A stretch of DNA of 62,603 nt from Gammaproteobacteria bacterium (GCA_030610155.1 JAUWSG010000002.1:1-62603); one strand, 5' to 3'. Shown: positions 1-62,603, numbered from the stretch's first letter. Made by a program: numbers and translations. The notes: a model not told the origin generated them from the sequence alone.

Positions 1-1802
1 ACCGAATCCACCGGACCATCAAATTCGGATATCGGCCGGTCCAGCATGGACATCACATCATGACGTTCAAGATAAGTGGTGTCCGGTAATACCAGGTCCG
101 CATACGCCACCATTTCAGATTGAAACGCATCCGCGACAACAATAAACGGGATCTTGAATTCCCCATTCTCGTGCTTGTCGTTGAGCATCTCCCGCACGCC
201 AACCGTATTCATTGATGAATTCCATGCCATGTTGGCCATGAATATCATTAGTGTATCAATAGGGTAGGGGTCGCCACGCCAGGCATTGGTAATCACATTG
301 TGCATCATGCCATGCACCGACAACGGATATTCCCAGGAAAAGGCTTTATCGATACGCACCGGTTGACCTTTATCATCGACAAATAAATCGTTCGGATCGG
401 CTGGCCAGCCCAATGGCATCCCGCCTAATGGTGTATTGGGTTTGACGCCCTGCGGGCCGTTAGGTGTTTTGGGGCAAGGGGGTATCGGCCGCGGGAAAGG
501 CGCTTTATGCCGAAACCCGCCGGGACGATCAATCGTGCCCAGAATGCTCATTAATATCGACAAGGCTCGAATCGTCTGGAAACCATTTGAATGTGCCGCC
601 AGACCTCGCATGGCATGAAAAGATACCGGGTTACCGGTAACGGCCTCATGGTCCTTGCCCCAGGCATCAGTCCAGGCGATCGGTAACTCGATAGTGTCAT
701 CTCGCGCCACGACACCCATCTCATGCGCAAGCTCAATAATGGTTTCTGCTGGAATACCGGTGATGTCAGCCGCCCACTCCGGTGTGTAGTCCTTTACCCT
801 GTCAACCAGCAGTTGAAACGCCGGCTTGACCGCGACACCATCATCCAGCACAAAACTACCCAGCAAATTAGGGTCCGCGCCCTCAGTATGTGTTCTGACT
901 GCTTTATTTGTTGTACGGTCCCACCACAACTGGTCCTGGGGATGCACCTTGCCCAGGTCTTCTTCAATATCAGTTCGCACAAACAATCCAAATTCATCTT
1001 CATTCTCATCCATATTGATCAGCTGTGCGGCATTACTGTATCGAATAAGAAAATCGCGATCATACAGACCTTGTTTAATGAGTTCGTGAATCAGGGCAAG
1101 AATGAGCGCGCCATCTGTACCGGGTTTTATCGGCACCCATTGATCGGCAATGGCCGAATACCCGGTGCGTACCGGGTTCACACTGATAAAACGGCCTCCA
1201 CTGCGCTTGAATTTTGAGAGCTCAATCTTCAATGGGTTTGAGTGATGGTCTTCAGCGGTACCAAACATCACAAACAGCTTGGATCGATCCAGATCAGGAC
1301 CACCAAATTCCCAGAACGATCCGCCAATGGTATAAATCATGCCCGCGGCCATATTGACGGAACAAAAACCACCGTGCGCAGCATAATTTGGCGTACCGTA
1401 TTGCTTGGCAAACATACCCGTTAGCGCCTGCATCTGATCACGGCCGGTAAACAAGGCAAACTTTTTCGGGTCTGTGGCACGCAGATGTTTCAGGCGTTCT
1501 TCAAGTATGGAAAAAGCTTCATCCCACGAAATTTCTTCAAACTCCGCCGCCCCTCGATCACTGCCTTCCTTACGTTTCAGGGGTTTTGTCAATCGGGCGG
1601 GGGAATACTGTTTCATAATACCCGACGAACCTTTGGCACAAAGCACGCCTTTATTCAGCGGGTGGTCCGGGTTGCCTTCGATATAACGTACTTCACCATT
1701 ACGCAAGGTCACACGAATACCACAGCGACAAGCACACATATAACATGTGGTATTTTTGACCTCTATTTGCTCATTTTCTATTACATCTGTCACATCAGAC
1801 AT
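1..1802 (-). CDS. Molybdopterin (Mo/W-bisPGD, MopB family) oxidoreductase, N-terminal ~600 codons; 3' end lies outside the window
   Basis: Absent from the ORF track because it runs off the window edge. My minus-strand translation from the ATG at 1800-1802 reads MSDVTDVIENEQIEVKNTTCYMCACRCGIRV...NPDHPLNKGVLCAKG, the CxxCxxxC...C Fe-S motif of MopB enzymes. It stays open and protein-like to position 1. No Tat leader, so predicted cytoplasmic. Confidence 0.85.
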   Translation of the reverse strand, partial: MSDVTDVIENEQIEVKNTTCYMCACRCGIRVTLRNGEVRYIEGNPDHPLNKGVLCAKGSSGIMKQYSPARLTKPLKRKEGSDRGAAEFEEISWDEAFSILEERLKHLRATDPKKFALFTGRDQMQALTGMFAKQYGTPNYAAHGGFCSVNMAAGMIYTIGGSFWEFGGPDLDRSKLFVMFGTAEDHHSNPLKIELSKFKRSGGRFISVNPVRTGYSAIADQWVPIKPGTDGALILALIHELIKQGLYDRDFLIRYSNAAQLINMDENEDEFGLFVRTDIEEDLGKVHPQDQLWWDRTTNKAVRTHTEGADPNLLGSFVLDDGVAVKPAFQLLVDRVKDYTPEWAADITGIPAETIIELAHEMGVVARDDTIELPIAWTDAWGKDHEAVTGNPVSFHAMRGLAAHSNGFQTIRALSILMSILGTIDRPGGFRHKAPFPRPIPPCPKTPNGPQGVKPNTPLGGMPLGWPADPNDLFVDDKGQPVRIDKAFSWEYPLSVHGMMHNVITNAWRGDPYPIDTLMIFMANMAWNSSMNTVGVREMLNDKHENGEFKIPFIVVADAFQSEMVAYADLVLPDTTYLERHDVMSMLDRPISEFDGPVDS

Positions 1803-2088
1803 TTTTTCACCCGGGTTTTAATACAAAAAAGTATTATACATTAATAGCTTAGCTCAACTCTAATCAGCACTGCTGAATATATCATAAGTTATTTATATTC
1901 TAATGAACTTTGCTCAATATATGAATGCGTTCAACAACTTGAATACCGATAAAAAATGAAATTGGTTAATTTTTAGACGAACTGGCCCTGCGATAGAACA
2001 AATGAAGGTATCGGTCATATCATTTTAGTCTTTGACTAAAATCATACAATAACAAGTTTTACAGATATGGCCGGATCTGTGGAATAAA

Positions 2089-2170
2089 GTCGTTCGTAGG
2101 TTGGAGTGAGACACGAAGTCCAACGAAGAAGTGGAAGAGGAAGCCGACCTGGTCGTGTTAGCGAACGAAC
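2089..2170. repeat. Short structured repeat (gtcgttcgtaggttgg...ccaacgaag ... ttagcgaacgaac)
   Basis: Hairpin gttgga/tccaac nested inside cgttcg/cgaacg complementarity. Same low-complexity style as the other intergenic repeats in this window. Confidence 0.4.
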
Positions 2171-2181
2171 CTGGACGGTTA

Positions 2182-2685
2182 TTATGCGTTATCTACATCA
2201 CAAGCCTTAGGTTTTCCAAACATTAATCCGTAAAAGAAAGACGGAATACAAAAATCAGTAAATGTAGGTACTGCCGCTGCGACTGCCAACGAGACACCGA
2301 GGGCATAACCTAAAATTGTGGCTCCACTATAGAAAGCCAGACTTGTGGCGATCAACCAGGCAGTCGCTACCATACAGGCAAATTTTCTCGGTGCCTGAGC
2401 ACGAGGCAATAGCTCAGTACCAAGGATATGTCGAATGCCATAATTATAAATAGCGTCAAAAGGGTGCCAGGGCAGAATTGCACCTAGCACAGATAGTGGT
2501 ATAAGAATCACCAGGGCTGTTACTGATTCGTAATAGGTCGCAATCGCAACCCACACTGTGCAAATTGCTGGAGAAAAGCGCAGCCAGAGTCCAATTTCAG
2601 CAATAGAAACATCACTTAGACCCAGATAACCCTGTGCCTCAATACGTTTCCGTGTTGTTATCGCGACAGTACTCATTATCTCCAC
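2182..2685 (-). CDS. Integral membrane protein (tentatively DUF4395-like)
   Basis: 167-aa ORF with about four hydrophobic helices. Its start abuts the stop of the upstream GGDEF gene (2685/2686), so it is probably co-transcribed. The family name is from memory only. Confidence 0.7.
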   Translation of the reverse strand: MEIMSTVAITTRKRIEAQGYLGLSDVSIAEIGLWLRFSPAICTVWVAIATYYESVTALVILIPLSVLGAILPWHPFDAIYNYGIRHILGTELLPRAQAPRKFACMVATAWLIATSLAFYSGATILGYALGVSLAVAAAVPTFTDFCIPSFFYGLMFGKPKACDVDNA

Positions 2686-4011
2686 CTATTTTGTTTGCCT
2701 GGCAGGTGTTGCGCTTAACTTAGCGTTATTCGTCTCCGCCCCGAACAGTACGACCTTGTTGCGCCCCTTGTTTTTTGCTTCATACATCGCATCATCTGCC
2801 TGTTTTAACAAACCTTCAAATGTCTGCTCGTTCTCCCTGGACAATGAGGCCATACCGACACTGACCGAAATCGGTATATTCATAGGCTTGAGTTCAACAA
2901 TCAATTTTCTGATTTGTTCGGCTTTAGCCAGGCCATCTTCAATATCGCAATGCTTCAATAAGACTACAAATTCTTCACCACCAAATCGCGCAACAATATC
3001 ACCATCCCGTACTGCATCAGATAACACGTGACCAAATTCCTTCAAAACATTATCACCTGCTGCATGCCCATAACAGTCATTTATCTTCTTGAAATTATCC
3101 ATGTCAATCATTAATAAACACAAGTTGGATTCATGACGATATGCATCGCTGATCCACTTCGGTGCCAAATCAAGCATGCTGTACCGATTGTACAGTCCGG
3201 TCAATTGATCCGTCATGGCAAGTTTATATAATTGACTCTGATTACGTTTCACTTGATCAATAAGTTGTTTGTTTTTGATCAGGTTCGTCACGCGCACAAT
3301 AAACTCGACAACCTGAAAAGGCTTTTCAACAAAATCATTTGCACCATGTCTAAGTAACTCGACTTTTCGAGCGCTGTCACTGAATGCGGAGACGGCCAGT
3401 ATCGGGATATTGGCATTTTCATTATCCATATGCCGTACATGAGTGATCACACCAAAGCCACTTAATTTACCCGGCAACACGACATCACTTATCACCAGGT
3501 CGTATTCCTTTTCATCCAGTGCAACCAGACCTTCTTCCGCGTTACTAAAATGATCAACGACAAGACCAATATCATTAAGATAAAGCCTGACCAGATCCGC
3601 AGCATAAAAATCATCTTCAATATACAAGACTTGTCCCTTGCATCGAATCAACACGTGCTCTGAAAAATCTTTTACATATTGTTGCAACGCATCAATATGC
3701 TGCTTACAGATAACATCTGTGTAGCCGTTTTCAAGACCCGTCTTTCTCACGGCGACATCATCAGTGTCAGTTAATAACAGGGCGGGGACATTGCGTAGAT
3801 TTTCTTCTGATCTTATTTTTTTGATCAGATCAAAATTTTCCGCGTCATCAACATCATAGGAGACTGCAATAAGACCATAATCATCGGAGGAGAGACAATC
3901 CATACCTGTAACTGGATCATCAGCGCAGGTGACATCAAAACCTGACTCGGTAAGGACCTGACTTATCAAGCCCTGAAACAATTTTGAGTTTTCAACCAGC
4001 AATGCTTTCAT
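2686..4011 (-). CDS. Response regulator diguanylate cyclase (REC-REC-GGDEF, PleD-like architecture)
   Basis: GGDEF active site RFGGEEFVVLL with an RxxD I-site (RDGD) five residues upstream. The second receiver has EDD, DLVISDVVLPG and KPF. The first receiver lacks the acidic pocket and phospho-Asp. Confidence 0.9.
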   Translation of the reverse strand: MKALLVENSKLFQGLISQVLTESGFDVTCADDPVTGMDCLSSDDYGLIAVSYDVDDAENFDLIKKIRSEENLRNVPALLLTDTDDVAVRKTGLENGYTDVICKQHIDALQQYVKDFSEHVLIRCKGQVLYIEDDFYAADLVRLYLNDIGLVVDHFSNAEEGLVALDEKEYDLVISDVVLPGKLSGFGVITHVRHMDNENANIPILAVSAFSDSARKVELLRHGANDFVEKPFQVVEFIVRVTNLIKNKQLIDQVKRNQSQLYKLAMTDQLTGLYNRYSMLDLAPKWISDAYRHESNLCLLMIDMDNFKKINDCYGHAAGDNVLKEFGHVLSDAVRDGDIVARFGGEEFVVLLKHCDIEDGLAKAEQIRKLIVELKPMNIPISVSVGMASLSRENEQTFEGLLKQADDAMYEAKNKGRNKVVLFGAETNNAKLSATPARQTK

Positions 4012-4544
4012 AAAGACCCGTTATAATTTGTAATGTATCGCTCGATGTACAAACGGGAGCTTGCTACTGACTATTTTTTAGATCGACCACTACCCTCCTT
4101 GTAATAAATATATTTGACCAACCCGATCAAATCTTCTCGTTCCCTTACTTTCTTTATTGGAGATACTCATCAGAATAAACACCCACTAATATAGTCTAGT
4201 TTAAGTTTGAATTTATAGTAAATAGAAAAAATAATAACAGGCATTAATTAAAGCAATACGAAATGAGCTGTCACTAGCGATCTGGCAATACGCCATAAAA
4301 CCGACAAGATATTTTTTATTACTGAAAAATATTATTTATAATCAGCGTGTGCAGAATAATATTTCTTTCCTGTCTCCACTATAAAAAACCTGATAATTCA
4401 CAATCATCTGCAAAACAAACTTCATTTACTTTACGCGCAAAGTGGAACACATTCGATATGATATAGTGAAAACACAAACTTCAACCCTCTGCACCTGAAA
4501 CTTATTGATGTTCATCCACAAAGCGCCTGACGTGTTACAACATC

Positions 4545-5627
4545 CTATATTTCCACACTTAATATAATTCCACCCCAGAACTGATGACGATTTCCAGCAC
4601 CCTGTTTGATCTCGGCTGTTTGGCCACGCACGCTGTAACTGATTCTAATACCATGAAATATTTCAGCCGTGACACCTAACCACATATCCAGGATTGCATG
4701 ATTTAATTCATCACTATCAAATGTGACCACGCTGTCTTTGGTCTGGCCTTGCAGAAATACGTTATAGGCCCGCAAATGAACACTTGCGCCAGACCAAAAA
4801 TATAGCTCATTTTTCTGCAGCGACTTTAATGTCGCCAATGCAGGCGCAGATTTTTCAGTATATTCCGATGTTTGCGGGTTGAATGTCCACCAGGGAGAGC
4901 GAATTCTTCCCCAACGACCGCTCAGACTGAGTGTGATATCCGTTAAATATCCAATACTGCCTTTAACGGCCGTCTTGATTTCATAACTTTTGTCATCCGT
5001 ATAGTTTGACCATCGAACACGCTGGCCGGACACACTGTAGAGGAATGTCAGTTCTCCACCGTTGGAAATCTGATTATGCCACCCATTTGCTTCATCAAGA
5101 TTAATTATCTTGTGCACAGTGTTTTGTAAATTACCGGCGATATCCAGCCCCAGAACACCCAGAGAAAATGTTGAAATCAACGAACTCTTGTTATTAGTAC
5201 GTACATACTGGCGACTATTGGCCACATAAACCAGGCTGGCATAAGGCCTGTCATCCTGCACTGGAAAGCTTGTAAAAATATCATTGGGCGTAAAACCCGC
5301 TATACCAAATTCATAACTGTGAAAGCGTAAATCTTCTCCTATATTTATCCCTGAGAGACTATCAAAGCCACCCACAATGGCATCCATGGACAACAAGTGT
5401 GTTGCTGCGCTGTCTCCGGAAAAAACAATTGACAGTCCTGCGGTGTAGTCCCTGTCAATACTGGGCGTAATAAACAAATCATTATCCAAATAAAATGCCC
5501 AATCTGTTTTGTTATCGACATTCGCAGGCGCTATATCCTCCTGCGCCGCCATCACCATCGGACCCGGCAAAACCAGAAACAAAGAAAGGAAAAATAAAGG
5601 ACTATTTTTTATTAATTTTAACAACAC
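4545..5627 (-). CDS. lpxR: LpxR-family (DUF2219) outer-membrane lipid A 3-O-deacylase-like protein, copy 1
   Basis: Signal peptide followed by the block DWAFYLDNDLF...DRDYTAG. Clearly paralogous along its length to the ORF at 24076-25263. Confidence 0.75.
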   Translation of the reverse strand: MLLKLIKNSPLFFLSLFLVLPGPMVMAAQEDIAPANVDNKTDWAFYLDNDLFITPSIDRDYTAGLSIVFSGDSAATHLLSMDAIVGGFDSLSGINIGEDLRFHSYEFGIAGFTPNDIFTSFPVQDDRPYASLVYVANSRQYVRTNNKSSLISTFSLGVLGLDIAGNLQNTVHKIINLDEANGWHNQISNGGELTFLYSVSGQRVRWSNYTDDKSYEIKTAVKGSIGYLTDITLSLSGRWGRIRSPWWTFNPQTSEYTEKSAPALATLKSLQKNELYFWSGASVHLRAYNVFLQGQTKDSVVTFDSDELNHAILDMWLGVTAEIFHGIRISYSVRGQTAEIKQGAGNRHQFWGGIILSVEI

Positions 5628-5842
5628 GGTATCTTGTTTATCTCATGACGAACATCAGGTCCAGCCCCTGATAAAATTTACTTATTTAATATGCCCGACA
5701 GTTTACATTAAACTATCTAGATCAAATCATTTATCAGTCGTAGAGTAGTACCATCACGGTGGTAAAGAACATGCCCGCTGCTCTGTAAAAGTGTCGCATA
5801 ATAATATCGGCAAAATCCCATTGATATTTTGTTTAACATATT

Positions 5843-6199
5843 ATGAAATTGGCCAATCTGAATATCACCGCCCTGACGCCAGGCGCTAAAATTGAACCCG
5901 CCGAACCATTATGGAAGCGTGCCCCTACCCGTGACAATGATGGTGTCATATTGAGTGACTTCATGATGGTCATTCCGAAACTAAAACACAAACCACTTCA
6001 TGTTATCAAAGATGTCATTAGAGAAATCGAGCGAGTGCTAACGTATTTCGAAAAACAAGTCGTTTTTGCTGACTTGAATCTGAAGCTGAATATTTTATGG
6101 GTAACCGTTCAACCTGTTCCCGGCATCTGCGCCGATGTCGCCGCCGCCATTCATCATCGTATTCCCGAAGCCAAACTTATCGCCAGTAAAATTAATTAA
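5843..6199 (+). CDS. Hypothetical protein (118 aa)
   Basis: Clean ORF in a divergent position to lpxR copy 1. No motif recognised. Confidence 0.55.
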   Translation: MKLANLNITALTPGAKIEPAEPLWKRAPTRDNDGVILSDFMMVIPKLKHKPLHVIKDVIREIERVLTYFEKQVVFADLNLKLNILWVTVQPVPGICADVAAAIHHRIPEAKLIASKIN

Positions 6200-6202
6200 A
6201 AA

Positions 6203-7471
6203 CTACATTGCTAATAGTTGCATGGCCTCTGCTATTTCTTCGTTAGCATCATGCAAAATCTGTATACTATTTTCCGCCGACAGCGACCCCAGACCCAGCT
6301 TCCGGTATGCAGGCACATCAGTCAGGCTTGGCAAGGTCCTGCCATCCAAAGGCGGAGTATCATCGCCCACTTTTTTACCCATAAAACTCAATAACTGCGC
6401 AACCAGCACCAGATCACAATAGTCTGCTTCAGTTCCAGGGTCGCGATCCCAGTCATCGGCTTCTTTTGCCACCGTTATAAAATCTTCCGGAAAATGCCAT
6501 TTCTCCAGAATCAGGCCGCCTACATCACCATGCAATTGACGAATTGTATCCCTAAGCTCATCATAATTATTGGCTATTTCGGGGTATCGCTCTGCATAAC
6601 TCAGAATCGGCAGCATACCCACGTCGTGTAACAAACCTAATAACATGGCGTGATCGGGATCAAAGCCCTTAACTCTTTTTGCCAATACATATGAAATAGC
6701 AGCCACTTCGGTACTGTGCTTCCACAGAGTCTGCATTTGTTTTTTAAGATGTATTAATTTGCTCTTGAATACATTACGTAAAGCAAAACCCATTACAAAA
6801 TTTTGTAATGTATTAATGCCGACCAGCTTAATGGCGCCCTCAACAGTCGCAACTTCCTTGTAAGAATGAAAAATAGCACTATTGGCTACTTTCATTAACA
6901 TTGCAGTCAATGCAGGCTCGGTTTGAACAGCGATTTTAAGCCTTTTTATATCTGCCTCTTCTTTTATCAATCTTCGAACCCTGACGATGATGTCCGGCAA
7001 TACCGGCACGCTCAACCTGTCTGCATCAAGGTCCTGAAAAATGTCCTGGAACAAGGGATTTTTAACGACTTCATTCGTCAAAAATATATTTTCAACATGC
7101 TCCCCTAATTCTTGTTGAAGCCCGGAAACATTATCCAATACCTGGTTGTCGATCCATATATATTTGACTTCGGTAAGTGCAGTGACCGTATAAACATGCG
7201 GATTTAAATGTGAGACTGATTTTTTCGCTTTTTCTGTTCCACCTGTCACCTCAAAACTGCGGCCATCTTTTGCTGTTAGCATGACCTCGCCTTTTAACAC
7301 ATACAAAGCTCTCGCATCAGAAGAACCAAGACTAACCAGTTCATCTCCAATATTGGCATGCTGAATTTCACCCTGGGCAGCCAAAATACTCAGCTCATCA
7401 TCAGTAAGATGACATAATGGCTTCAGGGTTTTTAATGTCGCGATATCTATATAGTCTGATGACGTTTCCAC
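6203..7471 (-). CDS. Cyclic-nucleotide-binding-domain / HDOD-domain signalling protein
   Basis: 422 aa. N-terminal cNMP-binding-like beta-roll region (…YVLKGEVMLTAKDGRSFEV…). C-terminal HDOD signature (…MLLGLLHDVGMLPIL…). Confidence 0.8.
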   Translation of the reverse strand: METSSDYIDIATLKTLKPLCHLTDDELSILAAQGEIQHANIGDELVSLGSSDARALYVLKGEVMLTAKDGRSFEVTGGTEKAKKSVSHLNPHVYTVTALTEVKYIWIDNQVLDNVSGLQQELGEHVENIFLTNEVVKNPLFQDIFQDLDADRLSVPVLPDIIVRVRRLIKEEADIKRLKIAVQTEPALTAMLMKVANSAIFHSYKEVATVEGAIKLVGINTLQNFVMGFALRNVFKSKLIHLKKQMQTLWKHSTEVAAISYVLAKRVKGFDPDHAMLLGLLHDVGMLPILSYAERYPEIANNYDELRDTIRQLHGDVGGLILEKWHFPEDFITVAKEADDWDRDPGTEADYCDLVLVAQLLSFMGKKVGDDTPPLDGRTLPSLTDVPAYRKLGLGSLSAENSIQILHDANEEIAEAMQLLAM

Positions 7472-7629
7472 GGGGATCTCTCAATATTGGCAATATGTTC
7501 AATATTAGTCGGCATTTTGTCTGATATATTTACCATGCGCATGGAGGTAAATTCCTTGAGTAATTCTGTCAGGCTTTAAAGGGTCGACAGATGAGTGATG
7601 AATATTACTTTGAGTTATTCAGAAAATAG

Positions 7630-8835
7630 CTACTTCTTCTGTCTGGATATTCTTTCCACCAGCGCCTTTGACAGCGGAATGGCGGTAACACCATGCACAA
7701 CAATACTTAGACATATTGTACAAACAACAACTGTGCCCAGGATTTTCCCACCCGCCAGGTTCTCATTCAACACAATAATCGTAAATACGATGCTGGCCAG
7801 GCCCCGTGGGCCAAACCAGCCCAGGAAAAGCTTGCTCTCTACCCGCTCGCCTGTACCGGCAAGGGAGATGAAGATCGGCAGCATGCGGACCAGTGTCAGA
7901 CTCAGTACAGAATAGAGCACGATCTGCCAGCTGAGATCACCAATGACCTTACCGATGATGGCAGAACCAAAAACCGCCCAGGTAAGCAAAGCAAAGGCGT
8001 TACCCGTCCCCTCCGTCGCACGCAACAGATAATGCTTGTGATGTTTTGTTATTTTGCCAAATAGCAGACCACCGACAAACGCGGCAATAAAGCCACTACC
8101 ACCCATGCTCTGCGCACCTGCAAAACAGGCTACTGCCAGAGCAAAGACCGTAATCTGCATCCAGATTTCGGAGAGCCAGTCATGTTTGGCGCTCAGCGTA
8201 AGCACCCATCCTGCTAAAGCGGCCAGGCAAAGGCCAACAGCAAGTCCAATACCAATCTCTTCTATCACCAGATGCAGCGCGTAGCTCATGCCTCCAGCAT
8301 CACCTTTGGTGTGCACTGCCAGTGCGATGAATATAAACAGAATGGGAACGCAGATTCCGTCATTTAACCCGCTTTCCATGTTCAATCCTTCACGGATTCT
8401 GGCAGGTACTGTTTTGTTGGTGATGACCGGCTTGCCCAATGCTGCATCGGTAGCCGCCAGCATGGTCGCGAGTATCGCAAGTTCGTACAATGTAAATTCG
8501 TCGAAGATCAGGATACCAACAACAAATCCGAGCAGGATTGTTAATGGTAGCCCAATTGCCAGCATCCGCTCCGGGAGTCGGAGACTGCTCTTCAACACGC
8601 CGAGGTTCGCACTGGCCGCATCGCTGAAGAGGACCAGCGCAAGTGTCATTTCGGCGATTGTTCGCAGCGCCTCATTGCTGACATTCAGCGTCAGGATGTC
8701 TGCCCCTAACGGGCCTAACAACAGACCAAAAGCCGTAAAAACTATCGGCCCACTAACCCATGTTCGCTCAATACCTTTGGCGAACACGCTATAGAGAAAT
8801 GCAAACGCGGCCAGAATAGCCAGGTTTTGATACAA
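7630..8835 (-). CDS. Cation:proton antiporter (CPA1 / NhaP-type Na+/H+ exchanger)
   Basis: 401 aa, polytopic, with the ESGLNDG motif typical of the Na+/H+ exchanger family. Confidence 0.85.
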   Translation of the reverse strand: MYQNLAILAAFAFLYSVFAKGIERTWVSGPIVFTAFGLLLGPLGADILTLNVSNEALRTIAEMTLALVLFSDAASANLGVLKSSLRLPERMLAIGLPLTILLGFVVGILIFDEFTLYELAILATMLAATDAALGKPVITNKTVPARIREGLNMESGLNDGICVPILFIFIALAVHTKGDAGGMSYALHLVIEEIGIGLAVGLCLAALAGWVLTLSAKHDWLSEIWMQITVFALAVACFAGAQSMGGSGFIAAFVGGLLFGKITKHHKHYLLRATEGTGNAFALLTWAVFGSAIIGKVIGDLSWQIVLYSVLSLTLVRMLPIFISLAGTGERVESKLFLGWFGPRGLASIVFTIIVLNENLAGGKILGTVVVCTICLSIVVHGVTAIPLSKALVERISRQKK

Positions 8836-8953
8836 TCAGGTATCCTCTCTACACTCCGTCGCAGGTGCATGTTATCTGCACAACTGATTTCAAGAACCTT
8901 TGTCTATCTGCAGTGAATTTCTCTGCATTGACAATCGCCTTTTCCAATAACAC

Positions 8954-10198
8954 TTAAAAATTTATTTTTTCTGCTACATAGACGCGCGACGTTGCCGCCT
9001 TACCCACCCGCTGTATACCCAGGACAAAAGCCGCAATACGCATATCAATATTCTTTTCCTTTGCGACATCACGTACTGCTGCGTATGCCTCGCGCATCTT
9101 GCGAGTAAGTTCCTCATCAACACGATCCTTTTGCCAGCGAAATTGTTGAATATTTTGCGCCCATTCAAAATAACTGACGGTAACACCACCTGCATTCGCC
9201 AAAATATCAGGCACAATGAGCACACCACGTTTCACTAATACCTCATGTGCCGCCGGCGCGGTTGGGCCGTTGGCACCTTCGACGATAATGTCAGCTTTAA
9301 CCTCATTTACATTCTCTTCGGTAATCGCATTTTCCAGCGCAGCAGGAATAAGTACATCTACATCCCAGGTAATAACATCTGAACTATTAAATGCCGTACC
9401 GTCGGGGAATCCTTTAACAGTACGATGTTTAGCTACCCATAAAATCAATGCGCCAATATCGAGCCCGTCATCATTGCTTACGCCGCCATGATGATCGGCA
9501 ACCGCAACAACCTTTGCACCCTGTTCTGCAACCAGGCGTGCCGCATTAGCACCTACGTTACCAAAACCCTGTATAGCAATGCGAATATCTTGCCAGTTCT
9601 TATTTCTATCTTTCAGCGCCTCATCCAGCACGACCATAACACCACGTCCAGTCGCTTCATCCCGCCCTTCAGAACCAAACAACTCCAGTGGTTTACCCGT
9701 CACCACTGCGGGTGAGAAACCGGCATACTTCGAATACTCGTCCATGATCCAACCCATCACCTTGGCGTTGGTATTAACGTCCGGCGCGGGAATATCAACC
9801 GTAGGCCCGATGACTTCTTTGGTGCGCTCAACAAAACGTCTTGTCACTTTATTCAGTTCACTCTCACTCATGGTCTGCGGATCGCAGTTAATTCCACCTT
9901 TTGCGCCACCGAAGGGCACATCAACAATCGCCGTCTTCCATGTCATCAGGTTTGCCAGCGCTGCCGCATGGTCTTCATCCATGGACGGATGATAGCGCAA
10001 GCCACCTTTCATCGGTCCACGCGCATTGTTATGCTGGACCCGAAAGCCCAGATAATGCTGCAATCGACCTTCGTCATCATCAATCACAAGATCGACTTTA
10101 ACCGTGCGAATAGGTGTCCAGATGATTTCTCTGAGTCGTTCCGACAACTTCAGTACATCGGCCGCTTTCTGAAAATAATAGTGACTGTCTTCAAGCAT
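8954..10198 (-). CDS. gdhA: Glutamate dehydrogenase (Glu/Leu/Phe/Val dehydrogenase family)
   Basis: 414 aa. PFGGAKGG catalytic-Lys motif and GFGNVG dinucleotide fold. Confidence 0.9.
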   Translation of the reverse strand: MLEDSHYYFQKAADVLKLSERLREIIWTPIRTVKVDLVIDDDEGRLQHYLGFRVQHNNARGPMKGGLRYHPSMDEDHAAALANLMTWKTAIVDVPFGGAKGGINCDPQTMSESELNKVTRRFVERTKEVIGPTVDIPAPDVNTNAKVMGWIMDEYSKYAGFSPAVVTGKPLELFGSEGRDEATGRGVMVVLDEALKDRNKNWQDIRIAIQGFGNVGANAARLVAEQGAKVVAVADHHGGVSNDDGLDIGALILWVAKHRTVKGFPDGTAFNSSDVITWDVDVLIPAALENAITEENVNEVKADIIVEGANGPTAPAAHEVLVKRGVLIVPDILANAGGVTVSYFEWAQNIQQFRWQKDRVDEELTRKMREAYAAVRDVAKEKNIDMRIAAFVLGIQRVGKAATSRVYVAEKINF

Positions 10199-10294
10199 TT
10201 TTTTACCCTTTCATCCTTAAATAGTGTTTATTAATTAATGTTTGCGACGCCTGATACGAATGGCACATGGTCAAGGAAAAATAAATCAACCCCC

Positions 10295-10329
10295 CCGTCA
10301 TTCCGACTAAAACCATGCCGGAATGACGG
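10295..10329. repeat. gtcattcc-type hairpin (ccgtcattccg-N13-cggaatgacgg)
   Basis: Perfect 11-bp inverted repeat between the yiaV-like stop and the gdh start. Same core as the arms at 26106-26259. Confidence 0.7.
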
Positions 10330-10345
10330 AAAAGTGCTTGGTCAG

Positions 10346-11353
10346 TTAACCACCGATAAAAATGAATTTTTGCCAGCTTTTCATGCGCAAAAGGATGCGG
10401 CGCACAATTGAAAATGCTGCCCAGTTTTCACTGTAAACAGCAACCTCGGCCTTGGCACCGGCAGGCAGCCGATACTCTGACAAATCATCCAGAACCTTTA
10501 TTTGTACTGGCACTCGTCCTTGTTGCGCCCGCGCTGCCGCCATATCGAAATTGATCAACTCGGCACTGGGCATCACCTGGCCCTGCGATATTACCTGAAG
10601 TACTTTAATCACCTCGCCTTTGAACGCACGCCCGGGAATGGCATCAAAGGTGACCTCGGCCTCATTTCCAACTTCGATATTTTGTATCCCATTTTGCGGA
10701 AAGGCCGCATACAGCTCAAGTTCTTCCGCATGTATAAAGATCATGCCTGGTACAACCTGCGGTTGAGATACCAGCGCCATGCCGGGGCGTAATCTTTGCT
10801 GAGTGACATAACCATCTCCCGGTGCACGCACCACGACCTCTTCTTCAAGGTTATATACTGCCTTGTCCAGCCTGGCGCTCACATCCTGATAGTCGGCCAA
10901 TGCAGTTTCATACATAACACGCCATTTTGCTGCCAGTCGTTCAGACTCAAAATTTTTCTTAACCAATTCCAGACTGCGGTCATACTCTTCCTTACTACGA
11001 TCTCGCTCAACCTCAACACGCTTAAGTTGTCCCTTGATACTGGCAACATCATCTTCAAAGGGCTTCGGGTCGAAACGGAACAACACATCGCCCTTTTTTA
11101 TGAGCTGATTCGTTTTAACAGGCACGTCTATCACCCTGCCATTAATACGTGAAAAGATAGGGGTTGTGTAGAAATACGTTCGCGCTTCGCGACTGTATGG
11201 GTGGTTGTAATTCATCACCAGCACAACTAAACCAATACCTAATACACCTATCAGCAATGACGTTGTTGCTGTCCATTTGTTGAGCGGCACTTTAATAACC
11301 TTGAATACAACCCAGAGGATAGCCGCATAAATAATAATTAACAGATCGATCAT
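10346..11353 (-). CDS. yiaV: HlyD-family membrane fusion protein (YiaV-like)
   Basis: 335 aa with an N-terminal TM, a coiled-coil and a barrel-sandwich region. Overlaps the upstream DUF3302 gene by 4 nt, as in E. coli yiaWV. Confidence 0.8.
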   Translation of the reverse strand: MIDLLIIIYAAILWVVFKVIKVPLNKWTATTSLLIGVLGIGLVVLVMNYNHPYSREARTYFYTTPIFSRINGRVIDVPVKTNQLIKKGDVLFRFDPKPFEDDVASIKGQLKRVEVERDRSKEEYDRSLELVKKNFESERLAAKWRVMYETALADYQDVSARLDKAVYNLEEEVVVRAPGDGYVTQQRLRPGMALVSQPQVVPGMIFIHAEELELYAAFPQNGIQNIEVGNEAEVTFDAIPGRAFKGEVIKVLQVISQGQVMPSAELINFDMAAARAQQGRVPVQIKVLDDLSEYRLPAGAKAEVAVYSENWAAFSIVRRILLRMKSWQKFIFIGG

Positions 11354-11691
11354 GATTGCTTACCGTCCTTTTGTTGTGACTCAAGTTCGGAAACACGACC
11401 CTGCAGATCTGTTATTAAGTTTTGCAGCTTCTCACTATTTTCCGGGGCGTCACCCGAACCAAAACCATATCCAGTTTCCGGTTTGTACAGCGTCGCCCAT
11501 ATCCATAAAAATGGCCAGATGGCATGCAGGGTAAACAGACTTAACCAACCACCGTAATGGATCGCATCCTGATGCGGGTGATTGCGTTTTTTTGCCATTT
11601 CGTAGGGGATGTCATGTATATAGATAGCCGCATAGACCAGTATCAGAAACACAACAATCATGACAATCAATGCAAAGTAATCAAGAAACAT
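11350..11691 (-). CDS. yiaW: DUF3302 inner-membrane protein (YiaW-like)
   Basis: MFLDYFAL...HDIPYEMAKKRNHPHQDAIHYGGWLSLFTLHAIWPFLWIWATLY aligns almost residue-for-residue with my recollection of E. coli YiaW. Confidence 0.85.
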   Translation of the reverse strand: MFLDYFALIVMIVVFLILVYAAIYIHDIPYEMAKKRNHPHQDAIHYGGWLSLFTLHAIWPFLWIWATLYKPETGYGFGSGDAPENSEKLQNLITDLQGRVSELESQQKDGKQS

Positions 11692-11760
11692 AAAAAAATC
11701 CTTTTGTTATATTTACACCCAATAAATAGTAATACGTTATTATTATATGTTGATTAATCA

Positions 11761-11964
11761 TTATCTGTCTTTACTTTCTGCCTGGGCTTCCAGCTCAGGA
11801 CTTACGTTTTTATTTTTGATTTTTTCAATCGCAACGGCAACGGGCTTCACTTTACGTATCTCCTGAAATGATTGCGCAAAATAGCCAAAAACCAGGAACA
11901 ACATAATAATAGAAAGCGCCATAGTCAGCTTGAACTGCCAGGGCGGTTGTTGTTTTCTAGCCAT
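11761..11964 (-). CDS. Small single-TM protein, last gene of the rdh-like cluster
   Basis: 67 aa with one hydrophobic helix. Starts 4 nt after the RdhC-like stop. Confidence 0.5.
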   Translation of the reverse strand: MARKQQPPWQFKLTMALSIIMLFLVFGYFAQSFQEIRKVKPVAVAIEKIKNKNVSPELEAQAESKDR

Positions 11965-11968
11965 GCAA

Positions 11969-13198
11969 TTATCCCTTCTTTACCTTGATTGTTTTCGATT
12001 TCGATTTACCGCCCATCATTCGATCTCGTATAGAACGACGAAAACGTACAATTTCATTTAGATACAAACCTACGGGACAAAACAGTCGGCACCAGAAACT
12101 TGGCACAAAAAGAGAACCAATAAGCGCTGCTGGCAATATATACCATTGTATACCCAGGCCCTCCAGCGAGAACATCATCGCAAAAGGTTCATAGGAACCG
12201 AGTGCCGGATGGGTTGAGAGAAAAATCAACATTAACGAAATCCAGCTCAAAAAGAAAATCAGCATGCGTGATTTCCGCTGTAACTCAGGTTTTATCCTGA
12301 GTTTTATGCCACTGAGTTTCTGCATCAAATCCTGTACAACCTTGAACGGACAAATCTGGTGACAGTAAATATTACGACCTACTATCACGACACTGCCGAG
12401 CGCACCAGCCATCATAATCCACCATAATGGGTGCTGCTTCGGAGTGGGTATGTAACCCATGAAAATACTGGCGATATTACCCAGGTTCAGTGACAGGTTC
12501 GCGTAAAAACCAACGAATACCAACGCACCCACCATAACAGCATAGCGCGCATATTTTGCAAATTTGTCTCGTCGGTATACGCCATAAAAGGCCAATACAA
12601 ACAGGGCAAGCAAAATAAATTCATCAACACCAAAACGCCAGCTAGGTTCCTGCCATGTTTGCTCAAGTTTCAGGTGCTGCGCGGCCCCCAAATGCACGGC
12701 TTCACGCACGGCCGCTGTAAAACCAACTGATGACACGGTTGCACCAGATACGGCATCAATGTCATCACCAATAATAAAATTACTGCTGACACTCTCGCCT
12801 GCAAACTGGCGAAAAAATTTCTTGTTATTTATCCTGTCCATAAAAGAAGGCGTTTCTTTGTGGCCAAGCAGAATAATTTCAGACAGGCGCGCGCCGTCTT
12901 CAGTGCGCTTTGCCTTAATGCCTACAATAAGCGGTCCACCATAACCGAGGCCTTCGGACAGAACGACCACTTCAGGTAACTGTTCACCGTCCTTGCTAAT
13001 ATTGTAAACAATGGGCAGTTCTCGATTAAGCTGTGAACGCTCGAATTCGACATCGGGCATTTGCGATTTCAACAGTGTCTCGTAATCTGTTTCTACGGCA
13101 ATTTGCCCGATAATGAATGCGACAACAAGCGAAGCCCAGGCGAATGCCTCGACTATTCTTCCCCAGGGAAATGTATCAATATTATTATCTGACGACAT
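11969..13198 (-). CDS. rdhC: RdhC/PceC-like membrane flavoprotein (NosR/NirI-like FMN_bind + CX3CP protein)
   Basis: 409 aa. N-terminal TM, then a periplasmic FMN_bind motif (SGATVSS), then multiple TMs carrying CHQICP and CRLFCP. No C-terminal ferredoxin domain, which fits PceC rather than NosR or NapH. Confidence 0.75.
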   Translation of the reverse strand: MSSDNNIDTFPWGRIVEAFAWASLVVAFIIGQIAVETDYETLLKSQMPDVEFERSQLNRELPIVYNISKDGEQLPEVVVLSEGLGYGGPLIVGIKAKRTEDGARLSEIILLGHKETPSFMDRINNKKFFRQFAGESVSSNFIIGDDIDAVSGATVSSVGFTAAVREAVHLGAAQHLKLEQTWQEPSWRFGVDEFILLALFVLAFYGVYRRDKFAKYARYAVMVGALVFVGFYANLSLNLGNIASIFMGYIPTPKQHPLWWIMMAGALGSVVIVGRNIYCHQICPFKVVQDLMQKLSGIKLRIKPELQRKSRMLIFFLSWISLMLIFLSTHPALGSYEPFAMMFSLEGLGIQWYILPAALIGSLFVPSFWCRLFCPVGLYLNEIVRFRRSIRDRMMGGKSKSKTIKVKKG

Positions 13199-13238
13199 AA
13201 TGTCATTAAAAATTAAACAGCTATTTATTATAAATTAA

Positions 13239-13526
13239 TTAATTACCCTGCTTTTCAAACTCGGGCGCGATCAGGTAACGCCAGATCAGAATCATCATAA
13301 TTACGCCGGGGAAACAGAAAAAAATCAATGCCATTGCACCTGACTGCGAAATACCTTCAAGAAACGAAGCACCCGCCCAACCAATACCAAACAATATTGA
13401 GAGGACGCCGGTAATCATCCCCGCCCAAATATACCATTGCAGCCTGACCTTTACTGACAGCCACGCCAATGCAAATACGCTTAAGGTAAACAGTACGCCC
13501 ATCACAAACCATTGCATCTGTTCCAT
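13239..13526 (-). CDS. rdhB: RdhB-like three-helix membrane anchor
   Basis: 95 aa with three hydrophobic helices. Starts 11 nt after the rdhA stop. Size, topology and position match dehalogenase B subunits; no sequence motif proof. Confidence 0.6.
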   Translation of the reverse strand: MEQMQWFVMGVLFTLSVFALAWLSVKVRLQWYIWAGMITGVLSILFGIGWAGASFLEGISQSGAMALIFFCFPGVIMMILIWRYLIAPEFEKQGN

Positions 13527-13537
13527 TTTAGTCTCCG

Positions 13538-15052
13538 CTAGCTGATATTTGATGTGCCGATGTTATTCTTCATGCCAGTATTGACGCGCATGCCCTCACC
13601 CGTTTTCCAGAATTTTATAACCTTTTTCGGATCGTTAGTATGCCCATAACCAAAAGCGGGATGTGATAACGCCATTGAGGCATGCAGAAATTTAGGCATA
13701 TAGGGATTTATCGCCATAATAAACCAGTGGTGCCAGAAATCGGGTTCATTAAAAGTACAACTGGCAATGCAGGCACCACAGGCGCTGCCATTTTCAACCC
13801 AGAAGTTGTAACACTTCTTGGCGTCGCTGTAGAATTTCCTGATACCAAGGTGGTTGTTCCAGGTGTAACCCGGCTCATCCTTAAACTCATAGGTTGGTTT
13901 AAAACCGTAACCACCATCTTCAGACTCCATCAGGGGAATAGCGTCAGCCGGGCAAGCTTCAGCGCATTGACCGCAACTGAGGCAGAATTCAGTCATGCCC
14001 CAGGTGTGTGGCTGATCATATTCGACAAACTCAAAATCGGTATACACTTTCATGATGCGTACACGCGGACCCACACCCGGCGCAAGTAATGCACCGTTAC
14101 GCCCACCTTCGCCAAGGCCGGCCATAATGGCGTATGGCACACTGCTGCCGAGATCATTACCTGCACCTACCGCATGATAACCCATGCCCTTAAGGAACTT
14201 TGCCATTTGCGTGGCTTTGACACCCATTTGCGAGTAGCCATCCGCCGCAGTGCCATCAGCGGTCCATGCAGGCGCAGTACCAATACAGTCATAATCCATC
14301 GAGGCAAGCATCACGATGACTGTTTTAGGCTCAAAAGGAAAATCTTTTTCCCAGGACAGTTCTTTCTCGCTATCTATGTCATACAGAGGGTCATAATCCC
14401 AGCGCTTGTCACGTTTGGCGATGCCACATTTTACAGCACCAAATACACGTGCCGCACTCTTGATGGCGTCACTGGCATGCTTCTTACTCTCAAATTTGTA
14501 TTGTTCTTTCTCAACGTCAGACTGGTCCCAGGTATTGAATGGCGTGTCTGGTTGTAAGTTGGCAGAGCCACGGCTGCCGGCAAGATTCAGCGGTTCCCAG
14601 CCGGCTTTCTGCAAGGCCCGATCCTTTTGCGTATAACCTGGTTTGCTGTTATCCCATGGTTTGTTGTACATATCGATGATGCCATTGACCCAGTCAAACT
14701 CCTTGTTCTGTAAACGATTGTACTGTTCGTTACGCTCAGGGTGTTTCTTGTTAAGTGCTTTGCTGGAAACAAAGTTCAGAATCACGTCACGCTGATCTTT
14801 GGGCTTAAACACACTCTCGTCTATCACTGGATACTCGTCTGAAACCTTGCCTTGCAGTGAATGAATACCGACCCCGTAAGCTGCGCCACCACCAAGTAAG
14901 GCGGTGCCACCACCGACTGCCGCACGCTTGAAAAACAGTCGCCGACCCGGATCTTCAAGTAGTTCAGACGGGCCCGGAATGGATGACTTCTCCACCGATA
15001 CATTATTGTCTTGTGCTTCGTTGTCTTTTTTCTTGTCAGATTCATTTGTCAT
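13538..15052 (-). CDS. rdhA: Reductive dehalogenase catalytic subunit (RdhA family, Tat-exported, corrinoid/2x[4Fe-4S])
   Basis: Twin-arginine leader GRRLFFKRAAVGGG. C-terminal CLSCGQCAEACP and CGACIASCTF motifs. Internal blocks ...IMAGLGEGGRNG...GPRVR... are typical of RdhA. ATG at 15050-15052 is preferred because ggag lies 8 nt upstream. The ORF track's GTG at 15061 is the alternative start. Confidence 0.85.
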   Translation of the reverse strand: MTNESDKKKDNEAQDNNVSVEKSSIPGPSELLEDPGRRLFFKRAAVGGGTALLGGGAAYGVGIHSLQGKVSDEYPVIDESVFKPKDQRDVILNFVSSKALNKKHPERNEQYNRLQNKEFDWVNGIIDMYNKPWDNSKPGYTQKDRALQKAGWEPLNLAGSRGSANLQPDTPFNTWDQSDVEKEQYKFESKKHASDAIKSAARVFGAVKCGIAKRDKRWDYDPLYDIDSEKELSWEKDFPFEPKTVIVMLASMDYDCIGTAPAWTADGTAADGYSQMGVKATQMAKFLKGMGYHAVGAGNDLGSSVPYAIMAGLGEGGRNGALLAPGVGPRVRIMKVYTDFEFVEYDQPHTWGMTEFCLSCGQCAEACPADAIPLMESEDGGYGFKPTYEFKDEPGYTWNNHLGIRKFYSDAKKCYNFWVENGSACGACIASCTFNEPDFWHHWFIMAINPYMPKFLHASMALSHPAFGYGHTNDPKKVIKFWKTGEGMRVNTGMKNNIGTSNIS

Positions 15053-15130
15053 CGTCTTCACTCCGTATATGATATGTTTACCGGACAGTCATGACTTAAA
15101 GCCAGATCAATAATGCCGTGACTGTTGCTG

Positions 15131-15325
15131 AAGCCCGGAAACATTTTTCAATACCTGGTTATCAATTTATGTATATCTTATTGCACTCAGCGTAACAACC
15201 ACATAAAAATAAGCATGAAAAGTTCAATATTAATCAGCATTTGGCCTGATATGTTTACCATCCCGGGAGCCTTATTTTCCGAGTATTTTTGTCAGGATTG
15301 CCTTAAGGTGCGCAAGAAAAAATTT
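15131..15325 (-). pseudogene. Decayed fragment paralogous to the 5' leader and an internal part of the cNMP/HDOD gene (6203-7471)
   Basis: 15231-15325 aligns by eye with 7497-7590, the leader upstream of the HDOD gene. 15131-15230 aligns with about 7110-7215, for example tgaagcccggaaacatt and caatacctggtt are identical. The frame reads ...IDNQVLKNVSGLQQ against WIDNQVLDNVSGLQQ. The Trp codon is replaced by TAA, and the start codon plus about 85 codons are deleted. Confidence 0.6.
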
Positions 15326-15541
15326 GAAAAATAACTATAATTAAATTCAGCTAAATGCGAATTCTCATCAGCACTTTTTATAGCAAACGCTAATCTTCAT
15401 CAGTGCTTTTTATGCCTGTAACGATGCTGGCAACAGCTAAGTTTTTTTTATCGCCAATCAAAAAAATTCATTTTCAACACCAGTCAATCTTGGTTATACT
15501 TATATTAATACATCAGCATAAACTAATAATAGGCAGAGCAT

Positions 15542-15856
15542 ATGAATTTATCAAGCATCCTTGTTATCACGCCATCTGGTCACCTTGGACCAACTATCGA
15601 CGCACTTAACAAACTGGAGGGCGTGGAAGTTCATGTTAGTGAAGAACAGAGCGGACGTATTATCGCGACACAGGAAGCTGAATCCATAGAGGCAGAAGTT
15701 GAAGGCATTAAACGTATAAAAGCCCTGCCTGGCATTTTGTTTGCAGAAATGGTTTTTCATTATTTTGAAGATGAGAGTAATGCACTACCAGTCGAGCTAC
15801 CAGTAGAGCTGGACAACAATCAGAGTGTCTGCCGTACCGAATCAGCTTGCAACTAG
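15542..15856 (+). CDS. napD: NapD, periplasmic nitrate reductase maturation chaperone
   Basis: 104 aa, ...HVSEEQSGRIIATQEAES...IKRIKALPGILFAEMVFH.... Lies immediately upstream of napA. Confidence 0.8.
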   Translation: MNLSSILVITPSGHLGPTIDALNKLEGVEVHVSEEQSGRIIATQEAESIEAEVEGIKRIKALPGILFAEMVFHYFEDESNALPVELPVELDNNQSVCRTESACN

Positions 15857-15903
15857 CTCCGTACTATCATTGATTTTTACACTAAAGGCTCAGGAGAATT
15901 TTC

Positions 15904-18651
15904 ATGGATATTAACCGACGTCAATTTATTAAAACCGGACTGGTTGCAGCAACCGCTGCTAATATCGGCCTGACCCTCACGGACGCGGCCTGGGCAGAAG
16001 CAAAAACATTTTCAAAAGACTGGCGCTGGGACAAGGCGGTATGTCGTTTTTGTGGTGTTGGTTGTGGTATCAAGGTCGCCACGCATAATAAAAAAATTGT
16101 CGCGACCATGGCAGACCCGGATGCCCCGGTAAACCGCGGACTGAACTGCATCAAAGGTTATTTTAATGGCAAGATCCTTTATGGAAAGGACCGCCTCACA
16201 CAACCACTGTTGCGCATGAAAAATGGCAAGTTTGATAAACAGGGAAAATTTGCCCCTGTCAGCTGGGACCGGGCCTTTGATGAAATGGAAAAGCAACTTA
16301 AAAAAACCCATAAAGAGTTAGGCCCTAGCGGGCTGGCGATTATGGGCTCGGGTCAATATACCATTCAGGAAGGTTATGCGGCCGTAAAATTAATGAAAGC
16401 CGGTTTACGCAGTAACAACATTGATCCCAATGCACGTCATTGTATGGCATCGGCCGTGGCCGGTTTTATACAGACATTTGGTATCGATGAGCCTTCCGGC
16501 AACTATGACGACATCGAACATACTGACACCATGGTATTGTGGGGCGCCAATATGGCAGAGATGCATCCCATCTTGTGGACACGTATTGTTGATCGTCGCA
16601 AAAAGCATGACAAAACCCGCATTGTTAACCTCAGCACCTTCAGCAATATGTCCTCTGACATGGCTGACCTGGAAATAATATTTAAACCACAAACCGATCT
16701 CGCCATACAAAATTATATTGCCAGGGAAATCGTCAAGCGCGACGCAGTCAACTGGGACTTTGTTAAAAAACATTGTGTATTCGCAACCGGTCCATATGAC
16801 ATCGGTTATGGTATGCGCGCGACAGACAAGTATGCTTATAAAGCGGAAAAAGACACACAGCAAAAAGAAAACATCAAAATCCTGGATAAATACGAAGCTA
16901 TCGGGCAACGTAAAAAAACCGGCGAAAGTATTAAACAAAACAATCGTACTTCAGCCGGCAAACACTGGTTAATTCAATTTGAAGAATTCAAAAAAGGCGT
17001 CGAACCGTACACCCTGGATTTTGTCGCCGAACTGAGCAAGGGCGATCCGGACGAATCGCTGGACGCCTATAAAGTCAAACTGAAACAGCTTGCTGACTGG
17101 TATATCGAATCCGGTCGCAAAGTTGTTTCGTTCTGGACCATGGGTTTTAACCAGCATCAACGCGGCACCTGGGTCAATGAGCAGGCCTATATGAACCACT
17201 TGTTATTAGGCAAACAGGCACACCCCGGAAATGGTGCGTTCTCGTTAACAGGCCAACCCTCTGCCTGTGGCACCGCACGCGAAGTCGGCACCTTCTCACA
17301 TCGTCTTCCAGCCGATATGGTTGTGGCCAACCCAAAACATCGGGCACGTGCAGAAGATATATGGAAATTACCCGCCAATACGCTTAACCCGAAACCCGGT
17401 AGTCATATCACCAAAATCATGCGTGACCTGGAGGACGGTTCCGTTAAGTGGTTATGGGTCCAGGTATGTAACCCTTTTCAAGGCACTGGTAATGCCAATC
17501 ACTGGATAAAGGCCGCACGCGAAAAAGATAATTTTGTTATTGTCTCCGACGCGTATCCGGGCGTCTCCACTAAAGTAGCTGATCTCGTTTTACCTGCCGC
17601 AATGATATTTGAAAAATGGGGCGGCTACGGCAATGCGGAAAGACGCACACAATTGTGGCGTGAACAGGTACCTCCCCCGGGCGATGCACGCAGTGATGTC
17701 TGGCAAATGCTTGAATTTTCCAAGCGCATAAAAATCAAGGACGTCTGGACACAACAAAAGTTACCCGGACTCAAATCAGCGGGTTTTGTTGACGGCCAGT
17801 TACCGGATGTAATGGCAGAAGCCAAAAAAATGGGGTATTCGCCTGACAGTACACTCTATGAAGTTTTATTTGCCACCGCAGAAGCCAAAAAAATGAAATA
17901 CGCCACTGACCCGGTGACAAAAGGACATGATAATCATACCGTGACCTCACTCGGCGAAGACTGGTTTCCGGAAAAAGCCTTGTTTGAAGAATACGCCATA
18001 TTCGGGCGTGGCCATAAACACGATCTTGCACATTTCGACGTATATTATCGCGACGATGTACGCGGTCTTAAATGGCCTGTTGTCAACGGCAAGGAAACTC
18101 ACTGGCGATTTAATGAAAAATATGACCCTTATTGCAAGAAAGGCACTGAATATGACTTTTACGGCCCGGCATTAAAGGCACTGCCGAGCGGTAATATCGA
18201 CAAGATAACCAACAAGGAAAAAACCAAACTGACGGGTAAAGCCAAGATTTTTTTCCGGCCTTATGCTGCACCCGCTGAGGAGCCTGACAAGAACTATAAT
18301 ATGTGGCTTGTTACCGGCCGTGTATTGGAACACTGGCACAGTGGCACAATGACCCGGCGAGTACCTGAATTACACCGGGCGGTACCCAATGCATTAATTT
18401 ATATGCATGCAAAAGATGCGAAATCACGCGGCCTGAAAAATAGAGACATTGCCTGGCTGGAGTCGCGACGCGGCAAAATCAAGGTCATGGTAGACACTAA
18501 AGGTGACCGTAGTCGTATGCCCAAAGGCTCGGTATTCGTCCCCTGGTTTGACGAGGCTGTTTTTATCAACAAGGTGACACTGGATACCACCTGTCCTATA
18601 TCCAAACAAATGGACTTTAAAAAGTGTGCCGTCAAGGTTTACAAGGCATGA
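15904..18651 (+). CDS. napA: Periplasmic nitrate reductase catalytic subunit NapA (long form, 915 aa)
   Basis: Tat leader [21 protein letters not shown] Fe-S motif. Long colinear identity with remembered E. coli NapA ([58 protein letters not shown]). Confidence 0.95.
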
Positions 18652-18659
18652 AGGAGAGA

Positions 18660-19136
18660 ATGATGAAAAATACCATTTCAGTCTTTATCGTGACACTATT
18701 TTTTACCCTGCCAGGAATGGCTCTGTCAGGAAATGCTGTTAACGATAAGGATATGGGCTTAAGCAAAACCAGTGTATTTGACACACCCACACCGGAGCCA
18801 TTTAAATACAGTGACAAATTCCCCGGTACCAGTCAGGTCTTGCCACGCGCATACCCCGATGCTCCCCCGCAGATACCGCACAATATTGATAGCTTTAAAC
18901 CTGTCACTGCAAAAAGCAATATGTGCATAGGTTGTCATAACAACCCCTCCATGCGCGGCAAGACGGTGAAGGGGATGGCCACTCCCATGCCGGAAAGCCA
19001 CTACACAGACCGCCGTCATGCGCCGGACAAGGTAACCGATCAATTAATCGGTGCGCGTTATGTTTGCACCCAATGTCATGTACCGCAGTCTGACGCGAAG
19101 GAATTGGTAGACAATACATTTGACGATAAAAAATAG
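18660..19136 (+). CDS. napB: NapB, dihaem cytochrome c subunit of periplasmic nitrate reductase
   Basis: Two CxxCH motifs (CIGCH, CTQCH) and a signal peptide. Start placed at ATG 18660, which follows aaggagag, rather than the ORF-track 18624 that overlaps napA. Confidence 0.9.
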   Translation: MMKNTISVFIVTLFFTLPGMALSGNAVNDKDMGLSKTSVFDTPTPEPFKYSDKFPGTSQVLPRAYPDAPPQIPHNIDSFKPVTAKSNMCIGCHNNPSMRGKTVKGMATPMPESHYTDRRHAPDKVTDQLIGARYVCTQCHVPQSDAKELVDNTFDDKK

Positions 19137-19156
19137 TTACCCGATTTCAACCCAGC

Positions 19157-19189
19157 AAAAACCCTGCCTTTATGGCAGGGTTTTTTTTA
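19157..19189. terminator. Bidirectional rho-independent terminator (napB / lysR convergent)
   Basis: aaaccctgcc-tttat-ggcagggtt hairpin flanked by an A-run and a T-run. Overlaps the last codons of the LysR gene. Confidence 0.75.
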
Positions 19190-20069
19190 CACAACGGCAT
19201 AAAATATCGGCCAGTTGTTGGCAAGCCGGGCCCACATTACCCGGTTGACCAAAGACCAGATATAAATGAGCGAAATACACCTGGCCTTCAGTCAGGGGTA
19301 ACAACTTAAGCTCATCGCTATCAAGCCTGGCTTGAACCTGATGCCGGGGCAACCAGCCAAACCCCAGCCCCGCCGTAACCGCCTCCATAGCCGTATCCAG
19401 ACTGGTCACCGTCCAGCGATGCTCAGCCCCCAACCAGCCACTGTCGATGTTTTGCGTCAAACCTGAATCACGTATGACAACTTGCAGTTCTTTACTTAAA
19501 TCAGTGATATTTATTGCGCGCTCCAGTTGATGCAAAGGGTGACCGGGATGCGCAACGGCAACAAACTCGACTTCCAGTAGAGGGTCACCCAAAAACGCCG
19601 GAGGCACACTGCCAGTGATCACCAGGTCGGCTGTACCCGACTGCAATGCTTCAGTTGCACCTGAAAGGACGACTTCTTTTAATTGAACACGTGTCCCTTC
19701 ACTCACAGGCACGAATTGTTTTAATGCCTGCATCAACATCGACGTCGGATAGGCTTCATCCACGACAAGATTAATTTCAGCTTCGCGCCCCTGACTCAAG
19801 GTGGCAGCAAGTTGCCCGATTTCAGTCGCGTCTTTTATTAATTGCCGGGAGCGCGCCAACAGCACTTCACCGGCTTCAGTCAGCTGTGCCTTGCGTCCCT
19901 GCACTTCAAGCAATTCAATGCCGAGTAGTTCTTCCAGCCGGGAAACCGCGTAGTTAATTGTTGATTGACTACGAAACATCTGTTTGGCTGCCTGGGCATA
20001 ACCACCCCCATCGACAACCGCCTGCAACGCCCGCCACTGATCCAGCGTGCCATAACCTGCATTTTTCAC
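19170..20069 (-). CDS. LysR-family transcriptional regulator (YhaJ-like context)
   Basis: 299 aa with an N-terminal wHTH (…QSTINYAVSRLEELLGIELL…). Divergent from the doxX-yqjG-pirin genes. Confidence 0.9.
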   Translation of the reverse strand: MKNAGYGTLDQWRALQAVVDGGGYAQAAKQMFRSQSTINYAVSRLEELLGIELLEVQGRKAQLTEAGEVLLARSRQLIKDATEIGQLAATLSQGREAEINLVVDEAYPTSMLMQALKQFVPVSEGTRVQLKEVVLSGATEALQSGTADLVITGSVPPAFLGDPLLEVEFVAVAHPGHPLHQLERAINITDLSKELQVVIRDSGLTQNIDSGWLGAEHRWTVTSLDTAMEAVTAGLGFGWLPRHQVQARLDSDELKLLPLTEGQVYFAHLYLVFGQPGNVGPACQQLADILCRCVKKTLP

Positions 20070-20097
20070 CTGAATGCCTCCATTTCACGATAACCAT

Positions 20098-20110
20098 TCT
20101 ATTTTATAGA
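20098..20110. promoter_or_regulatory. Candidate LysR box (T-N11-A palindrome TCTATtttATAGA)
   Basis: Perfect 5-3-5 inverted repeat of T-N11-A form in the lysR/doxX divergent intergenic region. Confidence 0.45.
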
Positions 20111-20205
20111 TAGATTTAGCCAGTATTTTATGCTTTTTTTTCGATAATTTGAAGCCATAATAGATCCATCAACATCAAATCACGCATAACTGAAAGGAGA
20201 ACATC

Positions 20206-20622
20206 ATGGAAAAACTACTTACTCCCATTGCACGAATCCTGATCGCGCACATTTTTTTATTGTCAGGCCCGGGAAAAATGGGCAATTACGCAGGCACACA
20301 AGCCTACATGGAAGCCATGGGGGCGCCGGGCATGTTACTCCCGCTGGTCATACTCCTTGAGGTCATTGGTGGCCTGGCCCTGATCATCGGCTGGCAGACA
20401 CGTTGGGCCGCGTTCGCCCTGGCCGGATTCAGCATTGTGGCAGCAGTGATGTTCCACGCCGATTTTGCAGATCAAATGCAAATGATCATGTTCACGAAAA
20501 ATGTTGCCATCGCCGGAGGCCTGTTGTTATTGGCCGCACATGGTGCCGGTCATTTCAGCCTGGACAGTTATTTTGCTCGATCAAAAAATCAGGTCAGCGG
20601 CCATATCAGTCCTACAGCCTGA
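20206..20622 (+). CDS. DoxX-family membrane protein (YqjF-like)
   Basis: 138 aa with four TMs. ...RILIAHIFLLSGPGKM... is typical of DoxX. Confidence 0.8.
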   Translation: MEKLLTPIARILIAHIFLLSGPGKMGNYAGTQAYMEAMGAPGMLLPLVILLEVIGGLALIIGWQTRWAAFALAGFSIVAAVMFHADFADQMQMIMFTKNVAIAGGLLLLAAHGAGHFSLDSYFARSKNQVSGHISPTA

Positions 20623-20652
20623 TAAACCGAAGATAAACCGAAGATAAACAAG
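20621..20652. repeat. 11-bp tandem repeat (gataaaccgaa x2.9)
   Basis: gataaaccgaa gataaaccgaa gataaacaag, starting at the doxX stop codon. Confidence 0.8.
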
Positions 20653-20679
20653 TCATAGCAGCCAACCCAGGCGGTTGTT

Positions 20680-21726
20680 ATGACTACATTCGAACCAGCA
20701 ATACCATTGGAGATAATAATGAATGCCGTCGAAGGAAATATTCAGAAACTGGATTCCAGCCTCAACGCAACGGCTGAAGGTGAATTTATCCGCCGGGAAT
20801 CGCAATTTCGTCACTGGGTAACGGCCGATGGTTCAGCCGGTCCGTCACGCTCTGCCGGATTTAAAGCAGAAAAAAATCGTTATCATCTTTATGTTTCCTA
20901 CGCTTGTCCATGGGCACACCGTACACTGATCTTTCGGGCATTAAAAAAACTTGAAGACATTATCAGTGTCTCGGTAGTACACCCGGAAATGGGTGACAAA
21001 AGCTGGCACTTTGATAGCCGTTATCCAGGCGCAACCGCCGATGATGTTAATGGCTTTAACATGATGCAGGACGTTTACAAATTGGCGAACCCTGACTTTA
21101 ACGGTGTTGTGACTGTCCCCGTCTTATGGGACAAAAAACAGAGCACTATTGTTAACAACGAATCTTCTGAAATTATTCGTATGCTCAATAGTGCTTTTAA
21201 TGCTTACACAGAGGTACAGACCGATTATTACCCGCAAGCATTACGCTCCAGCATTGATGCCGTGAATAAAGACGTGTACGACAATATCAATAACGGGGTC
21301 TATCGTTGCGGGTTTGCAAAAACACAGCGTGCATACGACAAGGCATTTAATGCATTATTTGATAGCCTGAATAAACTGGAGCAGCGCCTGGCTGAACAAC
21401 GTTATCTGGTCGGCAACATAATCACTGAAGCCGACTGGCGATTATTGCCAACATTGTTACGCTTTGACCCGGTTTACGTTGGGCACTTCAAATGCAACTT
21501 GTACCGCATTGCCGATTATCCAAATCTATCAAATTATATGCGTGACCTGTTTCAACAACCCGGCGTCGCTGAAACATTTAACCTGGACCACGTAAAACGG
21601 CATTATTACATGAGCCATACTGATATTAACCCGACACGGATCGTGCCCAAAGGCCCTGCGATTGATTATCTGGCAGCGCATGATCGTGACCGATTTAACC
21701 AGGAACAGGTAAGGAGCTTAAAATGA
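20680..21726 (+). CDS. yqjG: Glutathionyl-hydroquinone reductase (Xi-class GST, YqjG/ECM4 family)
   Basis: YHLYVSYACPWAHRTLI (CPWA motif), TVPVLWDKK and RFDPVYVGHFKCN are colinear with remembered E. coli YqjG. The true start may be the internal Met14. Confidence 0.9.
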   Translation: MTTFEPAIPLEIIMNAVEGNIQKLDSSLNATAEGEFIRRESQFRHWVTADGSAGPSRSAGFKAEKNRYHLYVSYACPWAHRTLIFRALKKLEDIISVSVVHPEMGDKSWHFDSRYPGATADDVNGFNMMQDVYKLANPDFNGVVTVPVLWDKKQSTIVNNESSEIIRMLNSAFNAYTEVQTDYYPQALRSSIDAVNKDVYDNINNGVYRCGFAKTQRAYDKAFNALFDSLNKLEQRLAEQRYLVGNIITEADWRLLPTLLRFDPVYVGHFKCNLYRIADYPNLSNYMRDLFQQPGVAETFNLDHVKRHYYMSHTDINPTRIVPKGPAIDYLAAHDRDRFNQEQVRSLK

Positions 21727-22601
21727 AACTACGTCCTGTAAAACAGATCATTAAAGCCATGGCGGTCACTGAAGGTGCGGGCGTGACAGTGCATCGCACC
21801 ATTGGTACGCCAGCACTGAAAAATCTCGATCCATTTCTGATGCTGGATTTTTTTCACAGCGATGATCCTGATGATTATATTGCCGGCTTTCCCGACCACC
21901 CACACCGTGGCTTTAATACGTTTACCTATATGCTTGATGGCCACATGCAACACCATGACAGCATGGGAAACAAGGGCGACCTGGGACCGGGAGGTGCACA
22001 ATGGATGAAAGCGGCCAGTGGCGTCATTCATTCGGAAATGCCACAACAATCTTCCGGCATGATGCGTGGATTCCAATTATGGATTAATTTACCCGCAGAG
22101 CAGAAAATGAGTACACCGGCTTACCAGGATTTTTCACCTGATGCATTTCCCGTTGTGGAAAATAAAGGTAGCCGCATTAAAATTTTAAGTGGCGAGTACA
22201 ACGGCCAAAATGGACCTGTCGATGATCCTTATACCCAGGTGCAATTTCTCGATGTGACACTGGATAAAAATAATACCTTCACCCACAAGCTGGATGACAG
22301 CCTGCAAGGCTTTATTTATGTATTCGAAGGTGACGCCGCACTCAGCGGGACCGCATTGCCGCAACATAGCTTTGCCGTATTAGGTGAAGGAGACACACTT
22401 GAAATCAGCGCGGGTGCTAATGGCGCACGTTTTATCATCGTCGTTGGCAAACCTATTGGTGAACCCATTGTGCAATATGGTCCGTTTGTGATGAATACAC
22501 GCGAAGAGATTGAACATGCCTTTGCCGACTTTCGAGATGGCAAACTTGTGCGTGATAAAGCAAACTTTTCAGATGTAAGGAACGCGCCGACCAGAGCTTA
22601 A
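21723..22601 (+). CDS. Pirin-family protein (YhaK/YhhW-like)
   Basis: 292 aa bicupin. FPDHPHRGFNTFTYML metal-binding motif. 4-nt overlap with yqjG. Confidence 0.9.
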   Translation: MKLRPVKQIIKAMAVTEGAGVTVHRTIGTPALKNLDPFLMLDFFHSDDPDDYIAGFPDHPHRGFNTFTYMLDGHMQHHDSMGNKGDLGPGGAQWMKAASGVIHSEMPQQSSGMMRGFQLWINLPAEQKMSTPAYQDFSPDAFPVVENKGSRIKILSGEYNGQNGPVDDPYTQVQFLDVTLDKNNTFTHKLDDSLQGFIYVFEGDAALSGTALPQHSFAVLGEGDTLEISAGANGARFIIVVGKPIGEPIVQYGPFVMNTREEIEHAFADFRDGKLVRDKANFSDVRNAPTRA

Positions 22602-22658
22602 AAGCGCCTATTGGATATTTGCAAAATGGACTGATCCCATTGTGAAATCGGCCGTATA

Positions 22659-22828
22659 TTTCACCGCAAAGGCGCAAAGCACGCAAAGAAAACCATCCTG
22701 GATTTAAAAACCTCGGGGATGATCTGCTAAATAACTGGGCCCACCACCACAGTGGGTCATGAATCCTTAAGCTTTTTAAATTTAACCACCCTTTGCGTGC
22801 TTTGCGCCTTTGCGCCTTTGCGGTGAAA
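22659..22828. repeat. MITE-like inverted-repeat element, cgcaaag family (arms of 9-bp periodic units)
   Basis: Left arm tttcaccgcaaaggcgcaaagcacgcaaag (22659-22688). Right arm ctttgcgtgctttgcgcctttgcgcctttgcggtgaaa (22791-22828) is its reverse complement with one extra 9-bp unit. About 100 bp of unique core lies between them. Confidence 0.8.
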
Positions 22829-22998
22829 CAATCTGTCAAGACTATTAATTATACATTCACGATAAAATCATAAATATTTATTCATAACGGTGCATGAACG
22901 GTTGAAAGTTGTACTGCCAAATGACTGCAGCACTGATATGATCCTGCCTCATTGAACGACTCGAAATAGTTATCTACCTTAACTAAAACAGGATAGTT

Positions 22999-24015
22999 AT
23001 GTTAATCATGAACAAGGATGTTCTGCTGCCGAACTGTCAAGGACTGACAAAAAGAATGGCAATAATTTTTTCGCTTGTCATATCCGTTACCCAAACCTCC
23101 CTTGCACAAACTTCTATTGAGCAAACTTATTCAGGGAAAACTTTTATCGGGCAAACTTATGTCGGGAAAAAATTATTTGTCACCGCCAGGGCAGTGGATA
23201 GCGCGGTTTGCGGCTCCAGGGTCGAGCCTTGCCGGTCTATCAGCCAGGCCATAGAAAATGCCAAAGATGGTGATCATATCTTTGTTGGGCCAGGTTATTA
23301 TGGCGATATCAACATGGATGGTGATTTCAATGATCCGGGCGATGAAAAAGCGCAACTGGGGTTTGGCTGCCACTGTATCATCCTGGTAAACAAGTCTCTT
23401 ACACTAACATCTATTGTGGACGCCAAAACTACCCTGCTCGATGCTAATGATGCTGTGGCAAATGTTGTTGCTATCACAGCAGACAAGGTCAGCTTCGGAA
23501 AAATACGCCATGGCTTTACGCTCACAGGTGCACGCAGCGAATCCAACAAATACGGCGCAGGCTTAAAAGTAGAAGGTCGTTATTCGAAAATTTACGGCAA
23601 CATTGCTTCCAATAACGAGGGCGTCGGGTTTGATATCAGTGGCGACAACCACCAGGTTCGAGAAAACCTGTCCAGAAAAAACAGCCATGGCTTTATATTT
23701 TCCCATACACAAACGGGGCATAGCATAGAAGATAACATCGCCAGCAATAACGGCATTAAAACAGGCTTTGGCCATGGCTTTTTAATATTAGGAAATGGCT
23801 ACACTGTGACCAGCAATATGGCAAATGGAAATCAGGGCAATGGTTTTATCGTAAACTCGTACAATGATGCAGATAATAAAAAGCAATTTTCATTTTCCGG
23901 GAATACCTCATTTAGCAACACAGGGCAGGGGGTGTTTAAATTTGCAGGCGCAAATACTACAAACTTTAAGAACAATATTTTCGGAAATCTGAATAAAGAA
24001 AATATTTTCCAGTAA
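22999..24015 (+). CDS. Secreted right-handed parallel beta-helix repeat protein (NosD/PbH1-like)
   Basis: Signal peptide, then repeated ~22-aa units such as ...GNIASNNEGVGFDISGDNHQV... / ...DNIASNNGIKTGFGHGFLILGNGYTV... / ...NMANGNQGNGFIV.... Confidence 0.7.
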   Translation: MLIMNKDVLLPNCQGLTKRMAIIFSLVISVTQTSLAQTSIEQTYSGKTFIGQTYVGKKLFVTARAVDSAVCGSRVEPCRSISQAIENAKDGDHIFVGPGYYGDINMDGDFNDPGDEKAQLGFGCHCIILVNKSLTLTSIVDAKTTLLDANDAVANVVAITADKVSFGKIRHGFTLTGARSESNKYGAGLKVEGRYSKIYGNIASNNEGVGFDISGDNHQVRENLSRKNSHGFIFSHTQTGHSIEDNIASNNGIKTGFGHGFLILGNGYTVTSNMANGNQGNGFIVNSYNDADNKKQFSFSGNTSFSNTGQGVFKFAGANTTNFKNNIFGNLNKENIFQ

Positions 24016-24075
24016 TTAAATTTTGTACTATAGATTTATCAATATTAGCTCTTGAGATATATACCAGCACTTTCT

Positions 24076-25263
24076 TTACAAAGCTCTACTGATGATAAAA
24101 CCACCCCAGATCGGGCTCCGCGAACCAGGGCCTGTTTTAATTTCAGAGGTTTGTCCTCGCAAAAAATAACTCATTCTCAATCCGCTATCCAATTCCTTTG
24201 TCACACCCATCCAGAGCTCACCAACAACATGGTTCAGCTCATCACTCTTGTACGTCACGACACTGTCCCTGAATTGCCCTTGAAGAAAAACGTTATATGC
24301 CCTCAAGTGCACACTCAATCCGGTCCAGAAATAAAATTCATTTTTTGCTTTCGTGCTTGTTTTTGCTAAAGGTGAACCCTTTTCAGCATAAGCCGCATTC
24401 TGTGGATTAAAACTCCACCAGGGCGTACGAATTCTGCCGAATCGACCACTAATGCTATAGGTATAATCCGTCAGATAACCAACATTCAGGTTACTCGCTG
24501 TTTTAATTTCATAATTTGAACTCTCATCAACATAATCTGCCCAATGAACAGACTGCTTTGAAACACTGTAACGAAATGTCAATTCACCGCCATCAGAAAT
24601 CTGATTACCCCAACCTTGCGCCTCGTTAGCATCAAATACTTTGTGTATTAAATTCTGAAACTCACCGGCAATATCCAGACCCAGAACACCGATACTTAAA
24701 GAAGTAATCAATGAAGAGCGATTCTTGTAATCTACATGCTGTCGTGTATTTGAAAGATAAAACAAACTAGCATAAGGTCGATCATCGAAAATCGGCTCAC
24801 TAATCGTTATATCATCGGGCGTAAATGTCGTTAATCCAAATTCAAAACTGTGTAACAAGCTGTCATATTTTTTTCCTAAACCAAATAAATTATTAATACC
24901 ACCCAATATAGGGTCAACCGATGCAATGTAATGCGCTGTTTTTGAACCAGACAAGGTAAATGCCAATCCACCGGTATAGTCACGGTCTCTGCCAGGAGAG
25001 GCAAACAAATCATTATCTATGTAAAATGCCCAGCTGGTTCGGTCCTTTTCCTGTTGCTGCTCATCAAGTGGTTCACGCTGAGGCCGTTTCTCGTCTTCAA
25101 TCAAAGCCGCGAGTAACAACTTTTCCTGCTGAACTTGTACACCCGACAATGGCTCCTCAACATGACTGGCTAACACATCCTGGTTAACTAAAAACATCAC
25201 AGCCGCAAGCAACGTCAATAACGCGCCTTTTACTGAGTTGTTTTTAATTGTGTTTACCAACAT
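24076..25263 (-). CDS. lpxR: LpxR-family (DUF2219) outer-membrane lipid A deacylase-like protein, copy 2
   Basis: 395 aa with a signal peptide. SWAFYIDNDLF...DRDYTGG. Colinear with copy 1 but has an extra acidic Q/E-rich N-terminal segment. Confidence 0.75.
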   Translation of the reverse strand: MLVNTIKNNSVKGALLTLLAAVMFLVNQDVLASHVEEPLSGVQVQQEKLLLAALIEDEKRPQREPLDEQQQEKDRTSWAFYIDNDLFASPGRDRDYTGGLAFTLSGSKTAHYIASVDPILGGINNLFGLGKKYDSLLHSFEFGLTTFTPDDITISEPIFDDRPYASLFYLSNTRQHVDYKNRSSLITSLSIGVLGLDIAGEFQNLIHKVFDANEAQGWGNQISDGGELTFRYSVSKQSVHWADYVDESSNYEIKTASNLNVGYLTDYTYSISGRFGRIRTPWWSFNPQNAAYAEKGSPLAKTSTKAKNEFYFWTGLSVHLRAYNVFLQGQFRDSVVTYKSDELNHVVGELWMGVTKELDSGLRMSYFLRGQTSEIKTGPGSRSPIWGGFIISRAL

Positions 25264-25281
25264 TGGTTTAACTCCGTATAT

Positions 25282-25306
25282 ATGACCGGTCGTCTCAAAA
25301 TTACAG
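25282..25306. promoter_or_regulatory. Putative TetR operator copy 1 (atGACCGGTCgtctcaaaattacag)
   Basis: One of three ~25-bp near-identical motifs centred on the palindrome GACCGGTC. Lies 19 nt upstream of the lpxR copy 2 start. Confidence 0.5.
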
Positions 25307-25350
25307 CCTAAAAAAACCTACACATCCAAATAATTGACTGTAATAAATAG

Positions 25351-25376
25351 ATGACCGGTCGGCTTAAAAATTACAG
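25351..25376. promoter_or_regulatory. Putative TetR operator copy 2 (atGACCGGTCggcttaaaaattacag)
   Basis: Second copy, 69 bp from copy 1, between the tetR stop and the lpxR copy 2 start. Confidence 0.5.
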
Positions 25377-25394
25377 AAAAAAAAGCCTGTAAAA

Positions 25395-25979
25395 TCAGCT
25401 TTTTAACAAAAAAGGGAGCTCGGTCAGGAAAGAATCAAATGCATTATAGTTTTTTGCCGCTTTCATCCGGGTTAATGTCCCTTCCCAGGCATTAAAGATA
25501 AATTGCGCGAGTTTAGCGACATCGCGATCCCTGGCTATATCACCTTTTTCCTGCGCTTCAATCAATAAACCTTCAATCAAAGCGGTCAATCTGGACAATA
25601 AAAAATCAGACTTTAACCGTATCGGTTCATTTACGTCCGACATTTCCTGCGTAATGTTCCCCAGAAAACAACCCAATAAATAACCGCCGCTCCTGGCTTT
25701 TTCTGCTCCTGATTCAAAAAAGGCAATCAATCTTTCAAGGGGTGGTTTTTCACTGGAAGTGAATGCAGGATTATTTGCTGTGGTCTCAAACATTGCATCC
25801 AGGGCCATAATCGCGAAAGCTTCCTTACTCTCAAAGTAGTTATAAAAAGACCCTTTTGGTATCCCGGCTGCACAAACGATGTCTCTGACACCGGTACCGT
25901 TGTAACCATGCTTGTACATCACTTCAATGCCCGCATCTAATATGCGGCATTTTTTGTCTTCTTTTCTGCAAGTCGTCAT
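25395..25979 (-). CDS. TetR/AcrR-family transcriptional regulator
   Basis: 194 aa. N-terminal HTH ...GYNGTGVRDIVCAAGIPKGSFYNYFESKE.... Confidence 0.9.
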   Translation of the reverse strand: MTTCRKEDKKCRILDAGIEVMYKHGYNGTGVRDIVCAAGIPKGSFYNYFESKEAFAIMALDAMFETTANNPAFTSSEKPPLERLIAFFESGAEKARSGGYLLGCFLGNITQEMSDVNEPIRLKSDFLLSRLTALIEGLLIEAQEKGDIARDRDVAKLAQFIFNAWEGTLTRMKAAKNYNAFDSFLTELPFLLKS

Positions 25980-26012
25980 TTGATTTAGTCCCGTTCCAGT
26001 TACAATAAAGAA

Positions 26013-26037
26013 TATGACCGGTCGTCTTAAAAGTCAA
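26013..26037. promoter_or_regulatory. Putative TetR operator copy 3 (atGACCGGTCgtcttaaaagtcaag)
   Basis: Third copy, 34 nt upstream of the tetR start codon. This is the position expected for an autoregulatory operator. Confidence 0.5.
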
Positions 26038-26105
26038 GTAAAAGCTTAACATCTAAAAAAAGCGTAATAACAATCTGTGCAAAGGGGTAAAAGATTCAAC
26101 TGGTT

Positions 26106-26259
26106 ACCGTCATCCCAGCGTACGCCTGGCCGGGATCCATGGGAGTGAAAGGCGATGCTGATAATGCCCCATACTTTCTGATTCAGGGGCCAGTATTAAA
26201 ATACGGTGAATTGTTTATGTTCGGCTGGATTCCGGCCAGGAGCCCGCCGGAATGACGGA
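26106..26259. repeat. Inverted-repeat element, gtcattcc family (two ~33-bp arms, each itself a hairpin)
   Basis: accgtcatcccagcgtacgcctggccgggatcc (26106-26138) against ggattccggccaggagcccgccggaatgacgga (26227-26259). The arms are imperfect reverse complements. The second arm folds on itself as attccggc/gccggaat. Confidence 0.7.
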
Positions 26260-26290
26260 GACCCTGAGAAACAATTTGGAAATATCGCTG

Positions 26291-26839
26291 TTACGCCGCC
26301 AGGGTTGAAAACCGCTGACTCTCAATTGACCATTGATTCTTATCCGCAATCAGGATCAGACAGGAAGGCCCACTACCGGTACGCGTTCGCCCTGCTGCAC
26401 CGGGATTGATGACCCAGGGTGTGTGACTTTTATCTATAACCAGTTTATGAGTATGCCCGTAAACAATCACACGTGCATCGGAATGCGCTTCACGCAAAGA
26501 ATCATGTGAGGGCGAGTGCATGCCATGTTCATGCCCATGCTCTACTATCAATTTGCCGCCGGGTAAGTCCAGCTCTGCAATCGTGGGTAAACCGCCTGCA
26601 ATATGTGACTCACTTGCAGACCACATATGAGGATGATCATTATTTCCTGCGACCGCAATCACTTTCCCATGCCTGGGTTTTAATGAATCCAGGACCGAGG
26701 CACTGCTAATATCGCCCGCATGAACAACATAGTCACATGTCGCAACAATCCTGGCGATGCGTTCATCCAGATGGCCATGGGTATCGGAAATAATAGCAAC
26801 CCGTGCAAACCGGGCCGGTGGCGAAACAATTCCTGACAT
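26291..26839 (-). CDS. Metallophosphoesterase (YfcE / MJ0936 family)
   Basis: 182 aa with ISDTHG, HAGDI, GNND, HGHEH and GHTH motifs in canonical order. Confidence 0.85.
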   Translation of the reverse strand: MSGIVSPPARFARVAIISDTHGHLDERIARIVATCDYVVHAGDISSASVLDSLKPRHGKVIAVAGNNDHPHMWSASESHIAGGLPTIAELDLPGGKLIVEHGHEHGMHSPSHDSLREAHSDARVIVYGHTHKLVIDKSHTPWVINPGAAGRTRTGSGPSCLILIADKNQWSIESQRFSTLAA

Positions 26840-27029
26840 CTACAACTACTCCAAATATTTTTTATCTATCATCACAATAATAATTTAGTTCATCAATTAC
26901 CAGGTTCCAGGTCGTCAGCCTTACGCTTAAATCTTTTCCCTTTTAACTTTACCTTTTTCCCTGCTTCTTCCTAATCATCGATATATTTATCGACCACTTC
27001 ACCTTACTTCTGAGCTGAATGGGTGTTTT

Positions 27030-27066
27030 TTTCAAATAAAAAGCCCGGGACAGACTGTCCCGGGCT
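27030..27066 (-). terminator. Rho-independent terminator for the sat transcript
   Basis: gcccgggacag/ctgtcccgggc stem. On the minus strand it is followed by tttttatttg. Lies about 250 nt downstream of the sat stop. Confidence 0.8.
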
Positions 27067-27117
27067 AGTGTTTTGTTAAACCTAAGTAAAACTAAAGTTG
27101 GATCAAATAATTAAAAC

Positions 27118-27255
27118 TTATTTGAACAACTTGGACTTGTCGACAAGATCCATATGGCCACGTTTGAAGCAGGTCCAGGTATGGGTAGTCTTGTCATAGA
27201 CAGAGTTCACGAAGCACTCCCGGTTTTTCTTCTGCAACAGCCAACATGTTTGCAT
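27118..27255 (-). CDS. Possible 45-aa Cys/His-containing small protein between sat and its terminator
   Basis: My translation: MQTCWLLQKKNRECFVNSVYDKTTHTWTCFKRGHMDLVDKSKLFK. Below the ORF-track cutoff. No convincing SD and no family recognised. Confidence 0.2.
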   Translation of the reverse strand: MQTCWLLQKKNRECFVNSVYDKTTHTWTCFKRGHMDLVDKSKLFK

Positions 27256-27316
27256 TGGTGTTGTAGTAAGTTGCTACAGTCAGAGGGCAAGATATGTAAA
27301 ATTCGCTTGCTAAGTA

Positions 27317-28534
27317 CTATTTTGCAGAGTGACCGGATAATTTAACTTTCACGTTGTCCTCTGCAGACAAAGTTTCATAATATTTCCTGAGAATGGTCAG
27401 CACTTCGGGTCGACTGAAGTGGTCTGGCACATCTTCTCCTTCTGAGAGCATCTTACGAAGTTTAGTCCCGGATAACAATAATCGATCTGCCGCATCGTGT
27501 GGACAGGTCTTCATTGAGGACATACCCTCGCATTTATTACACCAAAAGGTCCAGTCTATTTTCAGCGGCTGGGTTTCCAGTGCGTCCGCGGGGATTTCAT
27601 CGAATATATCATGCGCATCAAATGGACCATAATAATCGCCCACACCGGCATGGTCACGGCCGACAATCAAATAAGCACAACCATAATTCTGCCTGAACAA
27701 GGCGTGTAACAGAGCCTCACGTGGACCGGCATAACGCATATCCAGAGGATAACCGGCCTGTACCACGGTGTTATCTACAAAATAATTCTCAATCAGGGTG
27801 CCAATGGCCTCTTCACGCACATCAGCAGGAATATCGCCGGGTTTTAATTTACCCAATAATGAATGCACCAATACCCCATCACAGATCTCGACTGCAATTT
27901 TAGCCAGGTATTCATGCGAGCGATGCATCGGGTTACGCGTCTGGAAAGCCGCAACCTTGACCCAGTCTTTCGCGTCAAACAGTTCGCGCGTCTGTGCCGG
28001 AGTCAAATAAGTGTTTTTGTACTCAGTTGGGAATTCACCTTCTGATAGCACCTTGACCGGCCCTGCCAGGTTGACATCACCCTGATCCATAACCATTTTA
28101 ACGCCCGGGTGTTCTATATCCGTGGTTTTGTATACCTGCATGCATTCATGCGCTTTATCAATAGCGTACTTTTCGGTCAGTGTCATCGTGGCCAATATTT
28201 CATCACGGTCCGGGTCATACAACGCGATATCATCGCCTTCTTTCACGCCATCCGCAGATGCCGAATCAGTTGAGAGGGTAATCGGGATAGGCCAGAACAA
28301 ACCACTGGCCATTTTCATACCATCACAGACACCCTGCCAGTCAGCATGAGTCATAAAACCATCAAGCGGGGTAAAGCCACCAATACCCATCATGATCAGG
28401 TCTCCCGCTTCACGGGAGCTGATGTTAATTTTTTTCAGTGATGCTGCGCGTTTTTTTTCTGCTGCCAGCTCATTACCTTTCAACAACAATGGCTTAAGAT
28501 CAGCGCTGCCATGAGGATTAACCAACTTGGACAT
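27317..28534 (-). CDS. sat: Sulfate adenylyltransferase (ATP sulfurylase, homo-oligomeric Sat type)
   Basis: 405 aa. [11 protein letters not shown] and VGRDHAG motifs, with a PUA-like N-terminal domain. Confidence 0.92.
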
Positions 28535-28858
28535 ATGGATGGCCCCTTATTTACCAATAAAGTGAATATACCAATAACTTGAGTTTATTCTTAAATGAAA
28601 TTAACCGACTTAGATAGAGTTCATAAGTATAGGCGCAGGTTCTAATCTATCCCTTTTATCATTAAATGCAAAACAGATTCCCTTCACCTGGTATAAATTT
28701 CTTTTATAAAAATTATTTATGCAGGTCCTTTATACACCAGACCCATTGAGATTAACATTGAGTGTCACTAAGCATAGAACAAAAAGCTAAAAGGGTCAGC
28801 CAAATGAACATAATTAATGCATTTCAAGAAGAAAACTCAGATCAATTCATGAATATTT

Positions 28859-29596
28859 TTAAGGTAGTCTACCGGCGGCCACCATACGATTGAAAAGAAT
28901 ATTAGGGGAGACCCAGACAATCAGATCATCAATCACGCCCTGAGGGTTAGTCATTGGGTCTGCATTATCAGTGTAGACATGGTCAACAAACACACTATTG
29001 GTATTCGTATTCTCGATCTCATTATTTGACGCCGCATTTAAACCATTTTTGCCAACGGACAATATGATCGCCGGGATATTAGTGGCCACATTTCTGCCCC
29101 CGGCCTCATTAACAATCGTCATATCGCCTACTGAACATAATTCAAAGGATACCCCTGGCGTCGCGGTACCACAGCCTGTGCCATCTATCCCATCAGCGAA
29201 ACTCCCCGTCACTCGATATCGGTAGCGGTTGCCCCAGCTGTCCAGTTCGACCGTCCCCAGCGTGACCCAGGGAAAGTTACCCTCTACGGAGACACAAACA
29301 CCCGTCCCCGGGTTTCGGTCCTCCTGACCATCATTGGCCGGACCCTGTCCACCGCCGTCGGTTTTGTCCGGGCAGGGCAGGCGGCCATTTACCAGCGCAA
29401 AGCCAATAATCGCCTGCTTTAGTTCTTCCAGTGATTTTTCAGTGTCATTTCGTCGTGTATTTTCAATTTGCGTGGACAAGGGCATCAATAAACCGCCCAG
29501 TAACAAGCCAACGATGACCAGCACAATCGCTATCTCAACTAATGTGAATCCTTTGGCATGTTTTTTCATATCAGTCCGTGCTCTCCTGGAATGCAT
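28859..29596 (-). CDS. Type IV pilin / pseudopilin-like protein with prepilin cleavage-methylation motif
   Basis: ...KKHAKG|FTLVEIAIVLVIVGLLLGGLL is a class III signal with Glu+5. A likelier start is the internal ATG at 29569 (leader MKKHAKG). The mature part is unusually large at about 220 aa. Confidence 0.85.
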   Translation of the reverse strand: MHSRRARTDMKKHAKGFTLVEIAIVLVIVGLLLGGLLMPLSTQIENTRRNDTEKSLEELKQAIIGFALVNGRLPCPDKTDGGGQGPANDGQEDRNPGTGVCVSVEGNFPWVTLGTVELDSWGNRYRYRVTGSFADGIDGTGCGTATPGVSFELCSVGDMTIVNEAGGRNVATNIPAIILSVGKNGLNAASNNEIENTNTNSVFVDHVYTDNADPMTNPQGVIDDLIVWVSPNILFNRMVAAGRLP

Positions 29597-29653
29597 ATAT
29601 TTCTATCCCGCTATGCGCTCTGAATCTCAAAATTTTAAACTCAATATAATCGA

Positions 29654-31171
29654 CTACCTGCTCATCGCGCCCGTTGCCATACCGGTACCACTGTTACCCA
29701 TACCACCACCCATGCCCATCCCGCTACCGCCAACCGAGGTCACAGGTAATACCACATCATTAAACGCATTGCTTGCCGGACCACTGATAAAGGCATTATC
29801 AGCTGTCTGCGCATTGGCACCTTCCAGATAATTATTGATATTTGCTTTTTCTGCATTTGTATCACGTGATTGGCCTGCCAGTTTGCGACCACTGATAAAA
29901 ATCACAGCGGCTTCATTAGCACCGTCCAACGTCAATCTCGCAGCCGGGAGTGTTGCGGTTCCATTCGGCGCAAAATCCGCATCAACACCCACAAAAACCA
30001 TTTCTTTCCATGCAGGCCACCACCACCATTCCCAATTCAAATCCGCTACGACTGTGTCATTAAAACAGCGAATATTTGATTGTGGAAGAGGCGGGCTGGG
30101 CTCATCTATCCAGGAAGTTGTCATGGCCGGATCAGAAACCGCCGTATCACTGAGTCCATCCAGATTATTAATGTTTCCCGCACCGATCTCATTGGATACA
30201 CGACCATAAAGCTGGCCATTAGCATCATTGTAGCCCAGGGGGTTTGTCGCACTGGCCCAGGGGAATTTTCCATTATTTGTCGCCTGTGACTGATAGGCCT
30301 GCAGACAATTGACAACCCGATTGGCCACCCATTCATCCATTCGACGATAAACCATAGAAAAATCAGCCGGTGTAATGGCAAGCAGGGCATCGTTAAAAAC
30401 AATATTACCTTCAGCATCCCTGACTATCGCGGCATTAACAAAAACAGACGGTAAGCTTGCTGGCAAAGGATCACTGCCGGGACTGAGGCCCGCAGCAGCG
30501 ATATCGAAACCTGTCGCATTATTAATGTCCCCCAGGACTTCAAGATAATTCGCCGCATTATTACCTGTGTCACCCGGCGTCATACTGCCACATTCAGTTC
30601 TTGTCCCACGGGTAAAACTACGGTCTTGCGGCGCAAACAATTGACCCGCAGCGAAAACGATCGCAATGGCCTGCTTGTTCGGCGTAGCGCCAATAACCGT
30701 TGCGCCTGCCTGATTCTCAACTAATAACAACCCATCGGAATCACTGGTCAAGGCCAACTTGGGATTGTTTTTATAGGTGCCCGAGACGACATACCACAAA
30801 CATTCCCCGGCACCATCCCGCAGCGGCGGCAAATCCAGCGTCCGCCAGGGTAAACGCCCGATCACACTCTCATTAGCCGAACCACAAGCACCATCAGCGG
30901 TGCCATCACCATCCAGGTCTGGACAAGGTAAATACCCCTGGGGCTGGCCAGCATGTTGATCAGCATAAGTTAATGCATGGCCGATCAAAGCGTCCTTTGC
31001 TCGGGCAAGGGCATCAACCGTTTGCTGGTTTTGTAAAAGCTTGCCGGAATTTTTATTCAAGCTGGTGAGCAACAGGTAGGCCCCGCCTAAAACAATAATG
31101 GTAAGCAGTATCAGTAATGCGGCGCCTGTCTGATTTGACTTTGCTTGAAATGTTGGCGCGCACATATTCAT
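29654..31171 (-). CDS. Large pilin-like / minor-pilin-like protein (505 aa) lacking Glu+5, with a Gly/Met-rich C-terminal tail
   Basis: N-terminal hydrophobic helix QTGAALLILLTIIVLGGAYLL. Shares the ...LIG.AL...LPCPD...G.(L/F)PW.TL... module with the adjacent pilin. Ends in GGSGMGMGGGMGNSGTGMATGAMSR. Confidence 0.7.
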   Translation of the reverse strand: MNMCAPTFQAKSNQTGAALLILLTIIVLGGAYLLLTSLNKNSGKLLQNQQTVDALARAKDALIGHALTYADQHAGQPQGYLPCPDLDGDGTADGACGSANESVIGRLPWRTLDLPPLRDGAGECLWYVVSGTYKNNPKLALTSDSDGLLLVENQAGATVIGATPNKQAIAIVFAAGQLFAPQDRSFTRGTRTECGSMTPGDTGNNAANYLEVLGDINNATGFDIAAAGLSPGSDPLPASLPSVFVNAAIVRDAEGNIVFNDALLAITPADFSMVYRRMDEWVANRVVNCLQAYQSQATNNGKFPWASATNPLGYNDANGQLYGRVSNEIGAGNINNLDGLSDTAVSDPAMTTSWIDEPSPPLPQSNIRCFNDTVVADLNWEWWWWPAWKEMVFVGVDADFAPNGTATLPAARLTLDGANEAAVIFISGRKLAGQSRDTNAEKANINNYLEGANAQTADNAFISGPASNAFNDVVLPVTSVGGSGMGMGGGMGNSGTGMATGAMSR

Positions 31172-31180
31172 CCGTCGAAC

Positions 31181-31705
31181 TTATTTTTTTATTTTATAAC
31201 TATCACTGATTTTACCTGTGACAGGATCAAGAATTTGACCGGGCTTGAGCGCGACCCTTTTATTCAGGCTGGAGAGCGTAATAGTGACTGAATCACTTTT
31301 AATGTTCCGGCTAACTATCTCAACACCCGCTTCAGGAAAATTTGTTTTAAAATTACTCTTACCATTTACCCATACTGTATTTTTACCGTCTCCACGCACC
31401 ACAACACCATTTATCTCAAGACCTTTTTTTGCAACAGCTACACTTTTTGTCGGTTTTTTTCCTGCCCGTTTATGATGAGGATGATGGCGCATTTTATCGA
31501 GCACTGCGCGCTGCTCAGGCGTTGTAAAAAATCGCCCAAATGAATCTGCATGCGCCGTATTTACCAGGACTGCCGCTACACTGCATATAAACATCACAAT
31601 GATTGAGCGGCCTGTTTTCCTTACCAGTTTCATTATGACTGCTCTATATCCATACTTCCTCTGCAATAAATAGTCTATCGTCATAATAATAACGCCTGAC
31701 TTCAA
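31181..31705 (-). CDS. Secreted/periplasmic pilus-assembly protein (MshK/PilP-like position)
   Basis: 174 aa. An internal Met25 gives a good signal peptide (MKLVRKTGRSIIVMFICSVAAVLVNTAHA). The ORF-track TTG start overlaps the upstream stop as TTGA. Assignment is by position only. Confidence 0.55.
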   Translation of the reverse strand: MKSGVIIMTIDYLLQRKYGYRAVIMKLVRKTGRSIIVMFICSVAAVLVNTAHADSFGRFFTTPEQRAVLDKMRHHPHHKRAGKKPTKSVAVAKKGLEINGVVVRGDGKNTVWVNGKSNFKTNFPEAGVEIVSRNIKSDSVTITLSSLNKRVALKPGQILDPVTGKISDSYKIKK

Positions 31706-32316
31706 CCACTACCTTTAGACTGCAGGGTAAACCAGTTTAAGGTGCATTCTGCTACAATATTTGTCGTTCCCGCATCATTTGCAATAATCTTGTGCTGGCG
31801 CTGCATCTTGCATCGTTTAATATCGTAAACACCTTCAGCAAGTCGATTCAGCTCAGTAAAAATATCCAGCAGGTCGTGCTCATGCAAGAGTTTCATATGC
31901 AAAACCATCTCACTTGAATTTATCTGAAACAGACTTGCATTCACTGTATATGCCGGACGATAAGGCTGTGATGCCTTGATATTGTATTCAATCGTGATGA
32001 CTTTCTTTTTCTCTGCAATAGCGCCCAGCGTTTCCACCCAATTCAATCTGTTTTCTTCTCCAATGAAACCTTTCTTTTCCAGCCTCTGATAATCGGACAA
32101 ATACATATCCACCAGATGTAATTGATTAACTGCATCCTGGTGCTTTGCCTTCATCTTTAAAAGCCCGGCCTGGCTGTCATGATTCAGATGGCGTTTATTG
32201 TCGACATAAATATAACTGATCAACGTCAGACCAAGGCTCAACACCATCACAACGGACAACACAATTGTTGCGCGCTTTAAATAGGCCCAGTCTATTTTAT
32301 TAATAAGCATAATCAA
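31702..32316 (-). CDS. Bitopic pilus-assembly protein (MshJ/PilO-like position)
   Basis: 204 aa with an N-terminal TM then a coiled-coil-like periplasmic region. TTGA-type overlap with the upstream gene. Assignment is by topology and position. Confidence 0.55.
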   Translation of the reverse strand: MIMLINKIDWAYLKRATIVLSVVMVLSLGLTLISYIYVDNKRHLNHDSQAGLLKMKAKHQDAVNQLHLVDMYLSDYQRLEKKGFIGEENRLNWVETLGAIAEKKKVITIEYNIKASQPYRPAYTVNASLFQINSSEMVLHMKLLHEHDLLDIFTELNRLAEGVYDIKRCKMQRQHKIIANDAGTTNIVAECTLNWFTLQSKGSG

Positions 32317-33938
32317 CCCTGACCATGCCTGACTTCAAGCACAACCCTGAGAACAAAGACGGCATCCCTGGCATCCGCTTTTATTCCGGTCTGACCTGTC
32401 AAGCTCGAATTGGAGCTGATATCCAGCGGCAACCTTATCGCCTGAACATCAATAATATCTGCATGACCTTTTAATCTGGATGCCAGATTATTTACGGCAT
32501 CAAAAGCTTTACGATAGTTACCAGAAAATTTCTCGAAACTACCATTCACCAAAGCAACCTGGTAAAGCTTTTCAGTATTGTCGGATTGTAATTTTCCTGC
32601 GGCTTTAATCGCGATATTCTGTATTTTATTTTTGTATCTGCCATCAACAGAGGCGTCTGGGTCACTCGTCACAATCCACTCAATACTATCCACTTTTAAA
32701 CTTGCGTCATCAAAGCCCATACTGATCGCCATTAATAATGGCTGAGGCAATGCCTTATGATTTTTTAGTGCTTTTTCAATTTCCACACTTTCTTTCAAAC
32801 CACCAGGCTTCACAGATGTCTCAGGTATTTTTGCAAAAATTTTATCGTATTCCGACTGGACAAGTAATGCAGACTTATGCGCCTCCTGACTATGTGACTC
32901 CAGCAAACCCCCCTCGATAAAATTCATACTACTCCATACCAACGACGCCATAAAAAAAACAACGCTTGCAGCATACATAGCCAAACGTTTCTGGCGGGAT
33001 TTCCTGTATTTTGTGTCGCCCGCGCCTGTATAGCTTAACGCCGGGGTCTTCGCCATTAATAAACGGGAATATATCCGATCACAAAACCTTGCGCTCTCCT
33101 GCTGATTTATACCAAGATCAACAAACAGGTCCTCAATATTAAAAACATGCAGCCTGGCCAGATCTGTATCCCTGTTCTTACCTGGAGAGTTACCTGGAGA
33201 GTTACCTGGAAAGTTACCTGAGATAATTTCGATCGTTTCACTGTCACTAATAACACATACATCCAGCGCTTTATCAAAAGGCAGCAGCTGTAACCTGGCC
33301 AGGTAACGTCGTGCCTTTTCAATTTCACTAAAAACCAACTCTGCGCTTAGTTCCTCGTTTAATTCTGCAATAGGCACCAGACGACTCAACATTAATTGTT
33401 TGCCCTGAAAATAAGATTGCCTTACGCCGCTATTTTTCTGGCGCGTCATAAGCAGAACATTTTCAAAATTTACTTCCAGCTGCTGTAATAAATCACAACC
33501 GAGCACAGACGGCGTATAAATCCCAACAATCGGGACCTTATTTTCCAGCAGACACTCAACCCAGGGATTGACCACATCCGGGTTTGTCAGCGCGGTAAAG
33601 AGGATCCTGTCGTCACGTCTTCCCGCTTCCTCACGCCCCTGAATTAATGAGCCTTTGTAAGGTGTTGCGCGGTAATACTGGTCAAGCCTGCGGTCAATCA
33701 GCGCCTTTCTTTCCCCGCCAAACAGATGAGGAACTGTTTCATTTCTGAACTCCTCCTCAACAACATCCACAATCAGATATGTCAGCATTTCATCCGAGCC
33801 ACTCAATAATGATGAAAAACTTTTCAGTCCATTCTGATCGAGCCGAAATTCCTCAGGCCCATGCAAACAAGCATCTTTGAACAAATAAACATTTGCCTCT
33901 GATGCTGTTATATAGACGACCCTTTTTGCCAACATCAT
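32313..33938 (-). CDS. Pilus-assembly protein, PilM/PilN-fusion-like (MshI-like topology)
   Basis: 541 aa. Cytoplasmic N-terminal half, a single central TM (LAMYAASVVFFMASLVWSSMNFI) and a periplasmic C-terminal half. Contains an in-frame GNSP tandem repeat. 4-nt overlaps on both sides. Confidence 0.6.
   Translation of the reverse strand: MMLAKRVVYITASEANVYLFKDACLHGPEEFRLDQNGLKSFSSLLSGSDEMLTYLIVDVVEEEFRNETVPHLFGGERKALIDRRLDQYYRATPYKGSLIQGREEAGRRDDRILFTALTNPDVVNPWVECLLENKVPIVGIYTPSVLGCDLLQQLEVNFENVLLMTRQKNSGVRQSYFQGKQLMLSRLVPIAELNEELSAELVFSEIEKARRYLARLQLLPFDKALDVCVISDSETIEIISGNFPGNSPGNSPGKNRDTDLARLHVFNIEDLFVDLGINQQESARFCDRIYSRLLMAKTPALSYTGAGDTKYRKSRQKRLAMYAASVVFFMASLVWSSMNFIEGGLLESHSQEAHKSALLVQSEYDKIFAKIPETSVKPGGLKESVEIEKALKNHKALPQPLLMAISMGFDDASLKVDSIEWIVTSDPDASVDGRYKNKIQNIAIKAAGKLQSDNTEKLYQVALVNGSFEKFSGNYRKAFDAVNNLASRLKGHADIIDVQAIRLPLDISSNSSLTGQTGIKADARDAVFVLRVVLEVRHGQG
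33178..33222. repeat. In-frame 12-bp tandem repeat (ttacctggagag x3.7), encodes GNFP-GNSP-GNSP
   Basis: ttacctggagag ttacctggagag ttacctggaaag ttacctgag, read directly in the sequence. Confidence 0.9.
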
Positions 33939-35140
33939 CTTGCCACCTTAACAATCACATCATAAAGCGGCCAAAAGACTGATAACATCACCCAACCAAT
34001 ATTAACCGCTAAAAATATTGTCAACACGGGCCCCAATATTGACTGCATTTTTTCTATTGAACCTTTAACTTCGCGATCATAAAAATAACTCACATTATCA
34101 AGCGCCGTATCAAGCTCACCTGTCGTCTCTCCGACCTTGATCATTCGTCGAACCAACGGCGGGAACAATGAAATACTGTCTATACTGTCGCTAATACTAT
34201 TTCCATCAGCTATTTTTTTCTGCATCTCTCTGAGAGCTGTCGACATGACCATATTACCGGTTATATCTTCATTGATTCTGAGACTATTCAAAACCGTTAC
34301 GCCTGATGAATACAGCAGCGCAAAATAATTAGCAAACCTGGCGAGAATAATTTTCTTAAATATGGGCCCAATCACCCAGACCCTGATTTTAAAATCATCG
34401 AGCTTGTATCTAACGCGCGCATCCCTGCGGGCCATATATTTAATCAACAGAATGGTCACTACTGGCACAATAAATAACAGGTACCAGTGACTCGTCAAAA
34501 AGTCAGATACCGAGATAAGAATCCTGGTATGTAATGGCAACTCCTGCCCCATATTTGTTATAAAAGTAGACAGACGCGGCACAAGATATGCCATAACAAA
34601 AAATATCGATCCAAATACGAATAAACCAACAAATGCTGGATAAAAAATTGCCTGTTTAGTCTGCGCCGCAATCTCATCCTGCCATTTAAGTGACTCAGTA
34701 ATGTTTTTTAATACTTCCGCCAGCTTGCCGCTCTCTTCACCCGCTCGTATCAAGCTAACAAATACCGTGTCAAATATTTTTGGAAATTGCTCCAGGGATT
34801 CAGAAAAGGTTTTACCGCCTTCTATAGAGGCAATAAGCGCAGAAGCAATCACCTTAAGGTCAGCATTACTGACACTGCCTCTCAAGTCTGCCAAACCATC
34901 AAGCAACGGCACACCGGAACGCACAAGCTGCTCAAGGTGAAAGGTAAATGTGATCAACTCCTGTCGTAATAATTTTTTCCTGCCAACAGACAAGGCACTT
35001 TGTTTTATTTCTGTGAAATTAATCAAATCAAGCCCCATTTTATTGAGGCGTAATTCGAGATCAGCGACATTAGAGGCGTCTAAACGTCCCCTTGTCTTTT
35101 TTCCAGCATCATCTATTGCTTTATATTTGAATACGGCCAT
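33935..35140 (-). CDS. mshG: Type IV pilus / T2SS platform protein (GspF/PilC family, MshG-like)
   Basis: 401 aa with duplicated T2SSF domains and three TM regions. Begins AVFKYKAIDDAGKKTRGRLDA..., typical of the family. Confidence 0.9.
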   Translation of the reverse strand: MAVFKYKAIDDAGKKTRGRLDASNVADLELRLNKMGLDLINFTEIKQSALSVGRKKLLRQELITFTFHLEQLVRSGVPLLDGLADLRGSVSNADLKVIASALIASIEGGKTFSESLEQFPKIFDTVFVSLIRAGEESGKLAEVLKNITESLKWQDEIAAQTKQAIFYPAFVGLFVFGSIFFVMAYLVPRLSTFITNMGQELPLHTRILISVSDFLTSHWYLLFIVPVVTILLIKYMARRDARVRYKLDDFKIRVWVIGPIFKKIILARFANYFALLYSSGVTVLNSLRINEDITGNMVMSTALREMQKKIADGNSISDSIDSISLFPPLVRRMIKVGETTGELDTALDNVSYFYDREVKGSIEKMQSILGPVLTIFLAVNIGWVMLSVFWPLYDVIVKVAR

Positions 35141-35143
35141 CGT

Positions 35144-36841
35144 CTAATGCACCCTGTGCGTCAGATCAATAAGGCGAGAAACTTCATCGAGACTGGTTTC
35201 TCCTTCCAATACACGGCGAACACCATCTTCAGATATAGGCGTAAAACCCCGGGACATTGCTGCACTTTCCAGTTCATGGCGTGAGACTTTTTTAGCGATA
35301 AGCTCATCCATGTCCCGATCCAGGCGCAAGACTTCCATAAGCGCAAGCCTTCCCTTATAACCTTGATTGTCACAACTATCACAACCGCAGGCCTTATAGA
35401 TCAACACATCATCTTCAACCGCCATTAGTTGCTTTTCAAAAGTAGATGCAGAGTATGCCTCTTTACAATCCGGACACAATTTACGGACCAGGCGCTGGGC
35501 GACAACCCCGATGATATTCCCTGCCATCACATCCGCCTTAATACCAATATCCAGCAAACGGGGTACCGCACCCAATGCTGAATTAGTATGAAGTGTCGAA
35601 TAAACCTGGTGGCCCGTCATTGCGGCGCGCATTGCCATCACTGCCGTATCTTCATCGCGTATTTCACCGATCAGGATAATATCAGGGTCCTGACGCATTA
35701 TAGATCGAATACCATTAACAAAATCCATTTTGACAGCTTCATTAACTGAAGATTGGCGAATCATTTGCATCGGATATTCGACCGGATCTTCCAATGTCAT
35801 AATATTCACCGATTCATCATTCACATAATTGAGCATTGAATATAACGTTGTTGTCTTACCGCTGCCCGTAGGACCCGTCACGAGAATAATACCTTCCGGT
35901 CTGGCCATCAGTAATTTCAGAAGCGACAGGTTGCCCTCAGTCAAACCCAGCCCCTCTAATGGGACTATGCCTTTCTGGCGATCAAGAATACGTAATACGA
36001 TGTTTTCACCATGACTGGTAGGCTGTGATGCAACACGAAAATCCACAAGTCGTCCAAATAAAGTACGGGAAATTCTGCCATCTTGCGGAGCACGTTTTTC
36101 TGCGATATTCATTCCTGAAATCACTTTTAAACGCACAGAAATGCCTGACCAGTAGTTCTGATGCAAAGCTCTTACCTGCCGTAACACACCGTCAATTCGA
36201 TAACGAATACGCAGAAACCCTTGCTCAGGTTCAAAATGAATATCTGATGCGCCTTTTTTTACCGCGTCTACCAATAATGCATCTACCAGACGCACCAGAG
36301 GTTGGCTATATTCATCTGTTTGCGCCTCCAGGCTCTGATAATCTATTTCCCCTGTGTCTATTTCGTTTATAATGCCATCGACCGTTAATTCATAACCATA
36401 AAATTGATCAATTGCGCCTTCAATGTCCGCTTCAGCAGCCAGCAAGGATTCAATTTCCACGCCGCCGCCTATCATTGCGCTTATCTGGTCCAGCGCAACA
36501 ATATTAAATGTATCCGACATGGCCACGGTCAAAACATTGGCTTGCTTGTCATAGGACATTGGTAACACCCGGTATCGACGGGCGACTTCCCTGGGAATCA
36601 AGCTGATAGCATCCACATCAACAACTGTCTTCGCCAGATCAACACTTTCCTGCCCAAGTGATTCACCCAGGGTATCCCGGATGATGGCTTCAGAAACGAA
36701 ACCCAGCTCGACCAGAATATTTCCGAGCGGAATGTTTTGCTTTTCTTGTTCTATTAACGCAATTCGTAGTTGATCCTGGTTGATTACACCTTTCTCAATC
36801 AACACTTCACCTAACATACGACGTGGCGGGTCAGTAATCAT
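35144..36841 (-). CDS. mshE: Type IV pilus / T2SS assembly ATPase (GspE/PilB family) with N-terminal MshEN domain
   Basis: 565 aa. Walker A GPTGSGKTT, Asp box, tetracysteine CPDC...CDSC. The N-terminus carries two MshEN-type 24-residue motifs. Confidence 0.92.
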   Translation of the reverse strand: MITDPPRRMLGEVLIEKGVINQDQLRIALIEQEKQNIPLGNILVELGFVSEAIIRDTLGESLGQESVDLAKTVVDVDAISLIPREVARRYRVLPMSYDKQANVLTVAMSDTFNIVALDQISAMIGGGVEIESLLAAEADIEGAIDQFYGYELTVDGIINEIDTGEIDYQSLEAQTDEYSQPLVRLVDALLVDAVKKGASDIHFEPEQGFLRIRYRIDGVLRQVRALHQNYWSGISVRLKVISGMNIAEKRAPQDGRISRTLFGRLVDFRVASQPTSHGENIVLRILDRQKGIVPLEGLGLTEGNLSLLKLLMARPEGIILVTGPTGSGKTTTLYSMLNYVNDESVNIMTLEDPVEYPMQMIRQSSVNEAVKMDFVNGIRSIMRQDPDIILIGEIRDEDTAVMAMRAAMTGHQVYSTLHTNSALGAVPRLLDIGIKADVMAGNIIGVVAQRLVRKLCPDCKEAYSASTFEKQLMAVEDDVLIYKACGCDSCDNQGYKGRLALMEVLRLDRDMDELIAKKVSRHELESAAMSRGFTPISEDGVRRVLEGETSLDEVSRLIDLTHRVH

Positions 36842-37977
36842 CCTGCGGATACCTCCTGCAGCACGTTAATTCTTTGTATAACATCGTTGACTTTAAATGT
36901 GACAGCCTGTCTTTTAACCAGCTGCAGCGCAGCACGATAGTATTTAAGCGCCACCTCCCTTTGTTCAAGCTGGTCCAGACTCACCGCCAGGTTATAGGCA
37001 AGATCAGCATTTCGGCTGTCGGAACTATACGCCCTGAAAAAGGCCTCCTGGGCCTCAGCCCAACGCTGCTGTGACGCATACAAACTGCCTAGCGTGAATA
37101 ATAAATACGGCGAGCCCGGGTTAAGATCCAGCAGTAATTTTACTTGTGTTTCACTTCTGCCAGGATCAACGTTAGTTTGAATATTTAACAATCCGGACAT
37201 CGCCACACTGTCCTGCGGATTATTATCAAGTATTGCCAGATAGGTATCACGTGCCTTTTCATACTGTACATTTCTGACTGAAATTGCCGCCAGACCCAAC
37301 ATCGCATCACGGTTATTTTTTTCCTGCTGTAATACCTTACTGTAAACAGAAATGGCTTCATTATCATGGCCCAACTGATACGCTGCGTATGCCTGTAATA
37401 ACAGCTGGTAAACCGTGTCCGGTGCTGACTGATGCTCTATCTTGATTGAGGTAGAATTAAAGCCAGATATATCAGGGGTTTTCTGCGGCAACTTGGCTCT
37501 TGTCGTCGCCTTTATTGTTGATGTTATTTTCTTCTCAACCGCCACCTGTTTTTTCTCTGGACTTGCCATCTGGTCTTGTTGCTCAACACCTACCCGGGGC
37601 ACAGTCATATCTTTTAGTGATAATTGCTTTTGTTGTGCGACAGGAGAAACAACCGCAAACATATCGATCGGTAGCGAATTCAATATGGATTGATAATAGG
37701 CATAACCGGCGACAAGAAAGAGAAAAAACACGCACGAAGCAATTGTAATAAAATATTTTATATGTTGTGGCAACGTGTTTTTTGATATTTTCGCAACAAA
37801 CACATTTTTTTCTGACTTATTTGACCCTGCTTCTCTCGTCTCTTCGAACAAGCACGACGATGCGCCCTGATCAAGGCTCGAAAGTAATTCCAGCGACATA
37901 TCAGCCTGACCGGTAGATGCAAGCATATGCGGCTTTGCTCTTTCGGCCTTTTTAAGCGCATCCATCAACATACTCAT
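36838..37977 (-). CDS. mshN: TPR-repeat pilus biogenesis protein (MshN-like)
   Basis: 379 aa. N-terminal region, one TM, then several TPR units (...AISVYSKVLQQEKNNRDAMLGLA...). Confidence 0.7.
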   Translation of the reverse strand: MSMLMDALKKAERAKPHMLASTGQADMSLELLSSLDQGASSCLFEETREAGSNKSEKNVFVAKISKNTLPQHIKYFITIASCVFFLFLVAGYAYYQSILNSLPIDMFAVVSPVAQQKQLSLKDMTVPRVGVEQQDQMASPEKKQVAVEKKITSTIKATTRAKLPQKTPDISGFNSTSIKIEHQSAPDTVYQLLLQAYAAYQLGHDNEAISVYSKVLQQEKNNRDAMLGLAAISVRNVQYEKARDTYLAILDNNPQDSVAMSGLLNIQTNVDPGRSETQVKLLLDLNPGSPYLLFTLGSLYASQQRWAEAQEAFFRAYSSDSRNADLAYNLAVSLDQLEQREVALKYYRAALQLVKRQAVTFKVNDVIQRINVLQEVSAG

Positions 37978-37988
37978 ACTGATACCTT

Positions 37989-39683
37989 CTAATTTATATC
38001 GTTGCCAACAACATTTTGCTGCCGCACAAGACCAATAGTTGTGGGCTCTTCCAACTCAGGCAAATATTGCCTGAACCTCTTGAAATCACCTTCAAGACTA
38101 CCGTTATGAATAACCGATGGACGTAGAAAAATCACCAGTTCAGTTTTAATGTATTCTTCATCACGGGAAGTAAACAGATTTCCGACAACAGGCAAGTCCG
38201 AGAAAAATGGCACAGCTTGCGTGCCTTCCTTTTTAAAATTCTGCATCAAACCACCCAGGACAACTGTTTGACCGCTATTAACTTGCAACAAGGATTCCAT
38301 CTCGCGCACCTGGATTTCCGGAATCAGATTATCAAAATCTGCGCCAGCCAGGCGTGGTGCGGGGTCAGCTTTATATCCGGTAATTCGCGATATGGTCGGA
38401 CGAATATTCATGGTAACGATATCATTCCCGGTAATTTGCGGTATAACATTCATCACCAGTCCTACCGGGATGGTATGAATTTCACTGGTAAAGGATTCAC
38501 GAGAGGGCGACGTCGTGGTTGCATCAACAAAGTCTCTTTGAATGGTAAAATAAACAGTTTCATCAACAACTTTCAACAATGCGGGTTGATTATTAATCGC
38601 CATGATCTTGGGACTGGACAACACCTTTACATCACCAAACGTCTCCAGTAATTTTACCGCGGCAAAAATATTTTTATCGGCATTGTTATAGGTAACGCTA
38701 AATATCGGCGACAAATCAAAATTACCATCTGTCATCAGAGACCTGAATGACGGCCCATTTTTACCATGACCATCATTATCAGAAAGCCTTTGCCAGTCTA
38801 CGCCCGCCTGATAATGGTCATTAAGCCTCACCTCAACAATAGTGACCTCAATCAGGACCTGGCGGTGCACATTTGCAAGCACTTTATCCAGAAAAGTTTG
38901 TATTCTTGCATGTTCATGCTCTGTGGCCAGCACACTAACAATACCGCCCATCGGGTTAACCACAACCCGATTATCACTTTCCTTGTTTTGCTTCGCTTCT
39001 TTGAGCAACATTTGAATATTTTCAGATATTGTTTTCCAGAAGTTATTTTCCGATTCATTTACAAGCGTGGTTTTTGAATTGTTCCCTGCTTGATTTCCAC
39101 TGCCTGAACCACTGCTCTCGATACTTCCACCGGTAGTTGATATTTCTGCAGCAACACTGACTTCACTCTTGCTGGAACGCACCATGTTCACATAATCAAC
39201 CTCATAGGTACGCACATAGGGAATATCCGGCGATATCACCAGGTTCGGACCATCCATCCTGAATCGCAGATCAACCTGATCTGCGAGCCGATCCAATATC
39301 TGTGGCAATGTCTGGTTAAGCGCATTAAGTGTCGCTTTACCTTTTATGCCTGGATGAATATCAACGTTTAACTTCGCATCACGCGCCAAAGCAAATAACA
39401 AATCCTTTACGGGCACATCATTAACCACCACGGTATAGGTTTCCTGTTTCGGGACTGGTTTGGGCGAAGGCAAAAAAGGTGTTTTTGCAATTACCTGTGG
39501 AATTTCACCATTAGAATTATTATCTGTCTTTAAATGGCCGGCTGACATTCTGGGTGGATTTGTTGCACTGCAAGCAAAAAGAAACAAAATAAAAAATACA
39601 AACAGGCAGAACGTTCCAACACCAATACTGGAACCAAAAGGACGACTTATATTTCTCTTTAACAAAATGTTATTCATAGTCAA
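37989..39683 (-). CDS. mshL: Lipoprotein secretin (GspD/PilQ superfamily, MshL-like)
   Basis: 564 aa. Lipobox LFLFAC|S. C-terminal secretin domain (...VVLGGLMQN...VPFFSDLPVVGNLF...). Confidence 0.9.
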   Translation of the reverse strand: MTMNNILLKRNISRPFGSSIGVGTFCLFVFFILFLFACSATNPPRMSAGHLKTDNNSNGEIPQVIAKTPFLPSPKPVPKQETYTVVVNDVPVKDLLFALARDAKLNVDIHPGIKGKATLNALNQTLPQILDRLADQVDLRFRMDGPNLVISPDIPYVRTYEVDYVNMVRSSKSEVSVAAEISTTGGSIESSGSGSGNQAGNNSKTTLVNESENNFWKTISENIQMLLKEAKQNKESDNRVVVNPMGGIVSVLATEHEHARIQTFLDKVLANVHRQVLIEVTIVEVRLNDHYQAGVDWQRLSDNDGHGKNGPSFRSLMTDGNFDLSPIFSVTYNNADKNIFAAVKLLETFGDVKVLSSPKIMAINNQPALLKVVDETVYFTIQRDFVDATTTSPSRESFTSEIHTIPVGLVMNVIPQITGNDIVTMNIRPTISRITGYKADPAPRLAGADFDNLIPEIQVREMESLLQVNSGQTVVLGGLMQNFKKEGTQAVPFFSDLPVVGNLFTSRDEEYIKTELVIFLRPSVIHNGSLEGDFKRFRQYLPELEEPTTIGLVRQQNVVGNDIN

Positions 39684-40284
39684 AAGTATATTGATGCGTG
39701 CTCACTCGCGGCTTACGCTGCTTTAGAAAATATCAAACTCCACAACGTCATCTCGAAGCTGGCAAAACGGCTCAAAATAAATGTATTGTCTTTGAGTCCA
39801 GGCGGCACAGGGTGGATTCGCCAACCATTAACGCAGCGCATCCGTCGCCCAATGGCCTTCATTTGATACATCTGCGGTTTCTCGACGGTGCCCCAACACC
39901 TTGTTTTTTAAAGAAACCTTCTCGGTTTTAAAATCGGCATGCGCCTGTAATACTTGAGTGTGTATTGGTCGTTGTTAGTCACCATCAGACTATGCCGGGC
40001 GAGCATAACCATTTTTTAAATAATGTTTTTTGACGCCAAATGTCTGAATGAACCTTATTTGACTTCAACGGGCAAAAAATCAATTGAAGCGAGCACGCAC
40101 GAGCGTCTGAGCTGAACGAGTACTACAGGAATATTATCATTAAAAACAATAAGATAAGCTGGTTATAACATGAAGGGGGCATTATTTTGGCAATAAAACA
40201 AACCTGGCCATCGTCACGCTTCACCTTTATGAAAGATGCATACTGGCGCGGGAGGGGAAGCTGAATCGAGAATAAAATTGTATT

Positions 40285-41229
40285 TTAGTTGTCGTGCGGC
40301 CTGAGTGACCCGACTAACTGCGAAATTTCGGACATTTTATGGCGGTTCAAATACTCAACCAGGCCAGCATTCACTTTTTGACAAACCAGCGGATCATAAA
40401 ACAGGGCCGTGCCGATCCCTATCGCACTGGCGCCGGCAATCATAAATTCCAAAGCGTCATTTGCCGTGACAATCCCGCCCTGGCCAATAATCGGAATATT
40501 GTGTTTGCGGCAAACCTGATAAACCTGATGAACCTTTAACAAAGCAACAGGTTTAATCGCCGGACCCGACAAGCCACCCTGGGTATTTCCCAAAATCGCA
40601 GTACGTTCATCAACATCGATGGCCATTCCCATCAAGGTATTGATCACTGCAAAAGCGTCACTACCTGCATCAATACAACGCTGCGCATTTTCTGCAATGT
40701 TGGTCTGGTTTGGCGAAAGTTTTGTTATCAGCGGTTTTTCAGTAACACTACGACAGGCTTCGACGACACGGGCAGACATGGCCGGATCGTTACCAAAAAC
40801 AACGCCTCCCTCTTTTACATTGGGGCACGAGATATTAATTTCGATAGCATCAATGGGTGAGTCATCAAAAATTTCCGTCACCTGACGATACTCTTCGATG
40901 GTCGAACCCGACACATTGGCTATAAAACGTGTCTCGCTAAAATCCAGCGTGGGGAGAATATTGTCAACCACATGCCTGGATCCCGGATTCTGCAAGCCAA
41001 TCGAATTCAACATGCCCGCAGGGGTTTCATACACCCGATGAGGTGCATTACCCAGACGTTTTTCCAGTGTCGTGCCTTTAAGACAAACCGCACCCACATC
41101 CCGGTTGGAGAAACCATTGACGCGGGTATATTCCTCACCAAAACCAACACAACCGGACAATAACACCAGCGGTGTATTAAACTGCATACCACAGAAATCA
41201 GTTTTTAGTTTTTGCTGGTCTCTCATCAT
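40285..41229 (-). CDS. pyrD: Class 1 dihydroorotate dehydrogenase-like flavoprotein (PyrD 1B/PreA-like catalytic subunit)
   Basis: 314 aa. NSIGLQNPG, IEINISCPN (active-site Cys), GGLSGPAIKP and IGQGGI blocks of class 1 DHODH. Confidence 0.8.
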   Translation of the reverse strand: MMRDQQKLKTDFCGMQFNTPLVLLSGCVGFGEEYTRVNGFSNRDVGAVCLKGTTLEKRLGNAPHRVYETPAGMLNSIGLQNPGSRHVVDNILPTLDFSETRFIANVSGSTIEEYRQVTEIFDDSPIDAIEINISCPNVKEGGVVFGNDPAMSARVVEACRSVTEKPLITKLSPNQTNIAENAQRCIDAGSDAFAVINTLMGMAIDVDERTAILGNTQGGLSGPAIKPVALLKVHQVYQVCRKHNIPIIGQGGIVTANDALEFMIAGASAIGIGTALFYDPLVCQKVNAGLVEYLNRHKMSEISQLVGSLRPHDN

Positions 41230-41278
41230 TTGTTTATCGTAACATTTTGCAGGGGTTGCGACTATTTCGAGAAGTGAT

Positions 41279-41308
41279 ATTTACCGCAAAGACGCAAAGA
41301 ACGCAAAA
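41279..41308. repeat. Solo arm of the cgcaaag repeat family
   Basis: atttaccgcaaagacgcaaagaacgcaaaa resembles the left arm at 22659-22688. No partner arm is seen nearby. Confidence 0.6.
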
Positions 41309-41693
41309 TTTTTATATTTTTAATTTAAAGCAAGGATGATGGGTTTACAAAACGTTTCAAAAGCGGGTGTCTATCAGGATATATTAATTGCACCGTGCCG
41401 GGAATGTGCATTGGAAAAGCATGGAATATTATTGCTATCACACACTTTCAGTAATAAAAGGCTAAAATCTATCCCCGGTCAATACTGGCTAATCAAGACG
41501 GTCAACACAAATTAGTGGCGTTTACGCGTTGAGGCGTCGTCGTTTATACCCGCTCACCGCCAATTAGTCACCAGGCTTATCGACCGTTAGCTCTACAGGT
41601 GGCGCTTTTACGCAGCGAAAAGCAATTAAGTATTGTTTTACAGGGACGATATATCTATAAATACAGCAGGTTATAGCAATCACGGAGCATATT

Positions 41694-43196
41694 TTGCCGG
41701 CTTTTAGTAAATTCTTATTCCCTTTGATGCTTTTATGGTGCGTGGCGCAAGCGGCGCAGGCGGCCTATATCGAGCGTACCATCACTGTTGACGGTGATAT
41801 GAGTGATTGGTATGACCCCGGCGGTATTTATATCCCCCCTGGAGATATCACCAATAATCCCGGGCAGTTCAGCACTGATGCCGAGGACGGATCAGGCAAT
41901 GATCTTGATGAACCCATCGCCAATACCGGCAGAGATTTACGCAAGTTTTCATTTACCTGGGATAACACCTATGTCTATTTTTATGTTGAGCGCTGGGCTT
42001 CCAGCACCAACGTGACAGATTGGTGGTTTTATATCGATTCCAACGCGGATGGCTTGCTGCAAACCGACGAAAAGGTCTTGCGTATTAAATGGCAAGGGGC
42101 GAACCGCAATACTGTCGCGGAATTATGGGATTATGTTGAGAGTACAGCTGGCGGTGACCCGTTAACAAATGCAGGAGTGGGTGATGGTTATACCATGCCT
42201 GGCGACATAGCCAATGATACGCAGATTTATTCAACTGTGGGCGGCGCGACGACAGGCACGGAAATGGAGTCACGCGTCACCTGGGTAAGCCTGGGGTTTA
42301 CCGGGCCAGTAAATCTGGGATTTCATATTTCCTCATCAAATGGCGCCAATCTGCCAAATAATATACTTGATAATATGGATGGTCCTGCAGGCGGGCAATT
42401 GTTCCCCAAGGACCTGCAGGTTTCAAAGACGGCCTCAGTCGTCACCGCACTCGGCAATCAACCCTTCAGCTATACCGTGACGGTCTATAATGCGGCGATT
42501 ATTGCTTTTACCAATGCAGTCATTTCTGACGTTTTACCCGCGCAAGTAACCTATGTGAGCCATACTGCCGAAACAGGCACGACGTTTGATGATTCAGATA
42601 GCAACAGCATCCCCGATCAATGGAACATTCCGACTATCCCGGCGAACAGCACCTACACGTTAACTATTAATGTTAAGGCGGGTATCGTTCCCGTCACCAT
42701 GACCGCGACGAACACGGCCACACTAACAGCATCAGATCAAACTGATGAAAATGCCACAAATGATAGCGCCAGTGTTGACGTTGATATTGAGCCAGTGCCG
42801 GTATTAACCATGGTGAAATACGCCTCTTCACCAACAGCGAATCCCGGGGCAAATATTGGTTACACCATCCAGATAACAAATACCGGGGGTGTTGCGGCTT
42901 TTGCGGTGGTTGTTACAGACGCATTAAGCCCGTTTTCGATGTTGAGAATCGATACCTATGGAGCATCTACACCCTTTCAGTTAACAGAAGGGGTACCCGT
43001 ATCAGGCGTTACTCTTGGAACCATCACTTATTCAAATGACAACGGTACAACCTATACCTATACGCCCGTTTCCGGAAATGGCGGCGCACCGGCAGGTTAT
43101 GATGCCAACGTGACTAACTGGAATATCGATATGACGGGAACGATGAACCCGAACGGCGGAAAATTTGATGTCCAATATCAGGTACAGTTGCGTTAA
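41694..43196 (+). CDS. Secreted DUF11 (conserved repeat domain) protein, probable surface/adhesin-like
   Basis: 500 aa with a TTG start and a signal peptide (...CVAQAAQA). Two DUF11-like units (...KTASVVTALGNQPFSYTVTVYN...ISDVLPAQVTYVS... and ...VKYASSPTANPGANIGYTIQITNTG...VTDAL...). Confidence 0.7.
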   Translation: MPAFSKFLFPLMLLWCVAQAAQAAYIERTITVDGDMSDWYDPGGIYIPPGDITNNPGQFSTDAEDGSGNDLDEPIANTGRDLRKFSFTWDNTYVYFYVERWASSTNVTDWWFYIDSNADGLLQTDEKVLRIKWQGANRNTVAELWDYVESTAGGDPLTNAGVGDGYTMPGDIANDTQIYSTVGGATTGTEMESRVTWVSLGFTGPVNLGFHISSSNGANLPNNILDNMDGPAGGQLFPKDLQVSKTASVVTALGNQPFSYTVTVYNAAIIAFTNAVISDVLPAQVTYVSHTAETGTTFDDSDSNSIPDQWNIPTIPANSTYTLTINVKAGIVPVTMTATNTATLTASDQTDENATNDSASVDVDIEPVPVLTMVKYASSPTANPGANIGYTIQITNTGGVAAFAVVVTDALSPFSMLRIDTYGASTPFQLTEGVPVSGVTLGTITYSNDNGTTYTYTPVSGNGGAPAGYDANVTNWNIDMTGTMNPNGGKFDVQYQVQLR

Positions 43197-43347
43197 CCAG
43201 GCAACTTATTGAAGTACCCGCTCCATTGTTGAACCTTCCGGGCAAAGAACGGTTGTTTATAGTAAAGTGATGCAGGTACGCCAGTAGTAACAGAATCCTT
43301 GCAGCCTTTACGACAAAACAACAATCCATCATCAGGCCACAGAACGC

Positions 43348-43815
43348 ATGTTCCACATTGCATTATACGAACCCGAGATACCCCCCAATACCGGCAATAT
43401 TATACGCCTGTGTGCCAATACGGGCGCTGATTTACATATCATACACCCCGCAGCATTCACGCTGGACGATAAAAAACTCAGACGCGCCGGTCTGGATTAT
43501 CGTGAGTTTGCGAACATAAATGAACACAGGAATTTTGAAGACTTCATCACGACAGTCAATCCAACCCGGTTGTTTGCCTTATCTACAAAAGGACAAAAAA
43601 ATTATTCGGAAATTAATTTTGTAGCAGGGGATGCATTCCTGTTTGGACCCGAGACACGCGGCTTACCTGACAGCATTCTCGAAACTCTCCCAACGGATAA
43701 GGTATTGCGCATACCGATGCTGGCAGACAGCCGTAGCCTCAACCTGTCGAACACTGCCGCGCTGGTGATATACGAAGCCTGGCGACAACAAAACTTCAAG
43801 GGCTCTGGAGCGTAA
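43348..43815 (+). CDS. trmL: tRNA (cytidine/uridine-34 2'-O)-methyltransferase TrmL (SpoU family)
   Basis: [26 protein letters not shown]... and ...[18 protein letters not shown] match YibK/TrmL. Confidence 0.9.
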
Positions 43816-43826
43816 AGAATACCTTT

Positions 43827-43874
43827 AAAGATTAAAAGCGGTGTTTACCACGGAGGTCACGGAGAAAAGATTTT
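43827..43874. repeat. Solo copy of the cacggag-family repeat module
   Basis: aaagattaaaagcggtgtttaccacggaggtcacggagaaaagatttt differs at a single position over 48 nt from the reverse complement of 52700-52747. Confidence 0.85.
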
Positions 43875-43879
43875 TTGTT

Positions 43880-44893
43880 TTAGCTTATCTCTGGTTTCTG
43901 CTCTCGCTCGAGCAAGGCATGCACAGCTTCTTTAGGTGGGCAATTTTCGTAGAGCACGCGGTACACTTGCTCAACGATCGCCATTTCAACACCAAAACTT
44001 TGCGCCAACTCAAACACTTCACGGGTTGTTTGCACACCTTCAACAACCTGATCAATTCCGGCCAGAGCTTCTTCCAGGGTTTTTCCGCTGCCAATAGCAA
44101 GCCCCAGACGACGATTACGTGACTGATCATCAGTACAGGTCAGGACCAGATCACCCAACCCGGCCAGCCCCATAAATGTACCACGCTGACACTCTAATAC
44201 CTGACCCAGAGGAATCATCTCTGCCAGACCACGCGTAACCACCGCCGCCCGGGTATTCGCACCAAAACCAAGACCATCTGCAATGCCTGTCGCGATGGCC
44301 AACACATTTTTTATTGCACCGCCTAACTGCACTCCAATAACATCCGCACTGATATACGCGCGAAATGTTTTGTTGTGCAAACATGCCGCAAGGAATTTTG
44401 CATACTCTTGTGAATTTGATGCTACCGTCAACGCAGTCGGTAAACCGCGCGCCACTTCCATCGCAAAGGTCGGGCCCGAAATAACAGCGCTGGCTTGCAG
44501 CCCGGGTAAGACTTCATTTACAACCTCATGCATCAGCTTATTACTGCCTTGCTCCAGGCCTTTTGTCGCCCACACTAAACGACTGTTTTGCGGAATAATC
44601 GGCTTGATAGTCTCCAGTATCGAACGAAAACCACTGCTCGGCACCACAACAAGGATTTCACACGCATCCGTTAACAGCTCTGTTAAATCACTGCTTATGT
44701 GGATTGACTCAGGCAGGTCTATTCCGGGTAAATATCTATCATTTGTACGGAAGGTTGCAAGGGAATGGGCAAACTCTTCATTTCTCGTCCAGAGGGAAAC
44801 CTGGTGGCCGTTTTTTGCTAACAAAATCGCTAATGCAGTACCCCAGGAACCGGCGCCAAGCACAACAAATTTTGATTTTTTCTTATCTGTCAT
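43880..44893 (-). CDS. gpsA: NAD(P)H-dependent glycerol-3-phosphate dehydrogenase
   Basis: VLGAGSWGTALA dinucleotide fold, in secB-gpsA synteny. ATG at 44893 is preferred over the ORF-track TTG at 44908. Confidence 0.92.
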   Translation of the reverse strand: MTDKKKSKFVVLGAGSWGTALAILLAKNGHQVSLWTRNEEFAHSLATFRTNDRYLPGIDLPESIHISSDLTELLTDACEILVVVPSSGFRSILETIKPIIPQNSRLVWATKGLEQGSNKLMHEVVNEVLPGLQASAVISGPTFAMEVARGLPTALTVASNSQEYAKFLAACLHNKTFRAYISADVIGVQLGGAIKNVLAIATGIADGLGFGANTRAAVVTRGLAEMIPLGQVLECQRGTFMGLAGLGDLVLTCTDDQSRNRRLGLAIGSGKTLEEALAGIDQVVEGVQTTREVFELAQSFGVEMAIVEQVYRVLYENCPPKEAVHALLEREQKPEIS

Positions 44894-44926
44894 AACCTGC
44901 CCGAACAAACCCGGTATACGCCATCA

Positions 44927-45433
44927 CTAGTGAACTGGATCCGGTTGTGGTTCCTTATTATTTTTTTGTTGCATGCTCTGCATATGCTGGGCATAAAGCG
45001 CATCAAAATTTACCGGAGACAGCAGCATGGGTGGAAAGCCACCTTTTGCAACTAATTCAGATACTGTCTCGCGCACATAAGGAAAAAGTATGTTTGGGCA
45101 ATAACTGCCTAACGCGTGAGATAGCTCCTCTTCATTTAATCCACGTATTGTGAAAATGCCAGCCTGTTGAGTTTCAACCAGGTATGCCGTCTTCTCGCCT
45201 ATCTTCGCCGACAATGTCGCCGTGAGAACAACTTCATGCGTGTCCGGGCCAATCCCTTTACCGGCTGTATTTATTTCCAGACTGATATTCGGCTCCCATT
45301 TCTCAGAGAAAATATCCGGTGTATTAGGCGTTTCAAATGACATGTCCTTGATATAGATTTTCTGGATCGCAAACTCCTGCTTTTGTTCCTCGCCTGTCGC
45401 GTCGACCGCCTTACTCTTCTGTTCTTCTGTCAT
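44927..45433 (-). CDS. secB: Protein-export chaperone SecB
   Basis: ...FAIQKIYIKDMSFETPNTP... is colinear with E. coli SecB. ATG at 45433 is preferred over the TTG at 45445. Confidence 0.9.
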   Translation of the reverse strand: MTEEQKSKAVDATGEEQKQEFAIQKIYIKDMSFETPNTPDIFSEKWEPNISLEINTAGKGIGPDTHEVVLTATLSAKIGEKTAYLVETQQAGIFTIRGLNEEELSHALGSYCPNILFPYVRETVSELVAKGGFPPMLLSPVNFDALYAQHMQSMQQKNNKEPQPDPVH

Positions 45434-45501
45434 TTTGAAATACAACTCCTGTTGTCAAATACTCTCATATCATCTTAAAATTTTTTAACTATCACCCAAC
45501 T

Positions 45502-45936
45502 TTACAAATGTTGACTGACCCACGCAGTCAGGTTCTGCAAATCCATTGCACCTGCAATGCGCGCAACTTCCTTACCCTGCCTGTACAATGCGATAGTGGG
45601 AATACTGCGTATCCCATATTGCGATGCAAGACCTTGCTCGGTTTCCGTATCAACTTTGGCAAGAATTACCTGCGGGTAAAGTTGCAATGCTGCCTGCTCA
45701 AAAACAGGCCCCATCATTTTACAAGGACCACACCACGGCGCCCAAAAGTCTACTAAAACTGGCAAATCATTGCGGCCAATAAATTTCTTAAAATCTACAC
45801 CTGTTAAATGAACGGGTGATTTACCTAATAATACAGATTGGCAACTACCGCACTTCCCATTGGCGCTCAGCCTTTCCCTGGGCAGTCGATTAACTTGCTT
45901 ACATCCCGGACATACAACATGAATAGAATCAGACAT
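45502..45936 (-). CDS. trxC: Thioredoxin 2 (TrxC type with N-terminal zinc finger)
   Basis: CPGC...CGSC zinc-finger pairs followed by the WCGPC active site. Confidence 0.9.
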   Translation of the reverse strand: MSDSIHVVCPGCKQVNRLPRERLSANGKCGSCQSVLLGKSPVHLTGVDFKKFIGRNDLPVLVDFWAPWCGPCKMMGPVFEQAALQLYPQVILAKVDTETEQGLASQYGIRSIPTIALYRQGKEVARIAGAMDLQNLTAWVSQHL

Positions 45937-45945
45937 CAGATCACT

Positions 45946-46242
45946 TCAATCTTTAACCAAACCTAACAGGGGATCCAGCTCCCCGTCCATATCCAGTTCC
46001 GCCATATCTTCGAAACCGCCAACATGTTTCCCATCGATAAAAATCTGTGGGACACTTGTTCTGCTACTACGATCTTCCATCTCTTCGCGCAAGTGTCGTT
46101 CCATATCAATATAAAACTCTGTGTACTCGACGCCTTTTTTATCAAGCAATTGTCGTGCAAGATGGCAATAAGGACATGTCCTTGTGCAATACACTTCAAC
46201 CTTGACTGCTTGCTCCATCGTTTTTTGCTCCGTCGCAATCAT
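45946..46242 (-). CDS. grxC: Glutaredoxin 3
   Basis: CPYC active site, TVPQIFI and GG.DD motifs. Lies in yibN-grxC-secB synteny. Confidence 0.9.
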   Translation of the reverse strand: MIATEQKTMEQAVKVEVYCTRTCPYCHLARQLLDKKGVEYTEFYIDMERHLREEMEDRSSRTSVPQIFIDGKHVGGFEDMAELDMDGELDPLLGLVKD

Positions 46243-46276
46243 TTTTCAACCTTCATCTATTTTATAATAGTTAAAT

Positions 46277-46696
46277 CTATGACTTCGTCAGCGGCAAATT
46301 TGCATTTTTCCAGGCAAGTATGCCGCCCTGTAATTTGTACACCGATGAAAAACCCTGTTTGCGTAACACACCACATGCTGAAGTCGAACGGTGACCTGAA
46401 CGACAGTTGACAATAATCGGCTTAGCCTTATATTGATCCAGTTCCTGAATTCTGTTTTGCAACAAACCAACGGGGATATGCACAGAATCAAGCACATGAC
46501 CCTCCTTAAACTCATCATCCAGACGGACATCCAGCACAACTGCATCCTCATGGTTGATCAATTGAATGGCCCGGGACGGGTTGATATTTGTAATACCCGC
46601 ATCACCCAGAAATGACTTGATTAACAAGCCAAGGATGATGGCCAGTGCAGCAAACAACATCCACTGGCTTACGATGAATTCTCCAATTTGTGCCAT
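46277..46696 (-). CDS. yibN: Membrane-anchored rhodanese-domain protein (YibN-like, with intact active-site Cys loop)
   Basis: N-terminal TM. Rhodanese domain with a CRSGHRS loop. Confidence 0.85.
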   Translation of the reverse strand: MAQIGEFIVSQWMLFAALAIILGLLIKSFLGDAGITNINPSRAIQLINHEDAVVLDVRLDDEFKEGHVLDSVHIPVGLLQNRIQELDQYKAKPIIVNCRSGHRSTSACGVLRKQGFSSVYKLQGGILAWKNANLPLTKS

Positions 46697-46867
46697 CAGT
46701 TTCTCTTTAAAGCTGTACGTATTGAATTACCGGTATGAAAGAACGGAATAGTATACCAGAAGCTGGATTATTGGGAGTGTTGCGGGCGCCAGCACAAAGC
46801 CGGCTGTCTGTGACCAACATTATAGTAATGCGCCCGGGAAACCGTCTCGCGCACTATAAACACTTTC

Positions 46868-47176
46868 TCAGCTACAAAACACCTCACGCATCATACTTAT
46901 TAAACGCAATGTTCTTGCATCTCCCACACGGTAATACACGCGGTTGGCGTCCTTTCGGGAAGACAAAATCCCTTTATCACGCAATATAGCCAGATGCTGG
47001 GAGATGTTACTCTGGGATGTGCCCACCAGATCAACAATATCCTGCACACTGATTTCCTGCGAATCCAGAGTACAAAGAATCTTCAAGCGCAACGGGTGAG
47101 ACATTGCTTTAAGTGAACGAGACGCTCTTTCGATATCGTCATCATGGGTGATTAACCCAATATTTTCAGTAGTCAT
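46868..47176 (-). CDS. ArsR/SmtB-family regulator, YgaV-like
   Basis: LKAMSHPLRLKILCTL ... NISQHLAILRDKG ... REVFCS. The Cys in helix 2 and the C-terminal Cys mirror my recollection of E. coli YgaV. Confidence 0.8.
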   Translation of the reverse strand: MTTENIGLITHDDDIERASRSLKAMSHPLRLKILCTLDSQEISVQDIVDLVGTSQSNISQHLAILRDKGILSSRKDANRVYYRVGDARTLRLISMMREVFCS

Positions 47177-47519
47177 TATTTACTCAACCGCTCCTTTAAG
47201 TAATATGTTATTCAGTACGGAGGGTAAAACACCCTTTTATTTAAACTGTCGACTTAACATATCTAATACCACTGACCCGCCCTTATCGCTGAGCATTTAT
47301 CCTATTTATTGTATGGTCATACAGGTTTTCGATTATTATCAAAACAATATACAATAAAGCAGTGTTTGAGAACATAATAATATTAGCAGTTTATTGCTGA
47401 TATTTTGTACGTAATAAGGTGATTTTAACTCACCTCTTCACTAACATCCCTATTCTAAGTTAAAATCCCCCCGCCTATTTACGGCGGCTTAGAGACATTC
47501 ACAGGAACACCAGACAAAA

Positions 47520-49064
47520 ATGGCTAAAAATCATAGACCTATCGCATTACTCATACTGGATGGATGGGGTTATAGTGAAAATCCAGAATTCAATGCAATC
47601 ATGAACGCAAAAAAGCCTGTCTGGGATAAATTGTGGGCTGAATATCCCCACACCTTAATTCATGGTTCTGGCGCGGAAGTAGGTCTGCCAGAAGGCCAAA
47701 TGGGCAACTCTGAAGTGGGCCATGTCAATCTCGGGGCCGGCCGGCTGGTCAGCCAGGAAGTCACTCGAATAAACGACGCCATCAAGTCCGGCGAGTTTTT
47801 CTCAAACAAAGTACTCACCGATGCCATTGACTCGGCTGTTAATAATGGCAAAGCAGTCCATATTCTGGGCTTATTGTCCCAGGGTGGCGTTCATAGCCAT
47901 GAAGACCATATACACGCAATCGTTGAGATGGCTGTCAAACGTGGTGCCGATAAAATTTATTTACATGCCTTTCTGGATGGCCGGGACACAACACCGAAAA
48001 GTGCACTTGCGCCGATTGAAAAAATGGAAGCTACCTTTAAGCGCCTGGGCAAAGGACAATTTGCATCGGTAGTCGGACGCTATTATGCCATGGATCGTGA
48101 CAACCGATGGACACGCACCCATTCAGCATACGATTTGATTACTTCAGGTAAACACGAATTCACCACCTCAACAGCTGAAGCAGCAGTCAATGACGCCTAT
48201 GCACGAAATGAGTCCGATGAGTTTATTAAACCAACCGCTATCGTTTCCGAAGAGCAACAACAAACGCGTGTGAATGATGGTGATTCCATTATTTTCATGA
48301 ACTATCGTTCAGATCGGGCGCGACAGATAACACGCGCTTTTCTGGAAGACAAATTTCACGGTTTTCATCGTGACGTCAAACCCAGGTTAGGGGCCTTTGC
48401 GACACTAACAGAATACAGTGCAGACTTTGATGTTCCTGTTGCGTTTCCACCAAAGAAATTAAATAACGTGTTCGGCGAATACATCTCAAAACAGGGCTTA
48501 AAACAATTACGCATTGCGGAAACAGAAAAATATGCCCATGTGACATTTTTCTTCAATGGCGGCCGTGAAGAACCGTTTGAAGGGGAAGACCGTATCCTTA
48601 TTCCTTCTCCGGATGTCCCCACTTATGATATGAGTCCGCAAATGAGCGCGGCAAAAATCACCAAGCACCTGATCAAGGCGATTGAAAGTGAAAAATATGA
48701 CACGATCATCTGTAATTACGCAAACCCTGATATGTTAGGTCACACGGGCAACTATGAAGCGACTATAAAAGCTATTGAAATCCTGGATGCCTGCCTTGGC
48801 CAGGTCGTCGAGGCATTACAAAAAGTCGGCGGGGAAGTGCTAATCTCGGCTGATCATGGTAATGCAGAGCAAATGATGGGAGAAGGGACCGGGCAGGCAC
48901 ATACTGCGCACACCTTTAACCCGGTGCCCTTTATTTATGTTGGCAGACCCGCTACAGCAGCCAAAAGCGGAACACTGTCTGATATCACACCCACCATGCT
49001 TTACCTGATGGGCATCGAACCGCCACCAGAAATGAATGGACAACAGCTGGTAGAACTGGTTTAG
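47520..49064 (+). CDS. gpmI: 2,3-bisphosphoglycerate-independent phosphoglycerate mutase
   Basis: 514 aa. ...LLILDGWG...MGNSEVGH...ADHGNAE... motifs. Confidence 0.95.
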
Positions 49065-49134
49065 TAATCACTCATTCAGTCAGACACTTAACCAGTTAGA
49101 AACTTAATCATCTAGAAACAATGGGTACAAAAGC

Positions 49135-50349
49135 GTGCGAGCCTACGCAATAAGTCTTTTTTTTATATTAATACTATCTCCCTTCAATGCGGTTATTTCG
49201 GCGGAGCAGAATTCGGCCAGCAACTCCGTTAACAAGTCCTCTAACAACAAAGCCGCCCAGGCAGCAGAGTTGAAGAAACTGCGCAGCGTTATCAAAACGC
49301 TCCAGAATGAACTCAATGTTGCGCGTTCATCGCACGATAAACTTCGTCAGGAATTACGCCATCATGAAAAAAAGATTGGCAACATCTCCAGCGAACTAAC
49401 GCAACTCAACAGTCAGCTTAAAACCCATACCAGGGCACTTCGTAAACAACAAAAACAGGAAAAACTTTTACGCAGCGAGTTGCACAATCACCGGAGCACG
49501 CTTAAACAACAAGTACGCAGCGCTTATACCATTGGCAATCAGGGCCACCTGAAATTACTTTTAAATCAACAGAGCCCGGCAACCCTTGGACGTGTGCTCT
49601 CATATTATGACTACTTTATAAAAGTAAGAGCCAAAAACATAAATGAAGTGACAGTTAAACTGACTAAAGTAGAAAAATTGCAAGCCTCGATAAAACAGGA
49701 AAAATTTAAACTGGAACAAATCCAGCATTCATTATCAGAGGAAAAGCAGGCGCTGGGGCAGACAAAAAAACGTCGTGTCTCTATCCTGGCAAAACTTGAT
49801 AAAGACATCCGATCAAAGGGCCAGAAACTGGGAAATATGCTCGAGGATGAAAAACGTCTGGAGCGTCTTTTAAAAACATTAAAGCAAGCCCTGCCTGATT
49901 TTCCCGATCAGGCGGAAACTTTAACCAGTTTTGCGCGTCAAAAGGGATACCTTCAATGGCCTGTTAAGGGGCGCTTACGCGCAAAATACGGCTCATCAAG
50001 GAAAATGGGTAAACTAAGATGGCAAGGTGTCGTTATAAATGCAAGAGAAGGGTCAGAAGTCAGTGCGATTTCTCATGGCCAGGTTGTATTTTCTGATTGG
50101 TTACAAGGATATGGATTGCTCGTGATTATCGATCATGGCGATAATTTCATGAGTTTATACGGGTTTAATCAGAGCCTTTATAAAGGACCGGGAGACTGGG
50201 TCGAGGCAGGGGATATTATTGCCACCGTCGGTGAAAGCGGCGGCCAGACAAAATCAGGACTCTATTTCGAAATTCGAAAAAATGGCAAACCCACCAACCC
50301 ATCCCGGTGGTGCAGCAATAAAAAGAACAAAAAGAGTGCAAGAAGATAG
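49135..50349 (+). CDS. envC: Murein hydrolase activator EnvC (coiled-coil + LytM/M23 domain)
   Basis: GTG start and signal peptide. Long coiled-coil, then a C-terminal M23-like domain (...GVVINAREGSEVSAISHGQVVFSDWLQGYGLLVIIDHG...). Lies in gpmI-envC synteny. Confidence 0.85.
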   Translation: MRAYAISLFFILILSPFNAVISAEQNSASNSVNKSSNNKAAQAAELKKLRSVIKTLQNELNVARSSHDKLRQELRHHEKKIGNISSELTQLNSQLKTHTRALRKQQKQEKLLRSELHNHRSTLKQQVRSAYTIGNQGHLKLLLNQQSPATLGRVLSYYDYFIKVRAKNINEVTVKLTKVEKLQASIKQEKFKLEQIQHSLSEEKQALGQTKKRRVSILAKLDKDIRSKGQKLGNMLEDEKRLERLLKTLKQALPDFPDQAETLTSFARQKGYLQWPVKGRLRAKYGSSRKMGKLRWQGVVINAREGSEVSAISHGQVVFSDWLQGYGLLVIIDHGDNFMSLYGFNQSLYKGPGDWVEAGDIIATVGESGGQTKSGLYFEIRKNGKPTNPSRWCSNKKNKKSARR

Positions 50350-50474
50350 CAGTTTCGGCATACTTGATGGAATAGGCATTTTTTATATTAAAATTATGGT
50401 ATTAGAGCAATACAAACGATTAGATTAACCTGGGATATGATAATTATCCTGCGTAGGCCCCGGAGGCAGCATTA

Positions 50475-51797
50475 ATGAGATCCAACTTGAAAACTTTCCT
50501 TATTCTTAGCATAGGCCTGGTTCTGGGCGTGCTTCTGGCTGTTGGGCAAGGTGTATTTGCACAAAAATCAAATTCATCCGGCAGCAGCTTACCGCTTGAA
50601 GAATTAAAAACGTTCACGGATGTATTTACTAAAATTAAAAGAGACTATGTTGTCTCGGTTGATGACCGCACACTATTGGAAAATGCCATACGCGGCATGC
50701 TGTCCGGACTGGATCCACATTCAAGCTATCTGGATACAGATGCCTATAAAGAACTTCAGGTCGGCACATCCGGAAAATTCGGTGGCCTGGGCATCGAAGT
50801 CGGCATGGAAGACGGTTTTGTAAAGGTCATTGCCCCCATCGATGATACTCCAGCAAAGCGGGCAGGTGTTGAAGCCGGCGATCTCATCATTCGACTGGAT
50901 GACAAGCCGGTAAAAGGTTTATCTCTGGGTGAAGCAGTGAAACTAATGCGTGGCGATCCCGGCTCGGACATTGTTCTGACCATCGTCAGAAAAGGCGAGA
51001 AAGCGCCTCTCAAAATCACCATTACACGCGACATCATTAGAGTCAAAAGCGTAAAAAGCCGCATGCTCGAAGATGGCTTCGGTTATGTGCGTGTCACCCA
51101 GTTCCAGTCTAATAGCGGTGAAAATCTTGTAAATGCGATCGAGAAATTACAACAGGAAAGCAAAAACAATTTGCATGGCCTGGTACTTGACCTTAGAAAT
51201 AACCCGGGTGGCGTACTTAACGCAGCAGTATCAATTTCAGACGCCTTCATCAAAGAAGGGCTCATTGTTTACACTGAAGGCCGGATTGAAGACTCAAGCC
51301 TGAAATTTAATGCGACACCAAGAGATGTACTGGACGGCGCACCCATGGTCGTACTGGTAAATGGCGGCTCAGCTTCCGCATCAGAAATTGTTGCTGGCGC
51401 ACTTCAGGACCATAAAAGAGCCGTTATCATGGGCGTCAAGACATTTGGCAAAGGTTCAGTACAAACTATTTTGCCGTTACCTAACAATTCATCTGCACTC
51501 AAACTGACAACTGCGCGTTATTTTACCCCTTCAGGCCGCTCCATTCAGGCGCAAGGCATTATCCCTGACATTGAACTCGAAAGCGTCAAAATAACAGATG
51601 TTGAAAAACCGGCTATCGGCATGCTCAAGGAATCAGACCTTAGTGGTCACCTTGAAAATAAAACAAATGACGAGAAAAACAATACCAAAAAAGACAAAGA
51701 CGCACTATTAACGCTGGTAAAATCTGACTATCAGTTGTATGAAGCACTCAACATGCTCAAAGGCTTGCATATATTAAATGAGATGAAATCCAAATGA
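50475..51797 (+). CDS. ctpA: Carboxy-terminal processing protease (S41 family, CtpA/Prc-like)
   Basis: PDZ region (GGLGIEV...). S41 catalytic blocks GSASASEI and TFGKGSVQ. Confidence 0.9.
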   Translation: MRSNLKTFLILSIGLVLGVLLAVGQGVFAQKSNSSGSSLPLEELKTFTDVFTKIKRDYVVSVDDRTLLENAIRGMLSGLDPHSSYLDTDAYKELQVGTSGKFGGLGIEVGMEDGFVKVIAPIDDTPAKRAGVEAGDLIIRLDDKPVKGLSLGEAVKLMRGDPGSDIVLTIVRKGEKAPLKITITRDIIRVKSVKSRMLEDGFGYVRVTQFQSNSGENLVNAIEKLQQESKNNLHGLVLDLRNNPGGVLNAAVSISDAFIKEGLIVYTEGRIEDSSLKFNATPRDVLDGAPMVVLVNGGSASASEIVAGALQDHKRAVIMGVKTFGKGSVQTILPLPNNSSALKLTTARYFTPSGRSIQAQGIIPDIELESVKITDVEKPAIGMLKESDLSGHLENKTNDEKNNTKKDKDALLTLVKSDYQLYEALNMLKGLHILNEMKSK

Positions 51798-52052
51798 TGT
51801 AAATAATTGACGGCTATTGTCCTCAATTATGAGATCAGGTTTAGCAAACTTATTTTTATATAGCGTCATTTTCATATTCACTGATGTCTGCTTCGCCGAA
51901 AACGAAGCCGACATCAATCCTGCCAACAGCCCGATCCGGTAACACTCCCCCTTCCGCCAGCAACACCTGAAAAATAAATTACTACGATTGGATGAACCGG
52001 GTGTAAAATCAGCCCCGGTTTCCAGAATCATTAAACATGTCAGGAGTAGAAT

Positions 52053-52604
52053 ATGGCCAACGTCCTTATCCCGCTCGCACAAGGCTGCGAAGAACTTGAA
52101 TCCGTAACTATTATTGACTTGCTGCGACGGGCAAACATCACCGTTGTTTCGGCCAGCCTCGATGGCCAGCCTGTAAAAGCCAGCAGAGGGGTCACACTGA
52201 TAGCCGATACAAATCTTGATGACGCATTAAAGCAGGATTACGACATGCTTGTATTACCTGGTGGACTACCCGGTGCTGATTACTTGAATGAAGACCAACG
52301 TATTATTGACCTGTTGAAAAAAATGGCCGCCTCAGAAAAATACACGGCCGCAATATGTGCCGCACCTAAAGTACTGGCATCCGCCGGCCTTCTTACAGGC
52401 AAAAACGCAACCAGTTATCCCGGCACACTGGAAAAATTAAACATGCCGGACATCAAACTTGACGATGCGCCTGTCGTGACAGACGGCAAGGTCATTACTT
52501 CCCGTGGCCCGGGCACCGCAATGGACTTTGCATTAACGCTAATCGAAACACTGGTCGGAAAAGAAAAGAGAGACGAGGTTGAAGCTGGGCTTGTAAGACC
52601 TTAA
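52053..52604 (+). CDS. yajL: DJ-1/PfpI-family protein (YajL-like)
   Basis: 183 aa. Nucleophile elbow AAICAAP and ...LVLPGGLPGA.... Confidence 0.85.
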   Translation: MANVLIPLAQGCEELESVTIIDLLRRANITVVSASLDGQPVKASRGVTLIADTNLDDALKQDYDMLVLPGGLPGADYLNEDQRIIDLLKKMAASEKYTAAICAAPKVLASAGLLTGKNATSYPGTLEKLNMPDIKLDDAPVVTDGKVITSRGPGTAMDFALTLIETLVGKEKRDEVEAGLVRP

Positions 52605-52616
52605 AATCAAAATCTT

Positions 52617-52747
52617 TTTACCACGGAGGTCACGGAGAGAAGAACGAGGGAAAGCCCATGATTATTGTTACTTATCGCAAAGCGATGAGTAACAATAATA
52701 AAATCTTTTCTCCGTGACCTCCGTGGTAAACACTGCTTTTAATCTTT
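52617..52747. repeat. Hairpin/MITE-like element, cacggag family, with a nested inner palindrome
   Basis: tttaccacggaggtcacggagagaa (52617-52641) pairs with tttctccgtgacctccgtggtaaa (52707-52730). The inner stem is ttattgttact...agtaacaataa. The right flank to 52747 is shared with the solo copy at 43827-43874. Confidence 0.85.
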
Positions 52748-52757
52748 ATGTGTTTTT

Positions 52758-52793
52758 CCCCGTGCGCCCCGTGTCCCCCGTGTCCCCCGTGGC
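52758..52793. repeat. 9-bp tandem array (ccccgtgNN x4)
   Basis: ccccgtgcg ccccgtgtc ccccgtgtc ccccgtggc. The reverse complement has a cacgggg core related to the cacggag arms. Confidence 0.85.
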
Positions 52794-52807
52794 AAAAGGT
52801 CTTAGGT

Positions 52808-53410
52808 CTAAAGGTCTTTTAACTCAACAAGCAACTTCGCCAACGCCTGGCCACGGTGGCTGATTTTGTTTTTCACTTCTGCCGGGAGCTCGGCAGATGA
52901 ACAGTCATGTGTTGGCACATAAAATACCGGATCATAACCAAAACCATTTTCGCCCTGAGACTCCTGAAGAATACGACCCTCCCATGTTCCCTGGCAGATC
53001 AAGGGAGTCGGATCTTTTTCATGCTGCATAAATACCAGCAAACATTGAAAACGTGCTGTGCGTTCATTTTCCGGCAAGCCGGAAAGATCTTTCAGCAACT
53101 TGATCAGGTTGCCTTTATCAGACGCGCTTTCACCGGCGAAACGCGCCGAATAAATTCCCGGCGCACCCTTCAATGCGTCCACCTCTATTCCCGAGTCATC
53201 CGCAAGGGCAGGCAAACCCGTATGTGCACAAGCATTACGCGCCTTCAGAATGGCGTTTTCAACAAAACTTAACCCGGTCTCTTCGATATCAGGCACATCA
53301 AAGTCTGACTGAGGTAAAACTTCATAATCAAGTTCGGCCAACAACACGGCAAATTCACGCAACTTGCCCTTGTTACCTGACGCCAGCACAATTTTATTTT
53401 TGTTATTCAT
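52808..53410 (-). CDS. rdgB: Non-canonical purine NTP pyrophosphatase (RdgB/HAM1)
   Basis: 200 aa. ...ASGNKGKLREF..., ...FGYDPVF... and ...KNKISHRG... motifs. Confidence 0.9.
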   Translation of the reverse strand: MNNKNKIVLASGNKGKLREFAVLLAELDYEVLPQSDFDVPDIEETGLSFVENAILKARNACAHTGLPALADDSGIEVDALKGAPGIYSARFAGESASDKGNLIKLLKDLSGLPENERTARFQCLLVFMQHEKDPTPLICQGTWEGRILQESQGENGFGYDPVFYVPTHDCSSAELPAEVKNKISHRGQALAKLLVELKDL

Positions 53411-53411
53411 G

Positions 53412-54134
53412 TTACGTCTTGCAGAGAGATGCCCGTTGTATTTGAATCAATTCACTGATGCCTTTACCAGCCAGTTCCAGCATGGCACTTAATTCATCTT
53501 TACGAAACGCATGGCCTTCTGCTGTGCCCTGTATTTCAATATAGGCACCCGCATCATTCATCACAACATTCATATCCGTTTCGGCATTTGAATCTTCACT
53601 GTAATCCAGATCCAGAACCGGAGAACCATCATAAATTCCTACCGATACAGAGGCGATATTGCCATGCAGAGGATTATCGGACAGCACGCCCTGCTTCATC
53701 AAATAGTCCACCGCATCAGCCAGCGCCACATAACCACCGGTAATAGACGCCGTGCGGGTACCCCCATCGGCCTGAATAACATCACAATCCACAGTGATTA
53801 CTCGTTCACCCAGGGCTTCCAGAGAAATGCCCGCCCGTAGCGAACGACCGATTAAACGTTGAATTTCCAGCGTTCTTCCACCCTGCTTGCCTTTTGCCGC
53901 CTCTCTTTGCATACGTGAGCCTGTTGACCTGGGCAACATGCCGTACTCAGCCGTCACCCAGCCTTTACCAGAGCCTTTCAGGAAGCGGGGTACCCGGTCC
54001 TCCACTGACGCAGTACAAAGCACTTTGGTATCTCCAAATTCGACTAGGATTGAGCCTTCAGCATGTTTGGTATAATTCCGGGTAATCCGGATGGTTCGCA
54101 TTTCATCTAACTCTCGCCCACTGGGTCGCCGCAT
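53412..54134 (-). CDS. rph: Ribonuclease PH
   Basis: MRRPSGRE...[27 protein letters not shown]...[13 protein letters not shown] is colinear with E. coli Rph. Start moved to the ATG at 54134 (aaggaaa SD) from the ORF-track 54188. Confidence 0.93.
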
Positions 54135-54371
54135 GGTATTTCCTTTGATTTTGATAGGTTTTTTGACAATCGGGACGGAATTATACACTGATGCCGGTGA
54201 CTGAATGAGCTAAATTTGAGCTCCGGATAATAAAATATGCCCCAGATCCATTTTGAGGTCTAATTAAGCTACACAAAACAACCAAATTCTGGTATAAATG
54301 CGTGCTCTTTTTGCCTCGGAGACTTTCCGGGTGCAGGTAAAACAAACATATTCGTTTTTTGGAGGTTTACA

Positions 54372-54787
<416 letters not shown>

Positions 54788-54792
54788 ATCAC

Positions 54793-54849
54793 CCGCGCCT
54801 ATGCTATAACGCGCCCGTCTATGCAATAACGTGCCCGTCTATGCAATAA
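54793..54849. repeat. ~20-bp tandem repeat x3 downstream of rpmG
   Basis: ccgcgcctatgctataa / cgcgcccgtctatgcaataa / cgtgcccgtctatgcaataa. Confidence 0.85.
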
Positions 54850-54858
54850 ATAGCGCAC

Positions 54859-54891
54859 AAAAAAAATCCTGCACCTGGCAGGATTTTTTTA
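54859..54891. terminator. Bidirectional rho-independent terminator (rpmG / desaturase convergent)
   Basis: aaaaaaa-atcctgc-acctg-gcaggat-ttttttt. Confidence 0.85.
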
Positions 54892-54956
54892 TGCATGGAA
54901 ATATTTATGTTTACTGACTGTCCCGCAATTTTCCTGTCTGGCCCGCTTACGCTTAG

Positions 54957-56162
54957 TCAAGCCGACTGTAATTGATATCGCCGTAAACCCTCGGCAAAAT
55001 CCTGTAACGCTTTGATCCTGGTTTCCTCCGCTTGCTTACACCATTCCTGTAATGATTGAAGCAATGCTTCTTGCGTATCAGCAGATCGTTTCCAGATGGC
55101 CTGTAGTCGCAGCTTGTATTGATAAACAATTTCAAGACGCTCACTACTACTCAACGCATGATTTAGCCTGTCCCTCGCATCGTCATCGAGCAAAGACTCT
55201 TCCTTGATTAAAACGCGTTTGGCCCGTTTTAGCACACGGCGGCATGATTCATCTGCCTTATGTAATTCATCCTTAAAGACCGGAAATGTGACATTTGCAT
55301 AATATCGGGACATGATTTGAAACCGGTTTGTCACAATGGCCCGCAAGGTCTCCATATCAACCTTGTTATTATCCGCCCCAAATACCGGCGTGGGCGCGAC
55401 TTTATTCACTTTAGCCAGACGAAACAAAACCAGTAACTGAATATATACCCAGCCTATATCAAGCTCCCACCATTTTGATGAAAGCTTGGCAGAATTCGCA
55501 TATGTATGATGGTTATTATGAAACTCCTCCCCGCCTATCAAAATTCCCAACGGGAAAATATTTGTCGAAGCATCCTTTGTTTCATAATTCCTGTACCCCC
55601 ACCAATGACCAAGACCATTGATGACGCCGGCAGCCCAGACAGGAATCCACAACATTTGCACCGCCCATATTGTGATACCGATAGGGCCAAACAGAAAAAT
55701 ATTAATTAAAAACATCGCAATCGGCCCCCATATAGTGCGGGACGTATAAAGATGTCGTTCTACCCAGTCATCGGGCGTGCCGACACCAAATTTATCCAGT
55801 GTTTCCTGGTTTCTGGCTTCAGCCCGATATAATTCTGCTCCCTGCAACAGGACCTTTTTAATCCCCCTGGTTTGCGGGCTATGTGGATCTTCTTCAGTTT
55901 CACATTTTGCGTGATGTTTTCGGTGTATAGCCACCCACTCTTTAGTGATTGTTCCAGTGGTCAACCAGATCCAGAAACGAAAAAAATGACTCACAACAGG
56001 ATGAAGATTGAGCGCGCGATGGGCCTGATTACGGTGCAGATAGATGGTCACTGACGCAATCGTGATATGTGTCACAACCAGGGTGTATAGAACATAGTCC
56101 AGAACGGAGGCATTTAAAAAACCTTCAACAAATAACATAATCACCTCTGAGTTTAAGTTCAC
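54957..56162 (-). CDS. Membrane fatty-acid (acyl-CoA/acyl-lipid delta-9-type) desaturase
   Basis: 401 aa. Three His boxes HRNQAH, HRKHH and HNNHH, with N-terminal TM pairs. Confidence 0.85.
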   Translation of the reverse strand: MNLNSEVIMLFVEGFLNASVLDYVLYTLVVTHITIASVTIYLHRNQAHRALNLHPVVSHFFRFWIWLTTGTITKEWVAIHRKHHAKCETEEDPHSPQTRGIKKVLLQGAELYRAEARNQETLDKFGVGTPDDWVERHLYTSRTIWGPIAMFLINIFLFGPIGITIWAVQMLWIPVWAAGVINGLGHWWGYRNYETKDASTNIFPLGILIGGEEFHNNHHTYANSAKLSSKWWELDIGWVYIQLLVLFRLAKVNKVAPTPVFGADNNKVDMETLRAIVTNRFQIMSRYYANVTFPVFKDELHKADESCRRVLKRAKRVLIKEESLLDDDARDRLNHALSSSERLEIVYQYKLRLQAIWKRSADTQEALLQSLQEWCKQAEETRIKALQDFAEGLRRYQLQSA

Positions 56163-56411
56163 TATCCCTATGATTTACAACATTAACATGCAGGTAATAC
56201 AGCGGTTTGTCCGTGACATGAACCCTGAGGAAAACAGCCGTTAATACTTAACTATTTCGGCACGATAGCACACAACTAAAACCGGATTAACATTTGTTTA
56301 CAAAATATCAGTGAAATATCTCTGTATATTAGGCAGAATGAGCCATCCGGTAATACCACAACCGAATTCGGTTACTCTATAATTGATACACGTTCACTCA
56401 GGAGTATTATA

Positions 56412-56987
56412 TTGGTGGCAAAAAGCATAAAAACAATACTTTTATTTTTCTTCCTGATCACAATTTCATTGCCTCTGATGGCCAGAGAACTGGACATCAA
56501 TATTGGCTCCGAACTTATTCGTGTTACCTATATAAGCCCCATTGAAGGTGCTGACTACGGCCGCAAAGACGTCACCTTTGGTGGTTTTTACAACAAGGAT
56601 GATAATTATTTCTTCGATACATCATTACTTATCATCGATGAAGCGGGCAATAAATTTCCTGGTATGGAACTCGGAATAGGCCCCAAGGCCTATCTGGGCC
56701 AAACAAAAACCCAGGACTACCTGACATTCGGTATCGTCGGATTAATCAACTACCGACTTTCAAGTATTAACCGATTGATCCTCAGTGGATCTGGCTATTT
56801 TTCACCGGGTATTATTTCATTTATGGATGCGAACCAGATGTGGGAGTTTGAAGTACGCGCCGCGTATGAAATTATACCTTCAGCCAGCATTTATGTGGGA
56901 TATCGAAAAATAGAGGTTGATGTCAATATTCCCAGTGAAAGGACCGTTGACGATGAATTCAATGTTGGTTTCAAAATGGCCTTCTAG
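56412..56987 (+). CDS. Small outer-membrane beta-barrel protein (YfaZ-like)
   Basis: 191 aa with a signal peptide, alternating beta-strand pattern and a C-terminal ...VGFKMAF. Block order resembles E. coli YfaZ as I remember it. Confidence 0.55.
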   Translation: MVAKSIKTILLFFFLITISLPLMARELDINIGSELIRVTYISPIEGADYGRKDVTFGGFYNKDDNYFFDTSLLIIDEAGNKFPGMELGIGPKAYLGQTKTQDYLTFGIVGLINYRLSSINRLILSGSGYFSPGIISFMDANQMWEFEVRAAYEIIPSASIYVGYRKIEVDVNIPSERTVDDEFNVGFKMAF

Positions 56988-57763
56988 GTACCTGCCTGAT
57001 TCAATGGCATAACTGGCGCTGGCGCGGCCCTGGCGCATACCCAAACCTGCACATCATCCACGCCTGCTGCCACCAGCATGCGTGCGAACTCATTGACCGT
57101 ATGTGTTGTTGTCATCACATCATCAACAATGGCGACGCTTTTGATTCGTCCGGGATGATCAAACTCAAACGCACCGCGCACATTGCGACGCCGCTCATCT
57201 GCCGGCAATAAAGACTGCACCGAGGTCGGGCGATTTCGATGGCTATGTTTAAAATCAATCGGAATGGCTAATTTCCTTGCAATTGGGCGCGCCAGTTCCA
57301 GCGCCTGGTTAAATCCACGTTCCCGCAAGCGCATCCGGCTTAATGGGACCGGCACAATCAGCTGCGGTCTTTGCTCCAGCTGATCTTCCAACGCATCGGC
57401 CATCACACCACCCAGCAACGCGGCGTAAGCCAGCTTGCGATGAAATTTAAGAGCCTGAATCAGGTGGGCAACCGGCTCTGAATAATGAAATGTCGCCCTG
57501 CATTTTGAATAAAATGGTTCTTGTTTCAAACAGTTACCACACACACTACCCTGATGAACAAGGGGCATAGCACAGATCGTACAGGCGCTAGTAGAAATAA
57601 AGGGTAAATCTGTTAAACAAGCAAAACACAGCTGCCCCCCAGGTTCCGCATTGGCCCCACACAAGACACAGGCGGCTGGCAACAGTTTATAATGCATATT
57701 ACTTAGCCATTCGTTAACCATATAGCGCCCGCGATGTTGACAGATAGATGCCGTCGAGTACAC
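56984..57763 (-). CDS. comF: ComF/GntX-family phosphoribosyltransferase-like protein
   Basis: N-terminal Cys-rich zinc-finger region (CVLCG...CFAC...CTIC...CGNC). C-terminal PRTase motif VAIVDDVMTT. The true start may be Met15 at 57721. Confidence 0.85.
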   Translation of the reverse strand: MYSTASICQHRGRYMVNEWLSNMHYKLLPAACVLCGANAEPGGQLCFACLTDLPFISTSACTICAMPLVHQGSVCGNCLKQEPFYSKCRATFHYSEPVAHLIQALKFHRKLAYAALLGGVMADALEDQLEQRPQLIVPVPLSRMRLRERGFNQALELARPIARKLAIPIDFKHSHRNRPTSVQSLLPADERRRNVRGAFEFDHPGRIKSVAIVDDVMTTTHTVNEFARMLVAAGVDDVQVWVCARAAPAPVMPLNQAGT

Positions 57764-57816
57764 TTAGCGCACTGTTTAAGCCCTTCAAAATCTTAAAAAA
57801 ATAGACGGAACACACC

Positions 57817-58875
57817 ATGATGAACGATGCCACCTATCGACAAATTGATACTCTAACTCAAGCCATCCTTAACGGAGCTGACATCAGTGCTGAAGATGGA
57901 CTCTGGCTGCTCAAGCTGGATCACGATTATCTGCCCTGGTTAATGGCATCCGCGGACCGACTCCGCAAGACCTTCCGCGGCAACGAAATAGAAGTTTGTG
58001 CGATTTCAAATGTGCGGTCTGGTAATTGTTCTGAAAATTGTTCTTTTTGCGCGCAAAGCGGTCACCACAAGACCAGCGCACCGGCTTATAACTATATTTC
58101 TGACGAAGAACTTGCAGACCAGGCCAACCAGGCGCGCCAATGGGGCGCCAGTGATTTCGGTGTTGTCTCAAAAGGCTGGGGAGTCCGCTCAGAAAAAGAA
58201 CATACTGCACTTAGCAGCTACTTTAAAACACTCGAGGGATCATCCGATATTGGCCGTTGTGCCAGCCTGGGTGTATTGGACAAAAATACGGCCACGACCC
58301 TGAAAGGCTACGGACTGGAAAATTATCACCATAACCTGGAAACAGCCGAAAGCTATTTTGACAAGGTATGTACATCACACACTTACCAGGAAAACATTGA
58401 CACCATCAAGCACGCTCACGATGCCGGACTGCGTGTTTGTGCCGGCGGCATACTCGGCATGGGTGAAACAGTGGAACAACGCATTGAGTTAGCCACTACA
58501 CTTCGTGATCTGGGCGTTGAATCTGTACCGCTTAATTTTCTTAATCCACAGGAAGGCACGCCATTCAGCCATATCACCCCGATGAAACCCTATGACATCC
58601 TGCAAAACATCGCTGTATTTCGTTTCATGCTGCCCAGGGCAGAAATTCGTATCGCCGGTGGCCGTAGCTTTCTTGGTGATCTGCAATCAATGATTTTCAT
58701 GGCAGGTGCTTCAGGTGTCATGATCGGTAACTACCTCACAACCAAAGGTCGTGAAGTCGAGGATGATTTACAAATGTTCAAGGCGCTTAAACTGGAAATT
58801 CGTGATGGCACTCAAAAGAAACGTGCCGCTACTGAAACCACGCCATCTTTAACAACCGCTACAACAACTGCTTAA
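57817..58875 (+). CDS. bioB: Biotin synthase
   Basis: Radical-SAM CSENCSFC motif and ...YHHNLET... Confidence 0.95.
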   Translation: MMNDATYRQIDTLTQAILNGADISAEDGLWLLKLDHDYLPWLMASADRLRKTFRGNEIEVCAISNVRSGNCSENCSFCAQSGHHKTSAPAYNYISDEELADQANQARQWGASDFGVVSKGWGVRSEKEHTALSSYFKTLEGSSDIGRCASLGVLDKNTATTLKGYGLENYHHNLETAESYFDKVCTSHTYQENIDTIKHAHDAGLRVCAGGILGMGETVEQRIELATTLRDLGVESVPLNFLNPQEGTPFSHITPMKPYDILQNIAVFRFMLPRAEIRIAGGRSFLGDLQSMIFMAGASGVMIGNYLTTKGREVEDDLQMFKALKLEIRDGTQKKRAATETTPSLTTATTTA

Positions 58876-58906
58876 TAGCCGAAACATTTTCAATACCAGT
58901 AGAAAA

Positions 58907-60067
58907 ATGGACGTTGCGCAGGAAAAATTAAAGTCAGATCTTGCACAACGTCATGCTGACCATCTTTACCGCTCTCGACAAACCATCGATGGCCCGCAAG
59001 GCGCCAGAATCATTATCGATGGAAAAAAATATTTAAACTTTAGCAGCAATGATTACCTGGGCCTTGCAAACCATCCCGATGTTATTAAAGCCTTGCAACA
59101 GGGCGCTGAAAAATATGGTGTTGGTAGTGGAGCAGCCCACCTTATCAGTGGCCATAGCATGGCACATCATGTGCTGGAAGAAGAGCTTGCCAACTTCACA
59201 GGCCGACAACGCGCCTTATTATTCTCAACAGGTTACATGGCTAACCTTGGCGTACTCTCCAGCTTGCTGCAAAAAGGTGACGCGATATTCGAAGACAAAT
59301 TTAATCATGCCTCCATGATAGACGGTGGCTTGTTAAGCGGCGCACGGTTACAACGTTATTTGCATAATGACACTCACAGTCTTGAAAAAAAGCTGGCCGC
59401 CAGTTCCGCTGATACAAAGCTGGTTGCCACCGACGGCATATTCAGCATGGATGGTGATGCCGCACCACTAAAAGAAATCGCAAACATCACAAAAAAGCAT
59501 TCTGCCTGGTTTATGGTCGACGATGCGCATGGTCTGGGCGTCATTGGCGAACAGGGCAAAGGCACACTGGCACATCAAAACCTGACGACCGACGATGTGC
59601 CTGTATTGATGGGCACATTAGGCAAGGCCTTTGGCACTTTCGGCGCGTTTATTGCCGGTGATGAAACATTGATTGAAACCCTGATCCAGAAAGCACGCAC
59701 TTATATATACACAACCGCACTGCCACCGGCCATCGCGCACGCGACAAGCACCAGTTTAAAGCTGTTACAAAAAGAATATTGGCGGCGTGAGCACCTGCAA
59801 GATCTCATCAAACAATTTAAACAGGGCGCAATACAATCAGATTTAAAATTGATGCCGTCCGATACTGCGATTCAACCGGTTTTAATCGGCAACGCAGAAA
59901 AAACCCTTTCTATAAAACACAAGCTCCAGGAAAAGGGGTTTATTATCGGGGCAATTCGTACGCCGACCGTGCCGGCAGGCAGTGAACGACTGCGAATCAC
60001 CTTGACCACCTCGCATCAACCAGAAGACGTCGATCAACTTATAGATGCACTGAGACAATCACTGTGA
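58907..60067 (+). CDS. bioF: 8-amino-7-oxononanoate synthase
   Basis: 386-aa PLP enzyme with GTLGKAFG (Lys) and DDAHG. Confidence 0.93.
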   Translation: MDVAQEKLKSDLAQRHADHLYRSRQTIDGPQGARIIIDGKKYLNFSSNDYLGLANHPDVIKALQQGAEKYGVGSGAAHLISGHSMAHHVLEEELANFTGRQRALLFSTGYMANLGVLSSLLQKGDAIFEDKFNHASMIDGGLLSGARLQRYLHNDTHSLEKKLAASSADTKLVATDGIFSMDGDAAPLKEIANITKKHSAWFMVDDAHGLGVIGEQGKGTLAHQNLTTDDVPVLMGTLGKAFGTFGAFIAGDETLIETLIQKARTYIYTTALPPAIAHATSTSLKLLQKEYWRREHLQDLIKQFKQGAIQSDLKLMPSDTAIQPVLIGNAEKTLSIKHKLQEKGFIIGAIRTPTVPAGSERLRITLTTSHQPEDVDQLIDALRQSL

Positions 60068-60843
60068 GCTTACATATAGAGACTCAAGGGCAGGGCGAAG
60101 ACATTGTGCTGTTACACGGCTGGGGATTTCATGGTGACATATGGGAATCTGTTGTTAGTAAACTGAAGAAAAACTACCGGGTCACCTGTGTTGATTTGCC
60201 GGGATATGCCCGCAGCCAAAAGGCTCATGATAACAGTAAGGCAATTTCATTAGATGAAATCACAGATATCGGGGCACAAAACGTACCCGATCGCGCCACC
60301 TGGGCTGGCTGGTCTCTTGGCGGCCTGCTCGCATTAAACCAGGCGATTAAACACCCGGAATCAATTATCAAACTGATACTGATTTCAAGCACACCCCAGT
60401 TTACACAAGCTGATGACTGGACATGCGCCATTCCTGGAGAATTTCTGCATACTTTCGAGGAAGAACTTGAGAATGACTACCAGGGCATCATCACCCGTTT
60501 CCTTTCATTACAGGCCAAGGGCTGTCCGGACGCAAGAGAACAAATTCGAGACCTTCAGGCACAAATATTTAAACATGGTCATCCGCCGATAGAGACCTTA
60601 CGCAACGGACTTGCACTGTTGCAACAAACCAATCTACGGTCCAAACTTGCAACAGTTACAATCCCGACCTTATTAATCGCCGGTGAACACGACAGGCTGG
60701 TCCCACCTGCCGCCATTGAAGCAACACAGCAGGCCATCCCTGACGCAACATCATTTTTTATTCGCAATGCCGGACATGCCCCGTTTCTATCACATCCTGG
60801 CATTGTTACTGACAGAATAATGGCTTTCTTAAACGAACAATAA
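60064..60843 (+). CDS. bioH: Pimeloyl-[ACP] methyl ester esterase
   Basis: Alpha/beta hydrolase with HGWG and GWSLGG. Sits between bioF and bioC. Confidence 0.88.
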   Translation: MSLHIETQGQGEDIVLLHGWGFHGDIWESVVSKLKKNYRVTCVDLPGYARSQKAHDNSKAISLDEITDIGAQNVPDRATWAGWSLGGLLALNQAIKHPESIIKLILISSTPQFTQADDWTCAIPGEFLHTFEEELENDYQGIITRFLSLQAKGCPDAREQIRDLQAQIFKHGHPPIETLRNGLALLQQTNLRSKLATVTIPTLLIAGEHDRLVPPAAIEATQQAIPDATSFFIRNAGHAPFLSHPGIVTDRIMAFLNEQ

Positions 60844-60849
60844 TAGATC

Positions 60850-61755
60850 ATGGACAATAATAGTTACCAACTGGATAAGTCACTGGTTCGCGCCTCTTTC
60901 GACAGGGCCGCGCCACATTATGAAAAAGTTGCAGTGCTTCAACGTGAAGTTGGACAACGCATGATGCAGCGGCTGGAACTAATTAAAATAACACCTGACC
61001 AGGTCCTTGATATTGGATCTGGCACAGGAGTACAAAGCAATTTACTTGCCGAGCGTTTTCAGCACGCGCAGATTACCTCGATGGATCTTTCCATTAACAT
61101 GCTACAACAAGGCAGGAAGAAGTCCCCCCAACCGCACGAACACACTCACACAATCAAACATGTTTGTGGTGATGCGGAGCGCTTGCCGTTTGCCAATGAA
61201 AGCGTTGACTTTATATTTTCAAACCTGACTTTGCAATGGTGCAACAATCTGGACTATACATTCTTTGAATTTCAACGCGTGTTAAAACCAGGTGGCTTAT
61301 TGTTATTCTCCACGTTGGGGCCGGATACCTTACATGAATTGCGCGCCAGCTGGCAAAGTGTCGACGACCACAGCCATGTCAATGCATTTATGGACATGCA
61401 TGACATAGGTGATGGCCTGATGCGATTTCTGTTTGCAGACCCGGTCATGGATGTCGAAAATATCACCCTGACTTATCAGGACACCTATAAACTAATGAAA
61501 GATTTAAAAACTCTGGGCGCTCATAATGTCACCGCAGGACGACCAGCCGGCCTGATGACAAAAAGTCGTTTATTAAAAATGCAAGCGGCCTATGAACAAT
61601 ACAGGAACAATGGCGTATTACCGGCCAGCTATGAAGTCATCTATGGCCATGCCTGGAAGGCGGATGAAAATGAAACGGCAATTAAAAAAATACCACGCAG
61701 ACGACAGGAAGTCGTCACAGTTTCCATGTCAGAAATTAAACGACATACAGATTAA
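60850..61755 (+). CDS. bioC: Malonyl-[ACP] O-methyltransferase
   Basis: SAM motif VLDIGSGTG and ...LQWCNNL.... Confidence 0.88.
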   Translation: MDNNSYQLDKSLVRASFDRAAPHYEKVAVLQREVGQRMMQRLELIKITPDQVLDIGSGTGVQSNLLAERFQHAQITSMDLSINMLQQGRKKSPQPHEHTHTIKHVCGDAERLPFANESVDFIFSNLTLQWCNNLDYTFFEFQRVLKPGGLLLFSTLGPDTLHELRASWQSVDDHSHVNAFMDMHDIGDGLMRFLFADPVMDVENITLTYQDTYKLMKDLKTLGAHNVTAGRPAGLMTKSRLLKMQAAYEQYRNNGVLPASYEVIYGHAWKADENETAIKKIPRRRQEVVTVSMSEIKRHTD

Positions 61756-61772
61756 AATACAGGTGGCACGCA

Positions 61773-62447
61773 ATGACTAAAGGATTTTTTATCACCGGCA
61801 CCGATACGGACGTAGGCAAAACCCGGATAGCGCTGGGGCTAATAAACAAACTTAACACCATGGGCCACACGACCACCGTGATGAAACCGCTGTCTGCGGG
61901 TTGCGACTCAACGCCCGACGGCCTGAGAAATGATGACGCCGTTCAACTGATTCAACAAGCAAGCTTCAAACCTGACTACGACAAAGTCAACCCATACGCT
62001 TTTAAACCCGCCATTGCGCCACATCTGGCAGCAGAAAAAGAAAACACTGTAATAGATCTATCCAGAATAAAAAATATTTTTGATGAGCTTTCAGCACAAG
62101 CTGACTATATCGTCGTTGAGGGTGCTGGCGGCTGGAAAGTGCCAATCAACAAACAGCAAACGATGGCTGAACTTGCCAGCGCATTAGCACTGCCGGTAAT
62201 ACTCGTGACCGGTATGCGCCTCGGCTGTCTGAATCACGCCATACTCACAATCGAAAGCATACAACATGCCGGCATTCCGATCGCTGGCTGGATTGCCAAC
62301 ACGCTGTCAAAAGACTTTACAGAGCTGGATGCCAATATAAAGACATTGAAAGAACACCTTGAAATTCCATTTCTGGGCACTGTTCCTTATATGGAGAAAT
62401 GCGAACCACAACTAACAGGACAATATATAAATATCAGTAACGCTTAA
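61773..62447 (+). CDS. bioD: Dethiobiotin synthetase
   Basis: GTDTDVGKT P-loop and VEGAGGW. Confidence 0.93.
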   Translation: MTKGFFITGTDTDVGKTRIALGLINKLNTMGHTTTVMKPLSAGCDSTPDGLRNDDAVQLIQQASFKPDYDKVNPYAFKPAIAPHLAAEKENTVIDLSRIKNIFDELSAQADYIVVEGAGGWKVPINKQQTMAELASALALPVILVTGMRLGCLNHAILTIESIQHAGIPIAGWIANTLSKDFTELDANIKTLKEHLEIPFLGTVPYMEKCEPQLTGQYINISNA

Positions 62448-62489
62448 GCCTGAATCAACAAGAATATCAAATGTTGTTATTAAATATTG

Positions 62490-62603
62490 TTATTTTCTGA
62501 TTTTTCGCAAGCGAAACAAACCATTCACGCCACTATCACTGGTAAAATACAATGCACCATCCGGCCCCATTGCCACACCAACAGGTCGTGCAATTCGATC
62601 ACC
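62490..62603 (-). CDS. C-terminal 37 codons of a PQQ-dependent sugar dehydrogenase-like beta-propeller protein (5' end outside window)
   Basis: My minus-strand translation is GDRIARPVGVAMGPDGALYFTSDSGVNGLFRLRKIRK*. The RPVGVA.GPDGALY block is typical of soluble glucose/sorbosone dehydrogenases. Confidence 0.55.
   Translation of the reverse strand, partial: GDRIARPVGVAMGPDGALYFTSDSGVNGLFRLRKIRK

Follow-up and report, generated by a model that had tools for sequence, protein, structure and literature searches.

The described system that our locus matches best, in sequence and in fold, is the PceA2B2 menaquinol:organohalide oxidoreductase of Desulfitobacterium hafniense TCE1 (8q4h), which is encoded in a pceABCT operon. 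The active-site tyrosine and arginine are Y337 and R396 in this enzyme (DhPceA) and Y246 and R305 in Sulfurospirillum multivorans PceA (SmPceA), with residue roles given in PMC10624902. That study also reported that PceC is ~50-fold rarer than PceA, and questioned an obligatory role of RdhC in electron transfer. Buttet et al. (2018; PMC5928378) catalogued rdhC or rdhABC clusters in Vibrio, Photobacterium, Ferrimonas and Shewanella sediminis. A PceA of S. sediminis is cited in the literature as characterised. These marine clusters mean that a preliminary description of the present locus overstated its case in calling a gammaproteobacterial host unusual. Because rdhABC-type operons are known in marine Gammaproteobacteria, what is new here is a small fourth gene, previously unnamed, and a host lineage that is uncultured.

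The locus comprises four co-directional genes on the minus strand (11761-15061) of a 62,603-nt stretch of gammaproteobacterial DNA, hereafter the window. The first, rdhA (13538..15052), encodes the catalytic reductive dehalogenase subunit of 504 aa; rdhB (13239..13526, 95 aa) follows after 11 nt, then rdhC (11969..13198, 409 aa) and, 4 nt further on, a 67-aa ORF (orf67, 11761..11964). All four ORFs were found where the preliminary description had placed them, and its reading of a pceABC/rdhABC-type module now has support from profiles, sequence, fold, motifs and synteny. The four ORFs are not chance, because homologues of all of them occur in the same order on many independent contigs. We consider it likely that the region is an operon for a membrane-bound, periplasm-facing, respiratory-type corrinoid/iron-sulfur reductive dehalogenase complex, where ‘respiratory’ is a label for the enzyme architecture.

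The mechanical rdhA ORF (13538-15061, minus strand) opens at GTG 15061 and encodes 507 aa. The start is most likely to be corrected to ATG 15052, which sits 8 nt 3′ of GGAG, while GTG 15061 falls within that Shine-Dalgarno sequence. Moreover, GGAGTGAAnACnATG is the sole conserved element upstream of rdhA in two related loci (L002 and L008), and a third (L003) has the close variant GGAGTAAAGAGCATG. Counted from ATG 15052, the twin arginines are residues 37-38 (504-aa numbering) and are invariant in 39 homologues; thus the long n-region of ~36 aa is real, and the earlier estimate of ~35-40 aa survives the change of start. Its length is kept among the closest relatives and its sequence is not. 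The Tat-type signal region (14867..15052, minus strand) consists of this acidic/Lys-rich n-region, then RRLFFK, which fits the RRxFxK pattern, and then a Gly/Ala-rich h-region, and export is predicted from it. In a hydropathy scan of the signal region no segment reached the transmembrane threshold, and residues 1-55 have pLDDT <50 in the AF2 model.

RdhA contains GRRLFFKRAAVGGG, CLSCGQCAEACP and CGACIASCTF. The preliminary description had named TIGR02486 and PF13486 as profiles for the RdhA assignment and QueG, an epoxyqueuosine reductase, as the identity that would count against it. The TIGR02486 score was 160.9 bits, only just above the cut-off of 160.35 and over profile positions 72-314 only. 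PF13486, the N-terminal dehalogenase domain, gave no match to the window RdhA at E<=0.1; it is present as a precomputed annotation in a small number of remoter relatives (P0101, P0107 and P0108). The N-terminal region is nevertheless modelled with confidence and superposes on PceA (pLDDT of the RdhA model 78.7). A phmmer search of the PDB returned PceA 8q4h_A (2.2e-56), PceA 4uqu (7.5e-36) and NpRdhA (1.9e-15), and with Foldseek the model matched 8q4h_A at E 1.7e-28 and TM 0.68. TM values were 0.56-0.70 for SmPceA and 0.49-0.58 (TMq) for NpRdhA, and 0.25-0.29 for QueG, so the solved RdhAs are the nearer folds. QueG was also rejected by score (26.7 bits; cut-off 200), and RdhA is far nearer PceA by profile, sequence and fold. 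At the active site, Y276, N302 and R335 align with SmPceA Y246, N272 and R305 and are invariant in 12 homologues. The two C-terminal Fe-S motifs (13757..13984, minus strand; Fer4_7 and Fer4 Pfam matches) are CLSCGQCAEACP and C417/C428/C431/C435; all eight cysteines are invariant among homologues, and in the alignment the motifs coincide with those of the clusters in the two PceA structures. Aligned with the residues named in PMC10624902, the quinone-pocket His and Tyr are kept as H445 and Y472, and three of the five pocket polar residues compared differ (K489 to E, R499 to A, D515 to S/H).

The rdhB product has three hydrophobic segments by hydropathy, and so has the size (about 90-105 aa), the helix number and the position next to rdhA of an RdhB. 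In the comparison with RdhB families proposed earlier, a profile of 12 homologues had PceB (8q4h_C) as its top PDB match, weakly (E 0.0078), with 81 of 95 positions (3-83) aligned to PceB 6-87 of 89. A PF27193 (VcrB) assignment is precomputed for two homologues (79% and 67% identity), and PF27193 from the local Pfam copy gave no match to the 12 aligned homologues. The EXE site in the helix 2-3 loop reads E-G-I; E57 is invariant and the second Glu position is I, V or Y. Together with the position of rdhB directly after rdhA in all 19 RdhA-containing loci (L001-L019), the sequence indicates that RdhB is a PceB-like anchor with three helices. The evidence from profiles, sequence, fold, motifs and synteny favours what the preliminary description had proposed, a Tat-type, RdhB-anchored RdhA with predicted export and not a cytoplasmic catabolic one.

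RdhC is a predicted membrane flavoprotein in which one helix at the N-terminus precedes an FMN-binding domain on the periplasmic side and a NapH/NosR-like module of five helices. It matches PF04205 FMN_bind (2.8e-11) and PF12801 Fer4_5 (1.4e-11), has SGATVS at 151-156 (T154 being the predicted FMN-attachment threonine), CHQICP at 279 and CRLFCP at 370, and its CX3CP pair is invariant in 32 homologues. With six hydropathy helices, four cysteines in total and no C-terminal Fe-S domain, it agrees with the RdhC family as PMC5928378 defines it ([S/T]G[A/S]TX[S/T], two CX3CP, six helices). Of the families that the preliminary description had named for comparison (PceC, NosR and NapH), the protein belongs by these features with RdhC, and matches to NosR (44 bits, cut-off 1000), NapH (33, cut-off 213) and RnfG were partial. 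The FMN domain resembles RnfG/NqrC structures, and the whole structure model is of low confidence (pLDDT 57). An ApbE (flavin transferase) gene adjoins the module in L016, L017 and L018, and the FMN is predicted to be covalently attached on the periplasmic side via ApbE/Ftp. The window RdhC has no NAD(P)H module; a paralogous cluster of Photobacterium sagamiensis (L015) encodes RdhC and a cytoplasmic diflavin NAD(P)H reductase as one fusion protein.

The 67-aa ORF has one helix by hydropathy, a basic N-terminus and the conserved tail GYFxQSFxEIRKVKPVxVAIE. Its 30 close homologues are all unnamed and belong to no Pfam family, only 53 representatives of the family occur among 1.84 billion proteins, and no mention of it appears in the accessible portions of PMC5928378. 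In an HMM search a homologue stood right behind rdhC in 13 of 13 loci, and it still trails rdhC where rdhC lies apart from rdhAB (L009, L010 and L012). In one case, on a single metagenome scaffold (P0292/L020), RdhC and orf67 are fused in frame. Judged by this conservation, orf67 is a real gene genetically locked to RdhC, and we propose that its product is a partner subunit of RdhC. A bolder reading, which we advance only tentatively, is that it is an obligatory new subunit of a gammaproteobacterial RdhC complex, in which it would supply helix number seven and place its conserved tail next to the FMN domain in the periplasm. RdhC-orf67 would then be an autonomous transmembrane module for electron input or cobalt reactivation that accepts various donors, such as quinol at this locus and NAD(P)H from the cytoplasm for the Photobacterium paralogue. 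If true, this would answer the long-debated role of RdhC and the low-potential electron route to respiratory dehalogenases.

Downstream of the module on the minus strand are genes for a DUF3302 small membrane protein (11350-11691; PF11742, 8e-36) and an HlyD-family adaptor (10346-11353; HlyD_D23 and RND_mfp matches). This pair adjoins rdh genes in five related loci (L003, L005, L017, L018 and L019) in two different arrangements, and contig L019 has the same order as the window, rdhABC-small ORF-DUF3302-HlyD-GDH. The two genes are conserved neighbours and candidates for a functional link to the rdh module. The module is a stable chromosomal trait of uncultured marine Gammaproteobacteria and not a recent island; all representatives of the host lineage are MAGs of uncultured organisms, with the labels Chromatiales, Arenicellales or Gammaproteobacteria. 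Metagenomes gave 623 RdhA and 712 RdhC matches, counted as 90%-identity cluster representatives. No CprK, MarR or two-component regulator adjoins the operon, and no PceT-like chaperone, cobalamin gene or riboswitch, or ApbE gene was found within the 62-kb window, so the absences of regulator, chaperone and corrinoid genes listed in the preliminary description are correct for this stretch. The closest cultured homologue, in P. sagamiensis, has a cbi operon and a cobalamin riboswitch next to its rdhAB, which is circumstantial evidence for a corrinoid cofactor.

Upstream, rdhA is divergent from napD, which starts at 15542 on the plus strand. The preliminary description had seen a control region of ~480 bp shared with napDAB and suggested co-regulation with nitrate respiration; the divergent gap stands (480-489 nt; 15053..15541), and the co-regulation is not supported. 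The genes are divergent, no napC or napGH is present in the window, and RdhC has the membrane module of NapH (as noted in PMC5928378), so that a NapH-like RdhC might serve as quinol dehydrogenase of NapAB in one co-regulated anaerobic respiration unit. Non-random repeats between rdhA and napD, namely a tandem direct repeat of 29 nt (15353-15413) and GGTAAACATATCA, which occurs twice in identical form on the minus strand (15070-15082 and 15247-15259), could be read in the same direction. Yet nap does not adjoin rdhA in any related locus whose sequence extends upstream of it (L002, L003, L004, L008 and L016-L019). The neighbours there are DUF6580, ApbE, an unknown small ORF or other genes, whereas rdhC-orf67 always accompanies the rdh genes. 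Neither the upstream DNA nor the repeats are conserved in related loci apart from the Shine-Dalgarno sequence and ATG, and no FNR-type box with <=2 mismatches occurs in 15053-15541. Because nap adjacency is absent elsewhere and no FNR-like box is present, nap co-regulation is unsupported; we regard a joint nap-rdh unit as improbable, and the rdh module is probably not functionally tied to the adjacent napDAB.

In the mechanism that we propose for the dehalogenase complex, RdhA would receive its corrinoid and Fe-S clusters in the cytoplasm, be exported by Tat and dock on RdhB. If the complex is built like PceA2B2, the quinol site would lie between helices 2-3 of RdhB and the two amphipathic helices at the C-terminus of RdhA. 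The two clusters would relay electrons to Co(I), which would remove a halogen from a probably natural marine organohalide. RdhC and the 67-aa protein would form a separate membrane module with the flavinylated domain and the small-protein tail on the periplasmic side, which may pass quinol electrons to RdhA or keep its cobalt reduced as NosR does for NosZ, and the rdh module may have been vertically maintained in its uncultured marine gammaproteobacterial lineage. It is possible, though we think it the weaker case, that the enzyme is a genuine periplasmic dehalogenase that conserves no energy and serves detoxification, co-metabolism of natural organohalides or an electron sink. Such use has been discussed for facultative marine Gammaproteobacteria; PCE activity in S. 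sediminis is reportedly low with growth support not shown, which we counted on this side. The host has other respiratory options (napDAB), the operon has no adjacent dedicated regulator and the window no B12 genes, and the RdhC-diflavin reductase fusion of L015 would send electrons outward, consuming proton-motive force. However, the window RdhC has no NAD(P)H module, the A-B design with the quinone-site His and Tyr and the RdhB Glu fits a quinol:organohalide oxidoreductase, and strong conservation of the module and its abundance suggest a selected function. A corrinoid/Fe-S reductase of the RdhA superfamily acting on a non-halogenated substrate, by QueG-like chemistry or another periplasmic reduction, is very unlikely. 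The threshold TIGR02486 score and missing PF13486 match would allow it, as would a clade with no characterised member whose close RdhA homologues carry mixed JGI labels (‘reductive dehalogenase’ or ‘epoxyqueuosine reductase’), but the PceA-type Tyr/Asn/Arg is invariant, sequence and fold are far nearer PceA than QueG, an enzyme exported by Tat and anchored by RdhB could not act on a tRNA, and RdhB, RdhC and ApbE make up the classic set of rdh accessory proteins.

On the dehalogenase reading, the likely cyclers of natural organohalogens would include a further marine gammaproteobacterial lineage that is uncultured, apparently abundant and also nitrate-reducing. With the RdhC-small-protein pair, its fusion and the paralogous RdhC-NAD(P)H-reductase fusion, the disputed function of RdhC becomes approachable by experiment, and genetically tractable relatives such as Photobacterium offer a setting for this work.

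Compared with D. hafniense PceA, the window RdhA has in common the Tat leader, two [4Fe-4S] motifs, the catalytic Tyr/Arg, and C-terminal amphipathic helices with the pocket His and Tyr. Almost the whole B subunit aligns with PceB, with the first Glu of the loop retained, and A and B are followed, as in pceABCT, by a third gene, C, whose product is a membrane protein of the FMN/CX3CP type. In contrast, RdhA identity is only ~27%, its N-terminal half lacks PF13486, its signal n-region is much longer, three of five compared polar pocket residues differ, and EXE is E-G-I in RdhB; the window has no PceT chaperone gene and has a fourth small membrane-protein gene after rdhC, and its host is a gammaproteobacterium. 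S. multivorans PceA (4uqu/4ur3) is more distant than DhPceA but has a similar fold (TM 0.56-0.70), the same Y246/N272/R305 set, and a Tat-exported periplasmic location, as is predicted for the window RdhA. Sulfurospirillum uses pceMN-type accessory genes and is not known to use rdhC. NosR has a periplasmic FMN-binding domain in common with RdhC, and the CX3CP membrane module is common to NosR, NapH and RdhC, but the RdhC matches to both are partial and far below cut-offs, and the C-terminal 2x[4Fe-4S] domain is missing in RdhC. With the family as described in PMC5928378 (Buttet et al. 2018), the window RdhC shares the three motifs, six helices, location in rdh clusters and absence of the NosR/NapH C-terminal Fe-S clusters, and RdhC of the window clade differs in being always trailed by the 67-aa ORF.

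Four minus-strand ORFs, rdhA (13538–15061, 507 aa), rdhB (13239–13526, 95 aa), rdhC (11969–13198, 409 aa) and orf67 (11761–11964, a small ORF of 67 aa), follow one another with intergenic gaps of 11, 40 and 4 nt, and the preliminary description had placed all of them and their motifs exactly. Because the rdhA SD-ATG segment GGAGTGAAnACnATG is kept in two related loci (L002 and L008) and as a close variant in a third (L003), and the remaining upstream DNA is not conserved, the ATG at 15052 is the most probable start of rdhA. This start gives a 504-aa RdhA, the same length as its closest database homologues, with the RR pair at residues 37–38, and hence the very long acidic and Lys-rich n-region that had been read before the RR pair is genuine. 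Homologue alignment showed that members of the closest clade keep the length of the n-region but differ in its sequence, and that the n-region is shorter in the Photobacterium paralogues; AlphaFold predicted it to be disordered.

RdhA scored 160.9 bits against NCBIfam TIGR02486 (curated cut-off 160.35) and 26.7 bits against the QueG profile (cut-off 200), and its best PDB sequence matches were D. hafniense PceA (8q4h_A, 2.2e-56), S. multivorans PceA (SmPceA, 7.5e-36) and NpRdhA (1.9e-15). Pfam detected ferredoxin motifs only, with no match to PF13486 in the window RdhA, which is thus a divergent family member. The AlphaFold2 model, made from 39 homologues (pLDDT 78.7, >90 across most of residues 80–350; pTM 0.81), matched 8q4h_A with an E-value of 1.7e-28 and a TM of 0.68; TM was 0.56–0.70 for SmPceA, ∼0.5–0.58 (query-normalised) for NpRdhA and 0.25–0.29 for QueG. 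Moreover, Y276, N302 and R335 correspond in the HMMER alignment to Y246, N272 and R305 of SmPceA (SmPceA numbering), and these three residues and the eight cluster cysteines are invariant across the RdhA homologue alignments. Sequence and predicted structure together identify the A protein as RdhA and not QueG, as had been proposed; QueG or a generic ferredoxin is ruled out by a QueG score far under the cut-off and TM values <0.3. A cytoplasmic catabolic enzyme of the NpRdhA type is also ruled out, because the protein has a Tat leader and an RdhB partner, is without a reductase domain and matches NpRdhA more weakly than PceA, and the original reading as a Tat-type enzyme therefore stands.

The B protein has three hydrophobic segments by hydropathy. 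The 95-aa sequence alone gave no match in a direct phmmer search of the PDB or in Pfam and NCBIfam, and PceB was reached solely by the family profile: built from 12 homologues, this profile had PceB from the cryo-EM complex (8q4h_C) as its top PDB match (E 0.0078), positions 3–83 aligning with PceB 6–87 of 89. Homologues at 67–79% identity carry PF27193 (VcrB) in precomputed annotations. Profile and annotations mark the B protein as RdhB, in agreement with the similarity first suspected for this ORF. The PceA2B2 paper names functionally relevant residues in the RdhB loop and the RdhA quinone pocket (PMC10624902). E61, in the PceB loop that joins helices 2 and 3, matches E57 of RdhB, which is invariant, whereas E63 is replaced by I, V or Y in RdhB and its homologues; of the PceA pocket residues, H495 and Y520 match H445 and Y472, both likewise invariant, whereas the window RdhA has E439 in place of K489, A450 in place of R499 and S466/H467 in place of D515. 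Because H445, Y472 and E57 are kept and the other pocket residues and the E63 position are replaced, the quinol-site architecture of RdhAB is plausibly retained but remodelled.

Buttet et al. (PMC5928378) characterise RdhC by six TM helices, an [S/T]G[A/S]TX[S/T] motif for FMN and two CX3CP motifs, without the C-terminal Fe-S clusters of NosR and NapH. The window protein shows six hydropathy segments, SGATVS (T154), CHQICP and CRLFCP, with no further cysteine, and so by its sequence agrees with this definition; the 409-aa ORF had rightly been taken for an RdhC-type flavoprotein. Its Pfam matches were FMN_bind and Fer4_5, and its similarity to RnfG, NosR and NapH is partial and far under the cut-offs of those families. 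In sequence the FMN domain is similar to RnfG and NqrC; a low-confidence structure prediction of RdhC matched RnfG/NqrC in this domain alone. Covalent FMN attachment requires the flavin transferase ApbE. In three related contigs (L016:2842–3720, L017:9415–10440 and L018:5437–6462) ApbE genes directly adjoin the rdhABC-small ORF module, an arrangement compatible with RdhC carrying covalently bound flavin; neither ApbE genes nor relics were found anywhere in the window.

The C-terminus of RdhC is cytoplasmic and basic, and orf67 begins with a basic stretch, continues with one helix and ends in a conserved tail (GYFxQSFxEIRKVKPVxVAIE), which would lie on the periplasmic side next to the FMN domain; these topologies are consistent with a partnership. 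The 67-aa protein alone had no match by direct phmmer against the PDB or in Pfam and NCBIfam, and its 30 close homologues are all unnamed and outside any Pfam family. With the family HMM, a homologue was found directly 3′ of rdhC in 13 of the 13 related loci having that sequence, including one overlooked by the gene caller (L016) and one behind an rdhC that is fused to a reductase (L015); in three of these loci (L009, L010 and L012) the rdhC-orf67 pair lies ∼2.4 kb upstream of rdhAB. Searching 1.84 billion representatives with the orf67 profile returned only 53 proteins, nearly all of 44–111 aa, indicating a small and specific family. Only one of these 53, P0292 (L020:402–1589, ENA ERZ23486778 scaffold_57441), is an RdhC-orf67 fusion: a single ORF with an RdhC part 61% identical to window residues 101–404, a basic linker of ∼30 aa and, in frame, an orf67 homologue 51% identical to the small protein. 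The sole frame break on this scaffold falls on a stretch of Ns, and the sequence across the junction of the two parts is unbroken. The distribution marks orf67 as a real gene linked to rdhC, and gene linkage and the single fusion point to a putative partner subunit of RdhC.

RdhA orthologues above ∼80% identity come from uncultured organisms only, that is, many metagenome contigs and MAGs labelled Chromatiales, Arenicellales or Gammaproteobacteria; among cultured organisms, Photobacterium sagamiensis has the closest homologue (78% identical), and Photobacterium, Psychromonas, Thalassotalea, Ferrimonas and Shewanella have paralogous clusters at 50–78% identity. The related locus L019 has the window's order (rdhA-B-C-small ORF-DUF3302-HlyD-GDH), and parts of it are shared by L002, L003, L005 and L008. 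Since this gene order is shared and the GC content is unremarkable, the rdh module is a stably maintained part of the chromosome in this lineage, and a recent horizontal acquisition is unlikely given the same GC content and the synteny with GDH and DUF3302-HlyD conserved across contigs. On L002, a 487-kb metagenome contig, two tandem rdhA genes (10001–13021), whose products share 83% and 71% identity with the window RdhA, are followed by one rdhB-rdhC-small ORF set and GDH. The DUF3302 small membrane protein and HlyD-family adaptor (window 10346–11691) are found with the rdh module in five of the related loci, where two orientations occur; the adaptor shows weak full-length similarity to the p-hydroxybenzoate efflux adaptor AaeA (1.3e-17), and export of aromatic products is conceivable.

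The genes upstream of rdhA vary between loci. In L008 and L019, the two closest relatives, a DUF6580 integral membrane protein of 173–184 aa lies 10–20 nt upstream (L008:3092–3646, L019:7237–7758), at the position of the napDAB-facing intergenic region in the window, where napDAB takes its place; the window holds no DUF6580 relics, a literature search on DUF6580 gave nothing relevant, and a role in corrinoid or substrate uptake would be pure speculation. Four other loci have a conserved small ORF of 87–117 aa just upstream, in the direction of rdhA in L003 (1604–1957) and L004 (3260–3523) and divergent in L017 (5521–5805) and L018 (1543–1827); it has no transmembrane helix and no Pfam or NCBIfam family, and is absent from the window.

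The window genes divergent from rdhA (15542–19136) are napD (from 15542; PF03927, 4.4e-19), napA, an unusually long 915-aa ORF assigned by position and size with its own RRQFIK twin-arginine leader, and napB (PF03892). Because the 62-kb window has no napC, napGH or napF, the electron donor of NapAB must be encoded elsewhere. Co-regulation of rdh with napDAB, suggested in the preliminary description from the shared control region, is not borne out: no related locus with upstream sequence has nap genes beside rdhA, the rdhA–napD region is conserved only at the rdhA ribosome-binding site, and it contains no FNR/CRP-type box with ≤2 mismatches, window-wide counts being those of chance. It does contain non-random repeats, namely two exact minus-strand copies of the 13-mer GGTAAACATATCA (15070–15082, abutting the rdhA ribosome-binding site, and 15247–15259), a related inverted copy (15134–15144) and a 29-nt tandem direct repeat (15353–15413; 79% identical, 32-nt spacing). 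The 13-mer has no other exact copy in the window (8 matches against 2.0 expected at ≤2 mismatches) and is absent from 19 related loci, where the tandem repeat was not seen either; the repeats may be operator sites. We treat the rdh-nap adjacency as incidental, leaving co-regulation a small residual probability.

As had been noted, no regulator adjoins the operon, the nearest being a LysR gene (19170–20069) divergent from a DoxX-GST-pirin group, and neither a PceT-like chaperone nor a cobalamin gene was found in the 62-kb window; an Rfam search of the window gave no cobalamin riboswitch and no other family. In P. sagamiensis (L001:1–8062), the rdhAB pair that encodes the 78%-identical RdhA has no adjoining rdhC. 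Some 2 kb upstream of this pair, and transcribed divergently from it, is a cbi/cobalt-transport operon headed by a cobalamin riboswitch (RF00174, 96.7 bits), which is circumstantial evidence that the clade depends on corrinoid. Elsewhere in the window are two paralogous LpxR (lipid A 3′-O-deacylase) outer-membrane protein genes <20 kb apart (4545–5627 and 24076–25263) and an MSHA/type-II-secretion-like pilus cluster (28859–39683; N-methyl pilin, T2SSF, MshE-type ATPase, TPR protein and secretin), in which four sizeable ORFs had no Pfam match (29654–31171, 31181–31705, 31702–32316 and 32313–33938), the first and last no NCBIfam match either. A 401-aa ORF (54957–56162) joins a fatty-acid desaturase N-terminal part to an ISL3-family transposase C-terminal part, suggesting that an IS has inserted into a desaturase gene or that the ORF reads through from one.

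With the family identity of the Rdh proteins established, the best-supported model would be a quinol:organohalide oxidoreductase resembling PceA2B2, to which RdhC and orf67 add an accessory module; the route of the electrons, the kind of quinone, the substrate and the coupling to energy conservation are inferred. A paralogue in P. sagamiensis JAMM2327 (scaffold_45, L015:9480–12329) bears on the role of RdhC: downstream of rdhAB and followed by an orf67 homologue, a 949-aa ORF joins an RdhC part with FMN_bind and the Fer4_5/CX3CP module to a diflavin NAD(P)H reductase of the CysJ/CPR kind (Flavodoxin_1, FAD_binding_1, NAD_binding_1), and our literature search found no description of RdhC-flavodoxin/NADPH fusions. 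This fusion suggests that the RdhC membrane module conducts electrons across the membrane to the periplasmic flavin, and implies delivery from cytoplasmic NAD(P)H. For the window RdhC, which is without the reductase, analogy with NapH (PMC5928378) makes quinol the likeliest donor. A NosR-like role in maintenance or reactivation is equally compatible, and the low abundance of PceC (PMC10624902) fits it. Because rdhC and rdhABC clusters of marine Gammaproteobacteria were catalogued earlier (PMC5928378) and an S. sediminis PceA is cited as characterised, the module belongs to a known kind; new are the conserved orf67, found once fused to RdhC, the paralogue in which RdhC is joined to a reductase, the accessory genes that vary between loci (DUF6580, ApbE and the 87–117-aa small ORF) and the uncultured nitrate-reducing host lineage.

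Follow-up and report, generated by a model that had tools for sequence, protein, structure and literature searches.

Which kind of type IV filament machine is encoded by nine consecutive genes in a stretch of DNA from a Gammaproteobacteria bacterium (GCA_030610155.1 JAUWSG010000002.1:1-62603), and is it one that already has a name? The whole stretch analysed, 62,603 nucleotides (62.6 kb) long, is referred to here as the window. The original prediction, made from the sequence of the window, had claimed an MSHA-like type IV filament operon, rearranged in gene order, reduced in content and possibly forming a distinct subclass.

Gene organization of the locus

As predicted, the minus-strand run between positions 28859 and 39683 consists of nine co-oriented genes. 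The operon order is lipo-secretin, TPR protein, MshEN ATPase, platform, three envelope proteins and two pilin-like proteins, and their open reading frames (ORFs) lie at the following coordinates.

37989..39683 (-): 564-aa secretin of the MshL type, probable lipoprotein (PF00263 and TIGR02519)
36838..37977 (-): 379-aa bitopic TPR protein (multiple TPR Pfam families)
35144..36841 (-): 565-aa extension ATPase of the GspE/PilB/MshE superfamily with N-terminal MshEN (T2SSE and MshEN)
33935..35140 (-): 401-aa inner-membrane platform of the GspF/PilC/MshG superfamily (two T2SSF domains)
32313..33938 (-): 541-aa alignment-complex protein (AlphaFold2 and Foldseek)
31702..32316 (-): 204-aa bitopic inner-membrane protein (conserved position, weak hhalign match)
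31181..31705 (-): 174-aa exported small beta-domain protein (weak profile matches)
29654..31171 (-): 505-aa large pilin-like protein without Glu5, QTG/AALLILL... (family-wide alignment)
28859..29596 (-): 245-aa canonical type IV prepilin, KG/FTLVE, Glu5 present (N_methyl)

Each of the nine ORFs is intact and tightly coupled to its neighbours, and the junctions computed from the longest-ORF starts are, in operon order, +11, -4, +3, -4, -4, -4, +9 and +57 nt. Two housekeeping genes border the cluster, one for dihydroorotate dehydrogenase on the upstream side and one for ATP sulfurylase on the downstream side. In agreement with the predicted lack of a prepilin peptidase and a retraction ATPase, tblastn over the entire 62.6-kb window finds neither a peptidase gene nor an additional ATPase of the T2SSE family, and the same search detects no MshM-like gene or MshM homologue there either. 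MshF, likewise said to be missing, has no counterpart among the nine genes.

Secretin, TPR protein, ATPase and platform

The secretin matches PF00263 at 1.8e-40 and passes the TIGR02519 MshL equivalog (260.2 bits; cut-off 250.2), whereas it falls far under the cut-offs of the GspD (155 versus 351), PilQ (112 versus 284) and T4b secretin (88 versus 288) models. It is 26-31% identical to three MshL references compared with 19-24% to GspD, and aligns over its full length with Aeromonas MshL (528 aa, 27% identity). A lipobox-like L35-F36-A37-C38 sequence suggests that it is probably an outer-membrane lipoprotein of the MshL type. The TPR protein has a transmembrane (TM) segment near residues 75-97, with TPR Pfam families spanning residues 184-357. 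It is kept at its position between secretin and ATPase, the place of MshN, in related loci, and comparison with Aeromonas MshN (E 0.17) reveals no specific similarity. It may act as an accessory for the secretin or for alignment.

The ATPase gives 415 bits with T2SSE and 62 bits with MshEN (PF05157), and exceeds the cut-off of the NF053729 c-di-GMP motif domain (59 versus 38 bits), staying under the GspE (509 versus 630) and PilB (502 versus 676) equivalog cut-offs. Its MshEN domain retains glycines 11, 18, 40 and 47 as well as Q32; position 9 in motif I is Met, not Arg, and motif II starts with Pro and ends with Ser. The pilus may possibly be gated by c-di-GMP. The platform reaches 308 bits with the GspF equivalog (cut-off 424) and shows 25-29% identity, alike for MshG, GspF and PilC. 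The MshL-type secretin, the MshEN domain and a TPR protein at the MshN position together bear out the prediction of an MSHA-like type IV filament operon.

Envelope proteins encoded downstream of the platform

Pfam, NCBIfam and PDB sequence searches give no match for the 541-aa protein. In its AlphaFold2 model (pLDDT 86.8), residues 1-300 form an actin-fold, PilM/GspL-like cytoplasmic region, residues 307-370 a TM/coiled-coil helix and residues 414-535 an alpha/beta domain in the periplasm. The best Foldseek matches are PilM structures (5eox/5eou, E 2e-10), followed by FtsA and the GspL/EpsL cytoplasmic domains (E 1e-7), so that PilM outscores GspL as a fold match. As modelled, the protein joins a PilM-like and a PilN-like domain in a single chain, an architecture of the GspL/MshI type. 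Its family comprises 3,312 clusters at 50% identity (E<=1e-3) with no Pfam or NCBIfam model, and at least 412 species representatives carry a gene for a relative.

The 204-aa protein, whose gene is kept in place across related loci, has a TM segment at about residues 16-38, a coiled coil and an alpha/beta domain with conserved C169 and C191. Its hhalign match to MshJ/PilO/GspM is weak (E 0.004, probability 8%) and co-linear, spanning 115 columns and suggesting that it may be a PilO/GspM/MshJ analogue. The 174-aa protein carries a conserved LGRLFTTPxERAxLD motif and no PDZ domain, and matches neither Pfam nor PDB. Its profile matches the HR region of E. coli GspC (hhalign E 0.003; hmmsearch E 4e-4 in a small database) and MshK sequences (E 0.0013, probability 19%). 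It may thus be an MshK/PilP/GspC-HR analogue that links the inner-membrane complex to the secretin. Translation probably begins at M25, which would shorten the product to about 150 aa, the size seen in two relatives, L081 and L082. The three middle genes had been described as having no motif that could be tied to PilM/N/O/P. This description no longer holds for the 541-aa protein, which is linked by its predicted structure, and it is weakened for the other two by their weak co-linear profile matches.

Two pilin-like proteins

The 245-aa prepilin matches N_methyl at 5.7e-7, and G-1, F1 and E5 are invariant across its family. It matches GspG weakly (42 bits against a cut-off of 89) and shares 31% identity with Comamonas GspG across 119 aa. 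Its PDB profile matches cover the alpha1 helix only and come from all pilin classes, the MshA match being confined to residues 7-30, and BLAST against ORFs of the Aeromonas pilin region likewise recovers the N-terminal helix only. Pilins of the family have short leaders and Phe1, for example MKNKG/F, and the start of the 245-aa protein is probably M10, with the leader MKKHAKG/F. Among the nine proteins, it diverges most between close relatives (42% identity compared with 82-83% for the ATPase), as expected of an exposed shaft subunit. The 245-aa prepilin would be the major filament subunit.

The family alignment of the 505-aa protein shows a QxG/hydrophobic N-terminus with neither F1 nor E5. 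The protein is a paralogue of the 245-aa pilin without Glu5, and an AKxALIGYA...PGxLPCPD motif is common to both. It further contains six invariant Cys residues, a WWWW motif and a disordered Gly/Met tail, and its AlphaFold2 model (pLDDT 89.4, pTM 0.86) places alpha1 at residues 15-67. Neither a Foldseek search of its head fold against the PDB (best E 4.8) nor a PDB sequence search gives a match, and there is no similarity to GspK of E. coli or Comamonas. Orthologues range from 207 to 1139 aa. As a rule, filament tips are capped by a subunit lacking Glu5 (PMC10191384). The 505-aa protein is likely to be the tip or initiator subunit, with a head fold unmatched in the PDB.

Conservation of the gene cluster

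A survey of gene neighbourhoods found the nine genes in identical order in 32 of the 43 related loci with enough flanking sequence, all from Gamma- and Betaproteobacteria. This arrangement is far above chance expectation. The carriers include Ectothiorhodospiraceae, Thiohalobacter, Tenderia, Gallionellaceae, Sulfuricellaceae and Nitrosomonadales, and the family is frequent among sulfur-, iron- and methane-oxidising bacteria. The layout that had been called rearranged is therefore not a peculiarity of one genome; it is the fixed order of a large family.

Directly upstream of the secretin, an MshM/ExeA-like AAA_22 (AAA+) gene is present in 85% of the relatives with enough upstream sequence (44/52), and a sigma-54 response-regulator homologue is encoded in 34 loci, mostly upstream of the AAA_22 gene. 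Consequently, the view of the operon as minimal and devoid of MshM stands for the lineage of the window but fails for the family. The nine-gene version without the AAA gene also occurs with identical flanking genes in L081 and L082, whose 541-aa proteins are only 47-50% identical. DUF11 and beta-helix proteins, which had been suggested as conceivable cargo or adhesins, appear in no neighbour cluster of the related loci, and the DUF11 gene is missing from the syntenic locus L081, leaving a role as cargo unsupported.

Phylogenetic position of the family

Bootstrap support for a monophyletic family is 100% for the ATPase, the secretin and the platform each in neighbour-joining (NJ) trees, which contain only seven to nine reference sequences. 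The family branches apart from the MSH, T2SS and T4aP references, with MSH as its weakly supported sister: the split uniting the family with MSH is supported at 72% (ATPase) and 59% (platform), and the split uniting it with T2SS has 0% bootstrap support (ATPase). The MSH references themselves (Aeromonas, Legionella and L071) form their own clade with 100% support. ATPase identity is 35-39% to every reference, including 35-38% to MshE, as compared with 51% between two MshE references and 62-70% within the family. In L071, a genuine MSH locus (41-55% identity to Aeromonas MSH proteins) adjoins the family system, indicating that these are two separate systems. The trees agree with the prediction that the MSHA pilus is the nearest known relative. 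The predicted distinct subclass is also supported, because gene order and content are unlike those of Vibrio/Aeromonas MSHA loci and because five of the nine proteins lie outside all named families; the 541-, 204-, 174- and 505-aa proteins are without any Pfam or NCBIfam family.

Comparison with known systems

The locus could be regarded as a divergent member of MSHA (MSH, proposed T4eP; Vibrio, Aeromonas) with a shuffled order, a reading that appears rather improbable. The two share the MshL-type lipo-secretin, which passes its equivalog, the MshEN ATPase, a TPR gene between the secretin and ATPase genes and a single-locus organization, and in most relatives an MshM-like AAA+ gene adjoins the secretin. 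MSH loci also lack a prepilin peptidase and PilT (PMC6668835), as does this locus, and MSHA is the closest neighbour in the ATPase and platform NJ trees. However, the family lies outside the Aeromonas/Legionella/L071 MSH clade, itself 100% supported, identity to MSHA is 35-38% for the ATPase, as against 51% between two MshE references, and 26-31% for the secretin, and the two systems stand side by side in L071. The alignment-complex genes follow the platform here, whereas MSHA has MshI/I2/J/K before mshL. PilM and PilN are fused and invisible to Pfam, whereas Aeromonas MSH proteins match the PilN and PilO domains. Two pilins with the LPCPD motif replace MshB/A/C/D/O/P/Q, and none of MshA/B/C/D/O/P/Q/F has a counterpart. 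The AAA+ protein of the relatives, at 478 aa with a TM segment, is GspA/ExeA-like and longer than MshM (295 aa), and the window has no MshM at all, which is mandatory in the MacSyFinder MSH model (PMC6668835). That the operon is a decaying, functionless remnant of an MSHA or T2SS locus is barely credible: compared with its relatives, the window does lack the AAA+ gene, the sigma-54 regulator and any extra pilins, peptidase or retraction ATPase, but its nine ORFs are intact and tightly coupled in an order conserved family-wide, and the AAA-less version with identical flanks persists in L081 and L082 despite 541-aa proteins only 47-50% identical.

Since the best family match of the 245-aa protein is GspG and the 541-aa protein has a GspL-type PilM–PilN fusion, a secretion pseudopilus keeps a limited share of the probability. 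Such a T2SS-like device, unlikely as it is, would push folded substrates through the secretin by means of a periplasmic 245-aa pseudopilus capped by the 505-aa protein. The GspG/T2SSG match (31% to Comamonas GspG over 119 aa), the cytoplasmic actin-fold, TM and periplasmic layout shared with EpsL/GspL, the small protein weakly resembling GspC HR, a capping subunit without Glu5 as in GspK and the lack of a retraction ATPase are in line with it, and some T2SS-associated ATPases also bear MshEN (PMC5013675). However, no core protein reaches its Gsp equivalog cut-off (GspD 155 versus 351, GspE 509 versus 630, GspF 308 versus 424, GspG 42 versus 89), the GspH/I/J/K quartet, a PDZ-bearing GspC and GspN are missing, and the ATPase tree gives 0% bootstrap support to a family+T2SS split. 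The secretin is of the MshL type without the GspD N-domain array and is accompanied by an MshN-like TPR gene, and the GspG similarity is limited to the alpha1 helix common to all pilins. A cap with a fold unrelated to the PDB and a fivefold size range (207-1139 aa), together with the fastest-evolving shaft pilin, fits exposed structures better than a periplasmic piston, and no conserved candidate substrate gene lies nearby.

Type IVa and type IVb pili were also considered and rejected. The former does not fit the PilB (502 versus 676) and PilQ (112 versus 284) scores, the fused PilM and PilN or the lack of a second T2SSE-family ATPase. Type IVb pili have fewer alignment proteins than T4aP, and TCP and CFA/III combine one major pilin with one minor pilin of about 500 aa (TcpB/CofB), which is at the tip and starts assembly (PMC10191384). 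The filament set of the present family follows the same logic of one major and one large minor pilin, but the sequences are unrelated, and the secretin reaches 88 with the T4b model, whose cut-off is 288. The leader of the major pilin is short, in the T4a style, and is followed by Phe1, unlike the long leader and non-Phe first residue of T4b pilins, the large pilin lacks Glu5, and the machinery groups with MSH, T2SS and T4aP, not with T4bP.

Proposed machine and function

It is reasonably probable that the operon encodes a complete, self-contained type IV filament machine of a large, conserved and unnamed clade nearest to MSHA. In such a machine, the MshE-like ATPase would dock on the platform and on the PilM/GspL-like cytoplasmic domain of the 541-aa protein, whose periplasmic domain would pair with the 204-aa PilO/GspM-like protein. 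A link from this inner-membrane complex to the MshL-type lipo-secretin may be formed by the 174-aa MshK/GspC-HR-like protein, with the TPR protein aiding secretin assembly or alignment. Pilins would be processed by a prepilin peptidase encoded elsewhere, as also in MSH. The 505-aa pilin without Glu5 would start assembly, cap the tip and display its large, lineage-variable head, and the canonical 245-aa pilin would polymerise into the shaft behind it. The function is most likely that of an adhesive pilus for extracellular adhesion.

At slightly short of an even chance, the family may constitute a seventh class of bacterial type IV filaments, with MSH as its sister group, distinguished by a fused PilM–PilN, a two-pilin filament and a tip fold not seen before. 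Under the naming scheme of PMC10191384, such a class would receive the next letter after T4eP. If so, the class would have a wide distribution among Beta- and Gammaproteobacteria that are chemolithoautotrophs or methanotrophs, and it could serve these bacteria in attaching to surfaces of minerals, sulfur or iron.

Gene content of the operon

All nine ORFs of the filament operon are found on the minus strand at 28859–39683, exactly where they had been predicted, and are joined by four 4-nt overlaps or separated by gaps of 3 to 57 nt. Searches of the nine window proteins against Pfam and NCBIfam have assigned machinery families to four of them and a prepilin motif to a fifth.

Pfam and NCBIfam assignments of the nine window proteins, in operon order (all on the minus strand)
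Secretin: PF00263; passes the MshL equivalog model TIGR02519 (260.2 bits against a cut-off of 250.2)
TPR protein: several TPR families
ATPase: T2SSE and MshEN; passes the c-di-GMP-motif domain model NF053729
Platform protein: two T2SSF domains
541-aa protein: no family match
204-aa protein: no family match
174-aa protein: no family match
505-aa protein (29654–31171), large pilin: no family match
245-aa protein, pilin: prepilin N-methylation motif

The flanks are housekeeping genes, with a dihydroorotate dehydrogenase gene upstream and an ATP sulfurylase gene downstream. A tblastn search of the whole 62.6-kb window has found no prepilin peptidase, second GspE/PilT-type ATPase or MshM-like gene, in agreement with the original prediction that the peptidase, the retraction ATPase and MshM are missing. 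Sigma-54 promoter matches are rarer in the window than in shuffled sequence, and the upstream intergenic region has none. A public 15.3-kb contig (L090; GCA_048633235.1, JAIWCO010000078.1) carries the same operon with 99–100% protein identity, indicating that it comes from essentially the same organism as the window. The secretin gene call of this contig (519 aa) begins past the lipobox, and its product would be without a signal peptide.

Distribution and conservation of the family

Full-length relatives of the 541-aa protein are numerous, and none has a name or a Pfam domain. At least 412 genomes encode such a relative in a scan of species-representative genomes, and the profile of the 541-aa family retrieves 3,312 clusters at 50% identity with E ≤ 1e-3 and 1,547 with E ≤ 1e-30. 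Searches of the nine window proteins against the ORFs of 80 retrieved related loci have shown a shared order of secretin, TPR protein, ATPase, platform protein, 541-aa, 204-aa and 174-aa proteins, large pilin and pilin, and all nine genes stand in this order in 32 of the 43 loci with enough flanking sequence. In most loci that break the order, the large pilin is undetectable. The gammaproteobacterial carriers are Ectothiorhodospiraceae, Thiohalobacter and Tenderia, and the betaproteobacterial ones are Gallionellaceae, Sulfuricellaceae and Nitrosomonadales; large-pilin homologues are also present in Thiomargarita, Thioploca ingrica, Halobeggiatoa and Methylomonas. In the complete genome of Thioploca ingrica (L091; AP014633.1, 2488085–2510109), only the genes from the platform protein through the 541-aa, 204-aa and 174-aa proteins to the large pilin and pilin are contiguous. 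Since its secretin, TPR and ATPase genes are non-adjacent, the system can be split across loci.

The operon is a genuine, conserved variant within the type IV filament superfamily that had not been named before, and the core idea of the original prediction is right. No paper naming or describing the system has been found in the literature searched. The family runs to thousands of sequence clusters, but five of the nine proteins lack a family model and are annotated as hypothetical; annotation in hundreds of genomes would gain from profile models of these five families. The carriers include environmentally important iron oxidisers, sulfur oxidisers, relatives of nitrifiers and methanotrophs, to whose lifestyles surface attachment is central and its molecular basis poorly understood.

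Relationship to MSH, T2SS and T4aP

Six classes of bacterial type IV filaments are recognised at present (PMC6668835, PMC10191384). The window proteins were compared with MSH references from a canonical Aeromonas MSHA locus (with MshJ so named by NCBI) and a Legionella MSHA-type locus, with T2SS references from E. coli, Ralstonia and Comamonas loci and a T2SS-like locus of Methylomonas, and with PilB and PilC of the Acinetobacter T4aP. The window ATPase is 35–39% identical to MshE, GspE and PilB alike, whereas identity is 62–70% among family members and 51% for the pair of MshE references. For the secretin, identity is 26–31% to MshL and 19–24% to GspD, and the platform protein is 20–28% identical to all references. 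Bootstrapped neighbour-joining trees recover the family as monophyletic in 100% of replicates, be it for ATPase, secretin or platform protein. Its grouping with MSH is supported at 72% (ATPase) and 59% (platform protein), and its grouping with T2SS at 0% (ATPase). These trees suggest that the family is a separate branch nearest to MSH, a placement that is provisional because the trees are simple and thinly sampled.

In a gammaproteobacterial MAG, a canonical MSHA locus (L071:15453–21590) lies directly downstream of a copy of the family operon. It encodes a PilN-like protein, an apparently frameshifted MshJ, MshK, MshL, MshM, MshN and MshE, and its proteins are 41–55% identical to Aeromonas MSH proteins. 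Because both stand side by side in this locus, the family and MSH are distinct systems. The family looks like an additional deep branch of type IV filaments. In the classification of Denise et al. (2019), such loci may have been placed under "generic" or MSH; the "MSH" entries for Janthinobacterium and Leptothrix in their supplements are not mappable to the family.

The three middle proteins

The families of the 541-, 204-, 174- and 505-aa proteins match nothing meaningful at the sequence level in Pfam, NCBIfam or PDB sequences. A confident AlphaFold2 model of the 541-aa protein (pLDDT 86.8), built from 52 homologues, has an actin-like domain at residues 1–300, a long transmembrane and coiled-coil helix at 307–370 and a C-terminal alpha/beta domain. 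In the PDB, Foldseek matches it best to PilM of P. aeruginosa (E 2e-10), to FtsA and to the GspL/EpsL cytoplasmic domains (E 1e-7). On these predicted domains and matches, the 541-aa protein is a fusion of PilM-like and PilN-like parts with the architecture of GspL and MshI.

Evidence is weaker for the other two middle proteins. The profile of the 174-aa family aligns to E. coli GspC in its HR region (E 0.003 and 4e-4) and to MshK sequences (E 0.0013), and the 204-aa family gives a weak co-linear match over 115 columns to five diverse MshJ/PilO/GspM sequences (E 0.004, probability 8%). From topology and gene position, we infer a PilO/GspM-type role for the 204-aa protein and a PilP/MshK-type role for the 174-aa protein. 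A homology search with Aeromonas MshJ has retrieved only Aeromonas sequences of 76–99% identity, a profile too shallow to help. An hhalign test of PilN/PilO-type paralogy between the 204-aa family and the C-terminal half of the 541-aa family gave an alignment of the transmembrane region only. GspB was rejected as a model for the 174-aa protein, with only the transmembrane segment aligned by hhalign.

The two pilins

In the 245-aa family, the processing site G|F(T/S)LxE, which includes Glu5, is invariant and the leaders are short. This pilin matches solved pilins of every class over alpha1 only, and diverges faster between close relatives than any other of the nine proteins. In the 505-aa family, a hydrophobic helix comes after a conserved QxG, and both Phe1 and Glu5 are absent. 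Both families contain AKxALIGYA...PGxLPCPD followed by an Asp/Gly-rich loop, indicating that the two pilins are paralogues. The loop past LPCPD resembles the calcium-binding DxDxDG motif in both. Since the tips of type IV filaments are capped by a Glu5-less subunit (PMC10191384), the 505-aa protein is likely to be the initiator or tip subunit.

The AlphaFold2 model of the 505-aa protein is very confident (pLDDT 89.4, pTM 0.86) and consists of a 53-residue alpha1 helix and a globular head. Neither the predicted structure (Foldseek, best E 4.8) nor the sequence profile has a PDB match, and orthologues range from 207 to 1139 aa. The head of the putative cap is a candidate for a new adhesin fold. 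A filament of two pilins, one a canonical subunit and the other a Glu5-less cap, would be a simple natural model in which to study the start of filament assembly. The 505-aa protein further carries a conserved WWWW run at residues 382–385 and six cysteines that are invariant, and its C-terminal tail (residues 483–505, GGSGMGMGGGMGNSGTGMATGAMSR) is disordered and rich in Gly and Met.

Pilus or secretion device

The weight of evidence favours an extracellular MSH-like pilus, probably adhesive, because an MSH-type secretin stands with a TPR protein in the MshN position and an ATPase with an MshEN domain, the head of the putative tip subunit is variable and the presumed shaft pilin evolves fast, and no conserved gene for a candidate substrate lies nearby. 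A T2SS-like pseudopilus is a serious rival, backed by the GspL-type fusion in the 541-aa protein, the GspC-HR-like 174-aa protein, the weak similarity to GspG and the lack of a retraction ATPase.

Possible control by c-di-GMP

The MshEN motif consists of two 24-residue repeats with a 5-residue spacer between them (PMC5013675). In the MshEN domain of the window ATPase, glycines 11, 18, 40 and 47 and Gln32 are in register, whereas Arg9 is replaced by Met, and positions 38 and 61 hold Pro and Ser, respectively. Arg9 is kept in the ATPases of many relatives. Control by c-di-GMP is plausible for the family and uncertain for the window's copy. A response-regulator–GGDEF diguanylate cyclase and an HDOD-domain protein are encoded in the window at 2686–4011 and 6203–7471, about 25 kb from the operon, and so the genome has c-di-GMP signalling components.

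Neighbouring genes

Flanking ORFs of the related loci were clustered and then annotated. A co-oriented gene for a 478-aa AAA_22 protein with a transmembrane segment at 279–296 and a GspA/ExeA-like topology directly precedes the secretin gene in 44 of the 52 loci with enough upstream sequence, and a homologue of sigma-54 response regulators is encoded in 34 loci, usually farther upstream. The window has neither gene. The minimality that was originally proposed is in part lineage-specific. The same AAA-less nine-gene form with the same two flanking genes occurs in two related loci, L081 and L082, at only 47–50% identity of the 541-aa protein, and so it is a stable form of a sub-lineage rather than a product of decay. 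The AAA and regulator genes of relatives best match TIGR03015 and TIGR02915, and an idea of a PEP-CTERM link was dropped because the scores are far under cut-off (217 against 324.5 and 344 against 503).

The proposal that neighbouring secreted proteins are tied to the operon is unsupported, the DUF11 gene being missing from L081 and from every neighbour cluster. The DUF11-repeat gene (41694–43196) lies between dihydroorotate dehydrogenase and SpoU methylase genes that are adjacent in L081, and looks like a lineage-specific insertion unconnected with the pilus operon. In L081 and L082, the ATP sulfurylase gene is followed by aprB, aprA, a gene for a CxxCxxCC protein and then a metallophosphoesterase gene; aprB, aprA and the CxxCxxCC gene are missing there in the window (26840–27316, between 26291–26839 and 27317–28534) and in the near-identical L090.

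Several genes beside the operon in relatives are without counterpart in the window. An ABC-2-type transporter, composed of an ABC_tran ATPase, an ABC2_membrane permease and an unannotated 251-aa protein, is found in about 17–19 of the 80 related loci, for example:

L017:18575–20104, ABC-2-type transporter
L028:20791–21546, ABC-2-type transporter
L092:1364–2080 and 14348–15118, ABC-2-type transporter

An extra prepilin gene of about 238 aa lies a few kb downstream in L074 (16940–17656) and 13 other loci. In L032 (16815–18515, minus strand) and 22 other loci, a 566-aa gene in convergent orientation matches histidine kinases faintly; its product may pair with the sigma-54 response regulator encoded upstream. 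The 62-kb window also encodes two LpxR paralogues (lipid A 3'-O-deacylase family), at 4545–5627 and 24076–25263.
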